Positions 1-32,000 of a stretch of 32,000 nt of DNA are shown one piece after another (the first letter of the stretch is position 1; the number at the start of each line of letters is the position of its first letter). The notes beneath the pieces are model-generated. The model did no database searches and had not been told where the DNA came from. It saw nothing but the letters and a program-made list of their open reading frames with translations. The DNA lies in contig CP178758.1 of NCBI GenBank assembly GCA_047651235.1, positions 3,630,001 through 3,662,000 on the forward strand. The letters run 5' to 3'. Source of the DNA: Candidatus Electrothrix yaqonensis (GTDB taxonomy: Bacteria > Desulfobacterota > Desulfobulbia > Desulfobulbales > Desulfobulbaceae). Both the position numbers and the translations under genes were made by a program.

Positions 1-54
1 TGAAGATCGCGGAAACAATACGATTCCCGGCAGCTGTCGCCGATCCGATCTACC

Positions 55-1479
55 CTACAACAGAATACCGTCCCGGTCAACAGGCACATTTGTCCGCATG
101 CCGGTGAGTAGCATGACGCAGCGGGTAAACTCCTTCCCCCGCTCTTCGTAATTTCTGAACATATCAAAACTGGCACAGGCTGGAGCCAGCAGCACGGTAT
201 CACCCGGTTGAGCCGCTGCAAAGGCCCGGAAGACCGCCTCTTCCATATCTGCAGCGGACTGATGACCGACTCCGGCTGACTCTGCCGCTGATGCCAGCTC
301 CGGCCCGGCTTCGCCGATAAGCACAAGATGTCTGACATGCTGCTGTAGAGACGGAATCAGGTCGGCAAAGTCACCGCCCTTGTTGCGTCCGCCCGCAATC
401 AGGACAACCTCTTTTTCGCCTCCCTGCCGGAATCCGGCCAAGGCCGCAGCCACCGCACCGATATTGGTTGCCTTGGAGTCATTGATAAAATGTACCCCCT
501 CCAGCTCACCAGCCGGGGTCATTCTATGCAGCGGCGGCTGAAAATCAGCCAGCCCGACCCGGATGCTGTCTTCATCGCAACCGAACGCCCGTACCGCCAA
601 GATAGCGGCAGCAGCATTATACCTATTGACCAGCGAATTGAGCCGGGTTGCCGCAAGATCGTATACTTCAACTTCAGCCTGCCCGTTCGGGGCAAAACCG
701 GGCTCCAGCTGTACGCCCTGCCCTTCCACCTTTGCTCGGCAGCCCGACCGGGCGCCGAAACCATACACCGCTCCGGCAGTGGCTATCCGACCGGGCACGA
801 GCTGCGGATCATCCATGCCGATAATGGCCGTATCACCCCGGCCCTGATGAGCAAAGAGCTGCATCTTGGCCGCTGCATAGTGAGCAAAGCTGCCGTGCCG
901 GTCAATATGATCCGGTGACAGATTGAGCAGCAGGCCGATATCCGGCCGGAATGCTCCGGCTGCCTCCAGCTGGAAACTGGAGAGCTCCAGCACCAGTACC
1001 TCGGCATCACCCGGCTCGCGCAGGTATTCCAGAACCGGGGTGCCGATGTTGCCGCCGACAAAGACCTTTTTTCCTGTGCTCTGCAGAAGATGCCCGATCA
1101 AACTGGTGACTGTAGTCTTACCGTTGGAGCCGGTCACGGCAATCACCGGCACCTGCATCCGTCCTGCAGCCAAGGCCAGCTCTCCAAGCACCGGAACGCC
1201 CCGGCTCCGGGCTGCGTCAAGTATCTTCAGATCCATCGGTACTCCCGGACTGACTACTACCAGCTCCGCATCGGCAAAAAAATCCGCTGTGTGGCCACCA
1301 GTTTCCAGTATAGCTTCGCATTGGGCCAGTGCTGCCTGCTCTTCTGCGGAAACCTGCGGCCTGAAATCGGAAACAGCAACCTTCACCCCCCGCTGATGCA
1401 GATATCTGACCGCTGCCAAGCCTGACCTGCCCAGCCCGACCACGACGGTCTTCATGCCTTTGTTGAAATTATAAACCAT
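55..1479 (-). CDS. murD: UDP-N-acetylmuramoyl-L-alanine--D-glutamate ligase (MurD)
   Basis: ORF 55..1545. It has the N-terminal dinucleotide-fold motif VVVGLGRSGLA and the Mur-ligase P-loop AVTGSNGKTT, and its length is typical of MurD. The first 22-30 tracked codons look like read-through. ATG at 1479 (AGGA about 5 nt upstream) or ATG at 1455 is the likelier start. Confidence 0.9.
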   Translation of the reverse strand: MVYNFNKGMKTVVVGLGRSGLAAVRYLHQRGVKVAVSDFRPQVSAEEQAALAQCEAILETGGHTADFFADAELVVVSPGVPMDLKILDAARSRGVPVLGELALAAGRMQVPVIAVTGSNGKTTVTSLIGHLLQSTGKKVFVGGNIGTPVLEYLREPGDAEVLVLELSSFQLEAAGAFRPDIGLLLNLSPDHIDRHGSFAHYAAAKMQLFAHQGRGDTAIIGMDDPQLVPGRIATAGAVYGFGARSGCRAKVEGQGVQLEPGFAPNGQAEVEVYDLAATRLNSLVNRYNAAAAILAVRAFGCDEDSIRVGLADFQPPLHRMTPAGELEGVHFINDSKATNIGAVAAALAGFRQGGEKEVVLIAGGRNKGGDFADLIPSLQQHVRHLVLIGEAGPELASAAESAGVGHQSAADMEEAVFRAFAAAQPGDTVLLAPACASFDMFRNYEERGKEFTRCVMLLTGMRTNVPVDRDGILL

Positions 1480-1697
1480 ATTTTCCTGCAGCCCGACCGG
1501 ACCTGCGGTATTGGAAAAATTTGAAATTATGGGAGAGCGGTACACTTGTCAACCACCCTGCAGGACGACACATCTTACTCTATAAAGCGGCAAATCCGGA
1601 AGTTATTTTCTTCACGTTTCCGTTTTCCTTATCTGAATTTTTTGCTAACTTAAAAAGTTATCTCAGTGCATCGACTCGAAAATTGAGGAAAGCAGAT

Positions 1698-3047
1698 ATG
1701 GGAGCGCTGTCCAGGGCAAAAAAAGAGAAATATACCTGCTATCAACAACAGCTGCAAAGCCGATGTGAGCAGCAGCACGAATTACTGCGGCGACTGCAGA
1801 GAGATCACGCCATTGTTACTGATCCTGCCGTCAAATTCGAGCGGGAGCAACAGATTGAAGCTGCCCGGAGCGAATGTAAGCAGATCAGGCATGACCTGAG
1901 CCTGCTGGAAGATGCGCTGCGGACTGGTGATGACAGCAGAGTGCCTGCGCGATATCAACGTAAGCCCAAGGCTGAAAGCCCAGCCCGGCAGAACCTGCTG
2001 ACTCTGCTGCAGGGGGTCAAATCCGCCTGGATTGAGGGCGTGCTGAAACAATCCCTGCATAACGAGGTACTGATCGAACTGCGCAAAACCCAGGAGGACG
2101 ATGCCGTCGATCGGCTGGAGCAGCCCCTGAACCTCAGCCTGGATAAGCCTGATGCGTCAGAAGAGACCATACTGCTTGATGAGGATATTCAGGAAACTTA
2201 TGAAGAGGCGGGAGGTACTCTGCTGATTCTCGGCGCACCGGGTGCCGGCAAAACCATTTCCCTACTCGATTTAACCCGCCGTCTGGCCAATGATGCTGTG
2301 TTTGATTCCGACCAGCCCATTCCGGTGGTCTTCAACCTTTCTTCATATACAGATAAACGGCAATCGCTGGCAGACTGGCTGGTGGATGAGCTGTGGGCCA
2401 AATACCGCATTCCCACCAAAATAGGGCGAAAGTGGATTGAAGATACGGAGCGGCGACCGCTTGTCCTGATGCTGGATGGTCTGGATGAGGTGGCGGAAGA
2501 TCTCCGTCCGGCCTGTGTGCAGGCTGTGAATTCCTATCGGGAGCAATATGCCCTGCGCGGCATTGTGGTGGCCTGCCGTCATCGGGAATACCGGGAGATT
2601 TCGGGCAAGCTCAAACTGGAGCAGGCCCTGTGTGTTCAACCGCTGACAGACCGGCAGGTTGAAGACTACCTGACCGGTGGCGGTGAGGAATTAGCCGGGT
2701 TGCACGCGGCCCTGCCTGCGGATGAGGGATTCCGGGAGCTGGCCCGTTCTCCCCTGATTCTGAGTATGATGTGCCTGGCCTACCGGGATCAGCCGGTTGA
2801 AACGATTCTTCAGGATGTGGCCGGGACAGCCGAGACCCGGCAGCCCAAGCTCTTTGCTGCCTATGTGCAGAGCATGTTCCGGCGGCCACGCAGCGGGGTT
2901 GAATACGAAGAGGAAAAGACCCGCCGCTGGCTGACCTTTTTGGCGTACAATATGCAGAAGCATGGACAGACCATCTTTCAGATAGAAAACCTTCAGCCGA
3001 GCTGGCTGCTGACAAAAGGTGGGTATAGCTGGAGCAACATAATTTGA
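1698..3047 (+). CDS. NACHT-family STAND NTPase with a coiled-coil-like N-terminus; appears C-terminally truncated or split
   Basis: Walker A LILGAPGAGKT and Walker B LVLMLDGLDEV with NACHT-type spacing, followed by winged-helix-like sequence. The start is placed at ATG 1698 (GAGGA 6-7 nt upstream) rather than the tracked 1521, which overlaps murD. The ORF ends right after the motif IENLQPSWLL, with no sensor or repeat domain. Confidence 0.8.
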   Translation: MGALSRAKKEKYTCYQQQLQSRCEQQHELLRRLQRDHAIVTDPAVKFEREQQIEAARSECKQIRHDLSLLEDALRTGDDSRVPARYQRKPKAESPARQNLLTLLQGVKSAWIEGVLKQSLHNEVLIELRKTQEDDAVDRLEQPLNLSLDKPDASEETILLDEDIQETYEEAGGTLLILGAPGAGKTISLLDLTRRLANDAVFDSDQPIPVVFNLSSYTDKRQSLADWLVDELWAKYRIPTKIGRKWIEDTERRPLVLMLDGLDEVAEDLRPACVQAVNSYREQYALRGIVVACRHREYREISGKLKLEQALCVQPLTDRQVEDYLTGGGEELAGLHAALPADEGFRELARSPLILSMMCLAYRDQPVETILQDVAGTAETRQPKLFAAYVQSMFRRPRSGVEYEEEKTRRWLTFLAYNMQKHGQTIFQIENLQPSWLLTKGGYSWSNII

Positions 3048-3130
3048 ATATGCCCACAAGAGGCATAAGTTTTGCCTTCACGCCTTTCAGATAGCTGATC
3101 CTGTATTCAGTTTATACTGCTCCAGCTATA
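3024..3130. repeat. 107-bp MITE-like block bounded by a perfect 13-bp inverted repeat
   Basis: TATAGCTGGAGCA (3024-3036) is the exact reverse complement of TGCTCCAGCTATA (3118-3130). There is an internal hairpin TATGCC/GGCATA (about 3049-3067). The block carries the NACHT stop codon and two further stops in the same frame. Confidence 0.55.
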
Positions 3131-3143
3131 TTGGTTGTATATC

Positions 3144-3542
3144 ATGTTGTCGCGGCTTTTAAATGGCCTGCTGGGAGGAATTGGGCTGGTGATGCTCTTC
3201 TTGCTAGTTAAGGCTTTTCTTGAACAAATACTCCACATAGAATTCAATCAGACAACAATCTGCCTGATATCATTTTTATTGTTGTTCTTCGGAATAGTGA
3301 CGGCTGGCTGGGCTGGATTACTTCACGGGTTTTACTTGCCTTGCCGTCGTACATGGAAATCAATGAATCTGTATAACACGGCGATATGTTGGCTACCAGT
3401 TATTATTATGGTGTTCGGCCTTGATCAGGCACTTTACAAGTTAGGTGGTGACGAACTTACTCGCATTACCATGATGATAACTGTATCATTATGGGGATTG
3501 TATTTTATTGTTTCAATCGATAGTCAAAACTATGGACTTTAG
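3144..3542 (+). CDS. Small polytopic membrane protein, possibly the detached C-terminal part of the NACHT gene
   Basis: ORF 3135..3542 with ATG at 3144. It has about 4 hydrophobic helices (LLGGIGLVMLFLLV, ICLISFLLLFFGIVTAGWAGLL, ICWLPVIIMVFGL, MMITVSLWGLYFIV). It is in the same reading frame (mod 3) as the NACHT ORF. No recognisable family. Confidence 0.5.
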   Translation: MLSRLLNGLLGGIGLVMLFLLVKAFLEQILHIEFNQTTICLISFLLLFFGIVTAGWAGLLHGFYLPCRRTWKSMNLYNTAICWLPVIIMVFGLDQALYKLGGDELTRITMMITVSLWGLYFIVSIDSQNYGL

Positions 3543-4040
3543 TCCAAGACTTTTAGTAGACTCTCATTTATGAGGCCTTATAGAAAATCATCGTACAACG
3601 TACATGACTTGAAAGTTCACCTGATTTGGATAACAAAATATCGTTACAAAGTGTTAAGTAAAGATATAAGTATTCGAATCAGAGAGATAATACGCCGAAT
3701 ATGTGATTCGAAAGATATTCAAATTATCAAAGGGAATATCAGTCAGGATCATGTCCATATCTATGTGTCATATCCTCCCAAAATATCCGTGAGTGAAATG
3801 GTGCGATTTTTCAAGGGTCGCTCTTCAAAAAAGATTCAGGAAGAATTTCCTCAACTGTCCAGAAGATACTGGGGAAAACATTTTTGGGGTATTGGCTGCG
3901 TTGCTTTGAGTTCCGGACACGTTACTGATGAAATGATACGGAATTATATTGAAAATCACAGAAATGACCCAAATCATAATAATGACGATTTTAAGATAGA
4001 ATAACGACTTTCAGTCGTTACACACTGACTTGAGTCAGCG
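3530..4040 (+). mobile_element. IS200/IS605-family insertion sequence (tnpA only)
   Basis: A Y1 HUH transposase gene is flanked by subterminal hairpins that share a GACT..AGTC core: GGACTttAGTCC (3534-3545), AACGACTttcAGTCGTT (4003-4019) and CTGACTtgAGTCAG (4025-4038). The element is AT-rich relative to its neighbours. Confidence 0.8.
3570..4004 (+). CDS. tnpA: IS200/IS605 family transposase TnpA (Y1 HUH)
   Basis: 144 aa. Contains the HUH motif (DHVHIYV) and a C-terminal catalytic Tyr region (MIRNYIENH), plus the typical LIWITKYRYKVL N-terminus. Confidence 0.92.
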   Translation: MRPYRKSSYNVHDLKVHLIWITKYRYKVLSKDISIRIREIIRRICDSKDIQIIKGNISQDHVHIYVSYPPKISVSEMVRFFKGRSSKKIQEEFPQLSRRYWGKHFWGIGCVALSSGHVTDEMIRNYIENHRNDPNHNNDDFKIE

Positions 4041-5240
4041 GTTTTAATTCTACTTTGGCACTCACAAAGGCTGTGGTAATAATTTGCAATTCCGTTGTTT
4101 CTCATATGCGAAATCAATCGAAGCTTGCCTCTTTTCATGCCGTTGACGAAGCTGTCTTATAACTTCATCTTCGTTTACATCTCGACGTGGAAGAATTGAC
4201 TTGAGTAATGTTGTTATATCAGCGCAACTCAATAACGGGACACCGACTTGATGGTATAATCGTTGCTCGACCATAAACAACATGGCCATCATGACCATAG
4301 TCATATGATGATGCCAAGCCAGCCATCCCCGAGCCTGATAATCACCCATTCCACATTCATTTTTTGCATCCTGAAATGGCCGTTCAACCCAATATCGTTG
4401 AGCTTGCATATATGCAAGTCGTCTTGTTGACGTGTTACTTTCCGCATTACTTAGGCTATATTTAATTTTTTTCGGGGACTTAACCTCACGTCTGACAACT
4501 AATTCTACTTTGGTGACCATACCATTAACTATTTAATAATATTAATAATACTAAAAACAGGGGTTTTTAAATACTTAATAAAAATAAGCTAGTTATGTTT
4601 ATGATCGCCAAAGTAGAACTACTTGACAGTTGTCGGTTTTACCAAGCTGCCCGCACCATTGACGAGAAACCCCAACAGACATTTTACCCTTTTTGGGTAT
4701 CCCGGATTCATCAATAAAAAGAGCGCTATCTTCCTTTCCTCCAAAAATGTTATCCGCATCTTTAGCTACTTGGTTGTTTACAGGACGCCAATCCCAGTTC
4801 GATTCGGAAAGAAAATACTGGAGGGGCTCATATTTAACGCCCGGAACCTTTTCCTCCATACGTTCCATGTTTTTTTGTCAGCCTGGAATAAACCTTTCAA
4901 GTATTGGAATGCTTTATCTGACAAACTTACCGTATGTCTCTTAAAAAAATGATGATATCTTTCGTGAAAAGACGTAAGTTGCCGGGCGATGCCGGTCAAC
5001 TCAAAGAATTTGTCATGGGGACTTCTTTTTTCGGGGCTGGGAGCGTTCATAAAAAGAATAAAGTTATAATCAGGGCGATTGACGGGTATTTTTTTGATAG
5101 CTGTTATCAGGTGCTAGCTTGATCAAAAAGCGATAAAATTTTCCTAATGAAAGATACAACTTTATCCGGATATTGTAAGAAGTTTTTACAAATAGATCAA
5201 AAGGTTATGGTTGACAAAGTAGAATTACTTGGCAGAGAGT
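4041..5240 (-). mobile_element. Decayed IS701-like insertion sequence
   Basis: Outer inverted ends are AATTCTACTTTGG (4046-4058) and CAAAGTAGAATTACTTGGCAG (5217-5237). The interior holds three transposase fragments. A second, inner pair of the same 13-bp motif (4503-4515 and 4607-4619) brackets a roughly 90-bp AT-rich filler. Confidence 0.7.
4062..5050 (-). pseudogene. IS701-family DDE transposase, frameshifted and internally deleted
   Basis: The fragments are ORFs 4778..5050 (N-terminus), 4599..4868 (containing FIDESGIPKKGKMSVGVSRQWCGQLGKTDNCQV) and 4062..4520 (C-terminus, containing YWVERPFQDAKNECGMGDYQARGWLAWHHHMTMVMMA). They overlap in different frames, and the central part of the protein is missing. 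Confidence 0.75.
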
Positions 5241-5397
5241 GAGCAGGTTATTCGGATAAAATAGAAGCCTTCTCCCTTCCCCTATTCCTTCGTCCCGATT
5301 TTTTCAGGGCATTTTTCCGCCCGATCAGGTTTAATGAGCGCAGCCGATTCGTGCGCAAGGCGCATTCATATTTTTTTGTTTCAAGGAGAAAACTGTT

Positions 5398-7329
5398 ATG
5401 GGACAAACTGTTGCAGAAAAAATTATTGCTGCCCATCTGGTGGAAGGCGAGCTGAAAAAGGGGGGGGGAATCGGGCTGCGCATTGACCAGACCCTGACCC
5501 AGGATGCCACCGGCACAATGGCCTACTTGGAATTCGAGGCCATCGGTATCCCCCGTGTCCAGACCGAACTGTCTGTGAGCTATGTTGATCATAATATGCT
5601 CCAATCTGACTTTAAAAACGCGGATGACCATATTTTCCTGCAGGGCGCGGCCCGCAAATTCGGCCTGCATTTTTCCCCGCCGGGCAACGGTATCTGTCAT
5701 CAGGTCCATCTGGAACGTTTCGGCATCCCCGGCAAAACCCTGCTCGGCTCGGACTCCCACACCCCGACCGGGGGCGGCATGGGTATGCTGGCTATGGGCG
5801 CAGGCGGGCTGGACGTGGCGATGGCGATGGCGGGCAAGCCTTTTTACCTGATCATGCCGAAAATTTACGGCATCAAGCTCATCGGCAAGCTGCAACCTTG
5901 GGTGGCAGCCCGTGATGTGCTGCTGGAGATCCTGCGTCAGCTCACAGTCAAAGGCGGAGTCGGGTATATTATGGAATATTTCGGCCCGGGCGTGGCTAAA
6001 CTGAGCCTCACTGACCGGGCAACGATCACCAATTTTGGTGCCGAGCTGGGGGCCACCACCTCGGTCTTCCCCTCGGATGAAAATACCCGCAAATATCTGG
6101 CTGCCCAAGGTCGGGAAGAGCAGTGGCAGGAGCTGTCCGCCGACCCGGATGCCGAGTACGATGAGGTACTGGAGATTGATCTGTCCACTCTGGAGCCGAT
6201 GATCGCCTGCCCGTCCTCGCCGGATAATGTGGTCAAGGTGAGCCAAGTGGCCGGGAAGCCCGTGGCTCAGGTTCTGGTGGGTTCCTGCACCAATTCCTCT
6301 CTGCGTGATCTCACGGCTGTTTCCAAAATCATGGAGGGCCGGGAGGCGCATCGGGATATCAGCTTTGAGGTCAATCCGGGCAGTCGCCAGGCTCTGGAGA
6401 ATCTGGTTGCTCAGGGCGGGGTGCTGCCGCTGCTTCAGGCCGGAGCGCGCATTCACCAATCCGGCTGTCTCGGCTGTATCGGTATGGGCCAGGCCCCGCC
6501 CACCAGTATGAATTCTCTGCGCACTTTTTCGAGAAACTTCCCCGGTCGGTCCGGCAATCAGGGCGACAAGGTCTACCTGTGCAGCCCGGAGGTAGCCGCA
6601 GCTTCAGCCATCAGGGGCGTAATTACGGATCCGCGCGAGCTGGGGGAATATCCCGCCTTTGAGCTGCCCGAGACCTATCTGCCCGGTGATGAACGCATTG
6701 AAGCGCCGTTACCGGAAGAGGAAAGCGCCAAGGTGGAAATCGTGCGCGGCCCAAATATTGCGCCGTTCCCGGAATTCGAGCCGCTGCCCGAAACTTGGAA
6801 AGGCAGGGTGGTGCTCAAGCTGGCCGATAATGTCACCACCGACCACATCATGCCTGCCGGGGCAAAAATATTGCCCCTGCGCAGCAATATTCCGGCCATC
6901 AGCGAGTACGTATTTTCGCAGGTCACGGAGTGCTTTGCTTGTGATATGAAGGAGGCCGTTTCTGCCGGGCATTTCGGAGCCGTGATCGGTGGGGACAACT
7001 ACGGTCAGGGATCAAGCCGGGAACATGCTGCCTTGGCACCGCGCTACCTCGGCGTGCAGGTCAAGCTGGTCAAGAGTTTTGCCCGCATCCATAAGGCCAA
7101 CCTGATCAACTTTGGCATTCTGCCCCTGACCTTTGTTGATCCGGATGATTACGACAGGGTGGAGCAGGGCGCCGAGATGGTGATTCCCAACGTCCGGGAG
7201 GCTGTGGCCTCCGGCGCGGAAGCCCTGACCGTGGAGGTCAACGGCAAGCCGGTCCAGGCCCGCTGCGAGCTCTCCCAGCGGCACCGGGAGATTATGGTAG
7301 CAGGCGGCCTGCTGAACTGGGCCAGGTAG
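5398..7329 (+). CDS. Aconitate hydratase (about 640-aa Aquifex-type aconitase-family enzyme)
   Basis: 643 aa. Aconitase-family motifs are present: GSDSHT, the Fe-S cysteines in VGSCTNSS and SGCLGCIG, and the swivel-domain motif GDNYGQGSSREHAA. The start MGQTVAEKII follows AAGGAGAA. Confidence 0.88.
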   Translation: MGQTVAEKIIAAHLVEGELKKGGGIGLRIDQTLTQDATGTMAYLEFEAIGIPRVQTELSVSYVDHNMLQSDFKNADDHIFLQGAARKFGLHFSPPGNGICHQVHLERFGIPGKTLLGSDSHTPTGGGMGMLAMGAGGLDVAMAMAGKPFYLIMPKIYGIKLIGKLQPWVAARDVLLEILRQLTVKGGVGYIMEYFGPGVAKLSLTDRATITNFGAELGATTSVFPSDENTRKYLAAQGREEQWQELSADPDAEYDEVLEIDLSTLEPMIACPSSPDNVVKVSQVAGKPVAQVLVGSCTNSSLRDLTAVSKIMEGREAHRDISFEVNPGSRQALENLVAQGGVLPLLQAGARIHQSGCLGCIGMGQAPPTSMNSLRTFSRNFPGRSGNQGDKVYLCSPEVAAASAIRGVITDPRELGEYPAFELPETYLPGDERIEAPLPEEESAKVEIVRGPNIAPFPEFEPLPETWKGRVVLKLADNVTTDHIMPAGAKILPLRSNIPAISEYVFSQVTECFACDMKEAVSAGHFGAVIGGDNYGQGSSREHAALAPRYLGVQVKLVKSFARIHKANLINFGILPLTFVDPDDYDRVEQGAEMVIPNVREAVASGAEALTVEVNGKPVQARCELSQRHREIMVAGGLLNWAR

Positions 7330-7351
7330 AAAAGGTAAAAAAAAAGCAGCC

Positions 7352-7384
7352 GGGCAGACTCTCTGTGTCTGCCCTTATTTCTCC
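7352..7384 (+). terminator. Rho-independent terminator after the aconitase gene
   Basis: An 8-bp stem GGGCAGAC/GTCTGCCC with a 7-nt loop, followed by a T-rich TTATTTCT tail. An A-run upstream could allow bidirectional function. Confidence 0.6.
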
Positions 7385-7710
7385 TTACTGTCGCCAGCGA
7401 CTGATGAACCCTCCACTTTCTGCAGAAATACCTGCAGTTCAGGTGAACTGGATTGAGCTGAACCTGAACGCTGCAGCGTGATAGCGGCATCACCCTCCCA
7501 CACCATTCCCAATTCTGACCGAACAGAATCGTCCTGCGCATAAGTGCGTCCAGCTTTTTCTACAAAGAGCTACAACCGGTATTTTGGCTGCAGGCACCCT
7601 CATGAAGCGCATGTTTGGGCGCCAGTAAATCTTCTTATAAAAAATTAAATATTAAATAGAGAACATACCCCTTCCGTCTAATATTATTTTCGATTCAGAG
7701 TATTTTTTTC

Positions 7711-7739
7711 TTGACGCCGTATTTAATATTTTATATCTT
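7711..7739 (+). promoter_or_regulatory. Sigma70-like promoter with an AT-rich UP-like element
   Basis: TTGACG, 17 nt, TATCTT. It is preceded by AAAAAATTAAATATTAAATA and conserved in copy 2. This is a sequence prediction only. Confidence 0.4.
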
Positions 7740-7820
7740 AAGATAAAGAGAAGCTATATCGGTCATTCATTATCCGGCTGCAGCAGCTCAATTTACGAAC
7801 ATAAAAAACTACATAATTCT

Positions 7821-7994
7821 ATGGCAGCGCTTATTCAGTAATAAGTAGGCACCGTGCTTTCCGGTCAGAAACGGAAAGCTGAATAAAGCCACAACCGTCG
7901 CGAGGCGGTGTCGGAAAACTACGGGTCTCCAGAGAGGAGACAGCCGGGTTACCTGCTTTTTCCATTTCACTTTTATACCGGGAGGTAAGTTATG
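7821..7994 (+). promoter_or_regulatory. Conserved structured 5' leader (candidate cis-regulatory RNA or riboswitch), copy 1
   Basis: By my reading it is 100% identical to 12965..13138. Hairpins: CTTATT/AATAAG; GCTTTCCG-GTCAGAAA-CGGAAAGC (7856-7879); CCGTC-GCGA-GGCGG (7895-7908, GNRA loop); GTCTCC-AGAGA-GGAGAC (7925-7941). These are followed by AGCCGGGTTACC and then GGGAGG-N6-ATG (7992). Confidence 0.45.
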
Positions 7995-8247
7995 AAATCT
8001 CCAAAAACAGTATCCCGCCACATTATCTGCCCCCCTTCAAGCTGTACCGGCAGATTTTTCCCTTTATTTTTTAAAAAAAGGAATTGTAGTTTCGCCGATT
8101 CGTTGAGCACCCGCTGCTGCGGATCAGCATAACTATACTTTTCTATACTTTTTGATCGTTTGTTTTTCTGAACAAAAAACTGTGCCTGTAACTGTTATCT
8201 GCACAACCCGACAATAGCTATCCTTATTAACAAGGAGGAGAGATCGA

Positions 8248-11200
8248 ATGAAAAAAAATACATTAACCGCATTATGCCTGGCATCATTGATGCTTACCGC
8301 ATCTGCTGCCCAGGCTCAAGAGACAGCGGATACCGCGAGCTGTGAGACAGCATATGCCTTTGGCAGCAGGGCATTGAGTGAAATTCCCGACCTCAAAAAT
8401 GCACGATGGGGATGGGAAATTATCCTGAACGGAAACGATGCATTAGTTACATCGATTTATGCCGGTGCCGGAGGGGAAGATACCACAAAAGGAGCCTATA
8501 TAGGCGATCTTCGGATTGACAGAAATGACGATCTGGTCACCCTGCAGCTCGATATACTGGAGGGAATATCTCTCAGCGAAACGCATATTTATGTAGGAAC
8601 AGAGGATGTCCCCACAACAGCAAATGGAGGATATGCAAGCCTTACGCAGCAGATAGGAAGACTCGATTCATACGGCAACGGCCTGTATAAAGTTCAACTG
8701 AATGACGAGACCCTCAATGTCGATAAGCTGTATGTTGTTGTTCATCTTAACGCGTGCAAAGGCGGCGATGATCCAAACACAAACACGGAATGCGGTGCCG
8801 ACAGCCCGTGGAAAGGACCGTGGGACAATGCTGTAGAATACAAATCAGGTGATGTTGTTGGATATGAAGGCAGCAGCTATGTCAACGTCTGCTGCGAGGA
8901 GACACCAAGCATAGCAGGCATAGCACCTACTGCCGACTTGTTCGATCCTTTTACTGAGGAAGGTTGCTGGAAACTCGTAGCTGAGAAAGGCGAGCAGGGT
9001 CCTGAAGGCCCCGAAGGTCCGCAGGGTGAAACCGGTCTGACTGGCGATACAGGTCCGCAGGGTCCGATTGGTCCGGTAGGCCCGCAGGGTGATCAGGGTG
9101 AAGTTGGTCCGCAGGGTCCGATTGGTCCGGTAGGTCCGCAGGGTGAAACCGGTCTGACTGGCGATACAGGTCCGCAGGGTCCGATTGGTCCGGTAGGCCC
9201 GCAGGGTGATCAGGGTGAAGTTGGTCCGCAGGGTCCGATTGGTCCGGTAGGTCCGCAGGGTGAAACCGGTCTGACTGGCGATACAGGTCCGCAGGGTCCG
9301 ATTGGTCCGGTAGGTCCGCAGGGTGAAACCGGTCTGACTGGCGATACAGGTCCGCAGGGTCCGATTGGTCCGGTAGGCCCGCAGGGTGATCAGGGTGAAG
9401 TTGGTCCGCAGGGTCCGATTGGTCCGGTAGGTCCGCAGGGTGATCAGGGTGAAGTTGGTCCGCAGGGTCCGATTGGTCCGGTAGGTCCGCAGGGTGAAAC
9501 CGGTCTGACTGGCGATACAGGTCCGCAGGGTCCGATTGGTCCGGTAGGTCCGCAGGGTGAAACCGGTCTGACTGGCGATACAGGTCCGCAGGGTCCGATT
9601 GGTCCGGTAGGCCCGCAGGGTGATCAGGGTGAAGTTGGTCCGCAGGGTCCGATTGGTCCGGTAGGCCCGCAGGGTGAAACCGGTCTGACTGGCGATACAG
9701 GTCCGCAGGGTCCGATTGGTCCGGTAGGCCCGCAGGGTGATCAGGGTGAAGTTGGTCCGCAGGGTCCGATTGGTCCGGTAGGTCCGCAGGGTGAAACCGG
9801 TCTGACTGGCGATACAGGTCCGCAGGGTCCGATTGGTCCGGTAGGTCCGCAGGGTGAAACCGGTCTGACTGGCGATACAGGTCCGCAGGGTCCGATTGGT
9901 CCGGTAGGCCCGCAGGGTGATCAGGGTGAAGTTGGTCCGCAGGGTCCGATTGGTCCGGTAGGTCCGCAGGGTGAAACCGGTCTGACTGGCGATACAGGTC
10001 CGCAGGGTCCGATTGGTCCGGTAGGCCCGCAGGGTGATCAGGGTGAAGTTGGTCCGCAGGGTCCGATTGGTCCGGTAGGTCCGCAGGGTGAAACCGGTCT
10101 GACTGGCGATACAGGTCCGCAGGGTCCGATTGGTCCGGTAGGTCCGCAGGGTGAAACCGGTCTGACTGGCGATACAGGTCCGCAGGGTCCGATTGGTCCG
10201 GTAGGCCCGCAGGGTGAAACCGGTCTGACTGGCGATACAGGTCCGCAGGGTCCGATTGGTCCGGTAGGTCCGCAGGGTGAAACCGGTCTGACTGGCGATA
10301 CAGGTCCGCAGGGTCCGATTGGTCCGGTAGGCCCGCAGGGTGATCAGGGTGAAGTTGGTCCGCAGGGTCCGATTGGTCCGGTAGGTCCGCAGGGTGAAAC
10401 CGGTCTGACTGGCGATACAGGTCCGCAGGGTCCGATTGGTCCGGTAGGCCCGCAGGGTGATCAGGGTGAAGTTGGTCCGCAGGGTCCGATTGGTCCGGTA
10501 GGCCCGCAGGGTGAAACCGGTCTGACTGGCGATACAGGTCCGCAGGGTCCGATTGGTCCGGTAGGCCCGCAGGGTGATCAGGGTGAAGTTGGTCCGCAGG
10601 GTCCGATTGGTCCGGTAGGTCCGCAGGGTGAAACCGGTCTGACTGGCGATACAGGTCCGCAGGGTCCGATTGGTCCGGTAGGTCCGCAGGGTGAAACCGG
10701 TCTGACTGGCGATACAGGTCCGCAGGGTCCGATTGGTCCGGTAGGCCCGCAGGGTGATCAGGGTGAAGTTGGTCCGCAGGGTCCGATTGGTCCGGTAGGT
10801 CCGCAGGGTGAAACCGGTCTGACTGGCGATACAGGTCCGCAGGGTCCGATTGGTCCGGTAGGCCCGCAGGGTGATCAGGGTGAAGTTGGTCCGCAGGGTC
10901 CGATTGGTCCGGTAGGTCCGCAGGGTGAAACCGGTCTGACTGGCGATACAGGTCCGCAGGGTCCGATTGGTCCGGTAGGTCCGCAGGGTGAAACCGGTCT
11001 GACTGGCGATACAGGTCCGCAGGGTCCGATTGGTCCGGTAGGCCCGCAGGGTGAAACCGGTCTGACTGGCGATACAGGTCCGCAGGGTCCGATTGGTCCG
11101 GTAGGTCCGCAGGGTGAAACCGGTCTGACTGGCGATACAGGTCCGCAGGGTCCGATTGGTCCGGTAGGCCCGCAGGGTGATCAGGGTGAAGTTGGTCCGC

Positions 11201-12111
11201 AGGGTCCGATTGGTCCGGTAGGTCCGCAGGGTGAAACCGGTCTGACTGGCGATACAGGTCCGCAGGGTCCGATTGGTCCGGTAGGCCCGCAGGGTGATCA
11301 GGGTGAAGTTGGTCCGCAGGGTCCGATTGGTCCGGTAGGTCCGCAGGGTGAAACCGGTCTGACTGGCGATACAGGTCCGCAGGGTCCGATTGGTCCGGTA
11401 GGCCCGCAGGGTGATCAGGGTGAAGTTGGTCCGCAGGGTCCGATTGGTCCGGTAGGTCCGCAGGGTGAAACCGGTCTGACTGGCGATACAGGTCCGCAGG
11501 GTCCGATTGGTCCGGTAGGCCCGCAGGGTGATCAGGGTGAAGTTGGTCCGCAGGGTCCGATTGGTCCGGTAGGCCCGCAGGGTCCGAAAGGTGATACCGG
11601 CGAATACCCGTTAGGTCAGTGTGACTTCGGTCAGATTCTAACCGGTTTTAATTCCAACGGTCCAATCTGCGAAGACATACCGGTCAACCTGATTGGCGGC
11701 TGCGAAACAGCCTTCGCTCACGGTGATAGAACATTGAATTCCTTCCTTGATACAAACCGGTGGGGATGGGAGATCACTGTAAATCCAGGACAAACGAAGA
11801 CAGGTATCCCGATTTATGCCGGAGCGGGACAGAATGACACCAGCAAGGGAACCCAGGTAGGCGAACTGACTGTAGCCTACACAGGAAACACGGTAACCGT
11901 TACCTACACCATGACAGCAGATGAGATCATCATGAAGGAAACCCATCTGTATGTGGGTGAGGAAAGTGTCACAACTGCAGCACCTGGCCAGTACGGTCTG
12001 CAGGATGAAGGTTTGCTCAATGCAACCACTGATAGCTATACAGTAACTGTCAGCGGCACAAAGTCGGTCAAGGTCGTCGCTCATGCTGTAACCTGTACAA
12101 AAGCGGACTAA
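8248..12111 (+). CDS. Giant secreted collagen-like (Gly-X-Y) protein with the same Cys-bracketed globular domain at both ends
   Basis: 1287 aa. AAGGAGGAG lies upstream of the ATG. Signal peptide: [24 protein letters not shown]-terminal domain 8341-8757. A CBM5/12-like W..W..Y..GDVV.Y.GSSY segment follows. There are 873 uninterrupted G-X-Y residues (8989-11607), then a Cys knot [19 protein letters not shown], then the C-terminal domain 11701-12096. Confidence 0.9.
9025..11580 (+). repeat. In-frame tandem array of 43 units: 26 of 63 nt ([22 protein letters not shown]) and 17 of 54 nt ([19 protein letters not shown])
   Basis: All unit boundaries were checked against the sequence. The order is ABABAABBAABABAABABAAAABABABAABABAAAABABABAB. 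Units of one type are almost identical; the only variation seen is GGC/GGT at one Gly codon. Blocks 9790-10626 and 10627-11463 are an 837-bp duplicate pair. Confidence 0.95.
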
Positions 12112-12144
12112 CAGCGCAGACTGACGGTTAGGATTAAAGCGAAA

Positions 12145-12176
12145 GGAGCAGATCCGAAAGGGTCTGCTCCTTTTTT
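12145..12176 (+). terminator. Rho-independent terminator of collagen-like gene 1
   Basis: GGAGCAGATCC-GAAA-GGGTCTGCTCC followed by TTTTTT. Confidence 0.8.
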
Positions 12177-12178
12177 GG

Positions 12179-12345
12179 TTCCGGTAACTGCCTGCGGCAG
12201 CTTCGCTTTACTTTGACACTGAGAAGTATGTTCCGACCGCCGCCTGAATTTACAGCTTCAAGTAAAACTCAGTGCGGCGTATTTGATGAGATACTGCAGG
12301 TTGCTGCATTGGGTAAAGAAGATAATATGTGATGGAGCCAGAAGG
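12179..12345 (+). repeat. Downstream cassette module, copy 1
   Basis: Matches 16704..16882. Only 3 substitutions in the first ~148 nt (GTTCCGGTAACTGCCTGCGGCAGC...GGGTAAAGAAGAT); identity decays after that. Confidence 0.9.
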
Positions 12346-12360
12346 GAGGAAATTACTCAG

Positions 12361-12453
12361 CTGATGTTACGCACGCAAATAAAAGATCAGTAAGTTACGA
12401 GACACCCAAAACGTGGAATCTGCCGATTTTGCGTTTCGGCTGCGTAACATCAG
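12361..12453. repeat. MITE-like or hairpin element with 13-bp perfect terminal inverted repeats
   Basis: CTGATGTTACGCA (12361-12373) pairs with TGCGTAACATCAG (12441-12453). It shares the GTTACGCA core with the neighbouring element. Confidence 0.6.
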
Positions 12454-12516
12454 TTACAGAGTTAAAAAAGTATAGCTTCCGAAATCCGGTTACCACAACA
12501 AATCTAAGAAGCTGAG

Positions 12517-12631
12517 GGAGTTACGCAGTTGAGAATAAGAAACTCAAGTGTTACAATAGGTTCCTCTTTTAGAGACACAAAACCGTCAGTTGAACAAAAT
12601 CAACGGGTTGTAGATCTAACTGCGTAACTCC
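12517..12631. repeat. MITE-like element with 14-bp perfect terminal inverted repeats
   Basis: GGAGTTACGCAGTT (12517-12530) pairs with AACTGCGTAACTCC (12618-12631). The internal segment 12575-12611 recurs, inverted, at 18647-18673. Confidence 0.65.
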
Positions 12632-12853
12632 TAAAGCTGTTTGAAAAACATGCTTCTAACAATACAGTTTCCGGGATAGATGTTGCAACCGGTATTTTGA
12701 CTGCAGGCAGCCTTATGGACCGTATGGTTGAGCATCAGTAAATCTTCTGTATTTTGCCAAGGTTACGTATCCTGAATATATAAAAAATTAAATATTAAAT
12801 AGAGAACATACCCCTTCCGTCTAATATTATTTTCGATTCAGAGTATTTTTTTC

Positions 12854-12882
12854 TTGACGCCGTATATAATATTTTATACTTT
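12854..12882 (+). promoter_or_regulatory. Sigma70-like promoter, copy 2
   Basis: TTGACG, 17 nt, TACTTT, with the same UP-like AT tract as copy 1. Confidence 0.35.
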
Positions 12883-12964
12883 TAAGATAAAGAGAAGCTG
12901 TATCGGTCATTCATTATCCGGCTGCAGCAGCTCAATTTACGAACATAGAAAACTACATAACTCT

Positions 12965-13138
12965 ATGGCAGCGCTTATTCAGTAATAAGTAGGCACCGTG
13001 CTTTCCGGTCAGAAACGGAAAGCTGAATAAAGCCACAACCGTCGCGAGGCGGTGTCGGAAAACTACGGGTCTCCAGAGAGGAGACAGCCGGGTTACCTGC
13101 TTTTTCCATTTCACTTTTATACCGGGAGGTAAGTTATG
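12965..13138 (+). promoter_or_regulatory. Conserved structured 5' leader, copy 2
   Basis: Identical to 7821..7994 and ends at the same SD-ATG (13136). Downstream sequence diverges after the codons MKSP. Confidence 0.45.
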
Positions 13139-13558
13139 AAATCCCCACCAGCAGTATTCAACCGTAGTATCCCTTCAGTCGTACCCGTAGGTCTTCCGAC
13201 CGCAGACCGCAGTTCCTGTCTTCTTCCTGTTCAGTCAGGAAAGAAATCTCAGTCTGATTATCAGGACAATGCCGAGTACCGGCACGTCCGACTCAGCCTA
13301 TACTGTTCTTCGGTATAATCTGAGCTTTTACAGAGGCTGAGCTGCAGCTTTAATTTAAATTTAATTCATTAACGAACAGGAGAGTACGACCCCGGAAAAA
13401 CGCGATGTATTCCGGTGACACTCCGTATTTTTCAGCTTTGTTTTTAAAAAGAACAGACCCTTAATCCGTCTGAATAGGATCATACCGACTTTTTGATCTG
13501 TACAGATAAACTAATCCCCTGCCTCAGTAAGAGGCAAATAAAAAAAAGAGGAATGATA

Positions 13559-16500
13559 ATGAAGAGAAAAAACGTGTTGACAGCGTTATGTCTGGCATCT
13601 CTGATGCTTACCGCGTCTGCTGTCCAAGCAACAGGCCCCACTGAGCAGGAACTGCAAGCTTGCAATGAAGCAAAGAATATTGAAGATTGCAAGGAGCATG
13701 TGAGGGAGCTGGCGAAGGCTCGGGAAGAGAAGTTGAAGCAGAAAGAGCTGGACCGGGAAGAGAAGCTGAAACAGAAAGAGCTGGACCGGGAAGAAAAGCT
13801 GAAACAGAAAGAGCTGGACCGGGAAGAAAAGCTGAAACAGAAAGAGCTGGACCGGGAAGAGAAACTGAAGCAGAAAGAGCAGGAGTGGGTGAAGAAGAAG
13901 GAGGAGGAGTGCGAGAATCCTAAGGAGAAACCTAAGGATAAGCCTAAGAACCCCCCTAATGACAACCCTGGTCAGAAGCCTACGGCCGGGAAGGATTGCC
14001 AGACGGCGTATGCCTTTGGAGACCGGACAGATGCCAATCCTAATGATGCGGCAGTATATCAATCCGCTGACGGAGAGCTTGATACTTATCTGGGAGATCA
14101 GGTGCTTAACGAGTTGCCGGGTCTCAAGCCGAATCGGTGGGGATGGATGCTTTCCATCTTTAATGGGGATGAGTTTACTGTACCGATCTATGCCGGTGCC
14201 GGAAAAAACGATATTGCAAGGGGCACCCATGTTGGAAATCTGACAGTTATCTACAAGGAAGGTCTGTTAACCGTATCTTTTGGTATGTTTGAAGGATTTT
14301 CTTTGAATGGAAGCCATTTGTACGTAAATAACGGAATAAATGACGGAGAGGAGCATGTGCCCACCTCCGCACCGGGCAGATATGATGACTACAGTATAGG
14401 AAACCGGACATTCGATTCCGCTACAGATACATATACCGTGGATCTTGGAACAGCAGACTTTCCATCTTCTTTATATATTGCTGTTCATAGCGTAGTTTGC
14501 GAAGGAGAACAAGGTGGAGGACAAGGCGGAGGAGGAGACTGCACTATATGCCCGGCAGGGCCGAAAGGTGAGAAAGGTGATCCGGGTATCCAAGGCCTCG
14601 AAGGTCCGCAGGGTCCGATTGGCCTGACTGGTCCGGAAGGCCCGGAAGGCCCGCAGGGTATCCAGGGTGAAACAGGCCCGGAAGGCCCCGCAGGTCCGCA
14701 GGGTCCGATTGGCCTGACTGGTCCGATAGGCCCCGAAGGCCCGCAGGGTATCCAGGGTGAAACAGGCCCGGAAGGTCCCGCAGGTCCGATAGGTCCGGAA
14801 GGCCCGCAGGGTATCCAGGGTGAAACAGGCCCGGAAGGCCCCGCAGGTCCGATAGGTCCCGAAGGTCCGAAAGGCAAAAAGGGCAAAAAAGGTGATCCGG
14901 GCATCCAAGGTCCTGAAGGCCCGACTGGTCCGGAAGGCCCGCAGGGTATCCAGGGTGAAACAGGCCCGGAAGGTCCCGCAGGTCCGATAGGCCCGGAAGG
15001 CCCGCAGGGTATCCAGGGTGAAACAGGCCCGGAAGGCCCCGCAGGTCCGATAGGTCCCGAAGGTCCGAAAGGCAAAAAGGGCAAAAAAGGTGATCCGGGC
15101 ATCCAAGGTCCTGAAGGCCCGACTGGTCCGGAAGGCCCGCAGGGTATCCAGGGTGAAACAGGCCCGGAAGGTCCCGCAGGTCCGATAGGCCCGGAAGGCC
15201 CGCAGGGTATCCAGGGTGAAACAGGCCCGGAAGGCCCCGCAGGTCCGATAGGTCCCGAAGGTCCGAAAGGCAAAAAGGGCAAAAAAGGTGATCCGGGCAT
15301 CCAAGGTCCTGAAGGCCCGACTGGTCCGGAAGGCCCGCAGGGTATTCAGGGTGAAACAGGCCCGGAAGGCCCCGCAGGTCCTCAGGGTCCGATTGGCCTG
15401 ACTGGTCCGGAAGGTCCCGAAGGTCCGCAGGGTCCGATTGGCCTGACCGGTCCGGAAGGCCCCGCAGGTCCGCAGGGTCCGATTGGCCTGACTGGTCCGG
15501 AAGGTCCCGAAGGTCCTCAGGGTCCGATTGGCCTGACTGGTCCGGAAGGCCCCGCAGGTCCTCAGGGTCCGATTGGCCTGACTGGTCCGGAAGGTCCCGA
15601 AGGTCCGCAGGGTCCGATTGGCCTGACCGGTCCGGAAGGCCCCGCAGGTCCGCAGGGTCCGATTGGCCTGACTGGTCCGGAAGGTCCCGAAGGTCCGCAG
15701 GGTCCGATTGGCCTGACTGGTCCGGAAGGTCCCGAAGGTCCGCAGGGTCCGATTGGCCTGACTGGTCCGGAAGGTCCCGAAGGTCCGATTGGCCTGACTG
15801 GTCCGGAAGGTCCCGAAGGTCCGCAGGGCATCCAGGGTGAAAAGGGCGACAAAGGTGATCCTGGCCAGGTAGTAATTAATGTCGGTAACTGTCCAGAAAA
15901 TCAGGTTATGACGGGTATTACCGTCGTGGATGGAGAATTAAGAGTAATCTGCGAGGAGTTCTGCAACTTCACCTGCAGCAGCCAGCCTGTCTGCGGCAAT
16001 GGCATTAAGGAGACAGGTGAAGAGTGTGACGACGGAAACATTTTGAATGGAGACGGTTGTTCCTCTACCTGCACCGATGAGCCAACAGGTGATATTCAGC
16101 CCGGAGACTTCCGGACACAGACGCAGGGCGGATGGGGCCAGGACGAATGCAATGGCGGCAATCCTGCATGCTACCGCAACGATAACTTCGACACATGTTT
16201 CAGCAACGGCCTGATCGTCGGTGACCCGGATGGTCCTGACAGCGACACTTCGTACGCACTCGAACTGACATCATCGGCAGCGGTAGCAGGTTCCCTGCCA
16301 GCTGGCGGTTCCTCCAAGGCACTTACTGCGGACTTCACTGATCCCGGTAACTTGAACCAGATAACAGGTGTATTGGGCGGACAGCTCGTAGCCGCCACGC
16401 TCAGCGTGACGTTCGACAGGTGCGACACCGATTTCGGAGCCAGCAATGAAGAACTCGGCAACTTGGTCTATGCTGCGAGTGCATGTATTAATATGACGGT

Positions 16501-16645
16501 TGATCAGGTGCTTGCTGAAGCGAATACGATCATCAGCGGTGGCGCAAGTACCTTCACCCCAAGCCAGATCAGTGATTGTCTGGCCACCCTGAATGAGTGC
16601 TTCGTGGACGGAACTCAGACGTGCAATAATTTTGTACTGCCGTAA
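13559..16645 (+). CDS. Secreted multidomain collagen-like protein (charged repeats, Cys-bracketed domain, 438-aa G-X-Y region, Cys-rich repeat, C-terminal domain)
   Basis: The start is set at ATG 13559 (AGAGGA 6 nt upstream) because this gives [24 protein letters not shown], parallel to gene 1. The tracked ORF begins at 13493. Layout: [11 protein letters not shown] x5, a PK-rich linker, the domain at 13997-14500, G-X-Y at 14558-15871, then [27 protein letters not shown], then about 185 aa of C-terminal domain. Confidence 0.9.
13721..13885 (+). repeat. Five tandem 33-nt in-frame repeats encoding [11 protein letters not shown]
   Basis: Units begin at 13721, 13754, 13787, 13820 and 13853. The last is degenerate ([11 protein letters not shown]). 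Confidence 0.9.
14558..15871 (+). repeat. Collagen-like G-X-Y coding repeats with 198-bp and 90-bp higher-order periods
   Basis: There are 146 uninterrupted triplets. GGTCCGAAAGGCAAAAAGGGCAAAAAAGGT ([10 protein letters not shown]) recurs at 14864, 15062 and 15260, a 198-bp period. [30 protein letters not shown] (90 nt) repeats from about 15379 to 15780. Confidence 0.9.
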
Positions 16646-16669
16646 AAAGAACCTTAGTTAAGGAGAAAA

Positions 16670-16703
16670 GGGGCGGACTCGAAAGGGTCTGCCCCCTTTT
16701 TTT
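16670..16703 (+). terminator. Rho-independent terminator of collagen-like gene 2
   Basis: GGGGCGGAC-TCGAAAGG-GTCTGCCCC followed by CTTTTTTT. Same design as the terminator at 12145-12176. Confidence 0.8.
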
Positions 16704-16882
16704 GTTCCGGTAACTGCCTGCGGCAGCTTCGTTTTACTTTGACACTGAGAAGTATGTTCCGACCGCCGCCTGAATTTACAGCTTCAAGTAAAACTCAGAG
16801 CGGCGTATTTGATGAGATACTGCAGGTTGCTGCATTGGGTAAAGAAGATGATGTGTTGATGTATGAGCCGGAGGGAAGTAAC
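16704..16882 (+). repeat. Downstream cassette module, copy 2
   Basis: Matches 12179..12345. Confidence 0.9.
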
Positions 16883-16887
16883 ACTTG

Positions 16888-17247
16888 TCAGTTATCATCC
16901 TCTGTTTGCCCCTCCTGCAGTGCGCTTTTTGTTTTTTCCCGCTCTGAGGAATCATGCCCCTCCGGCGCATCGTCGGAGGCCGTCTGCTCTTCCATAGCAG
17001 AATCCACGGAATCCGATTCTATCGGCTCCGCCACGCCTGCAGAAACACCTGCAGATTGTTTTGCCAAGGCGCTTTTCACATCCTTTGACAGGGCCTCGTC
17101 ACCCAGCATATTCTGCAGCAGTCTGTCGTCAAGAATAGTCTGCTGGTGAGACTGGGAAAAATTGCGCAGCCTCCAGATAAGCCACAGCAGCGATATAACC
17201 AGAAGTCCTACCAGACCAAGAAAAATTATCCAGATAAGATCACCCAT
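16888..17247 (-). CDS. Small single-pass membrane protein with an acidic, low-complexity tail; last gene of the mla operon
   Basis: 119 aa. It has an N-terminal TM helix (IWIIFLGLVGLLVISLLWLIW) and a D/E/S-rich C-terminus. It starts 44 nt downstream of mlaC on the same strand. The overlapping plus-strand ORF 16739..17149 is Ser/Cys-rich and looks like an antisense artefact. Confidence 0.55.
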   Translation of the reverse strand: MGDLIWIIFLGLVGLLVISLLWLIWRLRNFSQSHQQTILDDRLLQNMLGDEALSKDVKSALAKQSAGVSAGVAEPIESDSVDSAMEEQTASDDAPEGHDSSEREKTKSALQEGQTEDDN

Positions 17248-17291
17248 ACGTCCGTCTGTTGTATGTCTGCAGTCCGGGGTTCGACCGGGCT

Positions 17292-17930
17292 TTATTCGTC
17301 CTCTTCCCCGGCCTCCAGTTTTTTGATCTTTTCCTCCAGCAGGGAAATCAGACCGGGAAATTGTTTGTCACGCAGTACGCTGCGGATTTGTTCCATATAG
17401 TTACGGACCAGACTGATACCCTCCACCACAATGTCATAGGCCATCCATTTATCCTTTCTCAGGATCATAATATAGGAGACCGGAATGCTTTTGTCGTCTC
17501 CGACAAACAGGCTCTTGACCTCGGCCCTGTCCTTCCGTATCCGCTGGTCTGTAAACTCAATCTTTTTCTCCAGGAAATCATCAATCTGGCCGATGTAGAC
17601 ATACTGCAGCAGCTTGGTGAACAAAGCGATAAACTGCTCCTGCTGCTCTTTATTCAGGGTTTGCCACTGTTTGCCCATAACCCTTTTGGACATCTCATGG
17701 AAATCAAAATGGTCCGAAACCATTTTGACGATATGGTCACATTGCTCGGCAACCGGCCGTTTCCGGAATTCCTTATCCTTCAGCTGGGTAACGACTTTTT
17801 CTACAACCGGCTTCAGCTGTTCTGTCGGATCCGGAGGCGCTGCCGCCGCATTACGGATCCCGTCAGGGACAACAGGCAGAGCAAGAAAGAAAAAAAGAAA
17901 AAAAACTATATTGTACCGAGAGATAAGCAT
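17292..17930 (-). CDS. mlaC: Periplasmic phospholipid-binding protein MlaC (Ttg2D/toluene-tolerance family)
   Basis: 212 aa with a signal peptide. Family-typical segments: FDFHEMSKRVMGKQW, QQEQFIALFTKLL and MAYDIVVEGISLVRNY. It sits within the mla operon. Confidence 0.85.
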   Translation of the reverse strand: MLISRYNIVFFLFFFLALPVVPDGIRNAAAAPPDPTEQLKPVVEKVVTQLKDKEFRKRPVAEQCDHIVKMVSDHFDFHEMSKRVMGKQWQTLNKEQQEQFIALFTKLLQYVYIGQIDDFLEKKIEFTDQRIRKDRAEVKSLFVGDDKSIPVSYIMILRKDKWMAYDIVVEGISLVRNYMEQIRSVLRDKQFPGLISLLEEKIKKLEAGEEDE

Positions 17931-18051
17931 GGTTTCACCTTTTGTTGCTTTGTTGCCAGCGGCACCGCAGACCGCCTTTGTTATTTATTCGTCTTCTGCA
18001 GGAATTAAGGAGCATTCATAAATTGCTCATAGCTATGCGGTACCGTTAATA

Positions 18052-18534
18052 TTACTCATAACGTCGGAAGACGAATTCGCTGAAGATACCGGGAGAAAAT
18101 CCTGATATTCTTTTTTTATTTAATGTAGCATGTGCATTTTTCATTACATATTGATTGATGTGTACATCAGAAAATTTATCACCATCACATGGTGGATTTA
18201 TTTCTATGTATTCGCTTTGGAATTTTCCAATACTGTACATTATTTTAACAGTTGTATTGTCCGACCCGACAACAGATATAAGAATTTTATTTTTGAATCT
18301 TCGCCATCGAATTCTATCTGTATCGCTGTTGTACCATTTCGATATACCGCTTGGATCAGAAACAAAAACATATAATTTATTTTTTGGAGAAAAATATTTA
18401 AATGACGCAAAATGATATCCTCCGATATTAGCGTCAGCGTATCTATAAAGTTCGGCACGGGATTGTGCAAAGCTAAAGGTTGGAACTGAAAAAACATATA
18501 ATGTTATGATTATTGTAATGATTCTCTTGAACAT
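18052..18534 (-). CDS. AT-rich secreted hypothetical protein inserted in the mla operon
   Basis: 160 aa. Signal peptide MFKRIITIIITLYVFSVPTFSFAQS, with GGAGG upstream of the ATG. It is visibly much more AT-rich than mlaA and mlaC on either side. No family recognised. Confidence 0.6.
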   Translation of the reverse strand: MFKRIITIIITLYVFSVPTFSFAQSRAELYRYADANIGGYHFASFKYFSPKNKLYVFVSDPSGISKWYNSDTDRIRWRRFKNKILISVVGSDNTTVKIMYSIGKFQSEYIEINPPCDGDKFSDVHINQYVMKNAHATLNKKRISGFSPGIFSEFVFRRYE

Positions 18535-18646
18535 GTTTTTTTTCCTCCTTTCATCATTAAAAGATATTTAGCCCATATCTGGAATCAATACTGAAGGCTA
18601 TGTTAATATTTGCGAATTCAATATTAATTTCAGGTGTATTGGATTC

Positions 18647-18740
18647 ACAACACGTTGATTTTGTTCAACTGACAGTTTATGCCTATAAAAAATTAAGCTA
18701 TTATAATAATCGAGCTTCTTGTTTTTAACTGCGTAACTCC
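18647..18740. repeat. Degenerate third copy of the GTTACGCA-type MITE-like element
   Basis: AACTGCGTAACTCC (18727-18740) is identical to 12618-12631. Segment 18647-18673 is the reverse complement of 12575-12611 with one or two mismatches. The element abuts the mlaA stop codon. Confidence 0.55.
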
Positions 18741-19606
18741 TATTCTGATGCCGAAGCACCCCACATCTGCTCACGATGCTGAAAATAACCGTCCCGGACA
18801 GCCACATAGGGATCAAAACTTACATCCTTCATCTTTTCATATTCACCGAGATGCAGCGACAGATTGTTGACTTCCTTGCCGATATAAATCCCTGTTGCCT
18901 CTTCCCATCCGGCAGCCCAGAAGTAATATGGTGTCACGGCAAATCTATCGACAGTTATACCGGCCGCATCCCGCAGTGTCGAGGGCCCCATGACAGGAAT
19001 GACAAGATAAATACCGTCCTCCACGCCCCAATTCGCCAAGGTCTGGCAGAAGGTTGCCTCCAGGGGGGCAAACCCCATCGTGGCTGCGGGGTCACCGAAT
19101 CCTGCAATCCCGCCGGTCGTGTTGAGCAGAAATCTGGTCAGCACAGTGCCGGCATCGGAAAATCTGGCCTGCAGCAGCGTATTGAGCAAACGCATCGGCT
19201 CCTGCAGATTATGAAAAAAATTTCCTACAGCGCCCCGGATATCCGACGGAACAACTTCACTGTATCCGGTGGCAAGCGGATTCATGACCCATGTGAAGGC
19301 ATAATCATTAAAGGTAAAAACAGCCCGATTAATCTCTTCAAACGGATCATCTACTGCATAGACTTCAGGGCCCGCTTCTTCATCATAAAATGCATCGTCA
19401 AGAAAATCTATTTCTTCTGCATCCCCATCTTCTTCATCATCCGCATAAGCCGTGTTGTCAGAGGGGGGCAACTCTATTTTTTCTTCTCTTCCTTTTTCCT
19501 CTTCCTCCGCATAGACCGAGCTGCTCAAGGGTGACAACAAGCCGTAGCCGAAAGCAGAACAAAAACACAGACTGACAAGGAGCACTACATTTTTTTTTCT
19601 CATCAT
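18740..19606 (-). CDS. mlaA: Outer-membrane lipoprotein MlaA (VacJ family)
   Basis: VacJ-family core: DPFEEINRAVFTFNDYAFTWVMNPLATGY and, further on, GFGDPAATMGF. The start is set at MMRKKNVVLLVSLCFC (19606) rather than the tracked 19672. It has an unusual acidic E/D-rich insert after the signal sequence. Confidence 0.85.
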   Translation of the reverse strand: MMRKKNVVLLVSLCFCSAFGYGLLSPLSSSVYAEEEEKGREEKIELPPSDNTAYADDEEDGDAEEIDFLDDAFYDEEAGPEVYAVDDPFEEINRAVFTFNDYAFTWVMNPLATGYSEVVPSDIRGAVGNFFHNLQEPMRLLNTLLQARFSDAGTVLTRFLLNTTGGIAGFGDPAATMGFAPLEATFCQTLANWGVEDGIYLVIPVMGPSTLRDAAGITVDRFAVTPYYFWAAGWEEATGIYIGKEVNNLSLHLGEYEKMKDVSFDPYVAVRDGYFQHREQMWGASASE

Positions 19607-19704
19607 GCAATCAGGCCGGCTCGGCGCGCCCCCTCCATTTAGAGCCCCGCAGCTGCGGGAAACAATGAACAACGATGAACAAAAAATCAGGAAGTATGAA
19701 AAAA

Positions 19705-20154
19705 CTATTTTACCCCGCCGAAAGCAAATTTGGAAATCAGCGACTCCAGATCAACTGCCGACTCGGTATCCACAAGCAGATCTCCGGCCTGATAATACTC
19801 CTCATCACCGCCGGGGGTAAGCTGAATGATCTTGTCGCCGATAATCCCCTGGGATTTCACCGACGCCATAGAATCCTTTGCCAACTTCACCTTGTTATCC
19901 AAGGTCATGGTCACCACGGCCCTGTCATATTCATTCAGCTGTATTGCGGTGACCGACCCCACAGTCACCCCGGCTATCTGCACCTCAGCACCATTTTTTA
20001 TCCCGGAAATATTTTCAAATTCCGCATTCAGGGCATATGTACTGCCTGCATTCAACCAGGAAACTTCACCGAGCTGCAACGCCAGCCAGCCGAAGGCGGC
20101 GAAACCGAGAACAAGAAAAATACCGACTGCAATTTCCAAACGGGAATTATTCAC
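19705..20154 (-). CDS. mlaD: MCE-domain protein MlaD
   Basis: 149 aa. An N-terminal TM anchor (IAVGIFLVLGFAAFGWLAL) is followed by an MCE domain (GIKNGAEVQIAGVTVGSV). Confidence 0.88.
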   Translation of the reverse strand: MNNSRLEIAVGIFLVLGFAAFGWLALQLGEVSWLNAGSTYALNAEFENISGIKNGAEVQIAGVTVGSVTAIQLNEYDRAVVTMTLDNKVKLAKDSMASVKSQGIIGDKIIQLTPGGDEEYYQAGDLLVDTESAVDLESLISKFAFGGVK

Positions 20155-20239
20155 GGGATACTCCTCAGGCTACAAATTCAAGTTACAAATTTAAATATCC
20201 GGATATTATCGGCTGATCAGGCTTCTCCGGCATCAGCTT

Positions 20240-21052
20240 TCACAGCAGATTTCCGAGCGTCATTTCGGCAAATTCACGGATATGCGGTTTTTCCGAGTCC
20301 CTGATCTGCGCAGCATCGGTAAACAGGTCCACCTCACCTTTGTTGAGCAGGACAATCTGATCAGCCAGCTCAAAAACTTTCGGAATATCATGACTGACAA
20401 TGATCGCCGTATATCCTAACCGCTGCTGCGTCCGCCTGAACAGATCATAAATTTCCTGAGTCATGACCGGATCAAGGCCAGTGGTCGGCTCGTCAAAAAG
20501 AACGATCTCCGGGTCAAGCTGCAAAGCCCTGGCCAGTCCGACCCGTTTTTTCATGCCGCCGCTGAGCTGAGCCGGAAATTTGTTTTCATGACCGGTGAGT
20601 TCCAGCGTTTTCAGAGTGGCGGCAATCTGCTCCTGAATCTCCTGTTCCGTCAGCTTGGTCCGCTCCCGGAGCGGCAGGGCGATATTTTCAAACACAGAAA
20701 GCGAGTCAAACAGCGCTGCTCCCTGAAAAAGCACACCGAACTTGGTGCGCAGTTCACGGAGTTTTCTGCGGCCCATTCGGGTGACATCCTGTCCGTCAAC
20801 CAGTATCCGACCGCTGTCCGGTTTCAGCAGACCGAGAATCAGCTTCAGATTGACGCTTTTTCCCTGTCCGCTGCCGCCGGCAATCACCGTGGTTTTTCCA
20901 CGGGGCACGGAATAACTGATCCCGTGCAGCACCCTGTGCCGCTGGGTTCGTTCGCCGAATGTCTTGATAACGTCAATAAATTCAACTGCCGGTGTGTCCG
21001 GCTGATCTGTCTGACTTTCGCCTGCCTGTTTCTTTTCCTGTTCAGCAGCCAT
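20240..21052 (-). CDS. mlaF: ABC transporter ATP-binding protein MlaF
   Basis: 270 aa with Walker A GGSGQGKS, signature LSGGMKKRV and Walker [12 protein letters not shown]. It carries an N-terminal extension of about 20 aa. Confidence 0.9.
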
Positions 21053-21071
21053 GCTTCCCTACCTTTCTTTC

Positions 21072-21884
21072 CTACAAGAGTACTGCTGTCAGCAGGTAAT
21101 CAACAATTAAGACTGAGATCGACGACAGAACCACGGCCTGGGTGGTCACTCTGCTGACGCTTTCAGCTCCGAACCCTGCGCCGCGAATCTGCAGGACAAA
21201 ATAGCCGCGTCCGGTACTGATCCAGACAACAAGAAAGGCAAAGACAAAGGATTTGATCAGGCCGATCTGCAGATCATGATTGGTTACACTGGTCATCATG
21301 CCGTTGAAAAAAGAACCGGAACTCACCTCCATCATTTTGACAGCGGTAAGATATCCGCCGTAAATACCGACAATATCAAATATTGCTGTAAGCAGTGGGA
21401 TAGAAAGAACTGCAGCGATAAATTTAGGGGTGATCAGATAACGGAAAGGATCGACTGCCATGCACTCAAGGGCATCGATCTGTTCACTGATCCGCATGAT
21501 GCCGATCTCGGCGCACATAGCAGAACCGGCCCGGCCTGCGACCATAAGGGCGGTCAGAATCGGCCCAAGTTCCAGAATCAGGCTCAGGGCGATACCTGAA
21601 CCCAACATGCTTTCGGCTCCGAATCTCTTCAGCGTGTACACGCCCTGCAGCCCGAGCACCATTCCTGAGGCCAAGGCAGTGAAAAAAATCACGGCTATTG
21701 ATCCGGCGCCGATAAAACGAAGCTGCTTGAGCAGCTCTTTTCCCCGAAACGGCCGTTTGAACATGCCTGCCAGGGCGGCCAGAAAAAATATGCCCATCCT
21801 GCCCAGATCAGTCAGCAGATACAGGCAACGATCACCGAGATAAAAAAACGGCTTGCCCCAAAATATAGAGTTTGATTTCTGCAA
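21072..21884 (-). CDS. mlaE: ABC transporter permease MlaE
   Basis: 270 aa, polytopic. MlaE/Ttg2B-type motifs are present (EIGIMRISEQIDALECMAVDP). It lies 19 nt upstream of mlaF. Confidence 0.9.
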   Translation of the reverse strand: MQKSNSIFWGKPFFYLGDRCLYLLTDLGRMGIFFLAALAGMFKRPFRGKELLKQLRFIGAGSIAVIFFTALASGMVLGLQGVYTLKRFGAESMLGSGIALSLILELGPILTALMVAGRAGSAMCAEIGIMRISEQIDALECMAVDPFRYLITPKFIAAVLSIPLLTAIFDIVGIYGGYLTAVKMMEVSSGSFFNGMMTSVTNHDLQIGLIKSFVFAFLVVWISTGRGYFVLQIRGAGFGAESVSRVTTQAVVLSSISVLIVDYLLTAVLL

Positions 21885-22262
21885 GAGACTGATTGTTCGG
21901 TTGGATTGCAGATAAAAGTCCGTGCTGCACAGACAGCAGCGACGAGGCTCAATTTATTTTTTCGTTTAAACAGCTATTATACTCCCTGTTCAGTCAGTTT
22001 GAGAATACCATAAAAGAAAAAAAAACATAAACATTTTATTGCCGGAATCTTCACAGCCGTTCCGTGTTGCTCATTTCTACACCGACCTTGCCCTGAGTTC
22101 TGCGTGAGGAAAATGAGGACTATGAAACAGAGAGAGAAAAGAGGATAACAGGCTGTCAGATACGTCACAATATTTTTTTTTGCATCGGGATCGATATTTT
22201 TTGCCCCTCAAAAGAACCAATATGCCATCTGCAACAGGCGGGATGAACAGGTGCATCAGAAC

Positions 22263-22309
22263 AAAAAAACCGGCTCCTCCTTAACAGAAAGGAAGAGCCG
22301 GCCAAAAAA
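22263..22309. terminator. Bidirectional-looking terminator hairpin
   Basis: CCGGCTCCTCC-N10-GGAAGAGCCGG, flanked by A7 on the left and A6 on the right, which gives a T-run on the minus strand. Confidence 0.45.
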
Positions 22310-22651
22310 GAAGAGATGAAGAACATTTTCTATCTTGCACAGACTGTGCCATTTCTCCCGAACGTGTCCCCTCGCAAGTAATCATACGTAATACAGAGAA
22401 GATACAGGTTGCTTTGACACGTATCCGCCGGGCGATAATCGGGCCAGACCGTACAGTTTTTTTGCCGTGCAGGAAAGCAGGAACAACGGGAATTTCTGAA
22501 AAAGATACGTTTTATCATTAAATTAAAATTAGCATCTGCATCTGTCCAGTATCTGTAATGCATATCAATTTTACTACCACTTATCCTGAGGGAAGCAGTC
22601 CGGGCATCCCCCGGACGGAGCTTCTTTTGAGAAAAAATCTCTGCGCCTTCC

Positions 22652-22785
22652 GCTCGCGGTAGTCCTCTTTTGTGCCGGTCTGGAAGCCGAGCCCATCACA
22701 CGTATTTAGAAACCTGTTCTACTTACCTTTCCTGCTTCCTTGGCACAAAACGCCAGACCGGACTTATCACCGAGGAATAGACATC
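22652..22785 (-). pseudogene. Scrambled remnants of a nifE-like gene 3' end
   Basis: 22742-22785 matches 23548-23590 apart from a few substitutions, mainly toward the 3' end; it encodes DVYSSVISPVWRFVPRK versus EVYSSVMSPVWRFVPRK. 22652-22705 resembles 23801-23856 (QTGTKEDYRE versus QTGTEEDYRE). The order of the two pieces is swapped relative to the intact gene. Confidence 0.6.
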
Positions 22786-22798
22786 ACAATAGATTCGA

Positions 22799-22827
22799 TT
22801 GCATTCATATGTATTCTCCTGTATACT
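22799..22827 (+). promoter_or_regulatory. Sigma70-like promoter of the toxin-antitoxin operon
   Basis: TTGCAT, 17 nt, TATACT. It ends about 42 nt upstream of the antitoxin ATG (AGGAGAAG SD). Confidence 0.5.
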
Positions 22828-22869
22828 GAAAGCAGATAATCAGTCTGTAAAGCAAATCAGGAGAAGAAA

Positions 22870-23109
22870 ATGTCCAAGACCGTCACATTAAGGTTGAACG
22901 AGCAGATATATAATAAATTTAAAGGGGTTGCCCAGCAGGACAACCGTTCGCTGTCCAATTTTATCGAAACAGCAGTCCTCCGCTATATCGAAGAAATTGC
23001 GTATGCGGATGAATTTGAGATGGCCGAAATAAAGGGAAATGAAGAACTGAACCGCAGTCTGAAAAACGGTATCAGCGATGCCCGGGCAAAGCGGGGACGT
23101 TTTGTCTGA
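22870..23109 (+). CDS. Ribbon-helix-helix (CopG/RelB/ParD-like) type II antitoxin
   Basis: 79 aa. The N-terminus is RHH-like (TVTLRLNEQIYNKFKGVAQQDNRSLSNFIETAV). The gene overlaps the downstream toxin gene. Confidence 0.75.
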   Translation: MSKTVTLRLNEQIYNKFKGVAQQDNRSLSNFIETAVLRYIEEIAYADEFEMAEIKGNEELNRSLKNGISDARAKRGRFV

Positions 23110-23383
23110 TTTTCGAATCTTTGAAACCGATGAGTTCCTGAAAAAAATCAAGAAAATTCCTGCGCCGGATGCTGTATTCCTGCGGAGGAAGCTGGATAAC
23201 TTTACCTATCCTCAAATCAGAAAACAACCCTTTTGGGGCAACAATATCAAAAAGCTCCGAGGCTATTCACCGGATACCTGGCGATACCGAATCGGCAGAT
23301 TCAGAGTTTTTTATCTTATAGATCAGACAGAGGAAATTATCTATATGCTCACCATTGAAAACCGGAAAGATGCGTATAAGTGA
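23078..23383 (+). CDS. RelE/ParE-family type II toxin
   Basis: Has a RelE/ParE-like C-terminus (WRYRIGRFRVFYLIDQTEEIIYMLTIENRKDAY). The true start may be TTG at 23102, giving an 8-nt overlap with the antitoxin stop, rather than ATG at 23078. Confidence 0.75.
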   Translation: MPGQSGDVLSDFRIFETDEFLKKIKKIPAPDAVFLRRKLDNFTYPQIRKQPFWGNNIKKLRGYSPDTWRYRIGRFRVFYLIDQTEEIIYMLTIENRKDAYK

Positions 23384-23390
23384 ATGAATA

Positions 23391-23522
23391 ATGCGAATTA
23401 GGGGTTGAAATCCATAACACAAAGTCAACAAGATAAAACTGAAAAAATCTGCAGAATCGGAACAGTTTTTCTGTAACTATCTGTTTTTGCTGGGACCGAA
23501 TAATCCAACTCCTAATTCGCAT
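23391..23522. repeat. Long-range inverted repeat between the convergent toxin and nifE-like genes
   Basis: ATGCGAATTAGGGGTTG (23391-23407) pairs with CAACTCCTAATTCGCAT (23506-23522): 17 nt, 1 mismatch, with a loop of about 98 nt. Confidence 0.6.
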
Positions 23523-23531
23523 GAATAAGGT

Positions 23532-24899
23532 TCAGATGTGTTTCCTCGGCACAAAACGCCAGACCGGACTCATCACCGAAGAATACACCTCCTTGGTAAA
23601 GTTGAGCATTCCTTCAAAGCCTGCCAGAGCCTCTTTGCGTTCGTGGTTATGGTCGCAGAAGCCGATGCCCAGTTTGTAGGCAATGGGCCGTTCTTTGACC
23701 CCGCCGACAAAGATATCCACGCCTTTTTCCTTGAGGAAACTGTTCAGCTCCAGCGGGTTGGCATCGTCTACAATAACCGTGCCCGGATCGGTGATCGCCT
23801 CCAGCTCTCGATAGTCCTCTTCTGTACCGGTCTGCGACCCGACCATGACCACGTCCATGTCCACCAGTCGGAAGGCCTTGACCAAGGAAAATGCCTTGAA
23901 CGAACCTCCTACGTAAATGGCTGCCTTTTTTCCGGCCAGAGCCTTGCGGTATTTCTCCAGCTTGGGCACCAGCTCGCTTACTTTTTCCTGCACCAGGGCC
24001 TTGGTCCGCTCCATGATCCGGTCCGCTTCCGGATCATCCGGGTACTTATTCTGAAAAAAACGGGCAATATCGTACAGAGCCTCGGACATATCCTCAATAC
24101 CGAAATAGGAGACCCGCAGCGAAGGTACGCCGTATTGCTCCTCCATCATATTGGCCAGCTGCATGGTGGAGCCGGAGCACTGGACTACGTTCAGCCCGGC
24201 ACCGTGCGCCCGGCGGATATCATCCACCCGGCCGTCACCGGTGATATTGGCCACCACCTCCAGGCCCATCCGTTCATAATACTCCCGGATCATCCATATC
24301 TCGCCTGCCAGGTTGAAGTCGCCGAGGATATTCAGGGAAAACTTGGAAATACCGCCTGTATCACCGGTGCCGATCAGCCGGAACATGGCATCACAGGCTG
24401 CCTGATAGCCTGCCCGTTTGTTGCCTTTGAAACCCTCTGACTGCACCGGAATCACCGGAATGCCGGTCTCCGCAGCTACTTCCTTACAGACTGCCTCCAG
24501 ATCATCACCGATAATCCCGACAATGCAGGTGGAATAGACAAAAGTGGCCTTGGGACTGTGCCGTTCAATCAGTTCCAGCAGGGCGCGGCGCAGCTTTTTT
24601 TCTCCGCCGAAAATGACATCGATTTCCTGAAGGTCCGTGGAAAAGGAAAGCCGGTGCAGTTCCGGGCCGGAGGACAGGGCACCCCGGATATCCCAGGTGT
24701 AGACTGCGCAGCCGATAGGGCCATGCACCAGATGCAGGGCATCAGCAATGGGATACAGCACCACCCGCGAGCCGCAGAATACGCAGGCCCGCTGGCTGAC
24801 TGCCCCGGCCAGACTGTCCTTGTTGCAGACAATATTGAAGGGTTTCTCCCCTTTGACGTAAATCTGATCTTCGCGTTCTTTTAAGGCAACTGCTTCCAT
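23532..24899 (-). CDS. Nitrogenase component-I-like protein, NifE/NifD family (orphan)
   Basis: From memory it aligns along its length with NifE: HLVHGPIGCA, FVYSTCIVGIIGDD, NVVQCSGS, and C-terminal CDHNHERKEALAGFEGM. The start is set at ATG 24899 (AAGGAG 5 nt upstream) rather than the tracked 24983. Confidence 0.8.
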   Translation of the reverse strand: MEAVALKEREDQIYVKGEKPFNIVCNKDSLAGAVSQRACVFCGSRVVLYPIADALHLVHGPIGCAVYTWDIRGALSSGPELHRLSFSTDLQEIDVIFGGEKKLRRALLELIERHSPKATFVYSTCIVGIIGDDLEAVCKEVAAETGIPVIPVQSEGFKGNKRAGYQAACDAMFRLIGTGDTGGISKFSLNILGDFNLAGEIWMIREYYERMGLEVVANITGDGRVDDIRRAHGAGLNVVQCSGSTMQLANMMEEQYGVPSLRVSYFGIEDMSEALYDIARFFQNKYPDDPEADRIMERTKALVQEKVSELVPKLEKYRKALAGKKAAIYVGGSFKAFSLVKAFRLVDMDVVMVGSQTGTEEDYRELEAITDPGTVIVDDANPLELNSFLKEKGVDIFVGGVKERPIAYKLGIGFCDHNHERKEALAGFEGMLNFTKEVYSSVMSPVWRFVPRKHI

Positions 24900-24939
24900 G
24901 ATGCTCCTTGGTTTGAATCTACGGATTATTTTATGGTTA

Positions 24940-24956
24940 TGCAGATATCGTGCCGG
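24940..24956 (-). promoter_or_regulatory. Sigma54 (-24/-12) type promoter upstream of the nifE-like gene
   Basis: The minus strand reads CCGGCACGATATCTGCA, which matches TGGCAC-N5-TTGC at the GG and GC dinucleotides with correct spacing. It ends about 40 nt upstream of the ATG. Confidence 0.45.
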
Positions 24957-25419
24957 GCAGGCGTCCTGCGGCTTGTCATACAATTTTCGCAGGTTGCAGT
25001 ACAGAAGGGAAGCAAGGGAAGAACAAACGCTACATGATCACTACATTTATGTCAAAAAAGCGGCATGAGTGAAACGTCCCATATTTATTCTTGTTTCATC
25101 CTTGTCAATCAGTCCGACATATCCAAGTATATCCATCAACCCTGTGCAGCGGGTTTGCCCCGAAATTCCTTCTGTCCGACAGTCGGCCGTACAGCTCTAC
25201 GGCGCGGAACAATCATACTGCAATTATACTGCAGGCAGGACGGAATCTTCCTCGCCTTAAACCAAAAGTCATCGGATTCTGCTTGCTTCCATCGGTGTAC
25301 GGGGTACAATGGACAAAGTGAAAACAGACCGTACAAAGCAGCCTGTTCACCTGCTGCTGAAGGTCAGGTGAGAATCAGGGGCTGACGGAACAATTATTTT
25401 TAGAATCTCAGGAGAAGGT

Positions 25420-26265
25420 ATGGACGTTGAAAAACTGCTCGGCAAACTGCTGCACGAGGTCACAGGTTCCGGCGGAGCACAGTTTGCACGGAAATACAAT
25501 GAATACAGCAAGGGCGGCAAGAAAAAGAAATACAAAAAATATAAAAAAAAGTACAAAGGCAAAGATGCATATTATGGGCAGAGCGGTTCTTCGCACCGGT
25601 CTGCCCACAAAGGTTCACTCCTTGGTCAGCTTACCGGCAATCTGAAATCAGGCAAAGGGCTGCTCACCGCCATCGGCCTCGGTGTCGGAGCCTATGAAAT
25701 TTATCGGTCAAAGCAGCAGGCTCAGCAGCCGCAGGCCGGGACTGTGCCCGCTTACACCCCACCGCCAGCAGCCGGACAGTTCTCCACTCCTCCTCCCCCG
25801 CCGCCTCCGCAGCAGGCTCCGGTCGGGCAGCCGCAAAATGCTCCGGGTTCCGCTGTTCCTCCTTCGGCTTCTACGCAACAGCAACAGGCAGGCGGACCAG
25901 CTCCTCTTGCCACCGGGCTTAACGAGCAGGAAGTGGCACGCCGTCTGGTTCAGGTTATGATCGGGGCGGCTCATGCAGACGGCATCCTTGACGGCGATGA
26001 AGAAAAGGCCATCCTTGACCGCCTCCGTGATGCCGATCTTGCTCAGGAAGAAAAAATGTTTCTGCTGGACGAACTGCACCGGCCCCGTTCCATTGCGGAA
26101 CTGACCGAGGGTATTGAGGATACCCGTCTGGCCCAGGCCATGTATGCAGTTGCTGCCTCAGCCGTAGTCATTGATACAGAAAGCGAGCGGATGTGGTTTG
26201 ATGAACTGGGTGAAGCCCTGTCTCTCAGCCCGGAAGTCCGTCAGTTTATCGAAGAGACCCTGTAA
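25420..26265 (+). CDS. DUF533/TerB-like membrane protein (YebE-like)
   Basis: 281 aa. It has a Lys-rich N-terminus, one TM helix (GLLTAIGLGVGAY), a Pro/Gln-rich linker and a C-terminal TerB-like domain (MIGAAHADGILDGDEEKAILDRL). SD AGGAGAAGG. Confidence 0.7.
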   Translation: MDVEKLLGKLLHEVTGSGGAQFARKYNEYSKGGKKKKYKKYKKKYKGKDAYYGQSGSSHRSAHKGSLLGQLTGNLKSGKGLLTAIGLGVGAYEIYRSKQQAQQPQAGTVPAYTPPPAAGQFSTPPPPPPPQQAPVGQPQNAPGSAVPPSASTQQQQAGGPAPLATGLNEQEVARRLVQVMIGAAHADGILDGDEEKAILDRLRDADLAQEEKMFLLDELHRPRSIAELTEGIEDTRLAQAMYAVAASAVVIDTESERMWFDELGEALSLSPEVRQFIEETL

Positions 26266-26310
26266 TTATTTGTCATTTATTCTCCTGATTAAAAGCGGAA
26301 CAAAACGAAA

Positions 26311-28185
26311 ATGTGCGGTATTGCCCTGCTCTATAACGAAGACCTGTCCGGCGAAGAACATCTGTACAGGATGCGGAATGCCCTGACCGTTCTGCAGCAT
26401 CGCGGGCCGGATGATCACGGCATATGGCAGGACCGGGAAATCAGTATCGGGCACCGCCGCCTGTCGATCATTGATCAGGCAGGCAGCAGCCAGCCCATGT
26501 CTGATCCGGACGGACGTTTTGTTCTGACCTATAACGGAGAAATATATAATTACAAGGAACTGCGCCCCCAACTGAAGACAAAATGGTGTTTTCAGACCAA
26601 GGGGGATACCGAGGTGCTGCTTGCCGGCCTGATCACCACAGGAGTTGATTTTATCGACAGAATGGAAGGCATGTGGGCCTTTGCCCTGTGGGATAATCAG
26701 GAAAAAACGCTGCTGCTCTGCCGGGACCGGATGGGCAAAAAGCCGCTTTATTATCAGACGTCTTCCTCCTCTTTTCTTTGCGCCTCCGAGCTCCCGGCCC
26801 TGAACAGACTTGCTGGGCAGTCCTGGTCGGAAAATACGGACTCCACAGCGGATTTCCTGCGTTACGGTTATTATCTTCCCGGAACCACAGCATATCAGGA
26901 GGTGCACGAAGTCCTGCCCGGCCATGTGCTGCACTGGTCTCCAAGGACATCTCATAAAGAAACCCCTTACTGGTCGCTGCAGCTGCGCACTTTTCAGGGG
27001 ACCATAGATGACGCTGCCGCAGAACTGCGCAGCAAAATGATCAAAGCTGTCGAACGGCGTATGGTTGCCGATGTCGAAGTCGGGGCCTTTTTGTCCGGCG
27101 GGATTGATTCCTCCCTTGTGGTTTCGATCATGTCCGCCATGTTAGGCGTACACCCCAAGACCTTTACCATCGGCTTCCACGAACGTTCCTACGACGAGCG
27201 TGAATTTGCCGAGCAGATTGCTGTCCGGCAGGGCACGGATCATCATGTCAAGATTCTGGAATCTTGGGATCAGGAGCATCTGACCGATCTCATCCTCAAC
27301 AATATCGGCCAGCCCTTTTCCGATTCATCCATCCTGCCGACCTCAATGGTATCGCAGCTTGCCGCCTCAAAGGTCAAGGTGGCTCTGTCCGGAGACGGAG
27401 GCGACGAACTGTTCAGCGGCTATCAGCGTTATCAGGCCAGATCCATTCTGCGCTGGTACACCCGGCTTCCCGGACCGCTCCGGGCCGGGGCGGAAAAAAT
27501 CATCCGGGCCATCCCGGAACCCATGAGCCACCACAGCCGTTCGCTGATCAAGAAAGCGCATCTTTTCCAGGATATCCTCAACCGGATTGAAGAGGAAACC
27601 CCGTACTTTGCCCCGGTACTGTACAGCCGCAGCGATTATATCTCCCTGTTTCCTGATCTCGACGGACAGGGGCATACGCCTCCCAATATTCCGGAAGAAT
27701 GTGATCTCGACGATATCCGGCGGATGATGTTTGCCGACGCGCTGATCTATCTGCCGCAGGATATCCTGATCAAGGTTGACCGGGCCTCTATGGGCTGCGC
27801 ACTGGAAACAAGAGCACCCTTCTTGGACCGGGATGTGGTTGAGCTTGCCTTTTCGCTGCCCCGCACTTGGCACCGCTCAGGAACAGCAGGCAAAAAGATG
27901 CTGCGCCGGGCATTTTCCGATATCCTGCCGGAGGTTATCTGGAACCGGCGGAAACAGGGATTCGGTGTCCCCATCCATGACTGGTTCAGAAAGGAGTTGG
28001 GAGAAGAATTCGAGGAACTGCTTGCGGCGCATAACGGGCCGCTGAACAGGACAGCAGTGCTCCGGCTTGTCCGGCAGCACAGGCAGGGAGTGCGCGACCA
28101 CGGGTACCGGCTGTGGTGCATGTATATTTATCTGCTTTGGAAAACAGCGGAACATAACCGGTCAGAAACGGTCCGGGGACGTTGA
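26311..28185 (+). CDS. asnB: Asparagine synthase (glutamine-hydrolysing) family amidotransferase
   Basis: 624 aa. It has the Ntn nucleophile MCGI, a GATase-II domain and the PP-loop motif FLSGGIDSS. Its position next to an EPS priming transferase suggests a polysaccharide-associated paralogue. Confidence 0.85.
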   Translation: MCGIALLYNEDLSGEEHLYRMRNALTVLQHRGPDDHGIWQDREISIGHRRLSIIDQAGSSQPMSDPDGRFVLTYNGEIYNYKELRPQLKTKWCFQTKGDTEVLLAGLITTGVDFIDRMEGMWAFALWDNQEKTLLLCRDRMGKKPLYYQTSSSSFLCASELPALNRLAGQSWSENTDSTADFLRYGYYLPGTTAYQEVHEVLPGHVLHWSPRTSHKETPYWSLQLRTFQGTIDDAAAELRSKMIKAVERRMVADVEVGAFLSGGIDSSLVVSIMSAMLGVHPKTFTIGFHERSYDEREFAEQIAVRQGTDHHVKILESWDQEHLTDLILNNIGQPFSDSSILPTSMVSQLAASKVKVALSGDGGDELFSGYQRYQARSILRWYTRLPGPLRAGAEKIIRAIPEPMSHHSRSLIKKAHLFQDILNRIEEETPYFAPVLYSRSDYISLFPDLDGQGHTPPNIPEECDLDDIRRMMFADALIYLPQDILIKVDRASMGCALETRAPFLDRDVVELAFSLPRTWHRSGTAGKKMLRRAFSDILPEVIWNRRKQGFGVPIHDWFRKELGEEFEELLAAHNGPLNRTAVLRLVRQHRQGVRDHGYRLWCMYIYLLWKTAEHNRSETVRGR

Positions 28186-28226
28186 TTCTTCCTGCCGTCA
28201 TTCTGTAAACGCAGTATAATCCAGAC

Positions 28227-29678
28227 ATGTTGCGCGAACACAGCAAGTTGCTGACCGGAATCCATATGACGGCGGATATTTTTCAAGTCGCACTTGCTTT
28301 TATTGCAGCGTATTATTTGAAAAAAAATTTTCCTTTTGCCGATGGACAGGGGCTTTCAACAGAACCGAATTATTATCTGGTGCTTCTGGTCGCCGCCGTG
28401 CTTTCTTCTTTTATCTTTCGTCTGACAGGGTGTTACAGGTCATACCGGATACAATCCCAGTTTCAGATCCATCTGAGAACAATCAAAGCGGTTTCCGGCA
28501 TTTTTGTCGGCACAATTCTCGCTCTTTTTCTCCTGCATGAAAATAATGTCAGCAGGATGCTGCTTGCCCTTTTTGCGGCCATCCTGACCGGGTTCCTGCT
28601 GCTGAGCAAGAGCATAATTTATTATACCCTCCGGCATTATCGCGCTAGAAGCTACAATACCCGCAATATCCTCATTATCGGCACAGACCGACGGGCCGAA
28701 CGGATTATTAGATCGATTCAGCAGCATAAAGGTACAGGCTACCAGCTCCTTGGTTGCCTGCGGCCATACCAAGACAGCACCGGGCAGCCTGAACGTTCTG
28801 ATGCAAAGGAAAAAAATATGCGTATTCTCGGTTCGGTCACTGCGTTACCTCTCATCCTGACCGAAAGAATTGTCGATGAAGTTGTCTTTGCCGCTGATAT
28901 AGGTCGGATTGAACATGTGCATGAATATATTCAGTTTGCGGAATCCATAGGTGTCAATATCCATATTGTTCCTGATTTTCAGCTGGAAAAGATCATGTAT
29001 CAGCCTGAAATCGCTTCCGTCTCCCTGCAGGATTTTGTCGGCTTTCCGACCCTTGCTCTGTCCACAACGTCTCAGCGGCAGAACGCTCTGCTTGTCAAAG
29101 AAATTATGGATTATCTTGTTGCCGGCAGCGGACTCATTCTTCTCTCTCCGTTCTTTCTGCTGATTATGCTGCTTATTAAAGCGACGTCCGAGGGACCTGC
29201 CTTTTTTATCCAGCAGCGTTGCGGTCTGCACGGTCGTACTTTTCCCCTGATCAAATTCCGCACTATGGTCAATAACGCTGAAAAACTCCGCAAGACCTTG
29301 GAACAGAAAAATGAAGTTGACGGCCCGGTCTTCAAAATCAGCAATGACCCACGAGTCACCCGGGTCGGCAGATTTCTCCGCAGAACAAGCATAGATGAAT
29401 TGCCCCAGTTGCTGAATGTCCTCCTGGGCCATATGAGTCTGGTCGGCCCGCGCCCGCCCCTTCCTGCAGAGGTCCGGAAATATGAGCCGTGGCAGCGCCG
29501 ACGCCTGTCCATGAAACCGGGGCTCACCTGCACCTGGCAGGTCAACGGGCGCAATAATGTTACATTTGACCGCTGGATGCGCCTGGATCTGGAATATATT
29601 GACAACTGGTCTCTGAGGCTGGATATTAAGATTCTCCTGAAAACCATGAAGGAAGTTATCACCCTGCATGGTCAATAA
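28227..29678 (+). CDS. Exopolysaccharide polyprenyl glycosylphosphotransferase (WbaP/EpsB-type initiating sugar transferase)
   Basis: 483 aa. N-terminal TM helices are followed by a C-terminal bacterial sugar-transferase domain (SEGPAFFIQQRCGLHGRTFPLIKFRTM, DELPQLLNVLLGHMSLVGPRP). Confidence 0.88.
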   Translation: MLREHSKLLTGIHMTADIFQVALAFIAAYYLKKNFPFADGQGLSTEPNYYLVLLVAAVLSSFIFRLTGCYRSYRIQSQFQIHLRTIKAVSGIFVGTILALFLLHENNVSRMLLALFAAILTGFLLLSKSIIYYTLRHYRARSYNTRNILIIGTDRRAERIIRSIQQHKGTGYQLLGCLRPYQDSTGQPERSDAKEKNMRILGSVTALPLILTERIVDEVVFAADIGRIEHVHEYIQFAESIGVNIHIVPDFQLEKIMYQPEIASVSLQDFVGFPTLALSTTSQRQNALLVKEIMDYLVAGSGLILLSPFFLLIMLLIKATSEGPAFFIQQRCGLHGRTFPLIKFRTMVNNAEKLRKTLEQKNEVDGPVFKISNDPRVTRVGRFLRRTSIDELPQLLNVLLGHMSLVGPRPPLPAEVRKYEPWQRRRLSMKPGLTCTWQVNGRNNVTFDRWMRLDLEYIDNWSLRLDIKILLKTMKEVITLHGQ

Positions 29679-29716
29679 TTTTTTATAATTAACTTAACGT
29701 TTCCTCTGCATTTTCA

Positions 29717-30811
29717 ATGGACTCTCTGATCGAACAGGCCGGACTCGGCGACATCCTCGCCAAGGTCCGGGATGAAGAACGGCTTTCCCTGGAAGATGGT
29801 AAACGGCTTTTTCACTGCCCGGATATCCTGGCAATCGGCTATCTCGCCAATATTGTCCGGGAACGGAAAAACGGCAATCATGCCTTTTTTATCTACAACC
29901 AGCATATCAACTATTCCAATATATGCACCAATCTGTGTAAATTTTGCGCCTTCGGCAAGAAAAAAGGAGATGAACTGGCCTACGAGATGACGGTCGAGGA
30001 AATCAAGGACAAGGTGCGGCAGCGGCTGGACGAGCCGATTACCGAAATTCACATGGTCGGCGGTATTCATCCTGATCTGCCTTATTCCTATTATCTTGAG
30101 GCCCTGCGCGGTATCAAGGAAGTGCGGCCGGAGGTCCATATTCAGGCCTTTACCTGCGTGGAGGTTCAGCATCTGGCGGATCTGAACGGCAAGTCTGTGG
30201 GCGATACCTTGGAGGAACTCAAGGAGGCCGGTTTGGGGTCCATCCCCGGCGGCGGAGCCGAGGTGTTCAGTCCGCGCATCCGGGAACTCACCTGTCCGGA
30301 AAAACTGAACGGACAGAGCTGGCTGCAGGTGGCCAAGACTGCGCACCGGCACGGTCTGAAGACCAATGCCACCATGCTCTACGGCCATATCGAGACCATT
30401 GATGAGCGGCTGGAGCATCTGGATGCCCTGCGCACGGCTCAGGACGAAACCGGCGGTTTTCTCACCTATATTCCCTTGGCCTTTCATCCGAAAAATACGG
30501 CGATGTCGCAGTATGCCCAAACGACCGGCATGGAAGACCTGAAGAATATTGCCGTAGCCCGGCTGATGCTGGACAATTTCCCGCATATCAAGGCGTACTG
30601 GGTGATGATCGGGCCGAAGCTGGCCCAGGTGGCCCTTTCATTCGGCGCGGATGATCTGGACGGCACGGTCAAAGAGGAGATTATTACCCGGATGGCGGGC
30701 GGGGAGAGCGAGCAGGCTCTGGGGCACAAGACGCTGCTCCGGCTGATCAAGGAAGCGGGACGGGAGCCGGTGGAGCGGGATACCCTGTATGAGGTATTAG
30801 GGAGGTTTTGA
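29717..30811 (+). CDS. mqnE: Futalosine-pathway radical SAM enzyme (MqnE/MqnC family; aminofutalosine synthase-like)
   Basis: 364 aa with the CxxxCxxC motif (CTNLCKFCAF), GGGAEVF, NATMLYGHIET and LDNFPHIKAYWVM. I cannot firmly separate MqnE from MqnC by eye. Confidence 0.7.
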   Translation: MDSLIEQAGLGDILAKVRDEERLSLEDGKRLFHCPDILAIGYLANIVRERKNGNHAFFIYNQHINYSNICTNLCKFCAFGKKKGDELAYEMTVEEIKDKVRQRLDEPITEIHMVGGIHPDLPYSYYLEALRGIKEVRPEVHIQAFTCVEVQHLADLNGKSVGDTLEELKEAGLGSIPGGGAEVFSPRIRELTCPEKLNGQSWLQVAKTAHRHGLKTNATMLYGHIETIDERLEHLDALRTAQDETGGFLTYIPLAFHPKNTAMSQYAQTTGMEDLKNIAVARLMLDNFPHIKAYWVMIGPKLAQVALSFGADDLDGTVKEEIITRMAGGESEQALGHKTLLRLIKEAGREPVERDTLYEVLGRF

Positions 30812-30842
30812 GGTGGGTGCAGACTGGCCGCCTTTCTGCATG

Positions 30843-31178
30843 TCATACGGAACGCCCTTGCGTGTAAACGCATTTTAAGGCCGAAGCTTTCACGCTCTGA
30901 CTGTCCACGCTTCCGGCGGACGGCTCCTTATCCTTTCCCTGCCTTTTTCTCTCCTGTTTCCGCATGGAATCCATAATCTTTTCCCATATTTTCTCCTTCG
31001 ACCATTTCCTGAAGTATCCGTAGACCGTACTCCACGGCTCGAACTCCTTCGGGAGCATCCTCCACTGACAACCTGTTCTGTTCACATATAAAATACCGTT
31101 CACAATTACCCGGAGGTCACGTGTCGGCCTTCCAGGTTTCCCCGGACCGCTTTTCGGTTCCGGAAAAAAAAGAAGCAA
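30843..31178 (-). pseudogene. IS5-family (IS427/IS1031-like) transposase fragment
   Basis: Contains RVIVNGILYVNRTGCQWRMLPKEFEPWSTVYGYFRKWSK followed by DSQSVK. It lacks the usual N-terminal start region and the whole DDE domain. No terminal repeats were seen. Confidence 0.7.
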
Positions 31179-31492
31179 CCCGCTTCGGACCCCGCAGGGC
31201 AGGCATAGTTCAGGCTGTGGCTGTCTATTCTGTCGTATAGATATATGATATTAAAATATAATGATGTTTAATTTGCACTCTGATATGAGAAAATCTATCT
31301 GTCGATGGGTCTCGGACAAAGGCCAACTTTATCCGAGTCTATTATCACACGGGACGCGGCATATAAAAAAATCTAAATTCGAAACCGATGAAGCAGAGTT
31401 TCTCCTTTTCTTTGGAAATTATCATCAAAAGTCGTATAGTATAATCTCAAATCCGTTGTTGACAGGAGGTAAACGCGCCGGAAGCGTCGCTT

Positions 31493-32000
31493 ATGCAGGA
31501 ACATCTTTATTGTCATTTTCAGGCTGTTGACTCCACCAATACCCTGGCTGTCCGGCTGGCGGAACAGGGGGCTGAACACGGCACGGTCATTCATGCCGAC
31601 TGCCAGACAGGGGGCCGGGGCCGGGGCGGACGGCGGTTTGTTTCCCCTGCGGGCGGACTGTATTTTTCCCTGATCCTGCGGCCGGAGATCGATCTCTGTG
31701 CGCTGCCCCTGATTACCCTGGCTGCCGGGACAGCCCTCTGTAGCTGTCTGAGAGCAGCGGCAGATGTGCCGGTGCAGATCAAATGGCCCAATGACCTGTA
31801 TCTTCAGGATCGGAAACTTGCCGGTATCCTTACGGAGTCCGGGCCGATCCGGCATGGCCGGACAGATTTTGTCGTCATCGGGGCAGGCATAAATGTCACC
31901 ACGGCACCGGAACAGTTTCCGGCTGATCTGCGGCAGAAAAGTACTTCCTTGGCTGCTGTTGCTGCCCGTTGTCCGGAAAGAGAAAAATTGCTGCCGCTAC
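31493..32000 (+). CDS. birA: Biotin--[acetyl-CoA-carboxylase] ligase BirA (3' end outside the window)
   Basis: An open frame runs from ATG 31493 to the window edge; it is absent from the ORF track because it has no stop. Motifs: VDSTN, GGRGRGGRRF and IKWPNDL. The minus-strand ORFs 31373..31855 and 31591..31791 are antisense artefacts. Confidence 0.85.
   Translation, partial: MQEHLYCHFQAVDSTNTLAVRLAEQGAEHGTVIHADCQTGGRGRGGRRFVSPAGGLYFSLILRPEIDLCALPLITLAAGTALCSCLRAAADVPVQIKWPNDLYLQDRKLAGILTESGPIRHGRTDFVVIGAGINVTTAPEQFPADLRQKSTSLAAVAARCPEREKLLPL

Follow-up and report, generated by a model that had tools for sequence, protein, structure and literature searches.

Near-identical flanks around two old collagen-like gene cassettes of a cable bacterium: probable recent recombination and a shared c-di-GMP-I riboswitch leader

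Two neighbouring genes for collagen-like secreted proteins lie in tandem in a cable bacterium of the Ca. Electrothrix/Electronema clade, each with a copy of a candidate promoter and c-di-GMP riboswitch in front and a short non-coding stretch behind. They are probably two old paralogous cassettes whose near-identical flanks reflect recent homologous recombination, and whose shared leader is a riboswitch placed ahead of a fossil start codon.

Results

The blocks were delimited by a repeat search and by pairwise alignments of both cassettes in the window (the whole 32,000-nt stretch of DNA analysed; stranded features with coordinates are on the plus strand). Near-identical flanks around diverged gene bodies had been described in the initial annotation, and we reproduced both the blocks and the numbers. 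From outside inward, the upstream identity is 84%, 98.4% and about 60%. The outer shoulders (7573-7635 and 12686-12748) differ at 10 of 63 positions, and copy 2 continues into a 30-nt insertion (12749-12778) that is missing in copy 1. The upstream cores U1 (7636-8003) and U2 (12779-13147), which hold the candidate promoter, 5' leader, riboswitch, Shine-Dalgarno (SD) sequence and fossil start codon, show 6 mismatches and 1 gap in 368 nt. Five of the mismatches and the gap fall within the 186 nt of the 5' half (about 2.7%), and the 182 nt from 7818 to 7999 carry no difference at all. On the 3' side, the lowest identity extends over 37 nt, after which the sequences cannot be aligned. Pooled over the homologous shoulders that adjoin the cores, divergence is 21%; at this level we calculated the probability of a 182-nt identical run to be about 2e-19, thus the flank identity is far beyond chance.

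Downstream, the identity runs from 86% at the terminators through 97.9% in the core to about 55% beyond it. The intrinsic terminators T1 (12142-12176) and T2 (16667-16702) each consist of a hairpin and a T-run and differ by a compensatory change in the stem; homologous terminators stand behind related genes in two other contigs (L003 and L005). Because the minus strand of T2 also bears a T-run, this terminator may be bidirectional. The downstream cores D1 (12177-12322) and D2 (16703-16848) have 3 mismatches in 146 nt (2.1%). They are non-coding, with no coding signature, no Rfam match and nothing matching in any related locus. Similarity past D2 fades by about 16881, just before the stop codon at 16888 of a convergent 119-aa gene; the trailing module of cassette 2 is the non-coding DNA separating the terminator from that stop codon. 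The inter-cassette spacer (12346-12685) contains two hairpin-forming, MITE-like elements with terminal inverted repeats and GTTACGCA cores, and the second of them has a further inverted copy at about 18640-18745.

Inside the flanks, only two parts retain detectable nucleotide similarity: the stretch encoding the signal peptide, at 75.6% over 90 nt, and the collagen repeats, at about 65%. Gene 1 (8248-12111, 1287 aa) encodes a signal peptide, a globular domain, a CBM5/12-like segment, about 890 aa of Gly-X-Y repeats and a second copy of the globular domain. Gene 2 (13559-16645, 1028 aa) encodes a signal peptide, a coiled-coil segment built from 33-nt repeats, a globular domain and about 450 aa of Gly-X-Y repeats, followed by a Cys-rich DUF4215-like segment and a C-terminal domain. 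The strong divergence claimed for the bodies is real, with 39-45% amino-acid identity in the globular domain, but the bodies are still related, since both share the signal peptide, this one uncharacterised domain and the collagen repeats. An orthologue of gene 1 with matching architecture is present in Ca. Electronema halotolerans (L013), to which its N-terminal domain is 57% identical vs. 39% to gene 2. The closest relative of the gene 2 domain belongs to another organism (P0001, 71-73% identical). Both genes thus have their nearer relatives in other cable-bacterium genomes and not in each other, which makes them ancient paralogues.

Each upstream core contains a c-di-GMP-I riboswitch aptamer (7878-7956 and 13022-13100). 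The two copies have the same sequence and score 55 bits against RF01051 (gathering score 35, E 2.6e-8). The equivalents of the ligand-contact residues G20, A47 and C92, named after PMC4744006, are all present. Two other contigs also carry two nearby aptamers each, and there the aptamer identity is 78-82%. A candidate sigma-70 promoter, TTGACG-17-TATCTT (7711-7739; copy 2 at 12854-12883), is a consensus match only (9/12); it holds 2 of the 6 mismatches between U1 and U2 (7723 and 7737) as well as the 1-nt gap, and about 130 nt of 5' RNA separate it from the riboswitch. Within U1, only 7839-8000 is conserved in relatives: similarity to the best-matching ones (L075 and L071) begins at about 7839 and extends to about 8020 at most. 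The promoter and 5' leader (7636-7838) had no match in any relative searched.

The expression platform appears able to hide the SD sequence. A hairpin, P0 (GCUUUCCG/CGGAAAGC; 7856-7879, copy 2 at 13000-13023), was found in 10 related leaders. Its 5' arm is complementary to the SD region and its 3' arm is also the 5' strand of aptamer helix P1. Across the 10 relatives the anti-SD pairing is 92.5% paired, with the best register at slide 0. One pair covaries, a level reached by 124 of 500 shuffles and not statistically significant. When an Rfam-type P1 was forced in folding, the anti-SD:SD helix formed spontaneously (-45.0 vs. -55.0 kcal/mol for the minimum free energy structure). The SD sequence itself, CCGGGAGG (7978-7985; copy 2 at 13122-13129), precedes an ATG (7992-7994; copy 2 at 13136-13138), and relatives have the same SD and ATG.

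Homologues show that the start codon at 7992 and 13136 is a fossil left from the 5' end of another gene. Ca. Electronema JC and PJ have genes of 337 and 343 aa, respectively, that start with this ATG behind this aptamer and SD, and the same SD and ATG begin a real gene in Ca. Electronema (L004 and L005) and in three other contigs (L142, L084 and L133). The gene directly behind the same riboswitch in Ca. Electronema encodes a secreted two-domain protein of about 330 aa; in metagenomic contigs the same leader precedes diverse secreted proteins. In the window, fossil leader ORF 1 (7992-8132) has 46 codons (MKSPKTVSRH...), and only the first 12 or so are homologous to the ancestral gene. Fossil leader ORF 2 (13136-13318) has 60 codons and begins MKSPPAVFNRSI, vs. 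MKSTATVFNRSLL in P0163, the intact gene of L142 that it matches. Both ORFs open with a C-rich, G-poor stretch; in the 5' part of spacer 1 (8004-8247), which cannot be aligned to spacer 2 past about 37 nt, the C/G ratio reaches 3.1. The collagen-like genes start 256 nt (gene 1) and 423 nt (gene 2) past the fossil start, with their own ribosome-binding sites.

The outer shoulders had instead been taken for a lost gene's final ~17 codons. Substitutions there are spread 3/3/4 over the codon positions, which is no coding signature, and this reading is therefore unsupported; 6 of the 17 residues differ, and the open frames show no homology further upstream. The real gene fossil of the module sits at its opposite end.

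Discussion

The identity mosaic, in which near-identical cores are bordered by older homology of lower identity, argues for recent homologous recombination between the cassettes. We prefer this explanation because most core sequence is unconserved in relatives and the gene bodies are ancient paralogues. Each flank might have been converted from its neighbour, or a unit might have been duplicated and its interior then replaced; the mosaic fits flank conversion and interior swap alike. The initial annotation had suggested gene conversion or exchange of genes between landing pads. Recombination stands as the best explanation, but an anonymous landing pad does not, since the upstream module, being a candidate promoter with a c-di-GMP-I riboswitch, is a regulatory unit, which had gone unrecognised there. 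The core identity of 98% is the product neither of selection nor of a mobile-cassette mechanism.

In an alternative history that we regard as unlikely though well worth weighing, and that corresponds to the landing-pad idea of the initial annotation, the whole unit of upstream core, gene, terminator and downstream core was recently duplicated in tandem and one interior was replaced by a different paralogue. Crossovers would then lie at the inner edges of the flanks, which would serve collagen-like genes as an expression socket that can be reused. Divergence is nearly equal in the neutral-looking parts of the two flanks, with 5 mismatches and 1 gap over the 186-nt 5' half of the upstream core and 3 mismatches over the 146 nt of the downstream core, as one event predicts. 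One duplication with interior replacement fits this at least as well as two separate conversions do. The downstream core, with no known function, also sits oddly as a lasting conversion substrate; it is 98% identical although unconstrained. On the right, the unit's border falls on the stop codon of the adjacent gene. The high-identity blocks end within older homology (fossil ORF and terminator), which could allow crossovers with a diverged donor to be resolved there, and the gene pair sits on a rearrangement junction specific to the lineage. Over a wider evolutionary range, many different secreted proteins stand behind the same leader. However, a simple recent duplication fails at the outer shoulder, which at 84% identity and with its 30-nt indel is inside the unit yet outside the young core, and the number of events equals that of two flank conversions. 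The search for further flank copies with other cargo, proposed in the initial annotation, returned no third copy and no donor locus in the searchable collections; the rest of the ~3.74-Mb source contig and the source genome itself were outside its scope.

Three further explanations were considered. That the assembler homogenised or duplicated repeat copies is very unlikely. Short-read polishing can erase differences between repeats, and 3-kb collagen arrays are difficult to assemble, but the copies keep 7 and 3 differences as well as distinct shoulders, spacers and bodies. Logan short-read contigs of run SRR31704081 (L001 and L141) independently connect U1 with its unique neighbour on the aconitase side and D2 with the one on the mla side. 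They show the bases specific to the D2 copy and end 1 nt away from the first positions at which the copies differ, as a true two-copy repeat predicts. Purifying selection alone, acting on every flank position after an old duplication, is highly improbable. The difference-free 3' 182 nt do span P0, the aptamer, the SD and the start codon, which are all conserved in relatives. Those relatives are only 75-91% identical over the region, so that such a run is unexpected under constraint (about 5e-9 at 10% divergence by our calculation); moreover, 7636-7838 and the downstream core are conserved nowhere and are still 97-98% identical. Finally, the cassette-like layout and an inter-cassette spacer full of inverted repeats might recall a site-specific system of the integron or shufflon kind, with the flanks as recombinase attachment sites. 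This is barely conceivable: a Pfam scan of 20 window ORFs and the gene annotation of L141 (which covers 16704-23418) yielded no integrase or invertase, and no attachment sites were found. The sole transposase in that set, an IS200-like gene, lies about 3.5 kb upstream of cassette 1. As for the flanks, they consist of a promoter with a riboswitch leader and of plain non-coding DNA, and the inverted repeats belong to the small dispersed element seen again near 18640-18745. Both copies have full expression signals, hence there is no silent cassette.

As a consequence of this recombination, both genes would share a single c-di-GMP input. Binding of c-di-GMP would stabilise helix P1 and free the anti-SD arm of P0; this arm would pair with the SD and block translation of the fossil ORF, and the block could exert polarity on the downstream gene, e.g. 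by Rho-dependent termination in the C-rich leader. The sign of c-di-GMP control on the collagen-like genes is uncertain, and the riboswitch could be decoupled from these distant genes. In Ca. Electrothrix aarhusensis, a riboswitch of the same clan and an intrinsic terminator precede a 466-aa collagen-like gene whose product has a signal peptide and globular domain as in the window genes, which ties the riboswitch to this gene family. It is reasonable to predict, as the initial annotation also did, that the unit could be deleted or amplified by way of the 368-nt direct repeats.

Comparison with known systems

In Vibrio cholerae, the c-di-GMP-I (GEMM-I) riboswitches Vc2 and Vc1 stand before surface-protein or adhesin genes (PMC4744006). 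Bc2 of Bacillus thuringiensis precedes cap, which encodes a collagen adhesion protein (PMC4933901), and Clostridioides difficile has adhesins under c-di-GMP riboswitches (PMC6200980). The window leaders resemble these in an aptamer above the Rfam gathering score with three ligand-contact nucleotides kept, for which ligand binding is predicted, and in the sense orientation of that aptamer within the 5' leaders of secreted- or surface-protein genes. Unlike them, the SD and start codon are the fossil of another gene, and the actual genes, which have ribosome-binding sites of their own, lie 256 and 423 nt further on. The platform apparently sequesters the SD by an arm of a hairpin upstream of the aptamer, whereas that of Ca. 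Electrothrix aarhusensis is an intrinsic terminator.

The Salmonella mgtA Mg2+ leader with mgtL exemplifies control of distal genes by a riboswitch or leader ORF via Rho-dependent polarity. The window likewise has a long leader with a short ORF that begins C-rich and G-poor and that an RNA switch might open or close to translation, but its short ORFs are decayed gene starts of unrelated sequence, not conserved leader peptides. Integron gene cassettes, too, stand in tandem and have boundaries that are alike and cargo that differs; the window differs from them in having neither integrase nor attC-type sites, a promoter on each unit, and boundaries of ordinary regulatory or non-coding DNA.

Paralogous surface-protein genes whose ends are conserved and whose middles diverge are known to undergo concerted evolution or gene conversion, e.g. 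babA/babB of Helicobacter pylori and the sapA homologues of Campylobacter fetus, the latter with a common 5' region. The two cassettes resemble them in that strongly diverged bodies lie between 5' and 3' ends that are almost identical, in that older homology borders the high-identity tracts, and in encoding surface-exposed repetitive proteins. In the window, by contrast, the homogenised tracts are wholly non-coding (promoter, riboswitch and post-terminator DNA), and both copies are ready for expression, with no arrangement of silent donor and expression site and no sign of ongoing switching. The elements and processes at this locus are of known kinds, and it is a neat example of them rather than a new kind of element.

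Near-identical flanks around diverged collagen-like genes

A window-wide repeat search found exactly two copies each of an upstream and a downstream block, and these bracket the two collagen-like ORFs at 8248-12111 (gene 1) and 13559-16645 (gene 2). In global alignments, the upstream cores U1 (7636-8003) and U2 (12779-13147) are 98.4% identical over 368 nt, with 6 mismatches and 1 gap, and the stretch 7818-7999 contains no difference at all. The downstream cores D1 (12177-12322) and D2 (16703-16848) are 97.9% identical, with 3 mismatches in 146 nt. When the sequences between the flanks were compared by blastn, the sole matches were in the signal-peptide region (75.6%) and in the collagen repeats (~65%). 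These results confirm the coordinates and counts of the initial annotation, which had described near-identical flanks around diverged gene bodies. Its suggestion that the upstream module begins with the last codons of a lost gene was not borne out; that segment has neither a coding signature nor a homologous extension.

The high-identity tracts are edged on both sides by homology of lower identity. Upstream, the outer shoulders (7573-7635 and 12686-12748) are 84% identical, with 10 of 63 positions differing, and are followed in copy 2 by a 30-nt insertion that has no counterpart in copy 1. On the 3' side of U1 and U2 the identity falls to ~60% across 37 nt, beyond which the copies cannot be aligned. 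Downstream, the cores are preceded by terminator hairpins that are 86% identical and show a compensatory stem change (GGAGCAG/CTGCTCC vs. GGGGCGG/CTGCCCC), and they are followed by sequence of ~55% identity.

The two copies, which differ at 7 upstream and 3 downstream positions, were compared with Logan short-read contigs (SRR31704081). One contig joins U1 to the aconitase gene with 100% identity and stops at 7722, one position short of the first U1/U2 difference. Another joins D2 to the mla side with 1 mismatch in 6.7 kb and ends at 16704, 1 nt after a D1/D2 difference. Because the contigs end beside copy-specific differences, the flanks show the behaviour expected of a true two-copy repeat.

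The downstream module begins right after the terminator T-run and fades by ~16881, a few bases short of the stop codon at 16888, which belongs to a convergent 119-aa gene of the mla cluster. Six-frame translation of the downstream core revealed no constraint; its 34-codon ORF carries a non-synonymous difference, has lost its stop in copy 2, and had no record in protein look-ups. The core gave no Rfam match at E<5, and no homologue was found in related loci. It folds with a low z-score, beside which no covariation is available. The downstream core has the look of ordinary non-coding DNA that travelled with the unit, and recency is the sole explanation for its still being 98% identical.

A predicted c-di-GMP riboswitch in each leader

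Each upstream core contains a c-di-GMP-I aptamer (7878-7956 and 13022-13100) in sense orientation and in 5' leader position. Both copies match RF01051 (clan CL00126) over its full length, with 55 bits against a gathering score of 35 and an E-value of 2.6e-8. The two aptamer hairpins both fold, the first with a GCGA tetraloop (GNRA), and they are closed by helix P1, whose register GAAAGC:GCUUUU is consistent with the Rfam model. In the first copy, on the forward strand, a promoter-like TTGACG-17-TATCTT (7711-7739; a consensus match only), with a predicted transcription start near 7746, precedes the aptamer, and a Shine-Dalgarno (SD) sequence CCGGGAGG (7978-7985) and an ATG at 7992 follow it.

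Variant classes of the c-di-GMP-I riboswitch were reportedly described by Weinberg and colleagues in 2017. The variant models carry U..U or G47, and A20 would point to cGAMP. At relaxed thresholds, the window aptamers (7878-7957 and 13022-13101 in this match) scored best on the c-di-GMP-I-UAU model, with 63.7 bits, under its cutoff of 65.9. The c-di-GMP-I-GGC model gave 59.7-61.9 bits for Electrothrix and Electronema loci (L003, L004 and L005), again more than the parent model, and the Electronema aptamers pass. In Vc2, the ligand contacts are G20, A47 and C92 (PMC4744006). With the column-to-Vc2 numbering inferred from the variant-model consensus sequences, the diagnostic columns are G, A and C in the window, Electronema and Electrothrix aptamers alike, and the variant-ligand classes were rejected despite the model scores. 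Because G, A and C occupy the ligand-contact columns, we read the window aptamers as predicted canonical c-di-GMP sensors. Annotation pipelines would probably assign the Electronema and Electrothrix aptamers wrongly to the GGC variant.

Fossil start codons downstream of the aptamers

Ca. Electronema sp. JC and PJ have a closely similar aptamer, 77-91% identical to that of the window over the aptamer region, and it is followed, as in the window, by ACCGGGAGGTATGTyATGAAA. In Electronema this ATG starts a secreted two-domain protein of 337/343 aa, a member of a large cable-bacterium family. Another member of the family, P0163, starts with MKSTATVFNRSLL, to be compared with MKSPPAVFNRSI at the start of the second leader ORF of the window, and its contig has the same aptamer end, SD and ATG. 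In the window, the old SD and ATG open leader ORFs of 46 codons (7992-8132) and 60 codons (13136-13318). Since the Electronema genes and P0163 share this aptamer end, SD and ATG, the two leader ORFs are fossils, decayed 5' ends of a gene of the ~330-aa secreted-protein type. Look-ups with the protein of the second fossil ORF gave no match. The collagen-like genes start further downstream, behind their own AAGGAGG and AAGAGG sites. No homology was found between the spacers and the leaders of related collagen-like genes, where similarity begins only 10-20 nt 5' of the start codons.

Ca. Electrothrix aarhusensis has a 466-aa collagen-like gene with the same signal peptide and globular domain as the genes of the window, and directly before it lie an intrinsic terminator and a riboswitch from the same clan. 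Riboswitch and gene family are therefore paired in both species, and the wiring differs. In two metagenomic relatives, L075 (6190-6700) and L050 (minus strand, ~1520-1700), the riboswitch, SD and ATG open only very short ORFs of 4 and 74 codons, respectively, and the next sizeable gene lies 390-500 nt downstream. As this layout is shared with the window, detachment of the riboswitch from its original gene may be recurrent.

Collagen-like proteins and their shared domain

Both large ORFs match Pfam Collagen (E 3e-129 and 3e-63), and their products are secreted, collagen-like proteins with similar signal peptides. The two proteins also have in common a globular domain (CETAYAFG...NRWGW...IYAGAG...HLYVG), present twice in gene 1 (8335-8769 and 11695-12108) and once in gene 2 (13991-14512), with 39-45% identity. 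No Pfam model covers this domain, which has 1791 relatives in a 50%-clustered representative library. It often forms the C-terminal half of ~330-aa secreted proteins. The AlphaFold model is beta-rich (pLDDT 73, pTM 0.73). A Foldseek search of the model against the PDB gave no match at E<=0.001; the best weak matches were MSCRAMM-type adhesin domains, non-significant with a TM of about 0.25. A sequence search with the domain returned weak matches to "Adhesin A" and "Antifreeze protein" chains, which are PA14-like lectin domains of an ice-binding adhesin.

The domains were compared by identity matrices, without a formal tree. The closest relative of the gene 1 N-terminal domain is in a gene of the same architecture from Ca. 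Electronema halotolerans (57%), and that of the gene 2 domain is P0001 from another organism (71%), whereas the gene 1 N-terminal and gene 2 domains are 39% identical to each other. By these identities the gene bodies are ancient paralogues, each nearer to a gene in another genome than to its neighbour. Look-ups with the gene 2 protein gave no match. Between its signal peptide and globular domain, gene 2 has six tandem 33-nt repeats (13688-13918) encoding heptad-like units of D or E followed by ten further residues; these repeats are missing from P0001, its closest relative. The gene 1 orthologue of Ca. Electronema halotolerans (L013, chromosome OW818675.1; 2908-6402 of L013) has the same globular domain, a CBM5/12-like segment and collagen repeats. 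Its collagen array is broken by transposase-like ORFs (IS630-like by sequence), a transposase-like ORF, apparently IS66-like, lies upstream, and no riboswitch was detectable within 480 nt.

Genomic setting of the cassettes

The adjoining aconitase is 88-90% identical to aconitases of Ca. Electrothrix and Electronema genomes, which places the window in a cable bacterium. In two relatives, Ca. Electrothrix aestuarii (L144) and a JGI contig (L148), mlaEFDAC comes immediately after the aconitase gene and shares its orientation. In the window the mla block (16888-22352 region) is inverted; its 3' end and the aconitase gene enclose the two cassettes. In the closest available relative (L143, 93% aconitase identity), similarity ends right after the aconitase terminator, at 7385. 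Because the mla block is inverted and this relative diverges at 7385, the cassette pair is lineage-specific and sits at a rearrangement junction.

Several other features were seen in the neighbourhood. An IS200-like Y1 transposase gene (3570-4004) lies just upstream of the aconitase gene, and beside it are two pairs of inverted repeats (4045-4068/4598-4621 and 4491-4526/5201-5236) with a common TTCTACTTTGG core. A NACHT/STAND NTPase gene (1521-3047, TTG start as called) overlaps the divergent murD start by ~25 nt. Just past the far end of the inverted mla block, at 22870-23383, overlapping ORFs of 79 and 101 aa match Logan-contig genes whose weak Pfam hits (DUF6290/DUF6364 and ParE_toxin) point to a toxin-antitoxin pair of the ParE type.

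Recombination as the probable source of flank identity

Functional constraint could in principle keep two leaders alike. The best-matching relatives (L075 and L071) align with the upstream core from ~7839 only, no relative aligns beyond ~8020, and identity in this part is 75-91%. Related loci gave no alignment to the promoter and 5' leader (7636-7838) or to the downstream core, and on two other contigs that carry a pair of neighbouring aptamers, the members of the pair are 78-82% identical. Constraint is therefore rejected as the reason for the 98% identity. Exact scans with the aptamer core gave no copies with 43 nt in genome_contigs or with 29 nt in metagenome_contigs, two collections from which the species is absent. 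A degenerate aptamer pattern matched at least 120 metagenomic contigs, none of them similar upstream of ~7839 and none matching the downstream core. In the collections searched, only the aptamer/SD part recurs, at 75-91% identity, before diverse genes of other organisms.

Near-identical cores set inside older homology are a signature of homologous recombination that took place recently between paralogous cassettes of older origin. Such recombination might have converted each flank from its neighbour in separate events, or a recently duplicated unit might have had its interior replaced in a single event. The neutral-looking parts of the two flanks are near-equal in divergence (about 2.7% and 2.1%), which slightly favours a single event, and the 84% identity of the outer shoulder and its indel point in the opposite direction.

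The initial annotation had proposed that the flanks are homogenised by gene conversion or act as landing pads for the exchange of fibre genes. Recombination of the flanks is supported by the mosaic and the discordant bodies. No integrase or invertase was found among the 20 window ORFs that were scanned against Pfam or among the annotated genes of the Logan contig L141. An integron-like or invertible system was rejected, as these genes include no recombinase and no attachment sites were found. The boundaries consist of plain non-coding DNA on one side and a riboswitch leader on the other. Each cassette is fully equipped with expression signals, so neither is silent. The inter-cassette spacer (about 335 nt; 12346-12685) consists of two hairpin elements of ~100 and 130 nt, whose terminal inverted repeats end in GTTACGCA. 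This motif occurs 5 times in the window vs. 0.44 expected; the z-score of the spacer fold is -5. A third copy, an inverted and partly truncated version of the second element, lies at ~18640-18745 between a 160-aa gene and mlaA. The spacer elements look like small MITE/REPIN-like dispersed repeats rather than attachment sites. Overall, the observation of the initial annotation is confirmed and its interpretation is supported in part: the element is a collagen-like gene pair, predicted to be controlled by c-di-GMP riboswitches, and recombination has probably homogenised or exchanged the leaders and the trailing DNA of the pair in recent times.

A possible switching mechanism

Just 5' of the aptamer is an 8-bp hairpin, P0 (7856-7879), which is kept in 10 related leaders. 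The 3' arm (GGAAAGC) also serves P1 as its 5' strand, pairing there with GCUUUUU (7955-7961), and the 5' arm (CUUUCCGG) shows complementarity to the SD region. When P1 was forced, the anti-SD:SD helix arose spontaneously, 10 kcal/mol above the MFE, so that SD sequestration is plausible on energetic grounds. This helix is 92.5% paired across relatives, and its register is best at zero shift. Covariation was seen at one pair only (C-G in 3 sequences, U-A in 5), which is not above shuffles and not significant. In the favoured reading, c-di-GMP would stabilise P1, P0 would open, the SD would be occluded and the fossil ORF would be left untranslated. Because both fossil ORFs open with a C-rich, G-poor stretch, it is conceivable that the distal collagen-like gene would be affected through Rho-dependent polarity.

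A more ambitious model would treat the promoter-riboswitch-fossil-start and post-terminator blocks as a portable "expression socket", which cable bacteria would use to bring various collagen-like proteins of the envelope or of fibres under a single c-di-GMP signal by homologous recombination, with the riboswitch gating the decayed ORF and thereby Rho-dependent read-through downstream. We regard this complete model as improbable.

Significance and relation to known systems

The identical leaders would offer a concrete way into the regulation of two very large secreted proteins of collagen-like type in a cable bacterium. Both proteins are predicted to be c-di-GMP-responsive, and in a related species a member of this gene family is likewise preceded by a riboswitch. 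A literature search found no paper connecting cable bacteria with riboswitch control. The locus would also be a clean natural example of a riboswitch leader that was detached from its original gene and spread by recombination over non-orthologous genes, with the old start codon persisting as a fossil leader ORF. Two questions thereby become testable: how a translational riboswitch keeps controlling a gene several hundred nt away, and how regulons grow through the copying of RNA switches. The elements and processes involved are of known kinds, and no new class of genetic element is revealed; the locus is most original in its fossil leader ORF and in the possibility of long-distance control.

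Follow-up and report, generated by a model that had tools for sequence, protein, structure and literature searches.

A c-di-GMP-I riboswitch with a predicted Shine-Dalgarno-sequestering platform upstream of two collagen-like genes in Candidatus Electrothrix yaqonensis

The window analyzed here, a 32,000-nt stretch of the Candidatus Electrothrix yaqonensis genome, carries two genes for collagen-like proteins, each preceded by the same structured leader. This arrangement raises the question of which RNA the leader contains, which signal it would read, and what it could control at such a distance from the genes. The following elements frame the two copies.

7711-7739, + strand: promoter-like site of copy 1 (TTGACG at 7711-7716, a 17-nt spacer, and TATCTT at 7734-7739), a consensus match only
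12854-12882, + strand: promoter-like site of copy 2 (TTGACG, a 17-nt spacer, and TACTTT), a consensus match only
8248-12111, + strand: collagen-like secreted protein 1 (1287 aa; Pfam Collagen, E = 3e-129)
13559-16645, + strand: collagen-like secreted protein 2 (1028 aa; Pfam Collagen, E = 3e-63; DUF4215)

Collagen-like protein 1 has a signal peptide, a Gly-X-Y repeat region of about 900 aa, and one domain that occurs at each end. For the CETAYAFG domain, Pfam returned nothing, and a profile search against PDB sequences gave no significant match (best E = 0.027). The first-pass annotation of this DNA had described segments 7821-7994 and 12965-13138 as identical, which is true; the perfect block is a little larger and encloses both, extending over 7818-7999 and 12962-13143 (100% identity over 182 nt, offset 5144). 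The first mismatch between the leader copies is at position 8000. The accompanying statement that the surrounding DNA had diverged holds downstream but not upstream, where 7637-7817 is still about 97% identical between the copies, with 5 substitutions and 1 indel over 180 nt, and takes in the promoter-like site.

The leader element is almost certainly a c-di-GMP-I (GEMM-I) aptamer, a known riboswitch family and no new RNA class. The search with Infernal against Rfam that had been recommended was run with cmscan over both strands of the window and all 4227 Rfam families. RF01051 scored 55.0 bits at each copy against a gathering score of 35 (E = 2.6e-8 per copy), so the match stands above chance, and the likeness to GEMM-I noted in the first pass is borne out at both copies. 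The other Rfam families found in 7600-8300 at E ≤ 10 gave chance-level matches only, to snoRNA and lncRNA models.

7878-7956, + strand: c-di-GMP-I (GEMM-I) aptamer, copy 1 (RF01051, 55.0 bits, full model 1-87 of 87)
13022-13100, + strand: c-di-GMP-I aptamer, copy 2, same sequence as copy 1 (RF01051, 55 bits)
7889-7914, + strand: aptamer helix P2, with the GCGA loop at 7900-7903 (cmscan alignment)
7917-7950, + strand: aptamer helix P3 (cmscan alignment)
7829-7846 (copy 2, 12973-12990), + strand: 5' leader hairpin H1, GCUUAUU-CAGU-AAUAAGU, with stem CUUAUU/AAUAAG (from folds)

In the cmscan alignment, the contact residues G20, A47, and C92, whose roles are described in PMC5888326, PMC4744006, and PMC6140456, correspond to G7888, A7915, and C7952. 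The positions of the interhelical Watson-Crick pair C44-G83, which is universally conserved (PMC4744006), are filled by C7912, in the GUC before the 3' strand of the P2 base, and by G7943, in the AG bulge of P3. P2 and P3, with their conserved A-rich junctions (…AAAG-P2-…CGNAAA-P3…ACC), contain a single non-standard pair in this alignment; in the 16 homologous leaders, pairing in these two helices amounts to 97-100%. The closing helix P1 is present as well, as G7881-C7953, which matches G14-C93 of the P1 annotation of Rfam RF03167, and as C7879-G7955 through G7874-U7960; the gap between P1 and G20 is one nucleotide longer in the window than in its relatives.

These assignments revise part of the earlier description. 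The four hairpins reported for each leader copy are recovered in folds as H1, P0, P2, and P3: the 8-bp stem hairpin is P0 (coordinates below), the GCGA (GNRA) tetraloop hairpin is P2 (7894-7909), and the AGAGA-GGAGAC string belongs to the inner stem GUCUCC-AGAGA-GGAGAC of P3. The GGCAAAC element, said to be missing, is there as GCCACAAC (G7888-CC-ACA-A), in which the two pairs at the base of P2 read CC/GG in place of GC/GC. What had been taken for an inserted hairpin, the one with the GCGA loop, is the standard P2, and the true extras, H1 and P0, both lie 5' of the aptamer. The readings offered at that time, namely a variant, a different RNA, or a coincidence, do not fit a binding site with canonical G20/A47/C92.

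P3 is short, with the model positions of the 11-nt tetraloop receptor deleted in the RF01051 alignment, and the P2 loop GCGA is of the GNRA type. Judging from the sequence, this short, receptor-less P3 appears to be the sole architectural departure from the family. A GNRA tetraloop with an 11-nt receptor is a trait of a large subset of c-di-GMP-I members, not of every one, and docking of the tetraloop into the P3 minor groove is a possibility here. The type example of RF01051, Vc2 of Vibrio cholerae (upstream of tfoY), shares with the window the two-hairpin aptamer, the GNRA loop on P2, G20/A47/C92, and C44-G83. The window differs from Vc2 in the short P3 without the receptor, in the P2-base pairs (C-G/C-G, not G-C/C-G), in the additional P0 directly 5' of the aptamer, whose 5' arm is the predicted anti-Shine-Dalgarno (anti-SD) and whose 3' arm is the 5' strand of P1, and in a regulated start codon that opens a short leader ORF instead of the main gene.

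Since G20, A47, and C92 are canonical, c-di-GMP is the predicted ligand, and not cGAMP or the ligands of the c-di-GMP-I-UAU and c-di-GMP-I-GGC variants. We consider it highly improbable that one of these others is sensed, even though RF03168 (c-di-GMP-I-UAU) is the top clan model in E-value mode (63.7 bits, compared with 55 for RF01051), the gathering score of UAU or GGC is reached in sister leaders, and one relative (L021) has A at position 20. The UAU score of the window remains below the gathering score of 65.9 bits, and the residues that name this variant (consensus U/A/U) are G/A/C in the window, which rules RF03168 out. RF03167 (c-di-GMP-I-GGC) is ruled out by A at position 47 (CGGAAA) in the window and in all sister leaders, where its consensus CGCGAAg has G; several sisters pass the GGC gathering score of 59 because of their architecture. 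Both variant families have the compact, short, receptor-less P3 of the window and give the top bit scores on this subfamily as a result of that shared architecture, whereas their variant-defining nucleotides are absent. Choosing between Rfam variants by top score alone would therefore mislabel the subfamily, as the architecture, and not the binding site, drives the scores. With regard to cGAMP, GEMM-Ib riboswitches carry A at position 20, equivalent to A14 of Gs1761 (PMC6140456), and wild-type Vc2, which has G20, binds cGAMP at about 10 uM versus c-di-GMP at pM (PMC6140456). G7888 at position 20 speaks against GEMM-Ib (3'3'-cGAMP). Of the earlier suggestion of a c-di-GMP-I / c-GAMP aptamer, the c-di-GMP type stands and cGAMP is disfavored, position 20 being G and not A.

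What such an aptamer would control can be read from its relatives. In genomes of both Ca. Electronema and Ca. Electrothrix, aptamers of this type precede related genes, and alignment A3 brings together 16 leaders, namely that of the window, two from Ca. Electronema genomes, and thirteen from metagenome contigs. All of them have the same layout of a 5' hairpin P0, the aptamer, and a conserved SD with a start codon. The GGGAGG (7980-7985) and ATG (7992-7994) that the first pass had placed at the end of the element are present, with MKSP common to both copies, and this SD/AUG (7980-7994) is kept in 16/16 leaders. In L007, L008, L016, and L018, a real secreted protein of 343 aa begins at the homologous AUG; in these four as well as in L014, L022, and L024, a secreted protein has its true start at an AUG 22-31 nt past the aptamer. 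Because the AUG is a real gene start in relatives, the SD/AUG is the natural target of the switch, and we hold it to be very probably the target in the window. The elements of the proposed platform are as follows.

7855-7864 (copy 2, 12999-13008), + strand: X, proposed anti-SD and P0 5' arm, UGCUUUCCGG, pyrimidine-rich and complementary to 7978-7987
7856-7879 (copy 2, 13000-13023), + strand: P0 hairpin, stem GCUUUCCG/CGGAAAGC, loop GUCAGAAA
about 7872-7881, + strand: Y, 5' strand of P1, purine-rich, overlapping the P0 3' arm
7953-7963 (copy 2, 13097-13107), + strand: Z, 3' strand of P1, CUGCUUUUUCC, similar to X
7978-7994 (copy 2, 13122-13138), + strand: SD region and AUG, CCGGGAGGUA, with the SD core at 7980-7985 and the AUG at 7992-7994; the SD region is similar to Y

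P0 and P1 are mutually exclusive, as the 3' arm of P0 overlaps Y. X is complementary to the SD and covaries with it, and the P0 3' arm is a strand of P1, from which a translational OFF switch is predicted. Without ligand, X and Y would form the local hairpin P0, which would be transcribed first; both the SD (GGGAGG) and the start codon at 7992 would remain accessible, allowing translation of the short leader ORF. With c-di-GMP bound, P1 (Y:Z) would be stabilized and Y withdrawn from X; the freed X could then pair with CCGGGAGGUA over 10 bp and sequester the SD.

The homologous leaders retain the helices, with some compensatory change. P0 appears in the minimum-free-energy folds of nearly all leaders, and the unbiased RNAalifold consensus, which reflects ligand-free thermodynamics, predicts P0, P2, and P3 with the SD unpaired. 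In A3, 94.5% of the P0 cells are paired, with three pairs changed on both sides. The X:SD pairing reaches 88% of cells and includes a covarying pair at columns 70/217 (CG:6, UA:6, UG:3, other:1), and P1 (Y:Z) reaches 90%, with AU:7, GC:4, and GU:2 at columns 103/195; both-sided changes are limited to two of ten pairs in X:SD and one of seven in P1. The X:SD duplex of the window has -14.7 kcal/mol. Across the leaders, cognate X:SD duplexes average -11.4 versus -10.3 kcal/mol for non-cognate ones, an advantage reached by 42 of 5000 permutations, and that of X:Y is reached by 2 of 5000; the 16 sequences are closely related, the covariation is modest, and these shuffle controls are not probabilities. 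Furthermore, when P1 was enforced by constrained folding in the window, the probability of an unpaired SD fell from 0.36 to 0.02 at an ensemble cost of 3.7 kcal/mol, far less than what ligand binding would supply at the pM-nM Kd values reported for GEMM-I riboswitches (PMC6140456, PMC5888326). Under the same constraint, X pairs with the SD in most leaders; in L007, L008, and L018, which have long P0 insertions, the SD is not clearly sequestered.

Other pairings exist in the same region, namely a small local hairpin (AUACC-GGGA-GGUAU) and a weak pairing of the tail with the SD (UUACCU/AGGUAA), and they could act instead. An intrinsic terminator right after the aptamer was rejected, the run CUGCUUUUU being the 3' strand of P1 and not a terminator tail, and the terminator scan gave nothing on the + strand directly past the aptamer. 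We lean modestly toward the OFF direction, and the complete reading, a canonical c-di-GMP-I riboswitch with an SD-sequestering platform down to the OFF direction, is likewise the one that we favor by a small measure. Vc2 has also been reported as an OFF switch (bioRxiv 10.1101/617340).

The tail:SD pairing is the basis for the opposite direction. In an ON switch with the same aptamer, the free tail (UUACCU at 7949-7954, and Z as CUUUUUCC) would pair without ligand with the SD region, either AGGUAA at 7983-7988 or GGGAGG, and the ligand would free the SD by locking the tail, including C92, into the aptamer, with P0 as a constitutive hairpin stacked on a short P1. The UUACCU/AGGUAA pairing has 6 bp in the window, and its five inner pairs are 75-100% conserved in A3. 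Furthermore, c-di-GMP induces adhesins more often than it represses them, which counts against OFF. In the Electrothrix aarhusensis orthologue (L003), the riboswitch has a clear ON arrangement, with a terminator (GGCCGGUUACCU / AGGUAACCCGGCC, then U8) that overlaps the aptamer 3' strand and whose 3' arm (GAGGUAA) resembles the SD region of the window; consequently, OFF here would mean opposite regulation of homologous genes. However, with a mean of -6.1 kcal/mol, the tail:SD duplexes are weak, and they lack a cognate advantage (2185 of 5000 permutations reach the observed value); for these reasons the pairing was demoted from the main mechanism. It has no both-sided changes, covers 74% of cells, and fails in L023 and L025. 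Each strand is under another constraint, ligand contact for the tail and complementarity to 16S rRNA for the SD, so that the two may match by coincidence, and the ON arrangement offers no explanation for the conserved CCRG 5' of the SD, which covaries with the CYGG of X. Hence, SD sequestration by X remains our preferred platform, and we rate the ON switch as unlikely.

A related system, Bc2 of Bacillus thuringiensis (upstream of cap/cbpA, the gene for a collagen adhesion protein), is usually described as a terminator-based ON switch. As in the window, a class I c-di-GMP riboswitch there occupies the 5' leader of a large surface protein connected with collagen (PMC4933901, PMC7423583). Repression of cap in the parent strain and a riboswitch-mediated response to c-di-GMP have been reported (PMC4933901), and an ON direction in the window would fit this usual biology of c-di-GMP inducing surface adhesins. 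Unlike the proteins of the window, Cap binds collagen and is not itself collagen-like, and its host is a Firmicute; the window, in turn, is predicted to use SD sequestration and to be OFF.

The signal would still have to travel from the regulated AUG to the collagen-like genes. Their starts had been placed 250-420 nt further downstream, in agreement with 8248 and 13559, which lie 254 and 421 nt past the ATG. The intervening elements are listed here.

7992-8132, + strand: leader ORF 1 (46 codons, MKSPKTVSRH...), with a C-rich, G-poor tract at 7995-8069
13136-13318, + strand: leader ORF 2 (60 codons, MKSPPAVFNRS...), C-rich and G-poor at 13139-13228
8079-8144, + strand: long hairpin, speculatively an atypical attenuator (from folds), whose 3' arm holds the leader-ORF stop 8130-8132 and which precedes a U-rich run
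13292-13351, + strand: two hairpins at the end of leader ORF 2 (from folds; speculative)

The stop of the leader ORF precedes the collagen-like gene by 115 nt in copy 1 and by 240 nt in copy 2, which makes direct translational coupling impossible. In leader ORF 1, homology to real gene starts at other loci is confined to the first ~7 codons and ends about 22 nt past the ATG. A conserved leader peptide was rejected, as the window copies diverge after 3-7 codons and other sub-groups (MKTLFHSS..., VKFS.GVSC...) differ; by their sequences, the leader ORFs of the window appear to be decayed, non-conserved, and C-rich. With an excess of C over G of 0.23 per 60 nt, the leader ORF 1 tract lies beyond the 99th percentile for the window. 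In general, the C>G bias is 0.197 in leader ORFs versus 0.121 in real genes after the same leader (p = 0.012), a separation that is only partial, as the real genes of L008 and L016 are also C-rich.

An untranslated leader would be exposed to premature termination, either via Rho loading on the C-rich tract or via hairpins at the leader-ORF stop codon, and the signal might be passed on in this way to the collagen-like gene. Salmonella mgtA/mgtL and E. coli ribB are leader ORFs or riboswitches that act through Rho-dependent termination. They provide the model for distant control, in which an untranslated C-rich, G-poor leader recruits Rho, with the composition bias and the stop-to-gene distance as the two points of support in the window. 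As for the hairpins, that at 8079-8144 was not flagged by the terminator scan. The first hairpin of leader ORF 2 (13292-13324) holds the stop (13316-13318) in its 3' arm and is followed by CUUUU, and the second (13333-13351) is followed by AAUUUAAAUUU and was flagged; as intrinsic terminators, the stop-codon hairpins are poor. Bc1 is, like the window, a GEMM-I riboswitch whose output is spread over a long multi-structure leader, and Bc1 is reported to use two rho-independent terminators 28 bp apart (PMC11218506), whereas the window has no convincing terminator beside the aptamer. Coupling to the collagen-like genes through Rho or the leader ORF is put forward tentatively, as a possibility that we would not yet favor.

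A competing explanation is that the aptamer is functional but decoupled, so that it would bind c-di-GMP and control a relic start codon only, with the collagen-like genes on their own signals, such as an unrecognized promoter in the 250-420-nt spacer, and with the identity of the copies due to recent gene conversion and not to selection. This would agree with the lack of conservation behind the regulated AUG past ~7 codons, with the position of the leader-ORF stops, and with the spacers between riboswitch and collagen-like gene, which cannot be aligned between the two copies. It would also agree with the closest orthologous locus, L002 of Ca. Electronema halotolerans, which has no riboswitch; there, a transposase-like ORF, read as IS66-type, ends upstream of the gene. 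On the contrary, the order of riboswitch, short ORF, and secreted-protein gene recurs at at least seven other loci (L012, L013, L015, L019, L021, L023, and L025) with different downstream genes, and in four of these seven, the stop of the leader ORF is within 26 nt of the main start or overlaps with it. A consensus scan found no sigma-70-like site in either spacer, the C>G bias is common to the leader ORFs, and the copies have 0 differences within the 182-nt riboswitch block versus 6 within the adjoining 182 upstream columns. Decoupling seems quite unlikely to us, even less likely than an ON switch.

A broader proposal, which we regard as doubtful, supposes a portable cassette in Ca. Electronema/Electrothrix, composed of the 5' hairpin, the anti-SD P0, the c-di-GMP-I aptamer, the SD/AUG, and the first codons, that would have been copied before many secreted-protein genes; distant copies would keep a C-rich leader ORF that gates Rho- or hairpin-dependent termination and in this manner sets the level of the collagen-like protein. 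If true, the cassette would represent a relay of riboswitch and leader ORF not described for GEMM-I and would connect the envelope of these filamentous, electrically conductive cells with c-di-GMP.

These results assign c-di-GMP, as a concrete and testable signal, to two very large collagen-like envelope proteins of an uncultured cable bacterium and extend it to a small regulon of other secreted proteins with the same leader. Our literature search found no paper tying cable bacteria to c-di-GMP or riboswitches, and the regulon is therefore a new lead on how the filaments might control their surface. The leader would also be a clean natural case of a GEMM-I platform in which the predicted anti-SD lies 5' of the aptamer and is released on P1 formation. 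Among the scanned ORFs near the riboswitches, no GGDEF, EAL, or PilZ genes were found. At the 5' end of the leader, a hairpin at the position of H1 is found in most of the homologous leaders of A3.

Searching Rfam 15 with the whole window (cmscan, gathering thresholds) returned exactly two matches, both to RF01051 (c-di-GMP-I), at 7878-7956 and 13022-13100, one in each of the identical leaders ahead of the collagen-like genes. Each match spans the full-length model with 55 bits (gathering score 35; E = 2.6e-8). The first-pass annotation had pointed to a GEMM-I resemblance and suggested this search, which upholds it; the observation itself is confirmed, and its interpretation as a riboswitch is supported. 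The 5' GGCAAAC element, thought not to be evident, is present in the cmscan alignment as G7888-CC-ACA-A, and both pairs at the base of P2 (C7889-G7914 and C7890-G7913) are compensatorily changed. The same alignment assigns the ligand contacts to G7888, C7952, and A7915, while the interhelical C44-G83 pair conserved in c-di-GMP-I corresponds to C7912 and G7943. All c-di-GMP-I features testable in silico were found except the tetraloop receptor, which is missing from part of this family. Since cGAMP-sensing GEMM-Ib RNAs carry A at position 20 (PMC6140456), the G of the window RNA points to c-di-GMP, which is strongly predicted as the ligand; of the two ligands initially proposed, cGAMP is thus disfavored.

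Riboswitches for c-di-GMP ahead of large surface proteins are well documented. In Bacillus thuringiensis, Bc2 lies upstream of Cap/CbpA (PMC4933901, PMC7423583), and in Clostridioides difficile such riboswitches lie upstream of several adhesins (PMC6200980). OFF-acting GEMM-I switches include Cd1 (PMC4744006) and Vc2, which is reported to act this way (bioRxiv 10.1101/617340). Given these precedents and the features found, the window element counts as a known RNA class, which is itself ordinary; the genomic context is informative. Its points of interest are the predicted anti-SD hairpin 5' of the aptamer, the recurring arrangement of riboswitch and leader ORF, and the probable cable-bacterium host, as our literature search found nothing linking cable bacteria with c-di-GMP or riboswitches.

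In E-value mode, the top clan model on the window was c-di-GMP-I-UAU, with 63.7 bits, just below its gathering score of 65.9. At positions 20/47/92, the UAU consensus is U, A, U and the GGC variant has G at 47, whereas the window has G, A, C, and both variant identities are rejected on these residues. The variant models outscore RF01051 only because they have in common with the window RNA a short P3 without tetraloop receptor. RF03167 (c-di-GMP-I-GGC) and RF03168 (c-di-GMP-I-UAU) beat RF01051 in window 7879-7957 and in the related loci L003, L007, L008, L014, L016, L017, L018, and L021, and several relatives pass the variant models' own gathering scores despite canonical G/A/C contact residues. 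Naming this leader subfamily by its top-scoring Rfam model would therefore yield mislabelled RNAs. In L021 (2274-2352, minus strand), A replaces G at the G20 position (AUAAAACC versus AUAAAGCC), a hallmark of cGAMP-sensing or bispecific GEMM-Ib RNAs, suggesting that a specificity switch may have occurred inside an otherwise uniform leader family.

Alignment and exact-match extension placed the two leaders, described as identical over 174 nt, inside a perfect 182-nt block (7818-7999 and 12962-13143). The accompanying claim that the surrounding DNA has diverged holds downstream, where the copies first differ at 8000 and accumulate 12 differences within the next 30 nt, but not upstream, where ~97% identity persists over a further 180 nt (7637-7817, with 5 substitutions and one indel). 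This upstream stretch contains the following feature in copy 1:

7711-7716 and 7734-7739: promoter-like site, TTGACG and TATCTT, with a 17-nt spacer

Because the similarity continues upstream of the leader, the duplicated unit exceeds the extent first reported, and identity between copies climbs toward the structured portion. The first description also holds for the four hairpins per leader, for the SD GGGAGG (7980-7985) and ATG (7992-7994), for the MKSP common to both copies, and for the spacing to the real gene starts at 8248 and 13559. Farther upstream, ~50-60 nt resembling a gene 3' end were co-duplicated with the leader at ~80% identity (7577-7628, ending in GILAAGTLMKRMFGRQ and a stop, and 12690-12732, ending in GILTAGSLMDRMVEHQ and a stop); neither segment is part of an intact ORF, and they are probably remnants of a gene that formerly preceded the cassette. 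A resembling same-strand pair occurs in L025, a 2.6-kb metagenome contig, with leader copies at 1122-1200 and 2103-2178 (minus strand), ~980 nt apart.

The two proteins encoded downstream of the leaders, of 1287 aa (Pfam Collagen, E = 3e-129) and 1028 aa (E = 3e-63), each have a signal peptide and hundreds of Gly-X-Y repeats. Both carry a cysteine-bounded domain of ~135-170 aa (CETAYAFG…RWGW…IYAGAG…THLYVG…C) that flanks the collagen repeats, matched no Pfam family, and had no relative among PDB sequences. A 343-aa secreted protein (L007 2416-3447) has the domain but no collagen repeats, and the second collagen-like protein has N-terminal exact 13-residue repeats, ~4-5 times, before its globular domain (window 13640-13900). 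In a scan for this domain covering one genome per species, the closest relatives were in cable bacteria (Ca. Electronema halotolerans, Ca. Electrothrix aarhusensis, and Ca. Electronema spp. PJ and JC), which makes a cable bacterium or a near relative the probable source of the window. A GEMM-I aptamer lies upstream of the homologous gene in three of these loci. A metagenome scan with a 21-nt pattern (P3 plus tail) added 14 further loci, all GEMM-I clan matches, and the cassette has apparently spread ahead of many secreted-protein genes. The closest orthologue, in Ca. Electronema halotolerans (L002 2000-2912), lacks a riboswitch ahead of it; at the nucleotide level it is 68% identical to window 8236-8993. 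A transposase-like ORF, read as IS66-type from its translation alone, ends ~480 nt upstream of this gene, and the leader there may have been replaced by an insertion.

Across an alignment of 16 leaders (window, two Ca. Electronema genomes, and thirteen metagenome contigs), the order of elements is fixed. The 5' hairpin H1 is followed by hairpin P0 (window 7856-7879), whose 5' arm, X (CUUUCYGG), is rich in pyrimidines and whose 3' arm, Y (CCRGRAAG), is rich in purines; next comes …UGAUAAAG, before the aptamer. On the 3' side come the tail and the Z segment (RCCUGCUUU…), a short linker, and the end of the leader, (A)UACCRGGGAGGUAUGUUAUG, with SD and start codon. A short conserved palindrome, AUACC-GGGA-GGUAU (window 7975-7989 and the equivalent positions of the other leaders), encloses the SD and could fold into a hairpin of 4-5 bp capped by a GNRA-like loop. 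Two gene arrangements follow the leader. In type A, a secreted protein genuinely begins at the AUG 22-31 nt past the aptamer: a 343-aa protein sharing the CETAFAFG domain in L007, L008, L016, and L018, and a CAP-domain lipoprotein in L014 and L022 (L024 is also type A). In type B, the homologous AUG opens a poorly conserved short ORF of 40-116 codons, and next, separated from it by -59 to +369 nt, comes a gene for a secreted protein that has an SD of its own; the window is type B twice (gaps of 115 and 240 nt). Homology of the window to type-A gene starts stops ~22 nt past the ATG, and this short reach makes the leader ORF look like a remnant of an ancestral gene start, carried along with the riboswitch.

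In the window, P1 consists of G7881-C7953 plus C7879-G7955 through G7874-U7960, in agreement with the P1 annotated in RF03167. P0 needs Y as its 3' arm and P1 needs it as its 5' strand, so the two helices are mutually exclusive. X has two complementary partners, Y and the SD region, and with the latter it can form 10 bp (UGCUUUCCGG:CCGGGAGGUA, -14.7 kcal/mol). Without ligand, X and Y would pair as P0, leaving the SD open; with ligand, P1 (Y:Z) would form and X would pair with the SD, so that Y:Z and X:SD would make up a single long nested helix closing the aptamer. In constrained folding, enforcing P1 led to X:SD pairing in most leaders, and the SD-unpaired probability fell from 0.36 to 0.02 in the window, with similar results in L012, L014-L017, L019, L022, and L024. 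Enforcing P1 in the window has an ensemble cost of 3.7 kcal/mol, which would be small beside the binding energy that the pM-nM Kd values of GEMM-I aptamers imply (PMC6140456, PMC5888326). RNAalifold, which is blind to ligand, predicted P0, P2, and P3 with the SD unpaired. In the alignment, P0 is 94.5% paired with three both-sided changes, P1 is 90% paired (A-U 7 and G-C 4 at one pair), and X:SD is 88% paired, with a pair outside the SD core being C-G in 6, U-A in 6, and U-G in 3 leaders, with one exception. Cognate X:SD duplexes were also stabler than non-cognate ones (42/5000 permutations). Duplexes of the SD with the tail, the rival pairing, are weak, show no cognate advantage (2185/5000 permutations), and have no both-sided changes in the alignment.

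The folding, RNAalifold, pair-count, and duplex evidence favors an OFF switch, and we lean modestly toward this direction, in which c-di-GMP would hide the SD; there is good support for control of translation at AUG 7992 / 13136. Support for the OFF direction is only moderate because the aligned leaders are closely related to one another, those with long P0 insertions (L007, L008, L018) show no clear in silico switching, and L003, the Ca. Electrothrix aarhusensis orthologue of the collagen-like gene family, uses another platform. There (2746-2860), the GEMM-I aptamer is accompanied by a strong intrinsic terminator with a 12-bp stem (GGCCGGUUACCU / AGGUAACCCGGCC, then U8), which overlaps the aptamer 3' strand and therefore gives an ON-switch layout. 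The 3' arm of this terminator (GAGGUAACC) is similar to the SD region of the window leader.

Direct translational coupling between leader ORF and collagen-like gene is impossible across the 115 or 240 nt of the window and plausible in L013, L021, L023, and L025 (gaps of -59, -4, 26, and 22 nt). Both window leader ORFs start with a C-rich, G-poor tract: 7995-8069 (C 0.35-0.37, G 0.13) is above the 99th percentile of the window and 13139-13228 is at the ~95th-99th, the bias being found in both despite their sequence divergence. The C>G bias is 0.197 in type-B leader ORFs versus 0.121 in type-A genes (Mann-Whitney p = 0.012, uncorrected for phylogeny). In both copies, a hairpin holds the leader-ORF stop codon in its 3' arm, and a U-rich run comes directly after it. 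Folding located these hairpins as follows:

8079-8144: stop-codon hairpin, leader ORF 1
13292-13324, then 13333-13351: stop-codon hairpin and the hairpin after it, leader ORF 2

A terminator scan flagged only 13333-13351 as terminator-like. A relay from the leader ORF to the collagen-like genes is speculative: an untranslated leader would terminate early, by Rho at the C-rich tract or at these hairpins, and translation of the leader ORF would block this premature termination. The rival reading of the same arrangement is that the riboswitch is decoupled from the collagen-like genes in this genome.

Among the window ORFs scanned, there were no GGDEF, EAL, or PilZ genes. A NACHT/STAND NTPase ORF (1521-3047) and an IS200-like (Y1) transposase (3570-4004) both lie upstream of the aconitase gene. 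Two leader-bearing contigs carry other RNA matches, a group II intron domain in L019 (2701-2843; RF02005, 72.6 bits) and an Acido-Lenti-1 sRNA in L003 (850-895; RF01687, 45.9 bits).

Follow-up and report, generated by a model that had tools for sequence, protein, structure and literature searches.

Collagen-like proteins behind c-di-GMP-I riboswitch aptamers in the cable bacterium Candidatus Electrothrix yaqonensis YB6: candidate extracellular fibres

The sequence supports the view that two adjacent genes of Candidatus Electrothrix yaqonensis YB6, P1 and P2, encode giant collagen-like proteins bearing Sec signals. With somewhat better than even confidence, we read them as exported trimers that form fibres or matrix or act in adhesion, probably under induction by c-di-GMP. 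This reading draws on direct observation of the gene and repeat structure, the domain families, the presence and conservation of riboswitches, the chromosomal setting and the family of orthologues; what we infer is the sign of regulation, trimerisation, transfer across the outer membrane and the ligands of the heads. The riboswitches are the strongest functional clue for the pair. An earlier sequence-only reading of the window, that is the whole stretch of 32,000 nucleotides analysed, had overlooked the two aptamers and the duplicated flanks. Its observation as a whole is confirmed, both open reading frames lying on the + strand at the positions proposed for them, and its interpretation is partly supported.

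Architecture of P1 and P2

The features of the locus are collected in Table 1. The length first given for P1 stands, while P2 is one residue shorter than the approximate 1029 proposed, when read from its most likely start, the ATG at 13559, which lies 7 nt past AGAGGA; the frame as listed opens at TTG 13493. Exact counts of uninterrupted Gly-X-Y residues returned the numbers claimed for both proteins, and if these regions are triple-helical the rod of P1 would be about 250 nm long and that of P2 125 nm, recomputed at 0.286 nm per residue and equal to the earlier estimate. The underlying DNA consists of near-perfect tandem arrays, with units of 117/180/297 nt in P1 and 45/198 nt in P2 (90-99% matches), which could not be produced by chance. 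The signal peptides are near-identical and end in [AV]QA, as had been described. In particular, a block of 13 residues is identical in P1, P2 and the relatives L015 and L001 despite 6-7 synonymous changes, and this conservation is counted in favour of a real cable-bacterial protein family.

Table 1. Features of the P1/P2 locus, numbered from the first nucleotide of the window
Feature	Position	Strand	Basis and remarks
Upstream regulatory module, copy 1	7573-8027	+	Direct repeats D3, D5, D6 match 12686-13171 at 84-99% identity
c-di-GMP-I (GEMM-I) riboswitch aptamer 5' of P1	7878-7956	+	Rfam RF01051, 55 bits, full-length model
Leader ORF 1, 46 codons, following the SD of the riboswitch	7992-8132	+	Translation
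P1 collagen-like protein gene	8248-12111	+	ORF, 1287 aa; Pfam Collagen E = 3.1e-129
P1 Sec-type signal peptide	8248-8316	+	Sequence reading
P1 N-terminal RWGW beta-sandwich domain	8338-8763 (aa 31-172)	+	Alignment and family searches
P1 Cys-rich CBM5/12-like module	8788-8988 (aa 181-247)	+	PF02839 match; directly 5' of collagen region
P1 collagen region	8989-11607 (aa 248-1120)	+	291 Gly-X-Y triplets without interruption, 873 residues
P1 post-collagen Cys-bracketed motif, 17 residues	11620-11670	+	Conserved in relatives
P1 C-terminal RWGW domain	11698-12099 (aa 1151-1284)	+	AlphaFold2 pLDDT 96.2, nine strands
Intrinsic terminator 3' of P1	12145-12176	+	GGAGCAGAUCC-GAAA-GGGUCUGCUCC then U6; sequence reading
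Downstream repeat, copy 1	12169-12330	+	97% identity with 16695-16856
Upstream regulatory module, copy 2	12686-13171	+	Direct-repeat match to copy 1
c-di-GMP-I riboswitch aptamer 5' of P2	13022-13100	+	RF01051, 55 bits; identical to first aptamer
Leader ORF 2, 60 codons, behind second riboswitch	13136-13318	+	Translation
P2 collagen-like protein gene	13559-16645	+	1028 aa from ATG 13559; Pfam Collagen E = 6.2e-63
P2 charged 11-residue repeats, x5	13721-13885	+	33-nt tandem repeat, 5 copies, 94% matches
P2 RWGW domain, with 25-residue insertion	13994-14506	+	Alignment
P2 collagen region	14558-15871	+	438 uninterrupted Gly-X-Y residues
P2 post-collagen Cys-bracketed motif, 21 residues	15890-15952	+	Sequence reading
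P2 cysteine-rich acidic repeat (TIGR02232 / DUF4215), one copy	15959-16072	+	NCBIfam and Pfam profiles
P2 C-terminal alpha/beta domain, unnamed family with 10-residue motif	16079-16642	+	Homologue search and AlphaFold2
Intrinsic terminator 3' of P2	16670-16695	+	11-bp stem with 8 GC pairs, then T-run
Downstream repeat, copy 2	16695-16856	+	97% identity with 12169-12330

The Cys-bracketed domain shared by the two proteins, here RWGW, is present in three copies rather than two, one at each end of P1 and a third in P2, 40-42% identical to one another when aligned. Searches of Pfam, NCBIfam and PDB sequences returned no match to it. The P1 C-terminal copy is modelled by AlphaFold2 as a confident beta-sandwich (pLDDT 96) with no PDB fold match at E < 0.01, and the P2 C-terminal domain, modelled with pLDDT 92.8, found neither a PDB fold (best E = 3.2) nor a PDB sequence. 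Some of the non-collagen parts are recognisable. Specifically, aa 181-247 of P1 would represent a divergent CBM5/12-like module, whose PF02839 score of 23.2 bits is below the Pfam gathering score of 26.2; the family matches the module in all six P1-type orthologues (best E = 5.9e-06), and its top PDB sequence match is the chitin-binding domain of chitinase A1 (1ED7, E = 0.015). The acidic repeat of P2 is well above the cut-off for TIGR02232 (45.2 bits against 20.8) and above that for PF13948 (28.8 against 27). The charged repeats of P2 are a probable coiled coil. The post-collagen Cys motif does occur in both proteins, with a Cys-Gln spacing of three residues and not of two (CDFGQILTG, CPENQVMTG), and that of P1 is kept in P2, P0001, P0002, P0161, P0209 and L026. 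Profile searches of the termini (NCBIfam, Pfam) gave just TIGR02232/DUF4215 and a weak CBM_5_12 and no sorting or anchor family, in agreement with the reported absence of LPXTG, PEP-CTERM, lipobox and C1q/BclA head; neither an anchor nor a path through the outer membrane can be recognised for the two proteins.

Riboswitch aptamers and duplicated flanks

The aptamer in front of P1 matches RF01051 with E = 2.6e-08, its 55 bits comparing with a gathering score of 35, and the equivalents of the c-di-GMP contact residues G20/A47/C92 of the Vc2 riboswitch (PMC4744006) read G/A/C. Both aptamers have the orientation of the genes; the first ends 291 nt ahead of the P1 start codon and the second 458 nt ahead of that of P2, and no terminator is predicted between aptamer and gene in either case. 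Each belongs to one copy of a duplicated 455-bp promoter-riboswitch module, which in copy 1 comprises a promoter-like TTGACG-17-TATCTT (7711-7739), the aptamer, an SD GGGAGG (7980-7985) and an ATG at 7992, as found by promoter scan and reading. The genes are a tandem pair, as first described, but the "paired cassette" consists of regulatory flanks (96-99% identical) duplicated around two diverged coding regions. The first 64 nt past the P1 stop codon are 86% identical to the corresponding region after the L001 orthologue.

What follows the riboswitch SD and ATG in front of P1 and P2 is in each case just a short leader ORF without conservation; the two have only MKSP in common. The SD-ATG of leader ORF 1 aligns with that of two-domain RWGW genes at L010, L011, L012, L013 and L005, and this ORF is probably the relic start of such a gene. 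Presence and conservation of the aptamers are observed, and their coupling to the collagen genes is putative; an internal promoter behind the aptamer may drive these genes. Of 10 other cable-bacterial loci with RWGW genes, 7 (L005, L010-L013, L015, L065) have a same-strand aptamer of the GEMM-I clan upstream, as do 0 of 10 non-cable loci with RWGW-family genes, and none is detectable at L001, the closest P1 orthologue, or at L026, L038 and L064. At L015, a collagen-like RWGW gene of Ca. E. aarhusensis, the 3' strand of the aptamer doubles as the 5' arm of a U8-tailed intrinsic terminator (-25.3 kcal/mol, z = -3.9). Such a shared strand indicates an ON-switch design, which suggests induction at high c-di-GMP.

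Relatives and comparable systems

P1 and P2 appear to be members of a cable-bacterial family of Sec-exported collagen-like proteins. The P1-type architecture also occurs in L001, L026, L065/P0006, P0161 and P0209, where the Gly-X-Y region spans from 90 to at least 2,220 residues, a length range of about 25-fold. The collagen-bearing branch is found mainly in cable bacteria. RWGW itself defines a large, widespread and unnamed family (3,720 cluster representatives) and is not peculiar to P1 and P2. Its members are mostly secreted proteins of about 330 aa; in cable bacteria, Bacteriovoracaceae, Myxococcales and Flavobacteriia, two-domain proteins of this size have the beta-sandwich in common with P1 and P2 but no collagen region, whereas in P1 and P2 the domain is fused to giant rods. 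In cable bacteria the two-domain genes have a riboswitch-SD-ATG module homologous to those of P1 and P2 at the nucleotide level. Large RWGW proteins elsewhere carry T9SS sorting domains together with HYR, PKD, VWD and DUF11 modules, and the 27 homologues of the P2 C-terminal domain, mainly small secreted Bacteroidota proteins, include relatives with T9SS, Ig-like and SprB modules. These companions of the end domains point to a surface or adhesion context.

P1 and P2 belong among the collagen-like proteins already described from bacteria, as a variant of putative function and location. Streptococcus Scl1/Scl2, Bacillus BclA and Legionella Lcl likewise combine a signal peptide, a long uninterrupted Gly-X-Y region (PF01391) and globular flanks, lack hydroxyproline chemistry and differ in repeat number among strains or species. 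However, P1 and P2 have neither the LPXTG anchor of Scl nor the C1q/TNF-like C-terminal head of BclA, their end domains (RWGW, P2 C-terminal) match no solved structure, both termini of P1 bear the same head, the host is diderm and the genes lie behind c-di-GMP riboswitches. The size of P1 and P2 is not exceptional: the orthologue in Ca. Electronema halotolerans greatly exceeds P1 in length, and a collagen-like protein of Trichodesmium erythraeum, proposed to hold filaments or aggregates together, has 383 uninterrupted triplets (Layton et al. 2008, PMC2443231). The latter resembles P1 and P2 in its very long Gly-X-Y region and in coming from a filamentous multicellular marine bacterium, but it has unrelated end domains and no reported riboswitch, whereas the cable-bacterial family is multi-paralogue and of widely varying rod length. 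As to regulation, the c-di-GMP-I riboswitch Bc2 of Bacillus thuringiensis controls a collagen-adhesion protein gene, and GbpA of Vibrio cholerae also has a chitin-binding module. Vc1, in front of gbpA, raises expression with c-di-GMP (PMC4744006). In both cases, as for P1 and P2, the gene encodes a secreted or surface binding protein and has a GEMM-I aptamer in its 5' leader. The products are GlcNAc-binding or collagen-binding adhesins, in contrast to the collagen-like rods of P1 and P2, whose leaders are long, with a relic SD-ATG and an aptamer predicted to bind c-di-GMP.

Proposed function and alternatives

In the model we propose, each transcript would start at the duplicated promoter module and cross the c-di-GMP-I riboswitch before the coding region, and since it passes through the riboswitch, expression would follow cellular c-di-GMP, probably being ON when the level is high, that is in the sessile, matrix-building state. 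The proteins would be exported by Sec, their signal peptides cleaved, and the Gly-X-Y regions would form trimeric rods, with the post-collagen Cys motif probably nucleating and stapling the trimer, perhaps helped in P2 by the N-terminal charged repeats. The rod ends would carry binding heads: RWGW at both ends plus the CBM5/12-like module in P1, whose trimer could act as a bivalent cross-linker for a network or tether, and one RWGW plus a different C-terminal head in P2. Together they might build a fibrous matrix outside the cell, an adhesive layer or part of the sheath. The data are consistent with the role of extracellular fibre, spacer or tether first suggested, at a putative site outside the outer membrane. 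In strain YB6, sheaths of "undefined nanofibers", 219 +/- 30 nm thick, are abundant. Rods with unnamed domain caps behind c-di-GMP riboswitches make P1 and P2 testable candidates for the nanofibres of this extracellular sheath. Our literature search found no paper linking cable bacteria to collagen-like proteins or riboswitches.

A periplasmic location, with P1 and P2 as struts, spacers or cross-links of the envelope, placed around the conductive fibres or within the lamellae of the cell-cell junctions, appears rather unlikely. The Sec signal as sole recognisable export signal, its unusual conservation and the occurrence of the collagen-bearing branch mainly in cable bacteria would fit it, as would the ordered periplasmic and junction structures of these organisms, whose proteins are unidentified (PMC11976967). 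However, c-di-GMP riboswitches typically control surface and matrix genes, relatives of the end domains are T9SS-exported surface proteins, P1 has a CBM5/12-like module, the variation in rod length fits a conserved envelope architecture poorly, and the conduction-machinery papers checked do not mention these proteins. Cable bacteria glide, and RWGW proteins are common in gliding Flavobacteriia; by analogy with SprB, the proteins might be motility or cell-cell contact adhesins, long surface filaments gripping the substratum or neighbouring filaments. Two relatives of the P2 C-terminal domain with SprB repeats, one with a T9SS sorting domain, and the entangled growth of YB6 (PMC12093952) point this way. 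We regard this as unlikely, given that P1 and P2 have no T9SS sorting domain, no motility genes are nearby, and high c-di-GMP, at which the L015 design suggests induction, usually represses motility.

The surroundings of P1 and P2 are chromosomal (aconitase, housekeeping genes, the Mla operon) and not those of a prophage, with an IS200 transposase 4 kb upstream; the aconitase is identical to that of Ca. Electrothrix sp. YB6. Phage tail fibres can contain collagen-like repeats and CBM5/12-like motifs, and two tail-fibre PHROGs show weak matches (E = 1.6e-4, 8.8e-4) to a 30-residue part of the CBM-like module, which, with the transposase, would favour a phage-derived origin. This is very improbable and largely refuted: no phage gene was found in the 32-kb window, the RWGW and P2 C-terminal domains match no PHROG family of annotated function, the best hits among viral folds (E = 1.4e-3, TM 0.51) are marginal and belong to uncharacterised proteins of giant viruses, both genes have Sec signal peptides and riboswitch control, and orthologues reside in differing housekeeping contexts. 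That the arrays are assembly artefacts, or the genes decaying pseudogenes, is also very improbable. Arrays of 2.6 kb and 1.2 kb of near-identical units are difficult to assemble, the L001 orthologue shows a frame change, the exact proteins are not in the protein collection searched, and a short-read contig from the same sample ends inside the duplicated upstream module. Against this, the YB6 assembly is a closed one, made from Nanopore R10.4.1 reads and polished with Illumina data (PMC12093952), the frames stay open through the entire arrays and in frame with the conserved domains, and orthologues of the same architecture are present in at least six other assemblies.

The collagen-like pair and its end domains

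P1 and P2 are encoded by two genes on the same strand, found where the sequence-only reading had placed them, and each contains one unbroken Gly-X-Y run, of 873 and 438 residues, respectively, as had been proposed. The length of about 1029 aa given for P2 needed a slight correction, since the likely start, an ATG located 7 nt 3′ of AGAGGA, gives 1028 aa. Both runs match the Pfam Collagen family (PF01391) above the Pfam cut-off, with E = 3.1e-129 for P1 and 6.2e-63 for P2. At the DNA level they are tandem arrays with 90-99% matches, built from units of 117/180/297 nt in P1 and 45/198 nt in P2, and in the encoded triplets Pro accounts for 60% at X, Y being mainly Gln, Thr, Val and Ile in P1. If these regions fold as actual triple helices, the calculated rods at 0.286 nm per residue would measure ~250 nm (P1) and ~125 nm (P2), in agreement with the lengths first put forward. 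As natural hydroxyproline-free collagen designs rich in GPQ/GPI/GPV, they may interest biomaterials research.

Features of the P1-P2 region and its surroundings (nucleotides of the window, or residues where marked aa)
Feature	Position	Strand	Remarks
NACHT/STAND NTPase gene	1521-3047		adjoins the low-GC patch
Low-GC patch	3000-5000		0.39 vs ~0.52
IS200-type transposase	3570-4004		inside the low-GC patch
Aconitase gene	5398-7326		
Duplicated module, P1 copy	7573-8027		
c-di-GMP-I aptamer, P1 side	7878-7956	+	
Leader ORF, P1 side	7992-8132		46 codons; ATG 7992
P1	8248-12111	+	1287 aa; begins with a signal peptide
P1 signal-peptide core	8263-8301		13 residues
P1 N-terminal RWGW domain	aa 31-172		
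P1 CBM5/12-like module	aa 181-247		Cys-rich
P1 collagen run	aa 248-1120		873 residues
P1 Cys-bracketed motif			between collagen and C-terminal RWGW
P1 C-terminal RWGW domain	aa 1151-1284		
Spacer inverted repeats	12361-12453, 12510-12638		hairpin type
Duplicated module, P2 copy	12686-13171		
c-di-GMP-I aptamer, P2 side	13022-13100	+	
Leader ORF, P2 side	13136-13318		60 codons; ATG 13136
P2	13559-16645	+	likely start ATG 13559
P2 signal-peptide core	13577-13615		13 residues
P2 RWGW acidic insertion	14020-14090		
P2 collagen run	14558-15871		438 residues

Both proteins begin with M-K/R-rich residues followed by a signal-peptide block closing in [AV]QA, and from its n-region, hydrophobic core and AQA/VQA cleavage site they are predicted to be exported. 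The 13-residue core of this signal peptide is identical in P1, P2 and the related genes of Ca. E. aarhusensis (locus L015) and Ca. Electronema halotolerans (locus L001), that is, in four genes of three species. As the underlying 39 nt differ by 6-7 synonymous changes and the protein sequence stays constant, the signal peptide is being kept by selection. Signal peptides are not usually this constant, which may mean that these proteins pass through an export or retention step of their own.

Three copies of the RWGW domain, a Cys-bracketed beta-sandwich, are present, at both ends of P1 and once in P2. They are 40-42% identical to one another and have in common C-x-T-A-[YF]-A-x-G, RWGW, IYAGAG, H-x-Y-V and a closing Cys. 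The view of this domain as unrecognised stands in that Pfam, NCBIfam and the annotated PHROGs place it in no family, but it is not unique: an exhaustive profile search retrieved 3,720 cluster representatives at E <= 1e-3, 979 of them reaching E <= 1e-30. Its AlphaFold2 model, from 120 homologues, is a nine-strand beta-sandwich (pLDDT 96.2, pTM 0.90), for which Foldseek found no PDB structure at E < 0.01 (best TM 0.37) and, in BFVD, only marginal uncharacterised giant-virus proteins (E = 1.4e-3, TM 0.51). Family members are mostly secreted two-domain proteins of ~330-350 aa, and the larger ones have T9SS sorting domains, HYR, PKD, VWD and DUF11-type modules, which places them in the context of the cell surface or of adhesins.

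From its N- to its C-terminus, P2 comprises the signal peptide, five charged 11-residue repeats, an RWGW domain with a 25-residue insertion, the collagen run, a motif (CPENQVMTG...VIC) of the same kind as the Cys-bracketed motif of P1, a Cys-rich acidic repeat and a 188-residue C-terminal domain. The acidic repeat, found as a single copy and only in P2, is matched by TIGR02232 (45.2 bits vs a cut-off of 20.8) and DUF4215 (28.8 bits vs 27). The C-terminal domain has 27 homologues, chiefly small secreted Bacteroidota proteins, some of which bear T9SS, Ig-like or SprB modules; its AlphaFold2 model is confident (pLDDT 92.8) and had no match among PDB folds in Foldseek (best E = 3.2). Profile searches of PDB sequences with either family gave nothing useful. 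The locus defines two unnamed domain families of considerable size, both modelled with confidence and neither with a relative of solved structure.

The Cys-rich module of P1 scores 23.2 bits against PF02839, below the gathering value of 26.2 and over half of the model. PF02839 matches six of six P1-type orthologues (best E = 5.9e-06), and the CBM-like profile found its best PDB match in chitinase A1 (ChiA1), namely the chitin-binding domain (E = 0.015). A CBM5/12 module would be expected to pass the gathering value and to show the aromatic motif W..W...Y..G..V.Y.

Two features of the RWGW family were observed in addition. P2-type RWGW domains (in L015, in the window and in L038, at nt ~10000-10060 of the latter locus) contain an acidic insertion, which in L038 reads FGDRDGDGLLD and resembles a DxDxDG calcium-binding loop. 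In two-domain RWGW proteins of cable bacteria (~330 aa; loci L010, L011, L012, L013 and L005), the N-terminal domain resembles a circular permutation of the RWGW domain, with the E-T-G-W..G..W-A strand at its C-terminal and not its N-terminal end.

The arrangement of P1 (signal peptide, RWGW, CBM-like module, collagen, Cys motif, RWGW) is seen again in loci L001 and L026, in proteins P0161 and P0209 and in the fragment P0006, with 150 + 1227 + 843 (one frame change), 312, 198 and 90 Gly-X-Y residues in the first four, respectively, so that predicted rod lengths in the family range from ~26 nm to >600 nm. P2-type N-termini are found in P0003, L015 and L038. The L001 orthologue (OW818675.1) lies at nt 1543-10489 of its locus, with an unresolved stretch at 2727-3775 and the frame change near nt 7456, which may be an assembly error; its run of 1227 residues, if real, is longer than that of the 383-triplet Trichodesmium protein.

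Aptamers and duplicated flanks

On the gene strand, upstream of both P1 and P2, lie two identical c-di-GMP-I aptamers (Rfam RF01051), each scoring 55 bits vs a gathering value of 35 over the full model (positions 1-87). The sequence-only reading had described a paired cassette without mentioning riboswitches; what is paired is a duplicated module in the flanks. Specifically, the aptamers belong to a 455-bp module, 84-99% identical between P1 and P2, that includes a promoter-like TTGACG-17-TATCTT, and the two genes also share, at 97% identity, a 162-nt segment 3′ of their terminators. The coding regions, except for the 13-residue signal-peptide core, are much more diverged than these near-identical flanks, which indicates that the regulatory flanks were recently duplicated or homogenised.

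A strong Shine-Dalgarno sequence (GGGAGG) and an ATG follow 35 nt 3′ of each aptamer. Aptamer, Shine-Dalgarno sequence and ATG align at the nucleotide level with the start of two-domain RWGW genes elsewhere in cable bacteria, yet the ATG opens only short leader ORFs in the window; consequently, the module resembles the 5′ portion of an RWGW gene under riboswitch control that has come to lie before the collagen genes. The two leader ORFs, which have just MKSP in common, may be relics that are now merely part of the expression platform. Terminator prediction in the 291-nt and 458-nt leaders gave no hit, and inspection by eye and folding for anti-Shine-Dalgarno or terminator structures found a possible but weak 6-bp UUACCU/AGGUAA pairing. 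Control in the window may operate via leader-ORF translation and polarity.

A genome scan with the P1 C-terminus returned 62 loci, the best one, at 82% identity, in Ca. Electronema halotolerans. Other cable-bacterial loci belong to Ca. Electrothrix laxa, aarhusensis and marina and to Electronema spp., and more remote matches to Bacteriovoracaceae, Myxococcales, Gemmatimonadota and many Flavobacteriia. An aptamer of the GEMM-I clan lies upstream on the same strand in seven cable-bacterial loci (L005, L010, L011, L012, L013, L015 and L065). As an Rfam search at E <= 0.01 found none in L001, L026, L038 and L064, the riboswitch link is frequent and not universal; among ten non-cable loci, the Rfam search found no aptamer. 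In five loci the aptamer ends 26-42 nt 5′ of the ATG of a two-domain RWGW gene, and a two-hairpin consensus with two compensatory pairs was obtained from seven cable-bacterial aptamers.

In the reference aptamer Vc2 the ligand is contacted by G20, A47 and C92, with A20 marking the cGAMP class and G47 the 'GGC' variant (PMC4744006, PMC5888326). When Vc2 numbering is placed on the Rfam columns by an alignment made in this analysis, the window aptamers and six others carry G/A/C at these positions. At five loci RF03167 ('c-di-GMP-I-GGC') scored marginally best; this assignment was dropped on account of an A, and not a G, at the variant-defining position, and the five aptamers were treated as canonical GEMM-I.

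In Ca. E. aarhusensis (L015), where a collagen-like RWGW gene lies 97 nt 3′ of the aptamer, the 3′ strand of the aptamer, GGCCGGUUACC, is the 5′ arm of a strong intrinsic terminator that carries a U8 tail (-25.3 kcal/mol, z = -3.9). In a standard riboswitch of this design, the bound ligand would keep the terminator from forming, which would make this aptamer an ON switch. A further aptamer, in Ca. Electrothrix sp. AR5 (L065, QYKS01000623.1, nt 5897-5975), ends 25 nt 5′ of a collagen-like gene of the P1 type. Where Vc2 has G20 and A47, this aptamer carries A and G, respectively; as this fits neither c-di-GMP (G/A/C) nor cGAMP (A/A/C) aptamers, its ligand specificity may differ.

Comparison with known systems and possible roles

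Bacterial collagen-like proteins are well known. P1 and P2 are giant, as had been claimed, but longer ones exist, including a Trichodesmium protein with 383 triplets (PMC2443231). The absence of known anchors and heads noted from the sequence held up in the searches. BclA-type proteins end in a C1q/TNF-like jelly-roll head, which neither Pfam and NCBIfam nor Foldseek against the PDB with both end-domain models detected in P1 and P2. Scl-type proteins carry a C-terminal LPXTG anchor; here no sorting-signal family was found, the C-termini reading instead ...HAVTCTKAD and ...TCNNFVLP, and the host, which has an Mla operon, is a diderm. Many Bacteroidota RWGW relatives are T9SS cargo with Por_Secre_tail (PF18962; present in P0110, P0150, P0154 and P0155), a domain that P1 and P2 lack. 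New are the two unnamed end-domain families, the bivalent architecture, the wide spread of rod lengths within one cable-bacterial family and the predicted control by c-di-GMP riboswitches. In the searched literature, no paper brings together c-di-GMP riboswitches and collagen-like proteins, nor does any treat either of them in cable bacteria; searches on cable bacteria and collagen, riboswitches, c-di-GMP or the make-up of the sheath yielded nothing relevant but the YB6 description.

The best-supported reading sees in P1 and P2 exported collagen-like proteins that trimerise into fibres, bear binding heads and serve in an extracellular matrix, an adhesive layer or a sheath. The same head at both ends suggests that P1 is a cross-linker or network former, and the aptamers indicate that both genes are probably induced by c-di-GMP. 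The locus ties a second-messenger riboswitch to collagen-like structural proteins. To our knowledge, cable bacteria are not in pure culture and the majority of their envelope and matrix proteins are uncharacterised, and P1 and P2 are concrete sheath candidates with a predicted regulatory signal. YB6 has abundant, extracellular, non-conductive sheaths of "undefined nanofibers", 219 +/- 30 nm thick, whose composition, biosynthesis and function remain to be determined according to their description (PMC12093952). It is conceivable, if rather unlikely, that P1 and P2 are these nanofibers. P1 trimers (~250 nm, with RWGW domains at either end) would then cross-link into the sheath wall, and sheath making would be gated by c-di-GMP via the riboswitches. 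The likeness between sheath thickness and predicted P1 length is suggestive only. If true, a multicellular bacterium would have a collagen-based extracellular matrix, and the sheaths of cable bacteria would become accessible at the molecular level for the first time.

Set against use in a matrix, adhesive layer or sheath, a structural role in the periplasm seems quite improbable, and a function as gliding or contact adhesin slightly more doubtful again. Phage collagen-like tail fibres would be expected at a prophage site with a tail-fibre head or assembly domain, the very finding that was named at the outset as contrary evidence and was looked for. Neither is present in the window, which contains no phage gene anywhere, tail-fibre PHROG matches are limited to 30 residues of the CBM-like module and those to BFVD are marginal; a phage origin is thus rejected as barely credible. 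An assembly artefact is likewise rejected as highly improbable, the genome having been closed with Nanopore R10.4.1 reads and Illumina-polished (PMC12093952).

Genomic surroundings

An independent short-read contig of the same organism, L063 (Logan SRR31704081, 2525 nt), matches window positions 7330-7722 exactly and ends within the duplicated upstream module. This break accounts for the absence or fragmentation of P1 and P2 in assemblies from short reads and in protein collections. By tblastn, the window flanks share no synteny with orthologous loci, and flanking genes differ between loci. The protein encoded by the aconitase gene is identical to XOF33649.1 of Candidatus Electrothrix sp. YB6. 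In addition to the genes listed in the table, the window encodes MurD, a nitrogenase-like protein, DUF533, asparagine synthase, a sugar transferase and a radical-SAM enzyme, with the Mla operon (MlaC, MlaA, MlaF, MlaE) downstream on the opposite strand.

Of the two inverted repeats in the P1-P2 spacer, one has 13-nt arms with 100% complementarity and the other 21-nt arms with 86%. They share the core GTTACGCA(G), which occurs four times in the window vs 0.17 expected, and could be a small mobile element or a structured RNA.

Follow-up and report, generated by a model that had tools for sequence, protein, structure and literature searches.

Two collagen-like genes and their leaders

The window, which is the 32,000-nucleotide stretch analysed here from the genome of Candidatus Electrothrix yaqonensis YB6, a sheath-forming cable bacterium, contains two neighbouring genes for collagen-like proteins (gene 1 and its paralogue, gene 2), each preceded by a predicted c-di-GMP riboswitch. 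The features of the locus are collected in Table 1. Proteins encoded next to them are identical to proteins of Ca. Electrothrix sp. YB6. An exact look-up of the product of gene 1 returned no record, and start-codon variants of the neighbouring genes were likewise unmatched.

Table 1. Features of the collagen-like genes and their leaders, by position in the window
Feature	Positions	Strand	Basis or remark
Regulatory cassette upstream of gene 1	7636..8005	+	Shares about 98% identity with 12779-13150, which precedes gene 2 (repeat search, pairwise alignment)
Candidate sigma-70-like promoter, TTGACG-17-TATCTT	7711..7739	+	Consensus scan, 9/12 matches
Predicted c-di-GMP-I riboswitch aptamer (RF01051)	7878..7956	+	Score 55 bits, Rfam gathering threshold 35, E 2.6e-8
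Collagen-like protein gene 1, 1287 aa, carrying the array	8248..12111	+	ORF, translation, Pfam Collagen PF01391 E 3.1e-129
Sec-type signal peptide, 23 residues, then cleavage before QE	8248..8319	+	Read by eye from the translation
N-terminal beta-sandwich domain, Cys32-Cys170	8341..8757	+	BLASTP homology to the C-terminal domain, E 2e-22; alignments
CBM5/12-type carbohydrate-binding-like module	8803..8988	+	Directly before the collagen region; Pfam sub-threshold, profile matches
Uninterrupted Gly-X-Y region, 873 aa, 291 triplets	8989..11607	+	Regular expression on the translation, aa 248-1120
43-unit A/B array	9025..11580	+	TRF, unit parsing, self-comparison
Higher-order copy 1, 14 units, 828 nt	9025..9852	+	Units 7-9 are B-B-A, not A-A-B
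Higher-order copy 2, 14 units, 837 nt	9853..10689	+	Unit parsing, self-comparison
Higher-order copy 3, 14 units, 837 nt	10690..11526	+	Differs from copy 2 only at GGC/GGT sites 11340 and 11520
Terminal single B unit	11527..11580	+	Unit parsing
Cys-loop linker, C1125...C1141	11608..11700	+	Conserved in orthologues (alignment)
C-terminal beta-sandwich domain, Cys1152-Cys1283	11701..12096	+	82-83% identity across cable-bacteria genera
Second predicted c-di-GMP-I aptamer, identical to the first	13022..13100	+	Upstream of the paralogue
Paralogous collagen-like gene 2	13553..16645	+	Start 13553 (MIMKRK) inferred from signal-peptide alignment

The N-terminus of gene 1, with its signal peptide, is kept in the orthologue, in the paralogue and in other collagen-like proteins of the Desulfobulbaceae. 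Its product was classed as collagen-like on the long unbroken Gly-X-Y run and the Pfam Collagen match. Proline occupies X positions only (176 of the 291, or 60%), a content compatible with a triple helix, which would be about 250 nm long. All 79 threonines of the region stand in the Y position, and the region is highly acidic, with 91 acidic residues against a single basic one; the array itself is free of Lys and Arg.

Alignments, an AlphaFold model and BLASTP placed globular domains at both ends of the Gly-X-Y region. The C-terminal domain was modelled as all-beta (pLDDT 86) and is the more conserved end across genera, at 82-83% compared with 58% for the N-terminal region. Pfam and NCBIfam searches with both terminal domains matched no family, a profile of the C-terminal domain found nothing among PDB sequences at E<=1, and its model matched no fold at E<1e-3 in the PDB (Foldseek) or BFVD, the best PDB TM score being 0.33. 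No characterised relative of the terminal domain emerged from these collections. It belongs to a family of 3641 representative sequences which, in other proteins, accompanies T9SS sorting tails and VWD, HYR and DUF11 modules, partners that mark surface contexts. The locus thus reveals a large beta-sandwich family (more than 3600 representatives) that no Pfam or NCBIfam model matches.

The module directly before the collagen region was judged by the W..W..Y..GD.V.Y.G..Y aromatic motif of chitin-binding domains. Its match to Pfam CBM_5_12 is sub-threshold (18.7 bits against a cut-off of 26.2, E 0.0018). A profile built from five homologues matched solved chains that contain a CBM: 8yh4, in the carbohydrate-binding repeats of its NodB-homology deacetylase (E 4.7e-6), and 1ED7, which is chitinase A1's chitin-binding domain (E 1.5e-5). 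A match to the phage tail-fibre family phrog_5073 (E 1.2e-9) was obtained as well.

Gene 2 encodes a signal peptide and a beta-sandwich domain as in gene 1, followed by a 438-residue collagen region that contains its own arrays and by a Cys-rich C-terminus. Both aptamers matched the full length of the c-di-GMP-I model (positions 1-87) above the Rfam gathering score. They carry a G at model position 11, mapped to Vc2 G20, which we take to favour c-di-GMP over the cGAMP-binding GEMM-Ib type. The second cassette keeps the candidate promoter, with TATACT, and sigma-70-like sites are no more numerous in the cassette region than in shuffled sequences. Downstream of the aptamer, the MFE fold of the leader did not improve on shuffles (z = -0.95), and folding and a terminator scan of this leader yielded no convincing terminator on the + strand. 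A short upstream ORF after the aptamer (7992-8132) was rejected as a gene, as only about 5 codons are conserved between the two cassettes. The near-identical cassettes are predicted to place gene 1 and its paralogue under c-di-GMP, and a role in adhesion, matrix or sheath would be consistent with such control. We found no report in the literature of a c-di-GMP riboswitch before a collagen-like gene or in cable bacteria.

Anatomy of the array

The sequence-only reading described 43 units of two kinds in a non-periodic order. Parsing of the translated ORF reproduced the 43 in-frame units (2556 nt), 26 of type A (63 nt, 21 aa) and 17 of type B (54 nt, 18 aa), and the re-derived order was identical: ABABAABBAABABAABABAAAABABABAABABAAAABABABAB. 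The last Gly codon (GGC or GGT) was indeed the sole variable site, giving two nucleotide variants per unit type, and the two 837-nt blocks singled out at 9790-10626 and 10627-11463 differed only at 10503 (C) versus 11340 (T). What did not stand was the absence of periodicity. When re-phased by one unit, the array consists of three 14-unit higher-order copies plus one unit, and its order is therefore periodic at a higher level. Copies 1 and 2 differ in units 7-9 alone. Identity at a shift of 837 nt runs past the two blocks (9520-10682 versus 10357-11519), with a longest exact stretch of 983 nt, and an exact match of 365 nt is common to all three copies (9025-9389 = 9853-10217 = 10690-11054). 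With a 983-nt exact internal repeat and TRF scores above 3000, chance origin of the array is not an issue. As in VNTR loci, the repeats are in frame, in tandem and nearly identical in DNA.

Every unit length is a multiple of 9 nt, and types A and B have in common a constant core of 36 nt (12 aa), which is preceded by the head GETGLTGDT in A and GDQGEV in B. Unequal exchange between units would therefore preserve the Gly-X-Y frame. The state of the variable codon was concordant with the type of the next unit in 37 of 42 cases (Fisher p = 5e-7) and with the type of its own unit in 32 of 43. Since it follows the next unit better than its own, the natural unit register begins 9 nt earlier, at 9016.

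Proposed turnover of the array and reliability of the assembly

Orthologues of gene 1 are present across cable bacteria. An alignment-based search of genome contigs found Ca. Electronema halotolerans only, and a single-protein query of genome contigs found nothing. Among metagenome contigs, an alignment of the C-terminal domain recovered one incomplete contig, and a degenerate unit-A pattern gave 0 matches and hence no other allele. The Ca. Electronema halotolerans orthologue has the same architecture, with about 2220 collagen residues in about 62 units of four other unit types that have a common core of their own. Its array is 2.6-fold longer than that of gene 1, has at most 18 nt of contiguous DNA in common with it, and belongs to a gene interrupted by an IS630 element. 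Being longer and built from different units, this array supports concerted evolution within the array, as read from the sequence comparison. Exchange between the two paralogous arrays of the window was ruled out, as the longest contiguous DNA that the gene 1 array has in common with the paralogue, 1.4 kb away, is 22 nt. The earlier claim of very recent expansion or ongoing concerted evolution was thus strengthened, both by the near-identity of the three higher-order copies and by how little DNA the array holds in common with those of the paralogue and orthologue.

Three homologue contigs were checked for an upstream riboswitch and had none; it is missing before the Ca. Electronema halotolerans and Electrothrix AR3 homologues. 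As the riboswitch is missing there and one orthologue is disrupted by an insertion sequence, the gene is, judging from these genomes, neither universally required nor universally riboswitch-regulated in cable bacteria.

The array might be young but effectively static, with one triplication fixed, no meaningful length heterogeneity and no tuning function. The species has a single genome, nothing here shows within-species variation, and the unit-A search of metagenome contigs is in keeping with a single allele. However, homologous recombination acts readily on exact repeats of 365-983 nt, array length differs 2.6-fold between genera, and the collagen-like proteins BclA and Lcl differ in length between strains. 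We therefore consider a static array unlikely.

The sequence-only reading had also flagged the region as prone to assembly collapse or expansion, and this was borne out indirectly: three short-read contigs with orthologues or relatives begin or end inside the collagen repeats. A fourth stops just upstream of the C-terminal domain, and the sole long-read orthologue contains a 1-nt frameshift. As orthologous genes are broken in each short-read cable-bacteria assembly recovered, the gene family is systematically under-reported in such assemblies. The YB6 genome is a closed ONT R10.4.1 and Illumina assembly from a clonal enrichment (PMC12093952; ONT reads in BioProject PRJNA1160179), and the count of 43 depends on this published assembly, because gains or losses of units would be invisible in sequence.

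It could be argued that the array is real but that its exact length and third higher-order copy are artefacts of assembly and polishing, through Flye resolution or homogenising by Racon or Pilon. Collapse or expansion by whole units would be traceless, given the cores common to all units and the unit lengths divisible by 9 nt; Pilon with 150-nt reads (PMC12093952) cannot place reads uniquely amid 983-nt exact repeats; and the broken orthologues point the same way. On the other hand, the array spans just 2.6 kb, whereas the clonal enrichment yielded 34.4 Gb of filtered R10.4.1 long reads, and the reading frame is unbroken across 3.9 kb. Some discordant GGC/GGT states also occur in recurring contexts, from which majority polishing with short reads should have removed them. 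We regard an artefact of this kind as very unlikely.

Proposed function and comparison with known systems

We think it probable that the array is coding DNA for the stalk, about 250 nm long, of a secreted, dumbbell-shaped, c-di-GMP-riboswitch-controlled collagen-like protein, and that it has been homogenised by recombination with one block recently tripled. Each unit would supply a whole number of Gly-X-Y triplets, and slipped or unequal exchange would therefore change unit number with the frame intact. Such homologous exchange, whether between cores, between AB dimers or between entire 14-unit blocks, would add or remove units, and would have both homogenised the array and tripled one 14-unit block. 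Trimers of the product would form an acidic rod whose length, from collagen geometry, would be quantised at about 5-6 nm per unit and about 80 nm per block. Each end of the rod would bear the same beta-sandwich domain, with the CBM5/12-type module at the N-terminal junction, and expression of the gene, like that of the paralogue, would be set by c-di-GMP through the riboswitch cassettes. The matching end domains and the sugar-binding-type module suggest a cell-surface or extracellular-matrix fibre with a cross-linking or spacing role. We infer the triple helix, secretion route, final location and glycosylation of the product. Because fibre-length tuning by repeat number is established for BclA and Lcl, it is a reasonable expectation here and not a new idea.

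If the protein stayed in the shared periplasm, it could serve the ridge, fibre or cartwheel apparatus as a structural spacer or ruler and not form an extracellular fibre. The Sec signal alone was visible, with no outer-membrane or secretion motif in the translation or Pfam matches, and the predicted rod length lies near the width of the YB6 ridge compartment, which is unusually large at 228 +/- 39 nm. This agreement is, however, a single coincidence. The terminal domain family is associated with T9SS tails and adhesin modules, a CBM5/12 module together with c-di-GMP control is typical of surface or matrix proteins, and the orthologue of Ca. Electronema halotolerans, a conductive cable bacterium, is disrupted. 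A periplasmic role is therefore highly improbable. The reading of gene 1 as a prophage remnant, derived from a tail fibre with collagen-like repeats, was rejected and is almost certainly wrong, since the tail-fibre match at the CBM-to-collagen junction and an IS200 transposase 4 kb upstream of gene 1 are set against 32 kb free of phage genes (the neighbours being aconitase, Mla, AsnB and similar), beta-sandwich domains without a match in a PHROG search, a Sec signal peptide with a riboswitch leader, and orthologues across cable bacteria.

For the secreted stalk that we favour, the YB6 sheath is a conceivable destination. The paper describing YB6 reports abundant extracellular sheaths of unknown composition and mentions no collagen-like genes and no c-di-GMP riboswitches (PMC12093952). 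Both riboswitch-controlled proteins might be the 'undefined nanofibres' of the sheath or spacers that set its dimensions, the array then acting as a recombination-adjustable molecular ruler; this proposal is quite unlikely to be right. The predicted rod of about 250 nm compares with a reported sheath thickness of 219 +/- 30 nm and with the 228 +/- 39 nm width of the ridge compartment. The locus is nevertheless a testable sheath-fibre candidate, with two predicted secreted collagen-like proteins and sugar-binding or surface-type domains under one second-messenger switch. The array type itself is unsurprising, length-setting collagen-like repeat genes being familiar from spore-formers and pathogens. 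The novelty lies in the setting: a collagen-like repeat gene of this kind is undescribed in cable bacteria.

Scl1 and Scl2 of Streptococcus pyogenes and PCL of Pasteuria are comparable surface collagen-like proteins that combine a GXY region of variable length with a non-collagenous head. The Pasteuria fibres reportedly serve in attachment and are polymorphic. Scl1, Scl2 and PCL are Gram-positive proteins with sortase or spore anchoring, and their terminal domains are unlike those of the gene 1 product.

BclA, the exosporium nap glycoprotein of Bacillus anthracis and B. cereus, resembles gene 1 in having a GXY region encoded by a tandem array and a globular C-terminal domain. Its array varies between strains and its Thr-rich GXT triplets are O-glycosylated, for which the Y-position threonines of gene 1 are a counterpart; its repeat number sets filament length (Sylvestre 2003, as cited in PMC10470788). 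Unlike the gene 1 product, BclA is a Gram-positive spore protein whose N-terminus is anchored to BxpB. Its C-terminal domain is the C1q/TNF-like trimeriser of the BclA family, whereas that of gene 1 is not of this type and matched no PDB sequence or fold. Gene 1 differs further in the same domain at both ends, the CBM5/12 module, the Sec signal and the riboswitch control, and its predicted rod is several-fold longer.

Lcl, an adhesin of Legionella pneumophila, is by description a Gram-negative counterpart with a signal peptide, a VNTR-type GXY domain and, as in gene 1, a C-terminal domain without known homologues. Its number of repeats is correlated with adhesion, auto-aggregation and biofilm, and the alleles covered by that study have 11-18 repeat units (PMC6460258), whereas gene 1 has 43 units, of types A and B, ordered at three hierarchical levels. 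Lcl binds sulphated polysaccharides, a parallel to the putative sugar-binding module of the gene 1 product. Neither a dumbbell architecture nor a c-di-GMP riboswitch is reported for Lcl, and gene 1 is predicted to have both. The riboswitch has its own precedent in c-di-GMP-I (GEMM-I) controlled adhesin genes such as CD2831 of C. difficile, a surface or matrix protein gene with a c-di-GMP riboswitch leader (PMC6447587). The proteins regulated there bind collagen, whereas the gene 1 product is itself collagen-like.

Organization of the 43-unit array

Between positions 9015 and 11583, Tandem Repeats Finder detected arrays that overlap one another (periods 117, 180 and 297 nt; scores >3000). When the translated ORF (8248-12111) was parsed into two peptide units, 43 consecutive units (26 A and 17 B) were recovered between 9025 and 11580, reproducing exactly the order string given by the sequence-only reading. 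Units A and B have a 36-nt core (12 aa) in common; what sets the two types apart is the head, 27 nt long in A and 18 nt long in B. Each type occurs in only two nucleotide variants, which differ by one base in the last glycine codon (GGC versus GGT), the sole variation that had been reported, and just 13 codons are used across the array. Two 837-nt blocks (9790-10626 and 10627-11463) had been described as differing at a single base, and this was confirmed (C at 10503, T at 11340). Identity at the 837-nt shift extends further than had been stated, spanning 9520-10682 versus 10357-11519 with an exact run of 983 nt inside.

The description of the unit order as non-periodic did not hold. Once the phase is moved by one unit, the whole array resolves into three higher-order repeats of 14 units each and one further unit, and the order is therefore periodic, with a hierarchy that rises from the 9-nt triplet through the 54/63-nt unit and the 117-nt AB dimer to the 837-nt block. 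Copies 1 and 2 differ in units 7-9 alone (B-B-A in copy 1 versus A-A-B), while copies 2 and 3 differ in the variable base at two instances. The state of this base goes with the type of the next unit: GGT stands before A and GGC before B at 37 of 42 junctions (Fisher p = 5e-7), and linkage to the type of its own unit is weaker (32 of 43). The stronger linkage to the next unit places the start of the evolutionary register at 9016, 9 nt upstream. Five junctions are discordant (units 7, 11, 20, 25 and 34) and would best be read as crossover or conversion scars.

Features of the collagen-like locus and of its Ca. Electronema halotolerans counterpart (nucleotide positions refer to the window unless marked otherwise)
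Feature	Position	Strand	Remarks
Unit A			63 nt, 21 aa
Unit B			54 nt, 18 aa
Higher-order repeat copy 1	9025-9852		828 nt
Higher-order repeat copy 2	9853-10689		837 nt
Higher-order repeat copy 3	10690-11526		837 nt
Terminal single B unit	11527-11580
Gene 1 signal sequence	N-terminus		putative, Sec-type, 23 aa then QE; read by eye
Gene 1 N-terminal domain	Cys32 to Cys170 (bracketing)		~140 aa
Gene 1 juxta-collagen module	aa 186-247		~60 aa
Gene 1 Gly-X-Y region	aa 248-1120; 8989-11607		291 triplets without interruption
Gene 1 Cys-loop linker	between Gly-X-Y region and C-terminal domain		short
Gene 1 C-terminal domain	Cys1152-Cys1283		second copy of the ~140-aa domain
Gene 1 terminal domain copies	8341-8757 and 11701-12096
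Collagen-like gene 2 (paralogue)	13553-16645	+	1.4 kb downstream of gene 1
Gene 2 repeat	13721-13884		33 nt x 5, 11-aa unit
Gene 2 array	14735-15381		198 nt x 3.3 copies, 99% identity
Gene 2 array	15362-15828		45 nt x 10.6 copies
Perfect 8-bp hairpin GCTTTCCG GTCAGAAA CGGAAAGC	7855-7878	+	directly 5' of aptamer
c-di-GMP-I aptamer, gene 1 leader	7878-7956	+	Rfam, 55 bits (gathering score 35)
c-di-GMP-I aptamer, gene 2 leader	13022-13100	+	Rfam, 55 bits (gathering score 35)
IS630-family element in collagen array	L001 (Ca. Electronema halotolerans) 11186-12232		DDE_3 + HTH_Tnp_IS630, TA target duplication

Orthologues and turnover of the array

The best homologue of the gene 1 N-terminal region was a Ca. 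Electronema halotolerans protein (58% identity), whose locus (L001, OW818675.1) has the same architecture as gene 1 and no flank synteny with the locus of Ca. Electrothrix yaqonensis YB6. Its collagen region of ~7.6 kb (150 + 1227 + 843 = 2220 residues) is built from four main unit types (39, 36, 21 and 33 aa), ~62 units in all, with their own common core, GAQGPQGEVGPIGPQ. As well as the IS630-family element within the array, this orthologue carries a 1-nt insertion at ~15914 that may be a sequencing error; judged from its sequence, the gene is probably inactive in that organism. All other homologues lie in short-read assemblies whose contigs are cut at the array: the Electrothrix AR3 contig ends within GXY repeats, that of Electrothrix AUS1_2 begins inside a 63-nt-unit array, and two more (L004 and L005) begin 15 nt and 175 nt before the C-terminal domain. 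The collagen-like gene is flanked by an epimerase/dehydratase gene in AR3 (contig positions 80-1054, minus strand) and by an RmlA-like NTP_transferase gene in AUS1_2 (1238-2113, plus strand). These sugar-nucleotide enzymes recall the rhamnose operon that adjoins bclA, which encodes the Bacillus exosporium collagen-like protein. The nearest sugar gene in the YB6 window encodes a Bac_transf sugar transferase (28227-29678).

In comparisons of YB6, Electrothrix AUS1_2 and EH2, and E. halotolerans, identity of the C-terminal domain reaches 82-83%, which exceeds the genome-wide amino-acid identity of 69-76% (PMC12093952) and indicates strong constraint. No array DNA beyond 18-22 nt is common to the orthologues, or to both YB6 paralogues. 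Units are near-identical within an array, unit alphabets differ from one array to the next, and the flanking domains are conserved; together these features form, at the sequence level, the signature of within-array concerted evolution. That part of the earlier interpretation stood; the unit order attached to it gave way to 3 x 14 units + 1.

Gain and loss of units would come from slippage or unequal homologous exchange involving cores, dimers or blocks; none of these events would break the frame, since all unit lengths are divisible by 9 nt. It is possible, alternatively, that the array is young but static. An assembly or polishing artefact in the unit count is unlikely: unit-sized errors are frame-neutral and leave the sequence uninformative, but the array is just 2.6 kb and long-read coverage is deep. 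The closed YB6 genome, from a clonal enrichment (GenBank CP178758.1; Hiralal et al. 2025, PMC12093952), was assembled with Flye from ONT R10.4.1 reads (34.4 Gb after filtering) and polished with one round of Racon, then one round of Pilon with 150-nt Illumina reads (PMC12093952).

The gene 1 protein and its terminal domains

The intact ORF encodes a product of 1287 aa that matches Pfam Collagen at E 3.1e-129. Within the collagen region, Pro occupies X positions only (176 of 291), all 79 Thr residues lie in Y positions, and 91 acidic residues are present versus a single basic one; the mature protein has a pI of ~4.05. At the 0.286 nm per residue of standard collagen geometry, the predicted helix is ~250 nm long, with 5.1-6.0 nm per unit and ~80 nm per block. 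The protein would trimerise into a rod of this length, quantised by unit number. GXT triplets are the glycosylated motif of BclA (PMC10470788); for the gene 1 protein, the parallel is only an analogy.

The juxta-collagen module gave a sub-threshold Pfam match of CBM5/12 type. A five-sequence profile of the module matched the chitin-binding domain of chitinase A1 (1ED7, E 1.5e-5) as well as carbohydrate-binding repeats of NodB-homology and chitin oligosaccharide deacetylases (E ~5e-6), and by these similarities we provisionally assign it to the CBM5/12 type. The module-to-collagen junction is also found in phage tail-fibre families; a prophage origin of gene 1 was rejected on gene context.

The two terminal domains are homologous to each other (44% identity, E 2e-22, BLASTP), and homology extends to a domain of the neighbouring paralogue (E 2e-27). 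No family was matched in Pfam or NCBIfam, no PDB sequence in a profile search, and no PDB or BFVD fold at E<1e-3 with Foldseek. The AlphaFold2 model is all-beta, with 12 strands (pLDDT 86). Among 1.84 billion representative proteins, a profile search placed 3641 in the family at E<=1e-3 (715 at E<=1e-30); the majority are two-domain proteins of ~330-360 aa, and some have up to 13 copies. The terminal domain itself reads CETAFA...RWGW...IYAGAGQND...ETHLYVG...AHAVxC, with the two Cys as brackets. Aligned relatives start with signal-peptide-like N-termini, and the long members scanned carry T9SS sorting tails or HYR-like, VWD, DUF11 and CARDB modules, which are cell-surface contexts. These contexts speak against a periplasmic ruler role, which is disfavoured, its sole hint being that the rod length coincides with the ridge width. 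The gene 1 protein would instead be extracellular or surface-located, with a cross-linking or spacing role.

Paralogue, predicted c-di-GMP control and the sheath

Gene 2 shares its signal peptide and beta-sandwich domain with gene 1; it further encodes a collagen region of 438 aa with its own arrays, clusters of basic GKKGKKG and a C-terminus rich in Cys (myxo_disulf_rpt/DUF4215 type). The c-di-GMP-I aptamers in the two leaders are identical in sequence and lie in ~370-nt cassettes (7636-8005 versus 12779-13150) that also hold a sigma-70-like promoter candidate, with the 8-bp hairpin 5' of each aptamer. As the cassettes are ~98% identical but the coding regions far more diverged (signal peptide, for example, 79% identity), their sequences suggest that the cassette was recently copied or converted between the genes. 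Both aptamers keep what we take to be the equivalents of G20 and C92 of the Vc2 riboswitch, a mapping that favours c-di-GMP over cGAMP as the probable ligand. No riboswitch was found upstream of the homologues in E. halotolerans, AR3 or AUS1_2. Expression dependent on c-di-GMP would tie the gene 1 protein to a matrix or sheath lifestyle.

Neighbours in the window include genes for aconitase, AsnB, a sugar transferase, an IS200 transposase and a DUF533 protein. Just upstream of the collagen-like locus are a NACHT/STAND NTPase gene (1521-3047, plus strand) and the IS200/IS605 transposase (3570-4004, plus strand), whose 90% cluster lists six further YB6 proteins, suggesting that the genome is rich in IS elements. 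A nitrogenase component 1-type oxidoreductase gene (PF00148, E 8e-103; 23532-24983, minus strand) adjoins Mla transport genes, with no recognisable nif cluster around it within the window.

The sheaths that YB6 produces in abundance are extracellular and non-conductive, consist of 'undefined nanofibers' and measure 219 +/- 30 nm in thickness; the genome paper gives their composition as unknown and makes no mention of collagen-like genes, c-di-GMP or riboswitches (PMC12093952). No paper that connects cable bacteria to collagen-like proteins or to c-di-GMP riboswitches came up in full-text literature searches. A connection between gene 1 and the unexplained sheath is plausible but unproven; that the collagen-like proteins are the sheath nanofibres, or spacers setting its dimensions, we consider quite improbable.

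Gene 1 belongs to a known class, the length-variable bacterial collagen-like proteins. What stands out in YB6 is that the repeats form a hierarchy of three levels, that the dumbbell architecture is based on a domain family still uncharacterised, and that there is dual control by predicted c-di-GMP riboswitches. Precedents for repeat number acting on filament length or adhesion are BclA, in which strain-specific repeat number sets the length of the nap filaments (PMC10470788, citing Sylvestre 2003), and the Legionella pneumophila adhesin Lcl, in which adhesion, aggregation and biofilm correlate with repeat number (PMC6460258).

Follow-up and report, generated by a model that had tools for sequence, protein, structure and literature searches.

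The window examined here, a 32,000-nt stretch of the Candidatus Electrothrix yaqonensis genome (contig CP178758.1), contains two genes for collagen-like proteins (Table 1). The locus raises the question of whether a single Cys-bracketed domain (hereafter the head) occurs three times in these proteins and caps both ends of the first, as an earlier note had proposed, and what such a rod might be for.

Table 1. Features of the two collagen-like loci, with positions relative to the window.
Feature	Position	Strand	Details
Regulatory cassette upstream of protein 1	7636-8013	+	promoter-like site, riboswitch, Shine-Dalgarno and ATG
c-di-GMP-I (GEMM-I) aptamer, protein 1 leader	7878-7956	+	RF01051, 55 bits (gathering 35), E 2.6e-8
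Protein 1	8248-12111	+	1287-aa collagen-like ORF, head at each end; PF01391 Collagen, E 3.1e-129
Sec-type signal peptide, protein 1	8248-8316	+	23 aa, read from sequence
Head copy A	8341-8757	+	protein 1 aa 32-170, Cys to Cys
CBM5/12-like Cys-rich module	8791-8982	+	aa 182-245, between head A and collagen; PF02839
Collagen region, protein 1	8989-11607	+	aa 248-1120, 291 unbroken Gly-X-Y triplets
Cys-bracketed beta-hairpin, protein 1	11620-11670	+	17 aa, directly after collagen; AF2 strands 12-18 and 21-26
Head copy B	11701-12096	+	protein 1 aa 1152-1283, Cys to Cys; stop codon four residues later
Intrinsic terminator after protein 1	12145-12176	+	hairpin and T-run; RNAfold dG -24.2 kcal/mol
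Second regulatory cassette, upstream of protein 2	12779-13157	+	blastn copy of first
c-di-GMP-I aptamer, protein 2 leader	13022-13100	+	RF01051, 55 bits (gathering 35)
Protein 2	13559-16645	+	collagen-like paralogue, about 1030 aa; in-frame ATG also at 13553
Head copy C	13997-14500	+	protein 2 aa 149-316, Cys to Cys; 25-aa insertion after first strand
Collagen region, protein 2	14558-15871	+	146 unbroken triplets, about 125 nm; PF01391, E 6.2e-63
Cys-bracketed hairpin, protein 2	15890-15952	+	21 aa, after collagen
Cys-rich acidic repeat, protein 2 (DUF4215 / myxo_disulf_rpt)	15992-16072	+	TIGR02232
'QTQGGWG' domain, protein 2	16103-16642	+	C-terminal; second unannotated family
Intrinsic terminator after protein 2	16670-16703	+	RNAfold dG -22.7 kcal/mol

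Three homologous copies of the head domain

The three head segments are homologous copies of one domain. Pairwise BLASTP was significant for copies A and B (E=1e-23, 44% identity over 100 aa), A and C (E=3e-26, 32% identity) and B and C (E=1e-28, 36% identity), and a family HMM recovered exactly three copies from the six-frame translation of the window (8335-8769, 11695-12114 and 13991-14509; i-E 1e-33 to 2e-49). As the earlier note had read them, the nucleotide ranges translate exactly to segments with a Cys at both ends, and the shared motifs CETA[FY]A, RWGW, IYAGAG, HxYV, [AP]G.Y and a final H...C are all seen in the three-way alignment.

The AlphaFold2 model of the head is all-beta (pLDDT 89.9). 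Among 279 family domains, the first and last Cys are both present in 231, the last only in 11, the first only in none and neither in 37. This co-occurrence supports the predicted first-to-last disulfide, by which the head is probably closed from its first residue to its last. A second, inner Cys pair (both in 209, one or the other in 2 and 3, neither in 65) varies independently of the outer pair; the copies in the window keep the outer pair and lack the inner.

A large family of exported domains

No match to the head was found in Pfam or NCBIfam at E<=1, and a profile scan of 107 head members found no family common to them. Profile searches of the PDB gave best E values of 0.027 and 1.3, whilst Foldseek returned nothing significant against the PDB (best E 7.6e-3, TM<=0.3) and a best E of 3e-3 against BFVD (TM<=0.45). 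A C1q/TNF-like jelly-roll of the BclA type was rejected as an identity for the head, since neither this nor any other trimeric head was among the Foldseek matches. The family therefore cannot be named, as had been suspected, and, with homology significant, the three segments are neither unrelated nor members of a characterised Pfam family with a known function.

A profile search of clusters placed 4011 50%-identity cluster representatives in the family at E<=1e-3 (982 at E<=1e-30), and many of these proteins contain 2 to 12 head copies. Source names include Desulfobulbaceae cable bacteria, Flavobacteriaceae, Bacteroidales, Gemmatimonadota, Polyangiaceae, Steroidobacteraceae, Saprospiraceae and Entotheonella. 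The members are mostly small exported proteins or lipoproteins, with signal peptides or lipoprotein leaders, and two (P0114 and P0119) carry T9SS sorting domains. Copy B shares 85%, 83% and 67% identity with the C-terminal copies of other Electrothrix-type sequences, compared with 39% to copy A; copy A in turn shares 57% identity with its N-terminal counterpart in Ca. Electronema halotolerans. In a neighbour-joining tree without bootstrap, N-terminal and C-terminal copies mostly cluster by position, with the exception of two metagenomic N-copies and one Electronema C-copy. The spread over several phyla and the grouping mostly by position bear out the suggestion of an old family rather than a recent duplication. 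The head is an all-beta domain of old origin, about 130-170 aa long, extracytoplasmic and without annotation. A family of thousands of clusters in several phyla, lacking a Pfam, NCBIfam or PDB entry, is now defined, with a fold predicted confidently and a disulfide map that the Cys counts support.

Architecture of the two proteins

The signal-peptide coding DNA of the two genes is 84% identical (blastn). In protein 1, head A is followed by a Cys-rich module for which PF02839 is the only or best Pfam match in four orthologous segments (22.0-26.1 bits against a gathering score of 26.2, E 8.6e-6 to 1.7e-4). The module contains the motif W.G.WD....Y..GDVV.YEGSSY and weakly matches the CBM repeats of PDB entry 3wx7. 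The collagen region is built from 26 units of 21 aa and 17 units of 18 aa, and the tandem units span 2.6 kb at 91-99% identity; assembly of such near-identical units, 117-297 nt long, may have changed the number of repeats. At 0.286 nm per residue the 291 triplets give a rod of about 250 nm, the length proposed earlier.

Protein 2 probably starts at ATG 13559, since ATG 13553 lies too near the Shine-Dalgarno sequence. Its Cys-rich acidic repeat, which matches the pappalysin repeat, scores above the cut-off of TIGR02232 (44.5 bits, cut-off 20.8) and just under that of PF13948 (26.3 bits, cut-off 27; E 9e-6). The C-terminal 'QTQGGWG' domain has 22 homologues, none with a Pfam domain over that region, and a confident AF2 model (pLDDT 94.7, pTM 0.91) with no Foldseek match in the PDB (best E 5.4).

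The order of parts in protein 1 recurs, around a shorter collagen, in two metagenomic proteins that are complete, P0125 (616 aa) and P0158 (498 aa): a signal peptide comes first, then a head, the CBM5/12-like module, the collagen, the Cys hairpin and a second head. Other Electrothrix and Electronema sequences contain C-terminal fragments with collagen, hairpin and head, and collagen length among homologues ranges about eight-fold, from 110 to 873 aa. The earlier claim of the same head at both ends thus holds beyond this genome. Its further claim, that this is unusual for bacterial collagens, stands for one and the same domain at both ends; non-collagen domains at both ends as such are usual (PMC8968730).

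The repetitive collagen of protein 1 could have led two collagen genes to be fused during assembly. The contigs of other genomes do break inside such repeats, and the exact sequence of protein 1 is not on record elsewhere. However, the reading frame is open through all 291 triplets, and a single promoter and riboswitch precede the gene, with a single terminator behind it. Moreover, P0125 and P0158 each lie whole on one contig and keep the order of protein 1; the double-headed layout is therefore not an accident of assembly, and we consider a fusion artefact highly improbable.

The Cys-bracketed hairpin also follows the collagen in P0125, P0158, L008, P0001, P0002, P0004 and P0010, as it does in protein 2, and it is a candidate for trimer registration. 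This bears on whether the heads are ligand binders, or mainly trimerisation or nucleation caps for the triple helix, like the Scl V domain or the BclA C-terminal domain. An adjacent trimerisation domain is a general requirement of bacterial collagens (PMC8968730), and two heads are suitably placed: only about 20 residues separate the end of head C from the collagen of protein 2, and the collagen of protein 1 is followed after about 30 residues by head B. Head A, however, is parted from the collagen by the CBM-like module, and the hairpin, conserved at the C-terminal end of every collagen region, is the better candidate for registration. The distribution of the family is likewise unfit for an obligate trimer: amongst 258 proteins inspected, only 5 contain collagen, 159 have a single head and 90, small lipoproteins included, have two tandem copies per chain. 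Coupled with the lack of a trimeric head among the Foldseek matches, this makes it rather unlikely that the heads serve mainly as caps.

Riboswitches and transcription units

The two regulatory cassettes are 97.4% identical over 379 nt (blastn), and the promoter-like site TTGACG-17-TATCTT at 7711-7739 has its counterpart at 12854-12882. Both aptamers span positions 1-87 of the 87 in RF01051 and so are full-length. The protein 1 leader aptamer scored 63.7 bits against the variant model RF03168, below its gathering score of 65.9, whilst relatives of the window aptamers pass the variant model RF03167. Canonical c-di-GMP-I aptamers contact the ligand through G20, A47 and C92 (Vc2 numbering). In the alignment, the unpaired position that precedes the GC pair is a G, and the AGC segment is kept; if these correspond to G20 and to the segment containing C92, the residues would suit c-di-GMP better than the cGAMP type with A20.

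Family genes in Ca. Electronema PJ, Ca. Electronema JC and Ca. Electrothrix aarhusensis are likewise preceded by riboswitches of the same clan; none was found upstream of the homologues in L009, L013 and L014. In E. aarhusensis the 3' strand of the aptamer doubles as the 5' half of a strong terminator hairpin (dG -22 kcal/mol, z -4.7, U8), so that ligand binding should prevent termination (an ON switch). The switches in this window may follow the same logic. Here, each aptamer is succeeded by a Shine-Dalgarno sequence and ATG opening a short, non-conserved ORF, and the collagen ORF starts 256 nt (protein 1) or 423 nt (protein 2) further on. The terminator copy after protein 2 shows compensatory changes relative to that after protein 1. 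As predicted from these elements, each collagen gene is its own transcription unit, comprising promoter, c-di-GMP-I riboswitch, long leader, ORF and terminator. Cable bacteria are thereby linked to cyclic-dinucleotide riboswitch control of exported fibrous proteins, on which no paper was found in the literature searched.

Proposed function of the rods

Typical bacterial collagen-like proteins are trimeric stalks on which functional non-collagen domains are displayed, and adhesins of other bacteria are controlled by c-di-GMP riboswitches. By analogy with these systems, the reading we favour, which we judge slightly better than an even bet, is that of a c-di-GMP-induced, trimeric, multivalent tether or adhesin. 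At high c-di-GMP the riboswitch would permit expression of the rods, three parallel chains of which would zip into a triple helix, probably registered by the Cys-bracketed hairpin just past the collagen. In the resulting rod of protein 1, about 250 nm long, one end would bear three heads and three CBM5/12-like modules and the opposite end three heads. Such a rod might act at both ends as a multivalent tether or cross-linker, with a glycan-type surface ligand the most likely target. In protein 2 (about 125 nm) the same head is paired with a different unannotated C-terminal domain. Within this scheme the trimers, the ON-switch logic, the binding function, its ligand and the cellular location are inferred. 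The same head at both ends of a bacterial collagen, kept in homologues, is a geometry that fits cross-linking better than simple display.

The rods may alternatively be periplasmic structural elements specific to cable bacteria, serving for instance as struts or cross-links within the periplasm that the cells share, or where cells join. Consistent with this, and counting against the favoured reading, export features are limited to the Sec signal: neither protein has an outer-membrane targeting feature, lipobox, LPXTG motif or T9SS tail, and no secretion genes are nearby. The named collagen-bearing members of the family all come from Electrothrix or Electronema, and rod lengths of 125-250 nm match the scale of cell-envelope structures in cable bacteria. 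However, control by a second messenger suggests conditional expression, unlike a constitutive scaffold, and the eight-fold range of collagen length would not be expected of a fixed strut. The head family also extends widely among non-cable bacteria, T9SS-secreted proteins included, and the literature searched yielded no paper tying collagen-like proteins to cable-bacterium structures. We therefore think a periplasmic strut unlikely.

The tether or adhesin reading has a bolder, and doubtful, extension in which the head would be the founder of a new family of glycan- or surface-binding modules, carried by cable bacteria on c-di-GMP-switched double-ended rods that act outside the cell, crosslinking filaments to one another, to particles (e.g. 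chitin) or to partner cells. Were this so, the rods would parallel, in bacteria, the collagens that cross-link matrix, and expansion of the repeats, between 110 and 873 residues, would set their length. The proteins are testable candidates for surface or matrix regulation in filamentous, gliding, sediment-spanning bacteria.

Comparison with known systems

Animal defence collagens (collectins, C1q and ficolins) have a trimeric collagen stalk with three recognition heads, their weak binding being boosted by multivalency. Their heads are at one end only and have unrelated folds (C-type lectin, C1q jelly-roll and fibrinogen-like), and no homology is implied.

Amongst bacteria, Streptococcus Scl1/Scl2, Bacillus BclA and Legionella Lcl share with the window proteins a signal peptide, a long Gly-X-Y stalk with much Pro at X and functional globular non-collagen domains, which in Lcl include a C-terminal domain that binds glycosaminoglycans (PMC11162425). 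In contrast to these, protein 1 has the same domain at both ends, no LPXTG or other anchor, riboswitch control and a Gram-negative host, and its head is unrelated to any solved structure by sequence or Foldseek. High NCBIfam scores to SclB and Lcl arise because collagen repeats alone match. An identity as the LPXTG-anchored adhesins Scl1/Scl2 (NF038329, NF038330) was rejected, as there is no LP.TG motif and the matches cover only collagen (model positions of about 113-287). That of Lcl (NF046116) was rejected as well, the best match spanning model positions 52-268 of 431, before the C-terminal domain beyond about 270; the top 50 Foldseek PDB matches for the head contain no Lcl entry, and none is significant.

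The regulation is closest to that of adhesins under c-di-GMP riboswitches, which include V. cholerae Vc1-gbpA, whose product GbpA carries chitin-binding modules, and B. thuringiensis Bc2-cap. A documented case is CD2831 of C. difficile (PMC6447587). In these systems, as in the window, a cyclic-di-GMP aptamer occupies the 5' leader, and the gene product is exported and adhesive or, for the collagen rods, proposed to be adhesive. Unlike these three, the genes in the window encode collagen-like rods with an unannotated head, and their expression platform is unusual, each aptamer being followed by a relic Shine-Dalgarno sequence and ATG and a leader of 256-423 nt.

Two collagen rods carrying three copies of one domain

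Two paralogous, Sec-exported collagen-like proteins, protein 1 and protein 2, are encoded in the window. Both strongly matched the PF01391 collagen triple-helix repeat (E 3e-129 and 6e-63 respectively); the high scores against the NCBIfam models for SclB, Lcl and SclA reflect their Gly-X-Y part alone. Protein 1 collagen comprises 26 copies of a 21-aa unit and 17 of an 18-aa unit, and its 291 uninterrupted triplets (873 aa, 0.286 nm per residue) return the idealised rod of ~250 nm proposed in the earlier note. That of protein 2 has 146 triplets (~125 nm). An exact-sequence look-up of protein 1 gave no match; for the neighbouring aconitase gene the match was limited to one 2.5-kb Logan contig, and a plasmid search with that gene gave none.

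Features of the collagen gene region (window coordinates)
Feature	Position	Strand	Remarks
NACHT/STAND NTPase gene	1521-3047		upstream of collagen genes
IS200-like (Y1 transposase) gene	3570-4004		upstream of collagen genes
Low G+C region	3000-5000		G+C 0.39-0.40
Upstream cassette, protein 1	7636-8013		promoter and riboswitch
c-di-GMP-I aptamer, protein 1	7878-7956		RF01051, 55 bits (gathering 35), full-length model
Shine-Dalgarno and MKSP start	7980-8000		GGGAGG
Protein 1 ORF	8248-12111	+	1287 aa
Head A	8341-8757		protein 1, aa 32-170
Hairpin, protein 1	11620-11670		Cys-bracketed
Head B	11701-12096		protein 1, aa 1152-1283
Downstream block, protein 1	12142-12334		begins with terminator
Post-terminator block, protein 1	12177-12334		
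Small ORF	12213-12332		probably spurious
Upstream cassette, protein 2	12779-13157		promoter and riboswitch
c-di-GMP-I aptamer, protein 2	13022-13100		RF01051, 55 bits (gathering 35), full-length model
Shine-Dalgarno and MKSP start	13124-13144		GGGAGG
Protein 2 ORF	13553/13559-16645	+	about 1030 aa
Tandem repeats, protein 2	13721-13884		33 nt x 5
Head C	13997-14500		protein 2, aa 149-316
Hairpin, protein 2	15890-15952		Cys-bracketed
QTQGGWG domain	16103-16642		protein 2, C-terminal
Downstream block, protein 2	16667-16861		begins with terminator
Post-terminator block, protein 2	16704-16861		
Small ORF	16739-17149		probably spurious
Mla lipid-transport genes (MlaC, MlaA, ABC ATPase, MlaE)	17292-21884	-	just downstream of protein 2

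Three segments had been noted as copies of one domain, and this was borne out. The ranges of heads A, B and C translate exactly to the residues tabulated, each with Cys as first and last residue. The pairs align by BLASTP with E-values of 1e-23, 3e-26 and 1e-28 (44, 32 and 36% identity), and every motif listed in the earlier note is found in the three-way alignment. A family HMM run against all six reading frames of the window recovered these three heads and no further copy.

Cysteine columns were tabulated over 279 family domains aligned to the HMM. The first and last Cys occur together in 231, the last alone in 11, neither in 37 and the first alone in none; for the inner pair both are present in 209, only the first in 2, only the second in 3 and neither in 65. 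The domains are phylogenetically related, so Fisher p-values for the pairing are inflated. The absence of 'first only' cases is nonetheless telling, and this co-occurrence supports the first-to-last disulfide that had been predicted. The outer and inner pairs vary independently of one another, and heads A, B and C keep the outer pair but not the inner. The pattern fits C1-C4 and C2-C3 disulfides in the family. Moreover, the outer pair is shifted outward jointly in two members (P0005 and P0008), consistent with first and last strands that pair antiparallel.

The double-headed layout is conserved

A head at both ends of the rod is also found outside the window. Exactly the same arrangement runs through two complete metagenomic proteins, P0125 of 616 aa (from a 20.7-kb contig) and P0158 of 498 aa: a signal peptide, then head, CBM5/12-like module, collagen (about 210 and 110 aa respectively), Cys-bracketed hairpin, head and stop. 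Fragments from Electrothrix and Electronema agree, five of them (P0001, P0002, P0004, P0010 and L019) starting within collagen and finishing with hairpin, head and stop, and the Ca. Electronema halotolerans gene starting with signal peptide, head, CBM-like module and collagen. It is thus unlikely that the layout of protein 1 is an assembly chimera, even if the number of collagen repeats might itself be mis-assembled. Against those C-terminal copies head B shows 85, 83 and 67% identity, compared with 39% against head A; the N-terminal copy of Electronema shares 57% with head A. A neighbour-joining tree (no bootstrap) clusters the copies mostly by position, except that P0125 and P0158 (N-terminal copy of each) and P0010 (C-terminal copy) lie outside these clusters. 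On this grouping, the internal duplication seems to predate the Electrothrix/Electronema split.

The Ca. E. halotolerans orthologue of protein 1 (locus L009, 7096-8073) is broken by ~1 kb of non-collagen DNA, after which collagen resumes for >1400 aa and runs past the fetched locus. Directly upstream, at the expected riboswitch site, lies a 510-aa ORF (L009 3895-5424), suspected to be a transposase.

CBM5/12 was the sole or top Pfam match for the Cys-rich module between head A and collagen in four of four orthologues. The scores (22-26.1 bits, cut-off 26.2; best E 8.6e-6) and the presence of the family's aromatic motif point to a CBM5/12-like module rather than a classed member; matches in the PDB were weak, and a homologue search with the segment gave no candidates. 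The hairpin, C-x2-G-x-[LMV]-[TAI]-G-...-G-x2-[IV]-C, lies directly C-terminal to every collagen region seen in the protein group. The foldon of T4 fibritin is a small trimerisation element, and by analogy the hairpin may be a candidate for chain registration.

Protein 2 has further parts. Between its signal peptide and head C are five copies of an E/K-rich 11-residue repeat, each opening with R or E and encoded by the 33-nt tandem repeats, which may form a single alpha-helix or coiled-coil spacer. Past the collagen, a DUF4215/myxo Cys-rich repeat is followed by a C-terminal domain of ~180 aa with the motif QTQGGWG, a second unannotated family with 22 homologues. Its AF2 model, very confident (pLDDT 94.7, pTM 0.91), is mixed alpha/beta, and Foldseek against the PDB found no match (best E 5.4). 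In other bacteria (P0259, P0264 and P0273) this domain sits right behind a divergent head-family domain without intervening collagen, and in protein 2 the collagen hence resembles a spacer placed between the two modules.

A large head family

The earlier note could not name the head, and nor can we: Pfam-A and NCBIfam gave no match on the heads even at E<=1, 107 members scanned singly against Pfam had no family in common, and profile searches of PDB sequences were not significant. A word-indexed search found 111 relatives, the nearest in Ca. Electrothrix (84 and 82% identity) and Ca. Electronema, which points to a cable bacterium as the source of the window. When 1.84 billion cluster representatives were searched exhaustively with a profile, 4011 proteins passed E<=1e-3 and 982 passed E<=1e-30; many have two head copies and one has up to twelve. 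Named sources include Desulfobulbaceae, Flavobacteriaceae, Bacteroidales, Gemmatimonadota, Polyangiaceae, Steroidobacteraceae, Saprospiraceae and Entotheonella. Since members carry signal peptides or lipoprotein leaders, and some end in a T9SS sorting domain, the head is predicted to be an extracytoplasmic domain. The gene neighbourhoods of three Bacteroidota members had nothing in common and no riboswitch; context is therefore uninformative on function outside cable bacteria.

The main rival to a binding role is that the heads are folding caps. However, the family is overwhelmingly found without collagen, in single or tandem copies, and the separate hairpin is a better candidate for registration, which leaves folding caps a doubtful reading. 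A phage tail-fibre origin was rejected: tblastn with the head drew nothing from phage or plasmid records, and the locus has no flanking phage genes. Likewise, the collagen proteins were not taken as lipoproteins: the first Cys lies 32 residues in, past a polar stretch, and is the conserved disulfide Cys.

The commonest architecture in the family is a two-domain protein of ~340 aa (L002 5365-6420; L006 5416-6444; L007; L003; L004). Its N-terminal domain aligns only to HMM positions 58-142 and has 'ETGW..G....SWAxYF' after the HAxx strand, whereas 'CETAFA...RWGW' comes before HAxx in the head; it may be a circular permutation.

Riboswitches and flanking sequences

The flanks of the two collagen genes are much more similar than the genes themselves. 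The upstream cassettes are 97.4% identical over 379 nt, compared with 32-44% between heads at the protein level, which suggests that the regulatory cassette alone was recently copied or gene-converted; the downstream blocks are 93.8% identical. Each cassette contains a sigma-70-like promoter and a c-di-GMP-I aptamer, with a conserved G that we take, from the alignment, to be G20 of the canonical class. Each downstream block starts with a strong intrinsic terminator, with compensatory changes between the copies. Given a promoter and riboswitch upstream and a terminator downstream, each gene is predicted to be monocistronic with its own riboswitch. The ~155 nt beyond the terminators are ~99% identical and had no Rfam match; small ORFs begin there.

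In three other cable-bacterium genomes, head-family genes have a riboswitch from the same clan immediately upstream (variant model RF03167, score above gathering; a literature search on the variant name found nothing on the ligand). In Ca. Electronema PJ and JC these genes encode two-domain proteins without collagen, and in Ca. Electrothrix aarhusensis a head-collagen-hairpin protein. In the latter, the 3′ strand of the aptamer doubles as the 5′ arm of a terminator with eight U (dG -22 kcal/mol, z -4.7). The ligand-bound aptamer should block termination, from which we infer an ON switch. In Electronema, a Shine-Dalgarno and the gene's ATG fall within about 20 nt 3′ of the aptamer. Each window aptamer is likewise followed by a Shine-Dalgarno and an ATG opening 'MKSP...', which matches by homology the genuine start of the two-domain genes in Electronema (MKTTGAVF / MKSTATVL). 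The homology stops ~20 nt past the ATG, the short window ORFs (46 and 60 aa) are non-conserved, and the collagen ORFs start 256 and 423 nt downstream. The MKSP start may represent either the remnant 5′ end of a gene or a leader peptide. MFE folding of the window aptamers with the next 45 nt revealed no clear switch.

Searches upstream of the L009, L013 and L014 homologues found no riboswitch, and none turned up at the 10 mostly short loci from a metagenome scan. One apparent link in Entotheonella was treated as coincidence, the riboswitch lying downstream of the homologue and before what appears, by eye, to be an FHA-type gene.

Discussion

Taken together, the sequence data best support a c-di-GMP-induced, exported, trimeric collagen rod acting as a double-ended tether or matrix cross-linker. 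The rod would present an extracytoplasmic module of binding type multivalently at its ends, with the CBM5/12-like module added in protein 1. No secretion system was found anywhere in the window. The Sec signal is the sole export feature of the collagen proteins, as a periplasmic structural role would have it; we regard such a role as rather improbable. The tether or cross-linker reading agrees with how bacterial collagen-like proteins usually work (PMC8968730, PMC11162425).

What is new is the large unannotated head family, the conservation across homologues of one head type at both rod ends, and the link of GEMM-I riboswitches to this family in cable bacteria. In the library searched, no relevant paper linked cable bacteria with collagen-like proteins, riboswitches, c-di-GMP or diguanylate cyclase. 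Stalks of collagen-like type that bear functional end domains are a known kind, as are adhesins under riboswitch control. The V. cholerae protein GbpA is controlled by a c-di-GMP riboswitch. So is the C. difficile adhesin CD2831 (PMC6447587), and both match the proposed collagen rod in what c-di-GMP riboswitches control.
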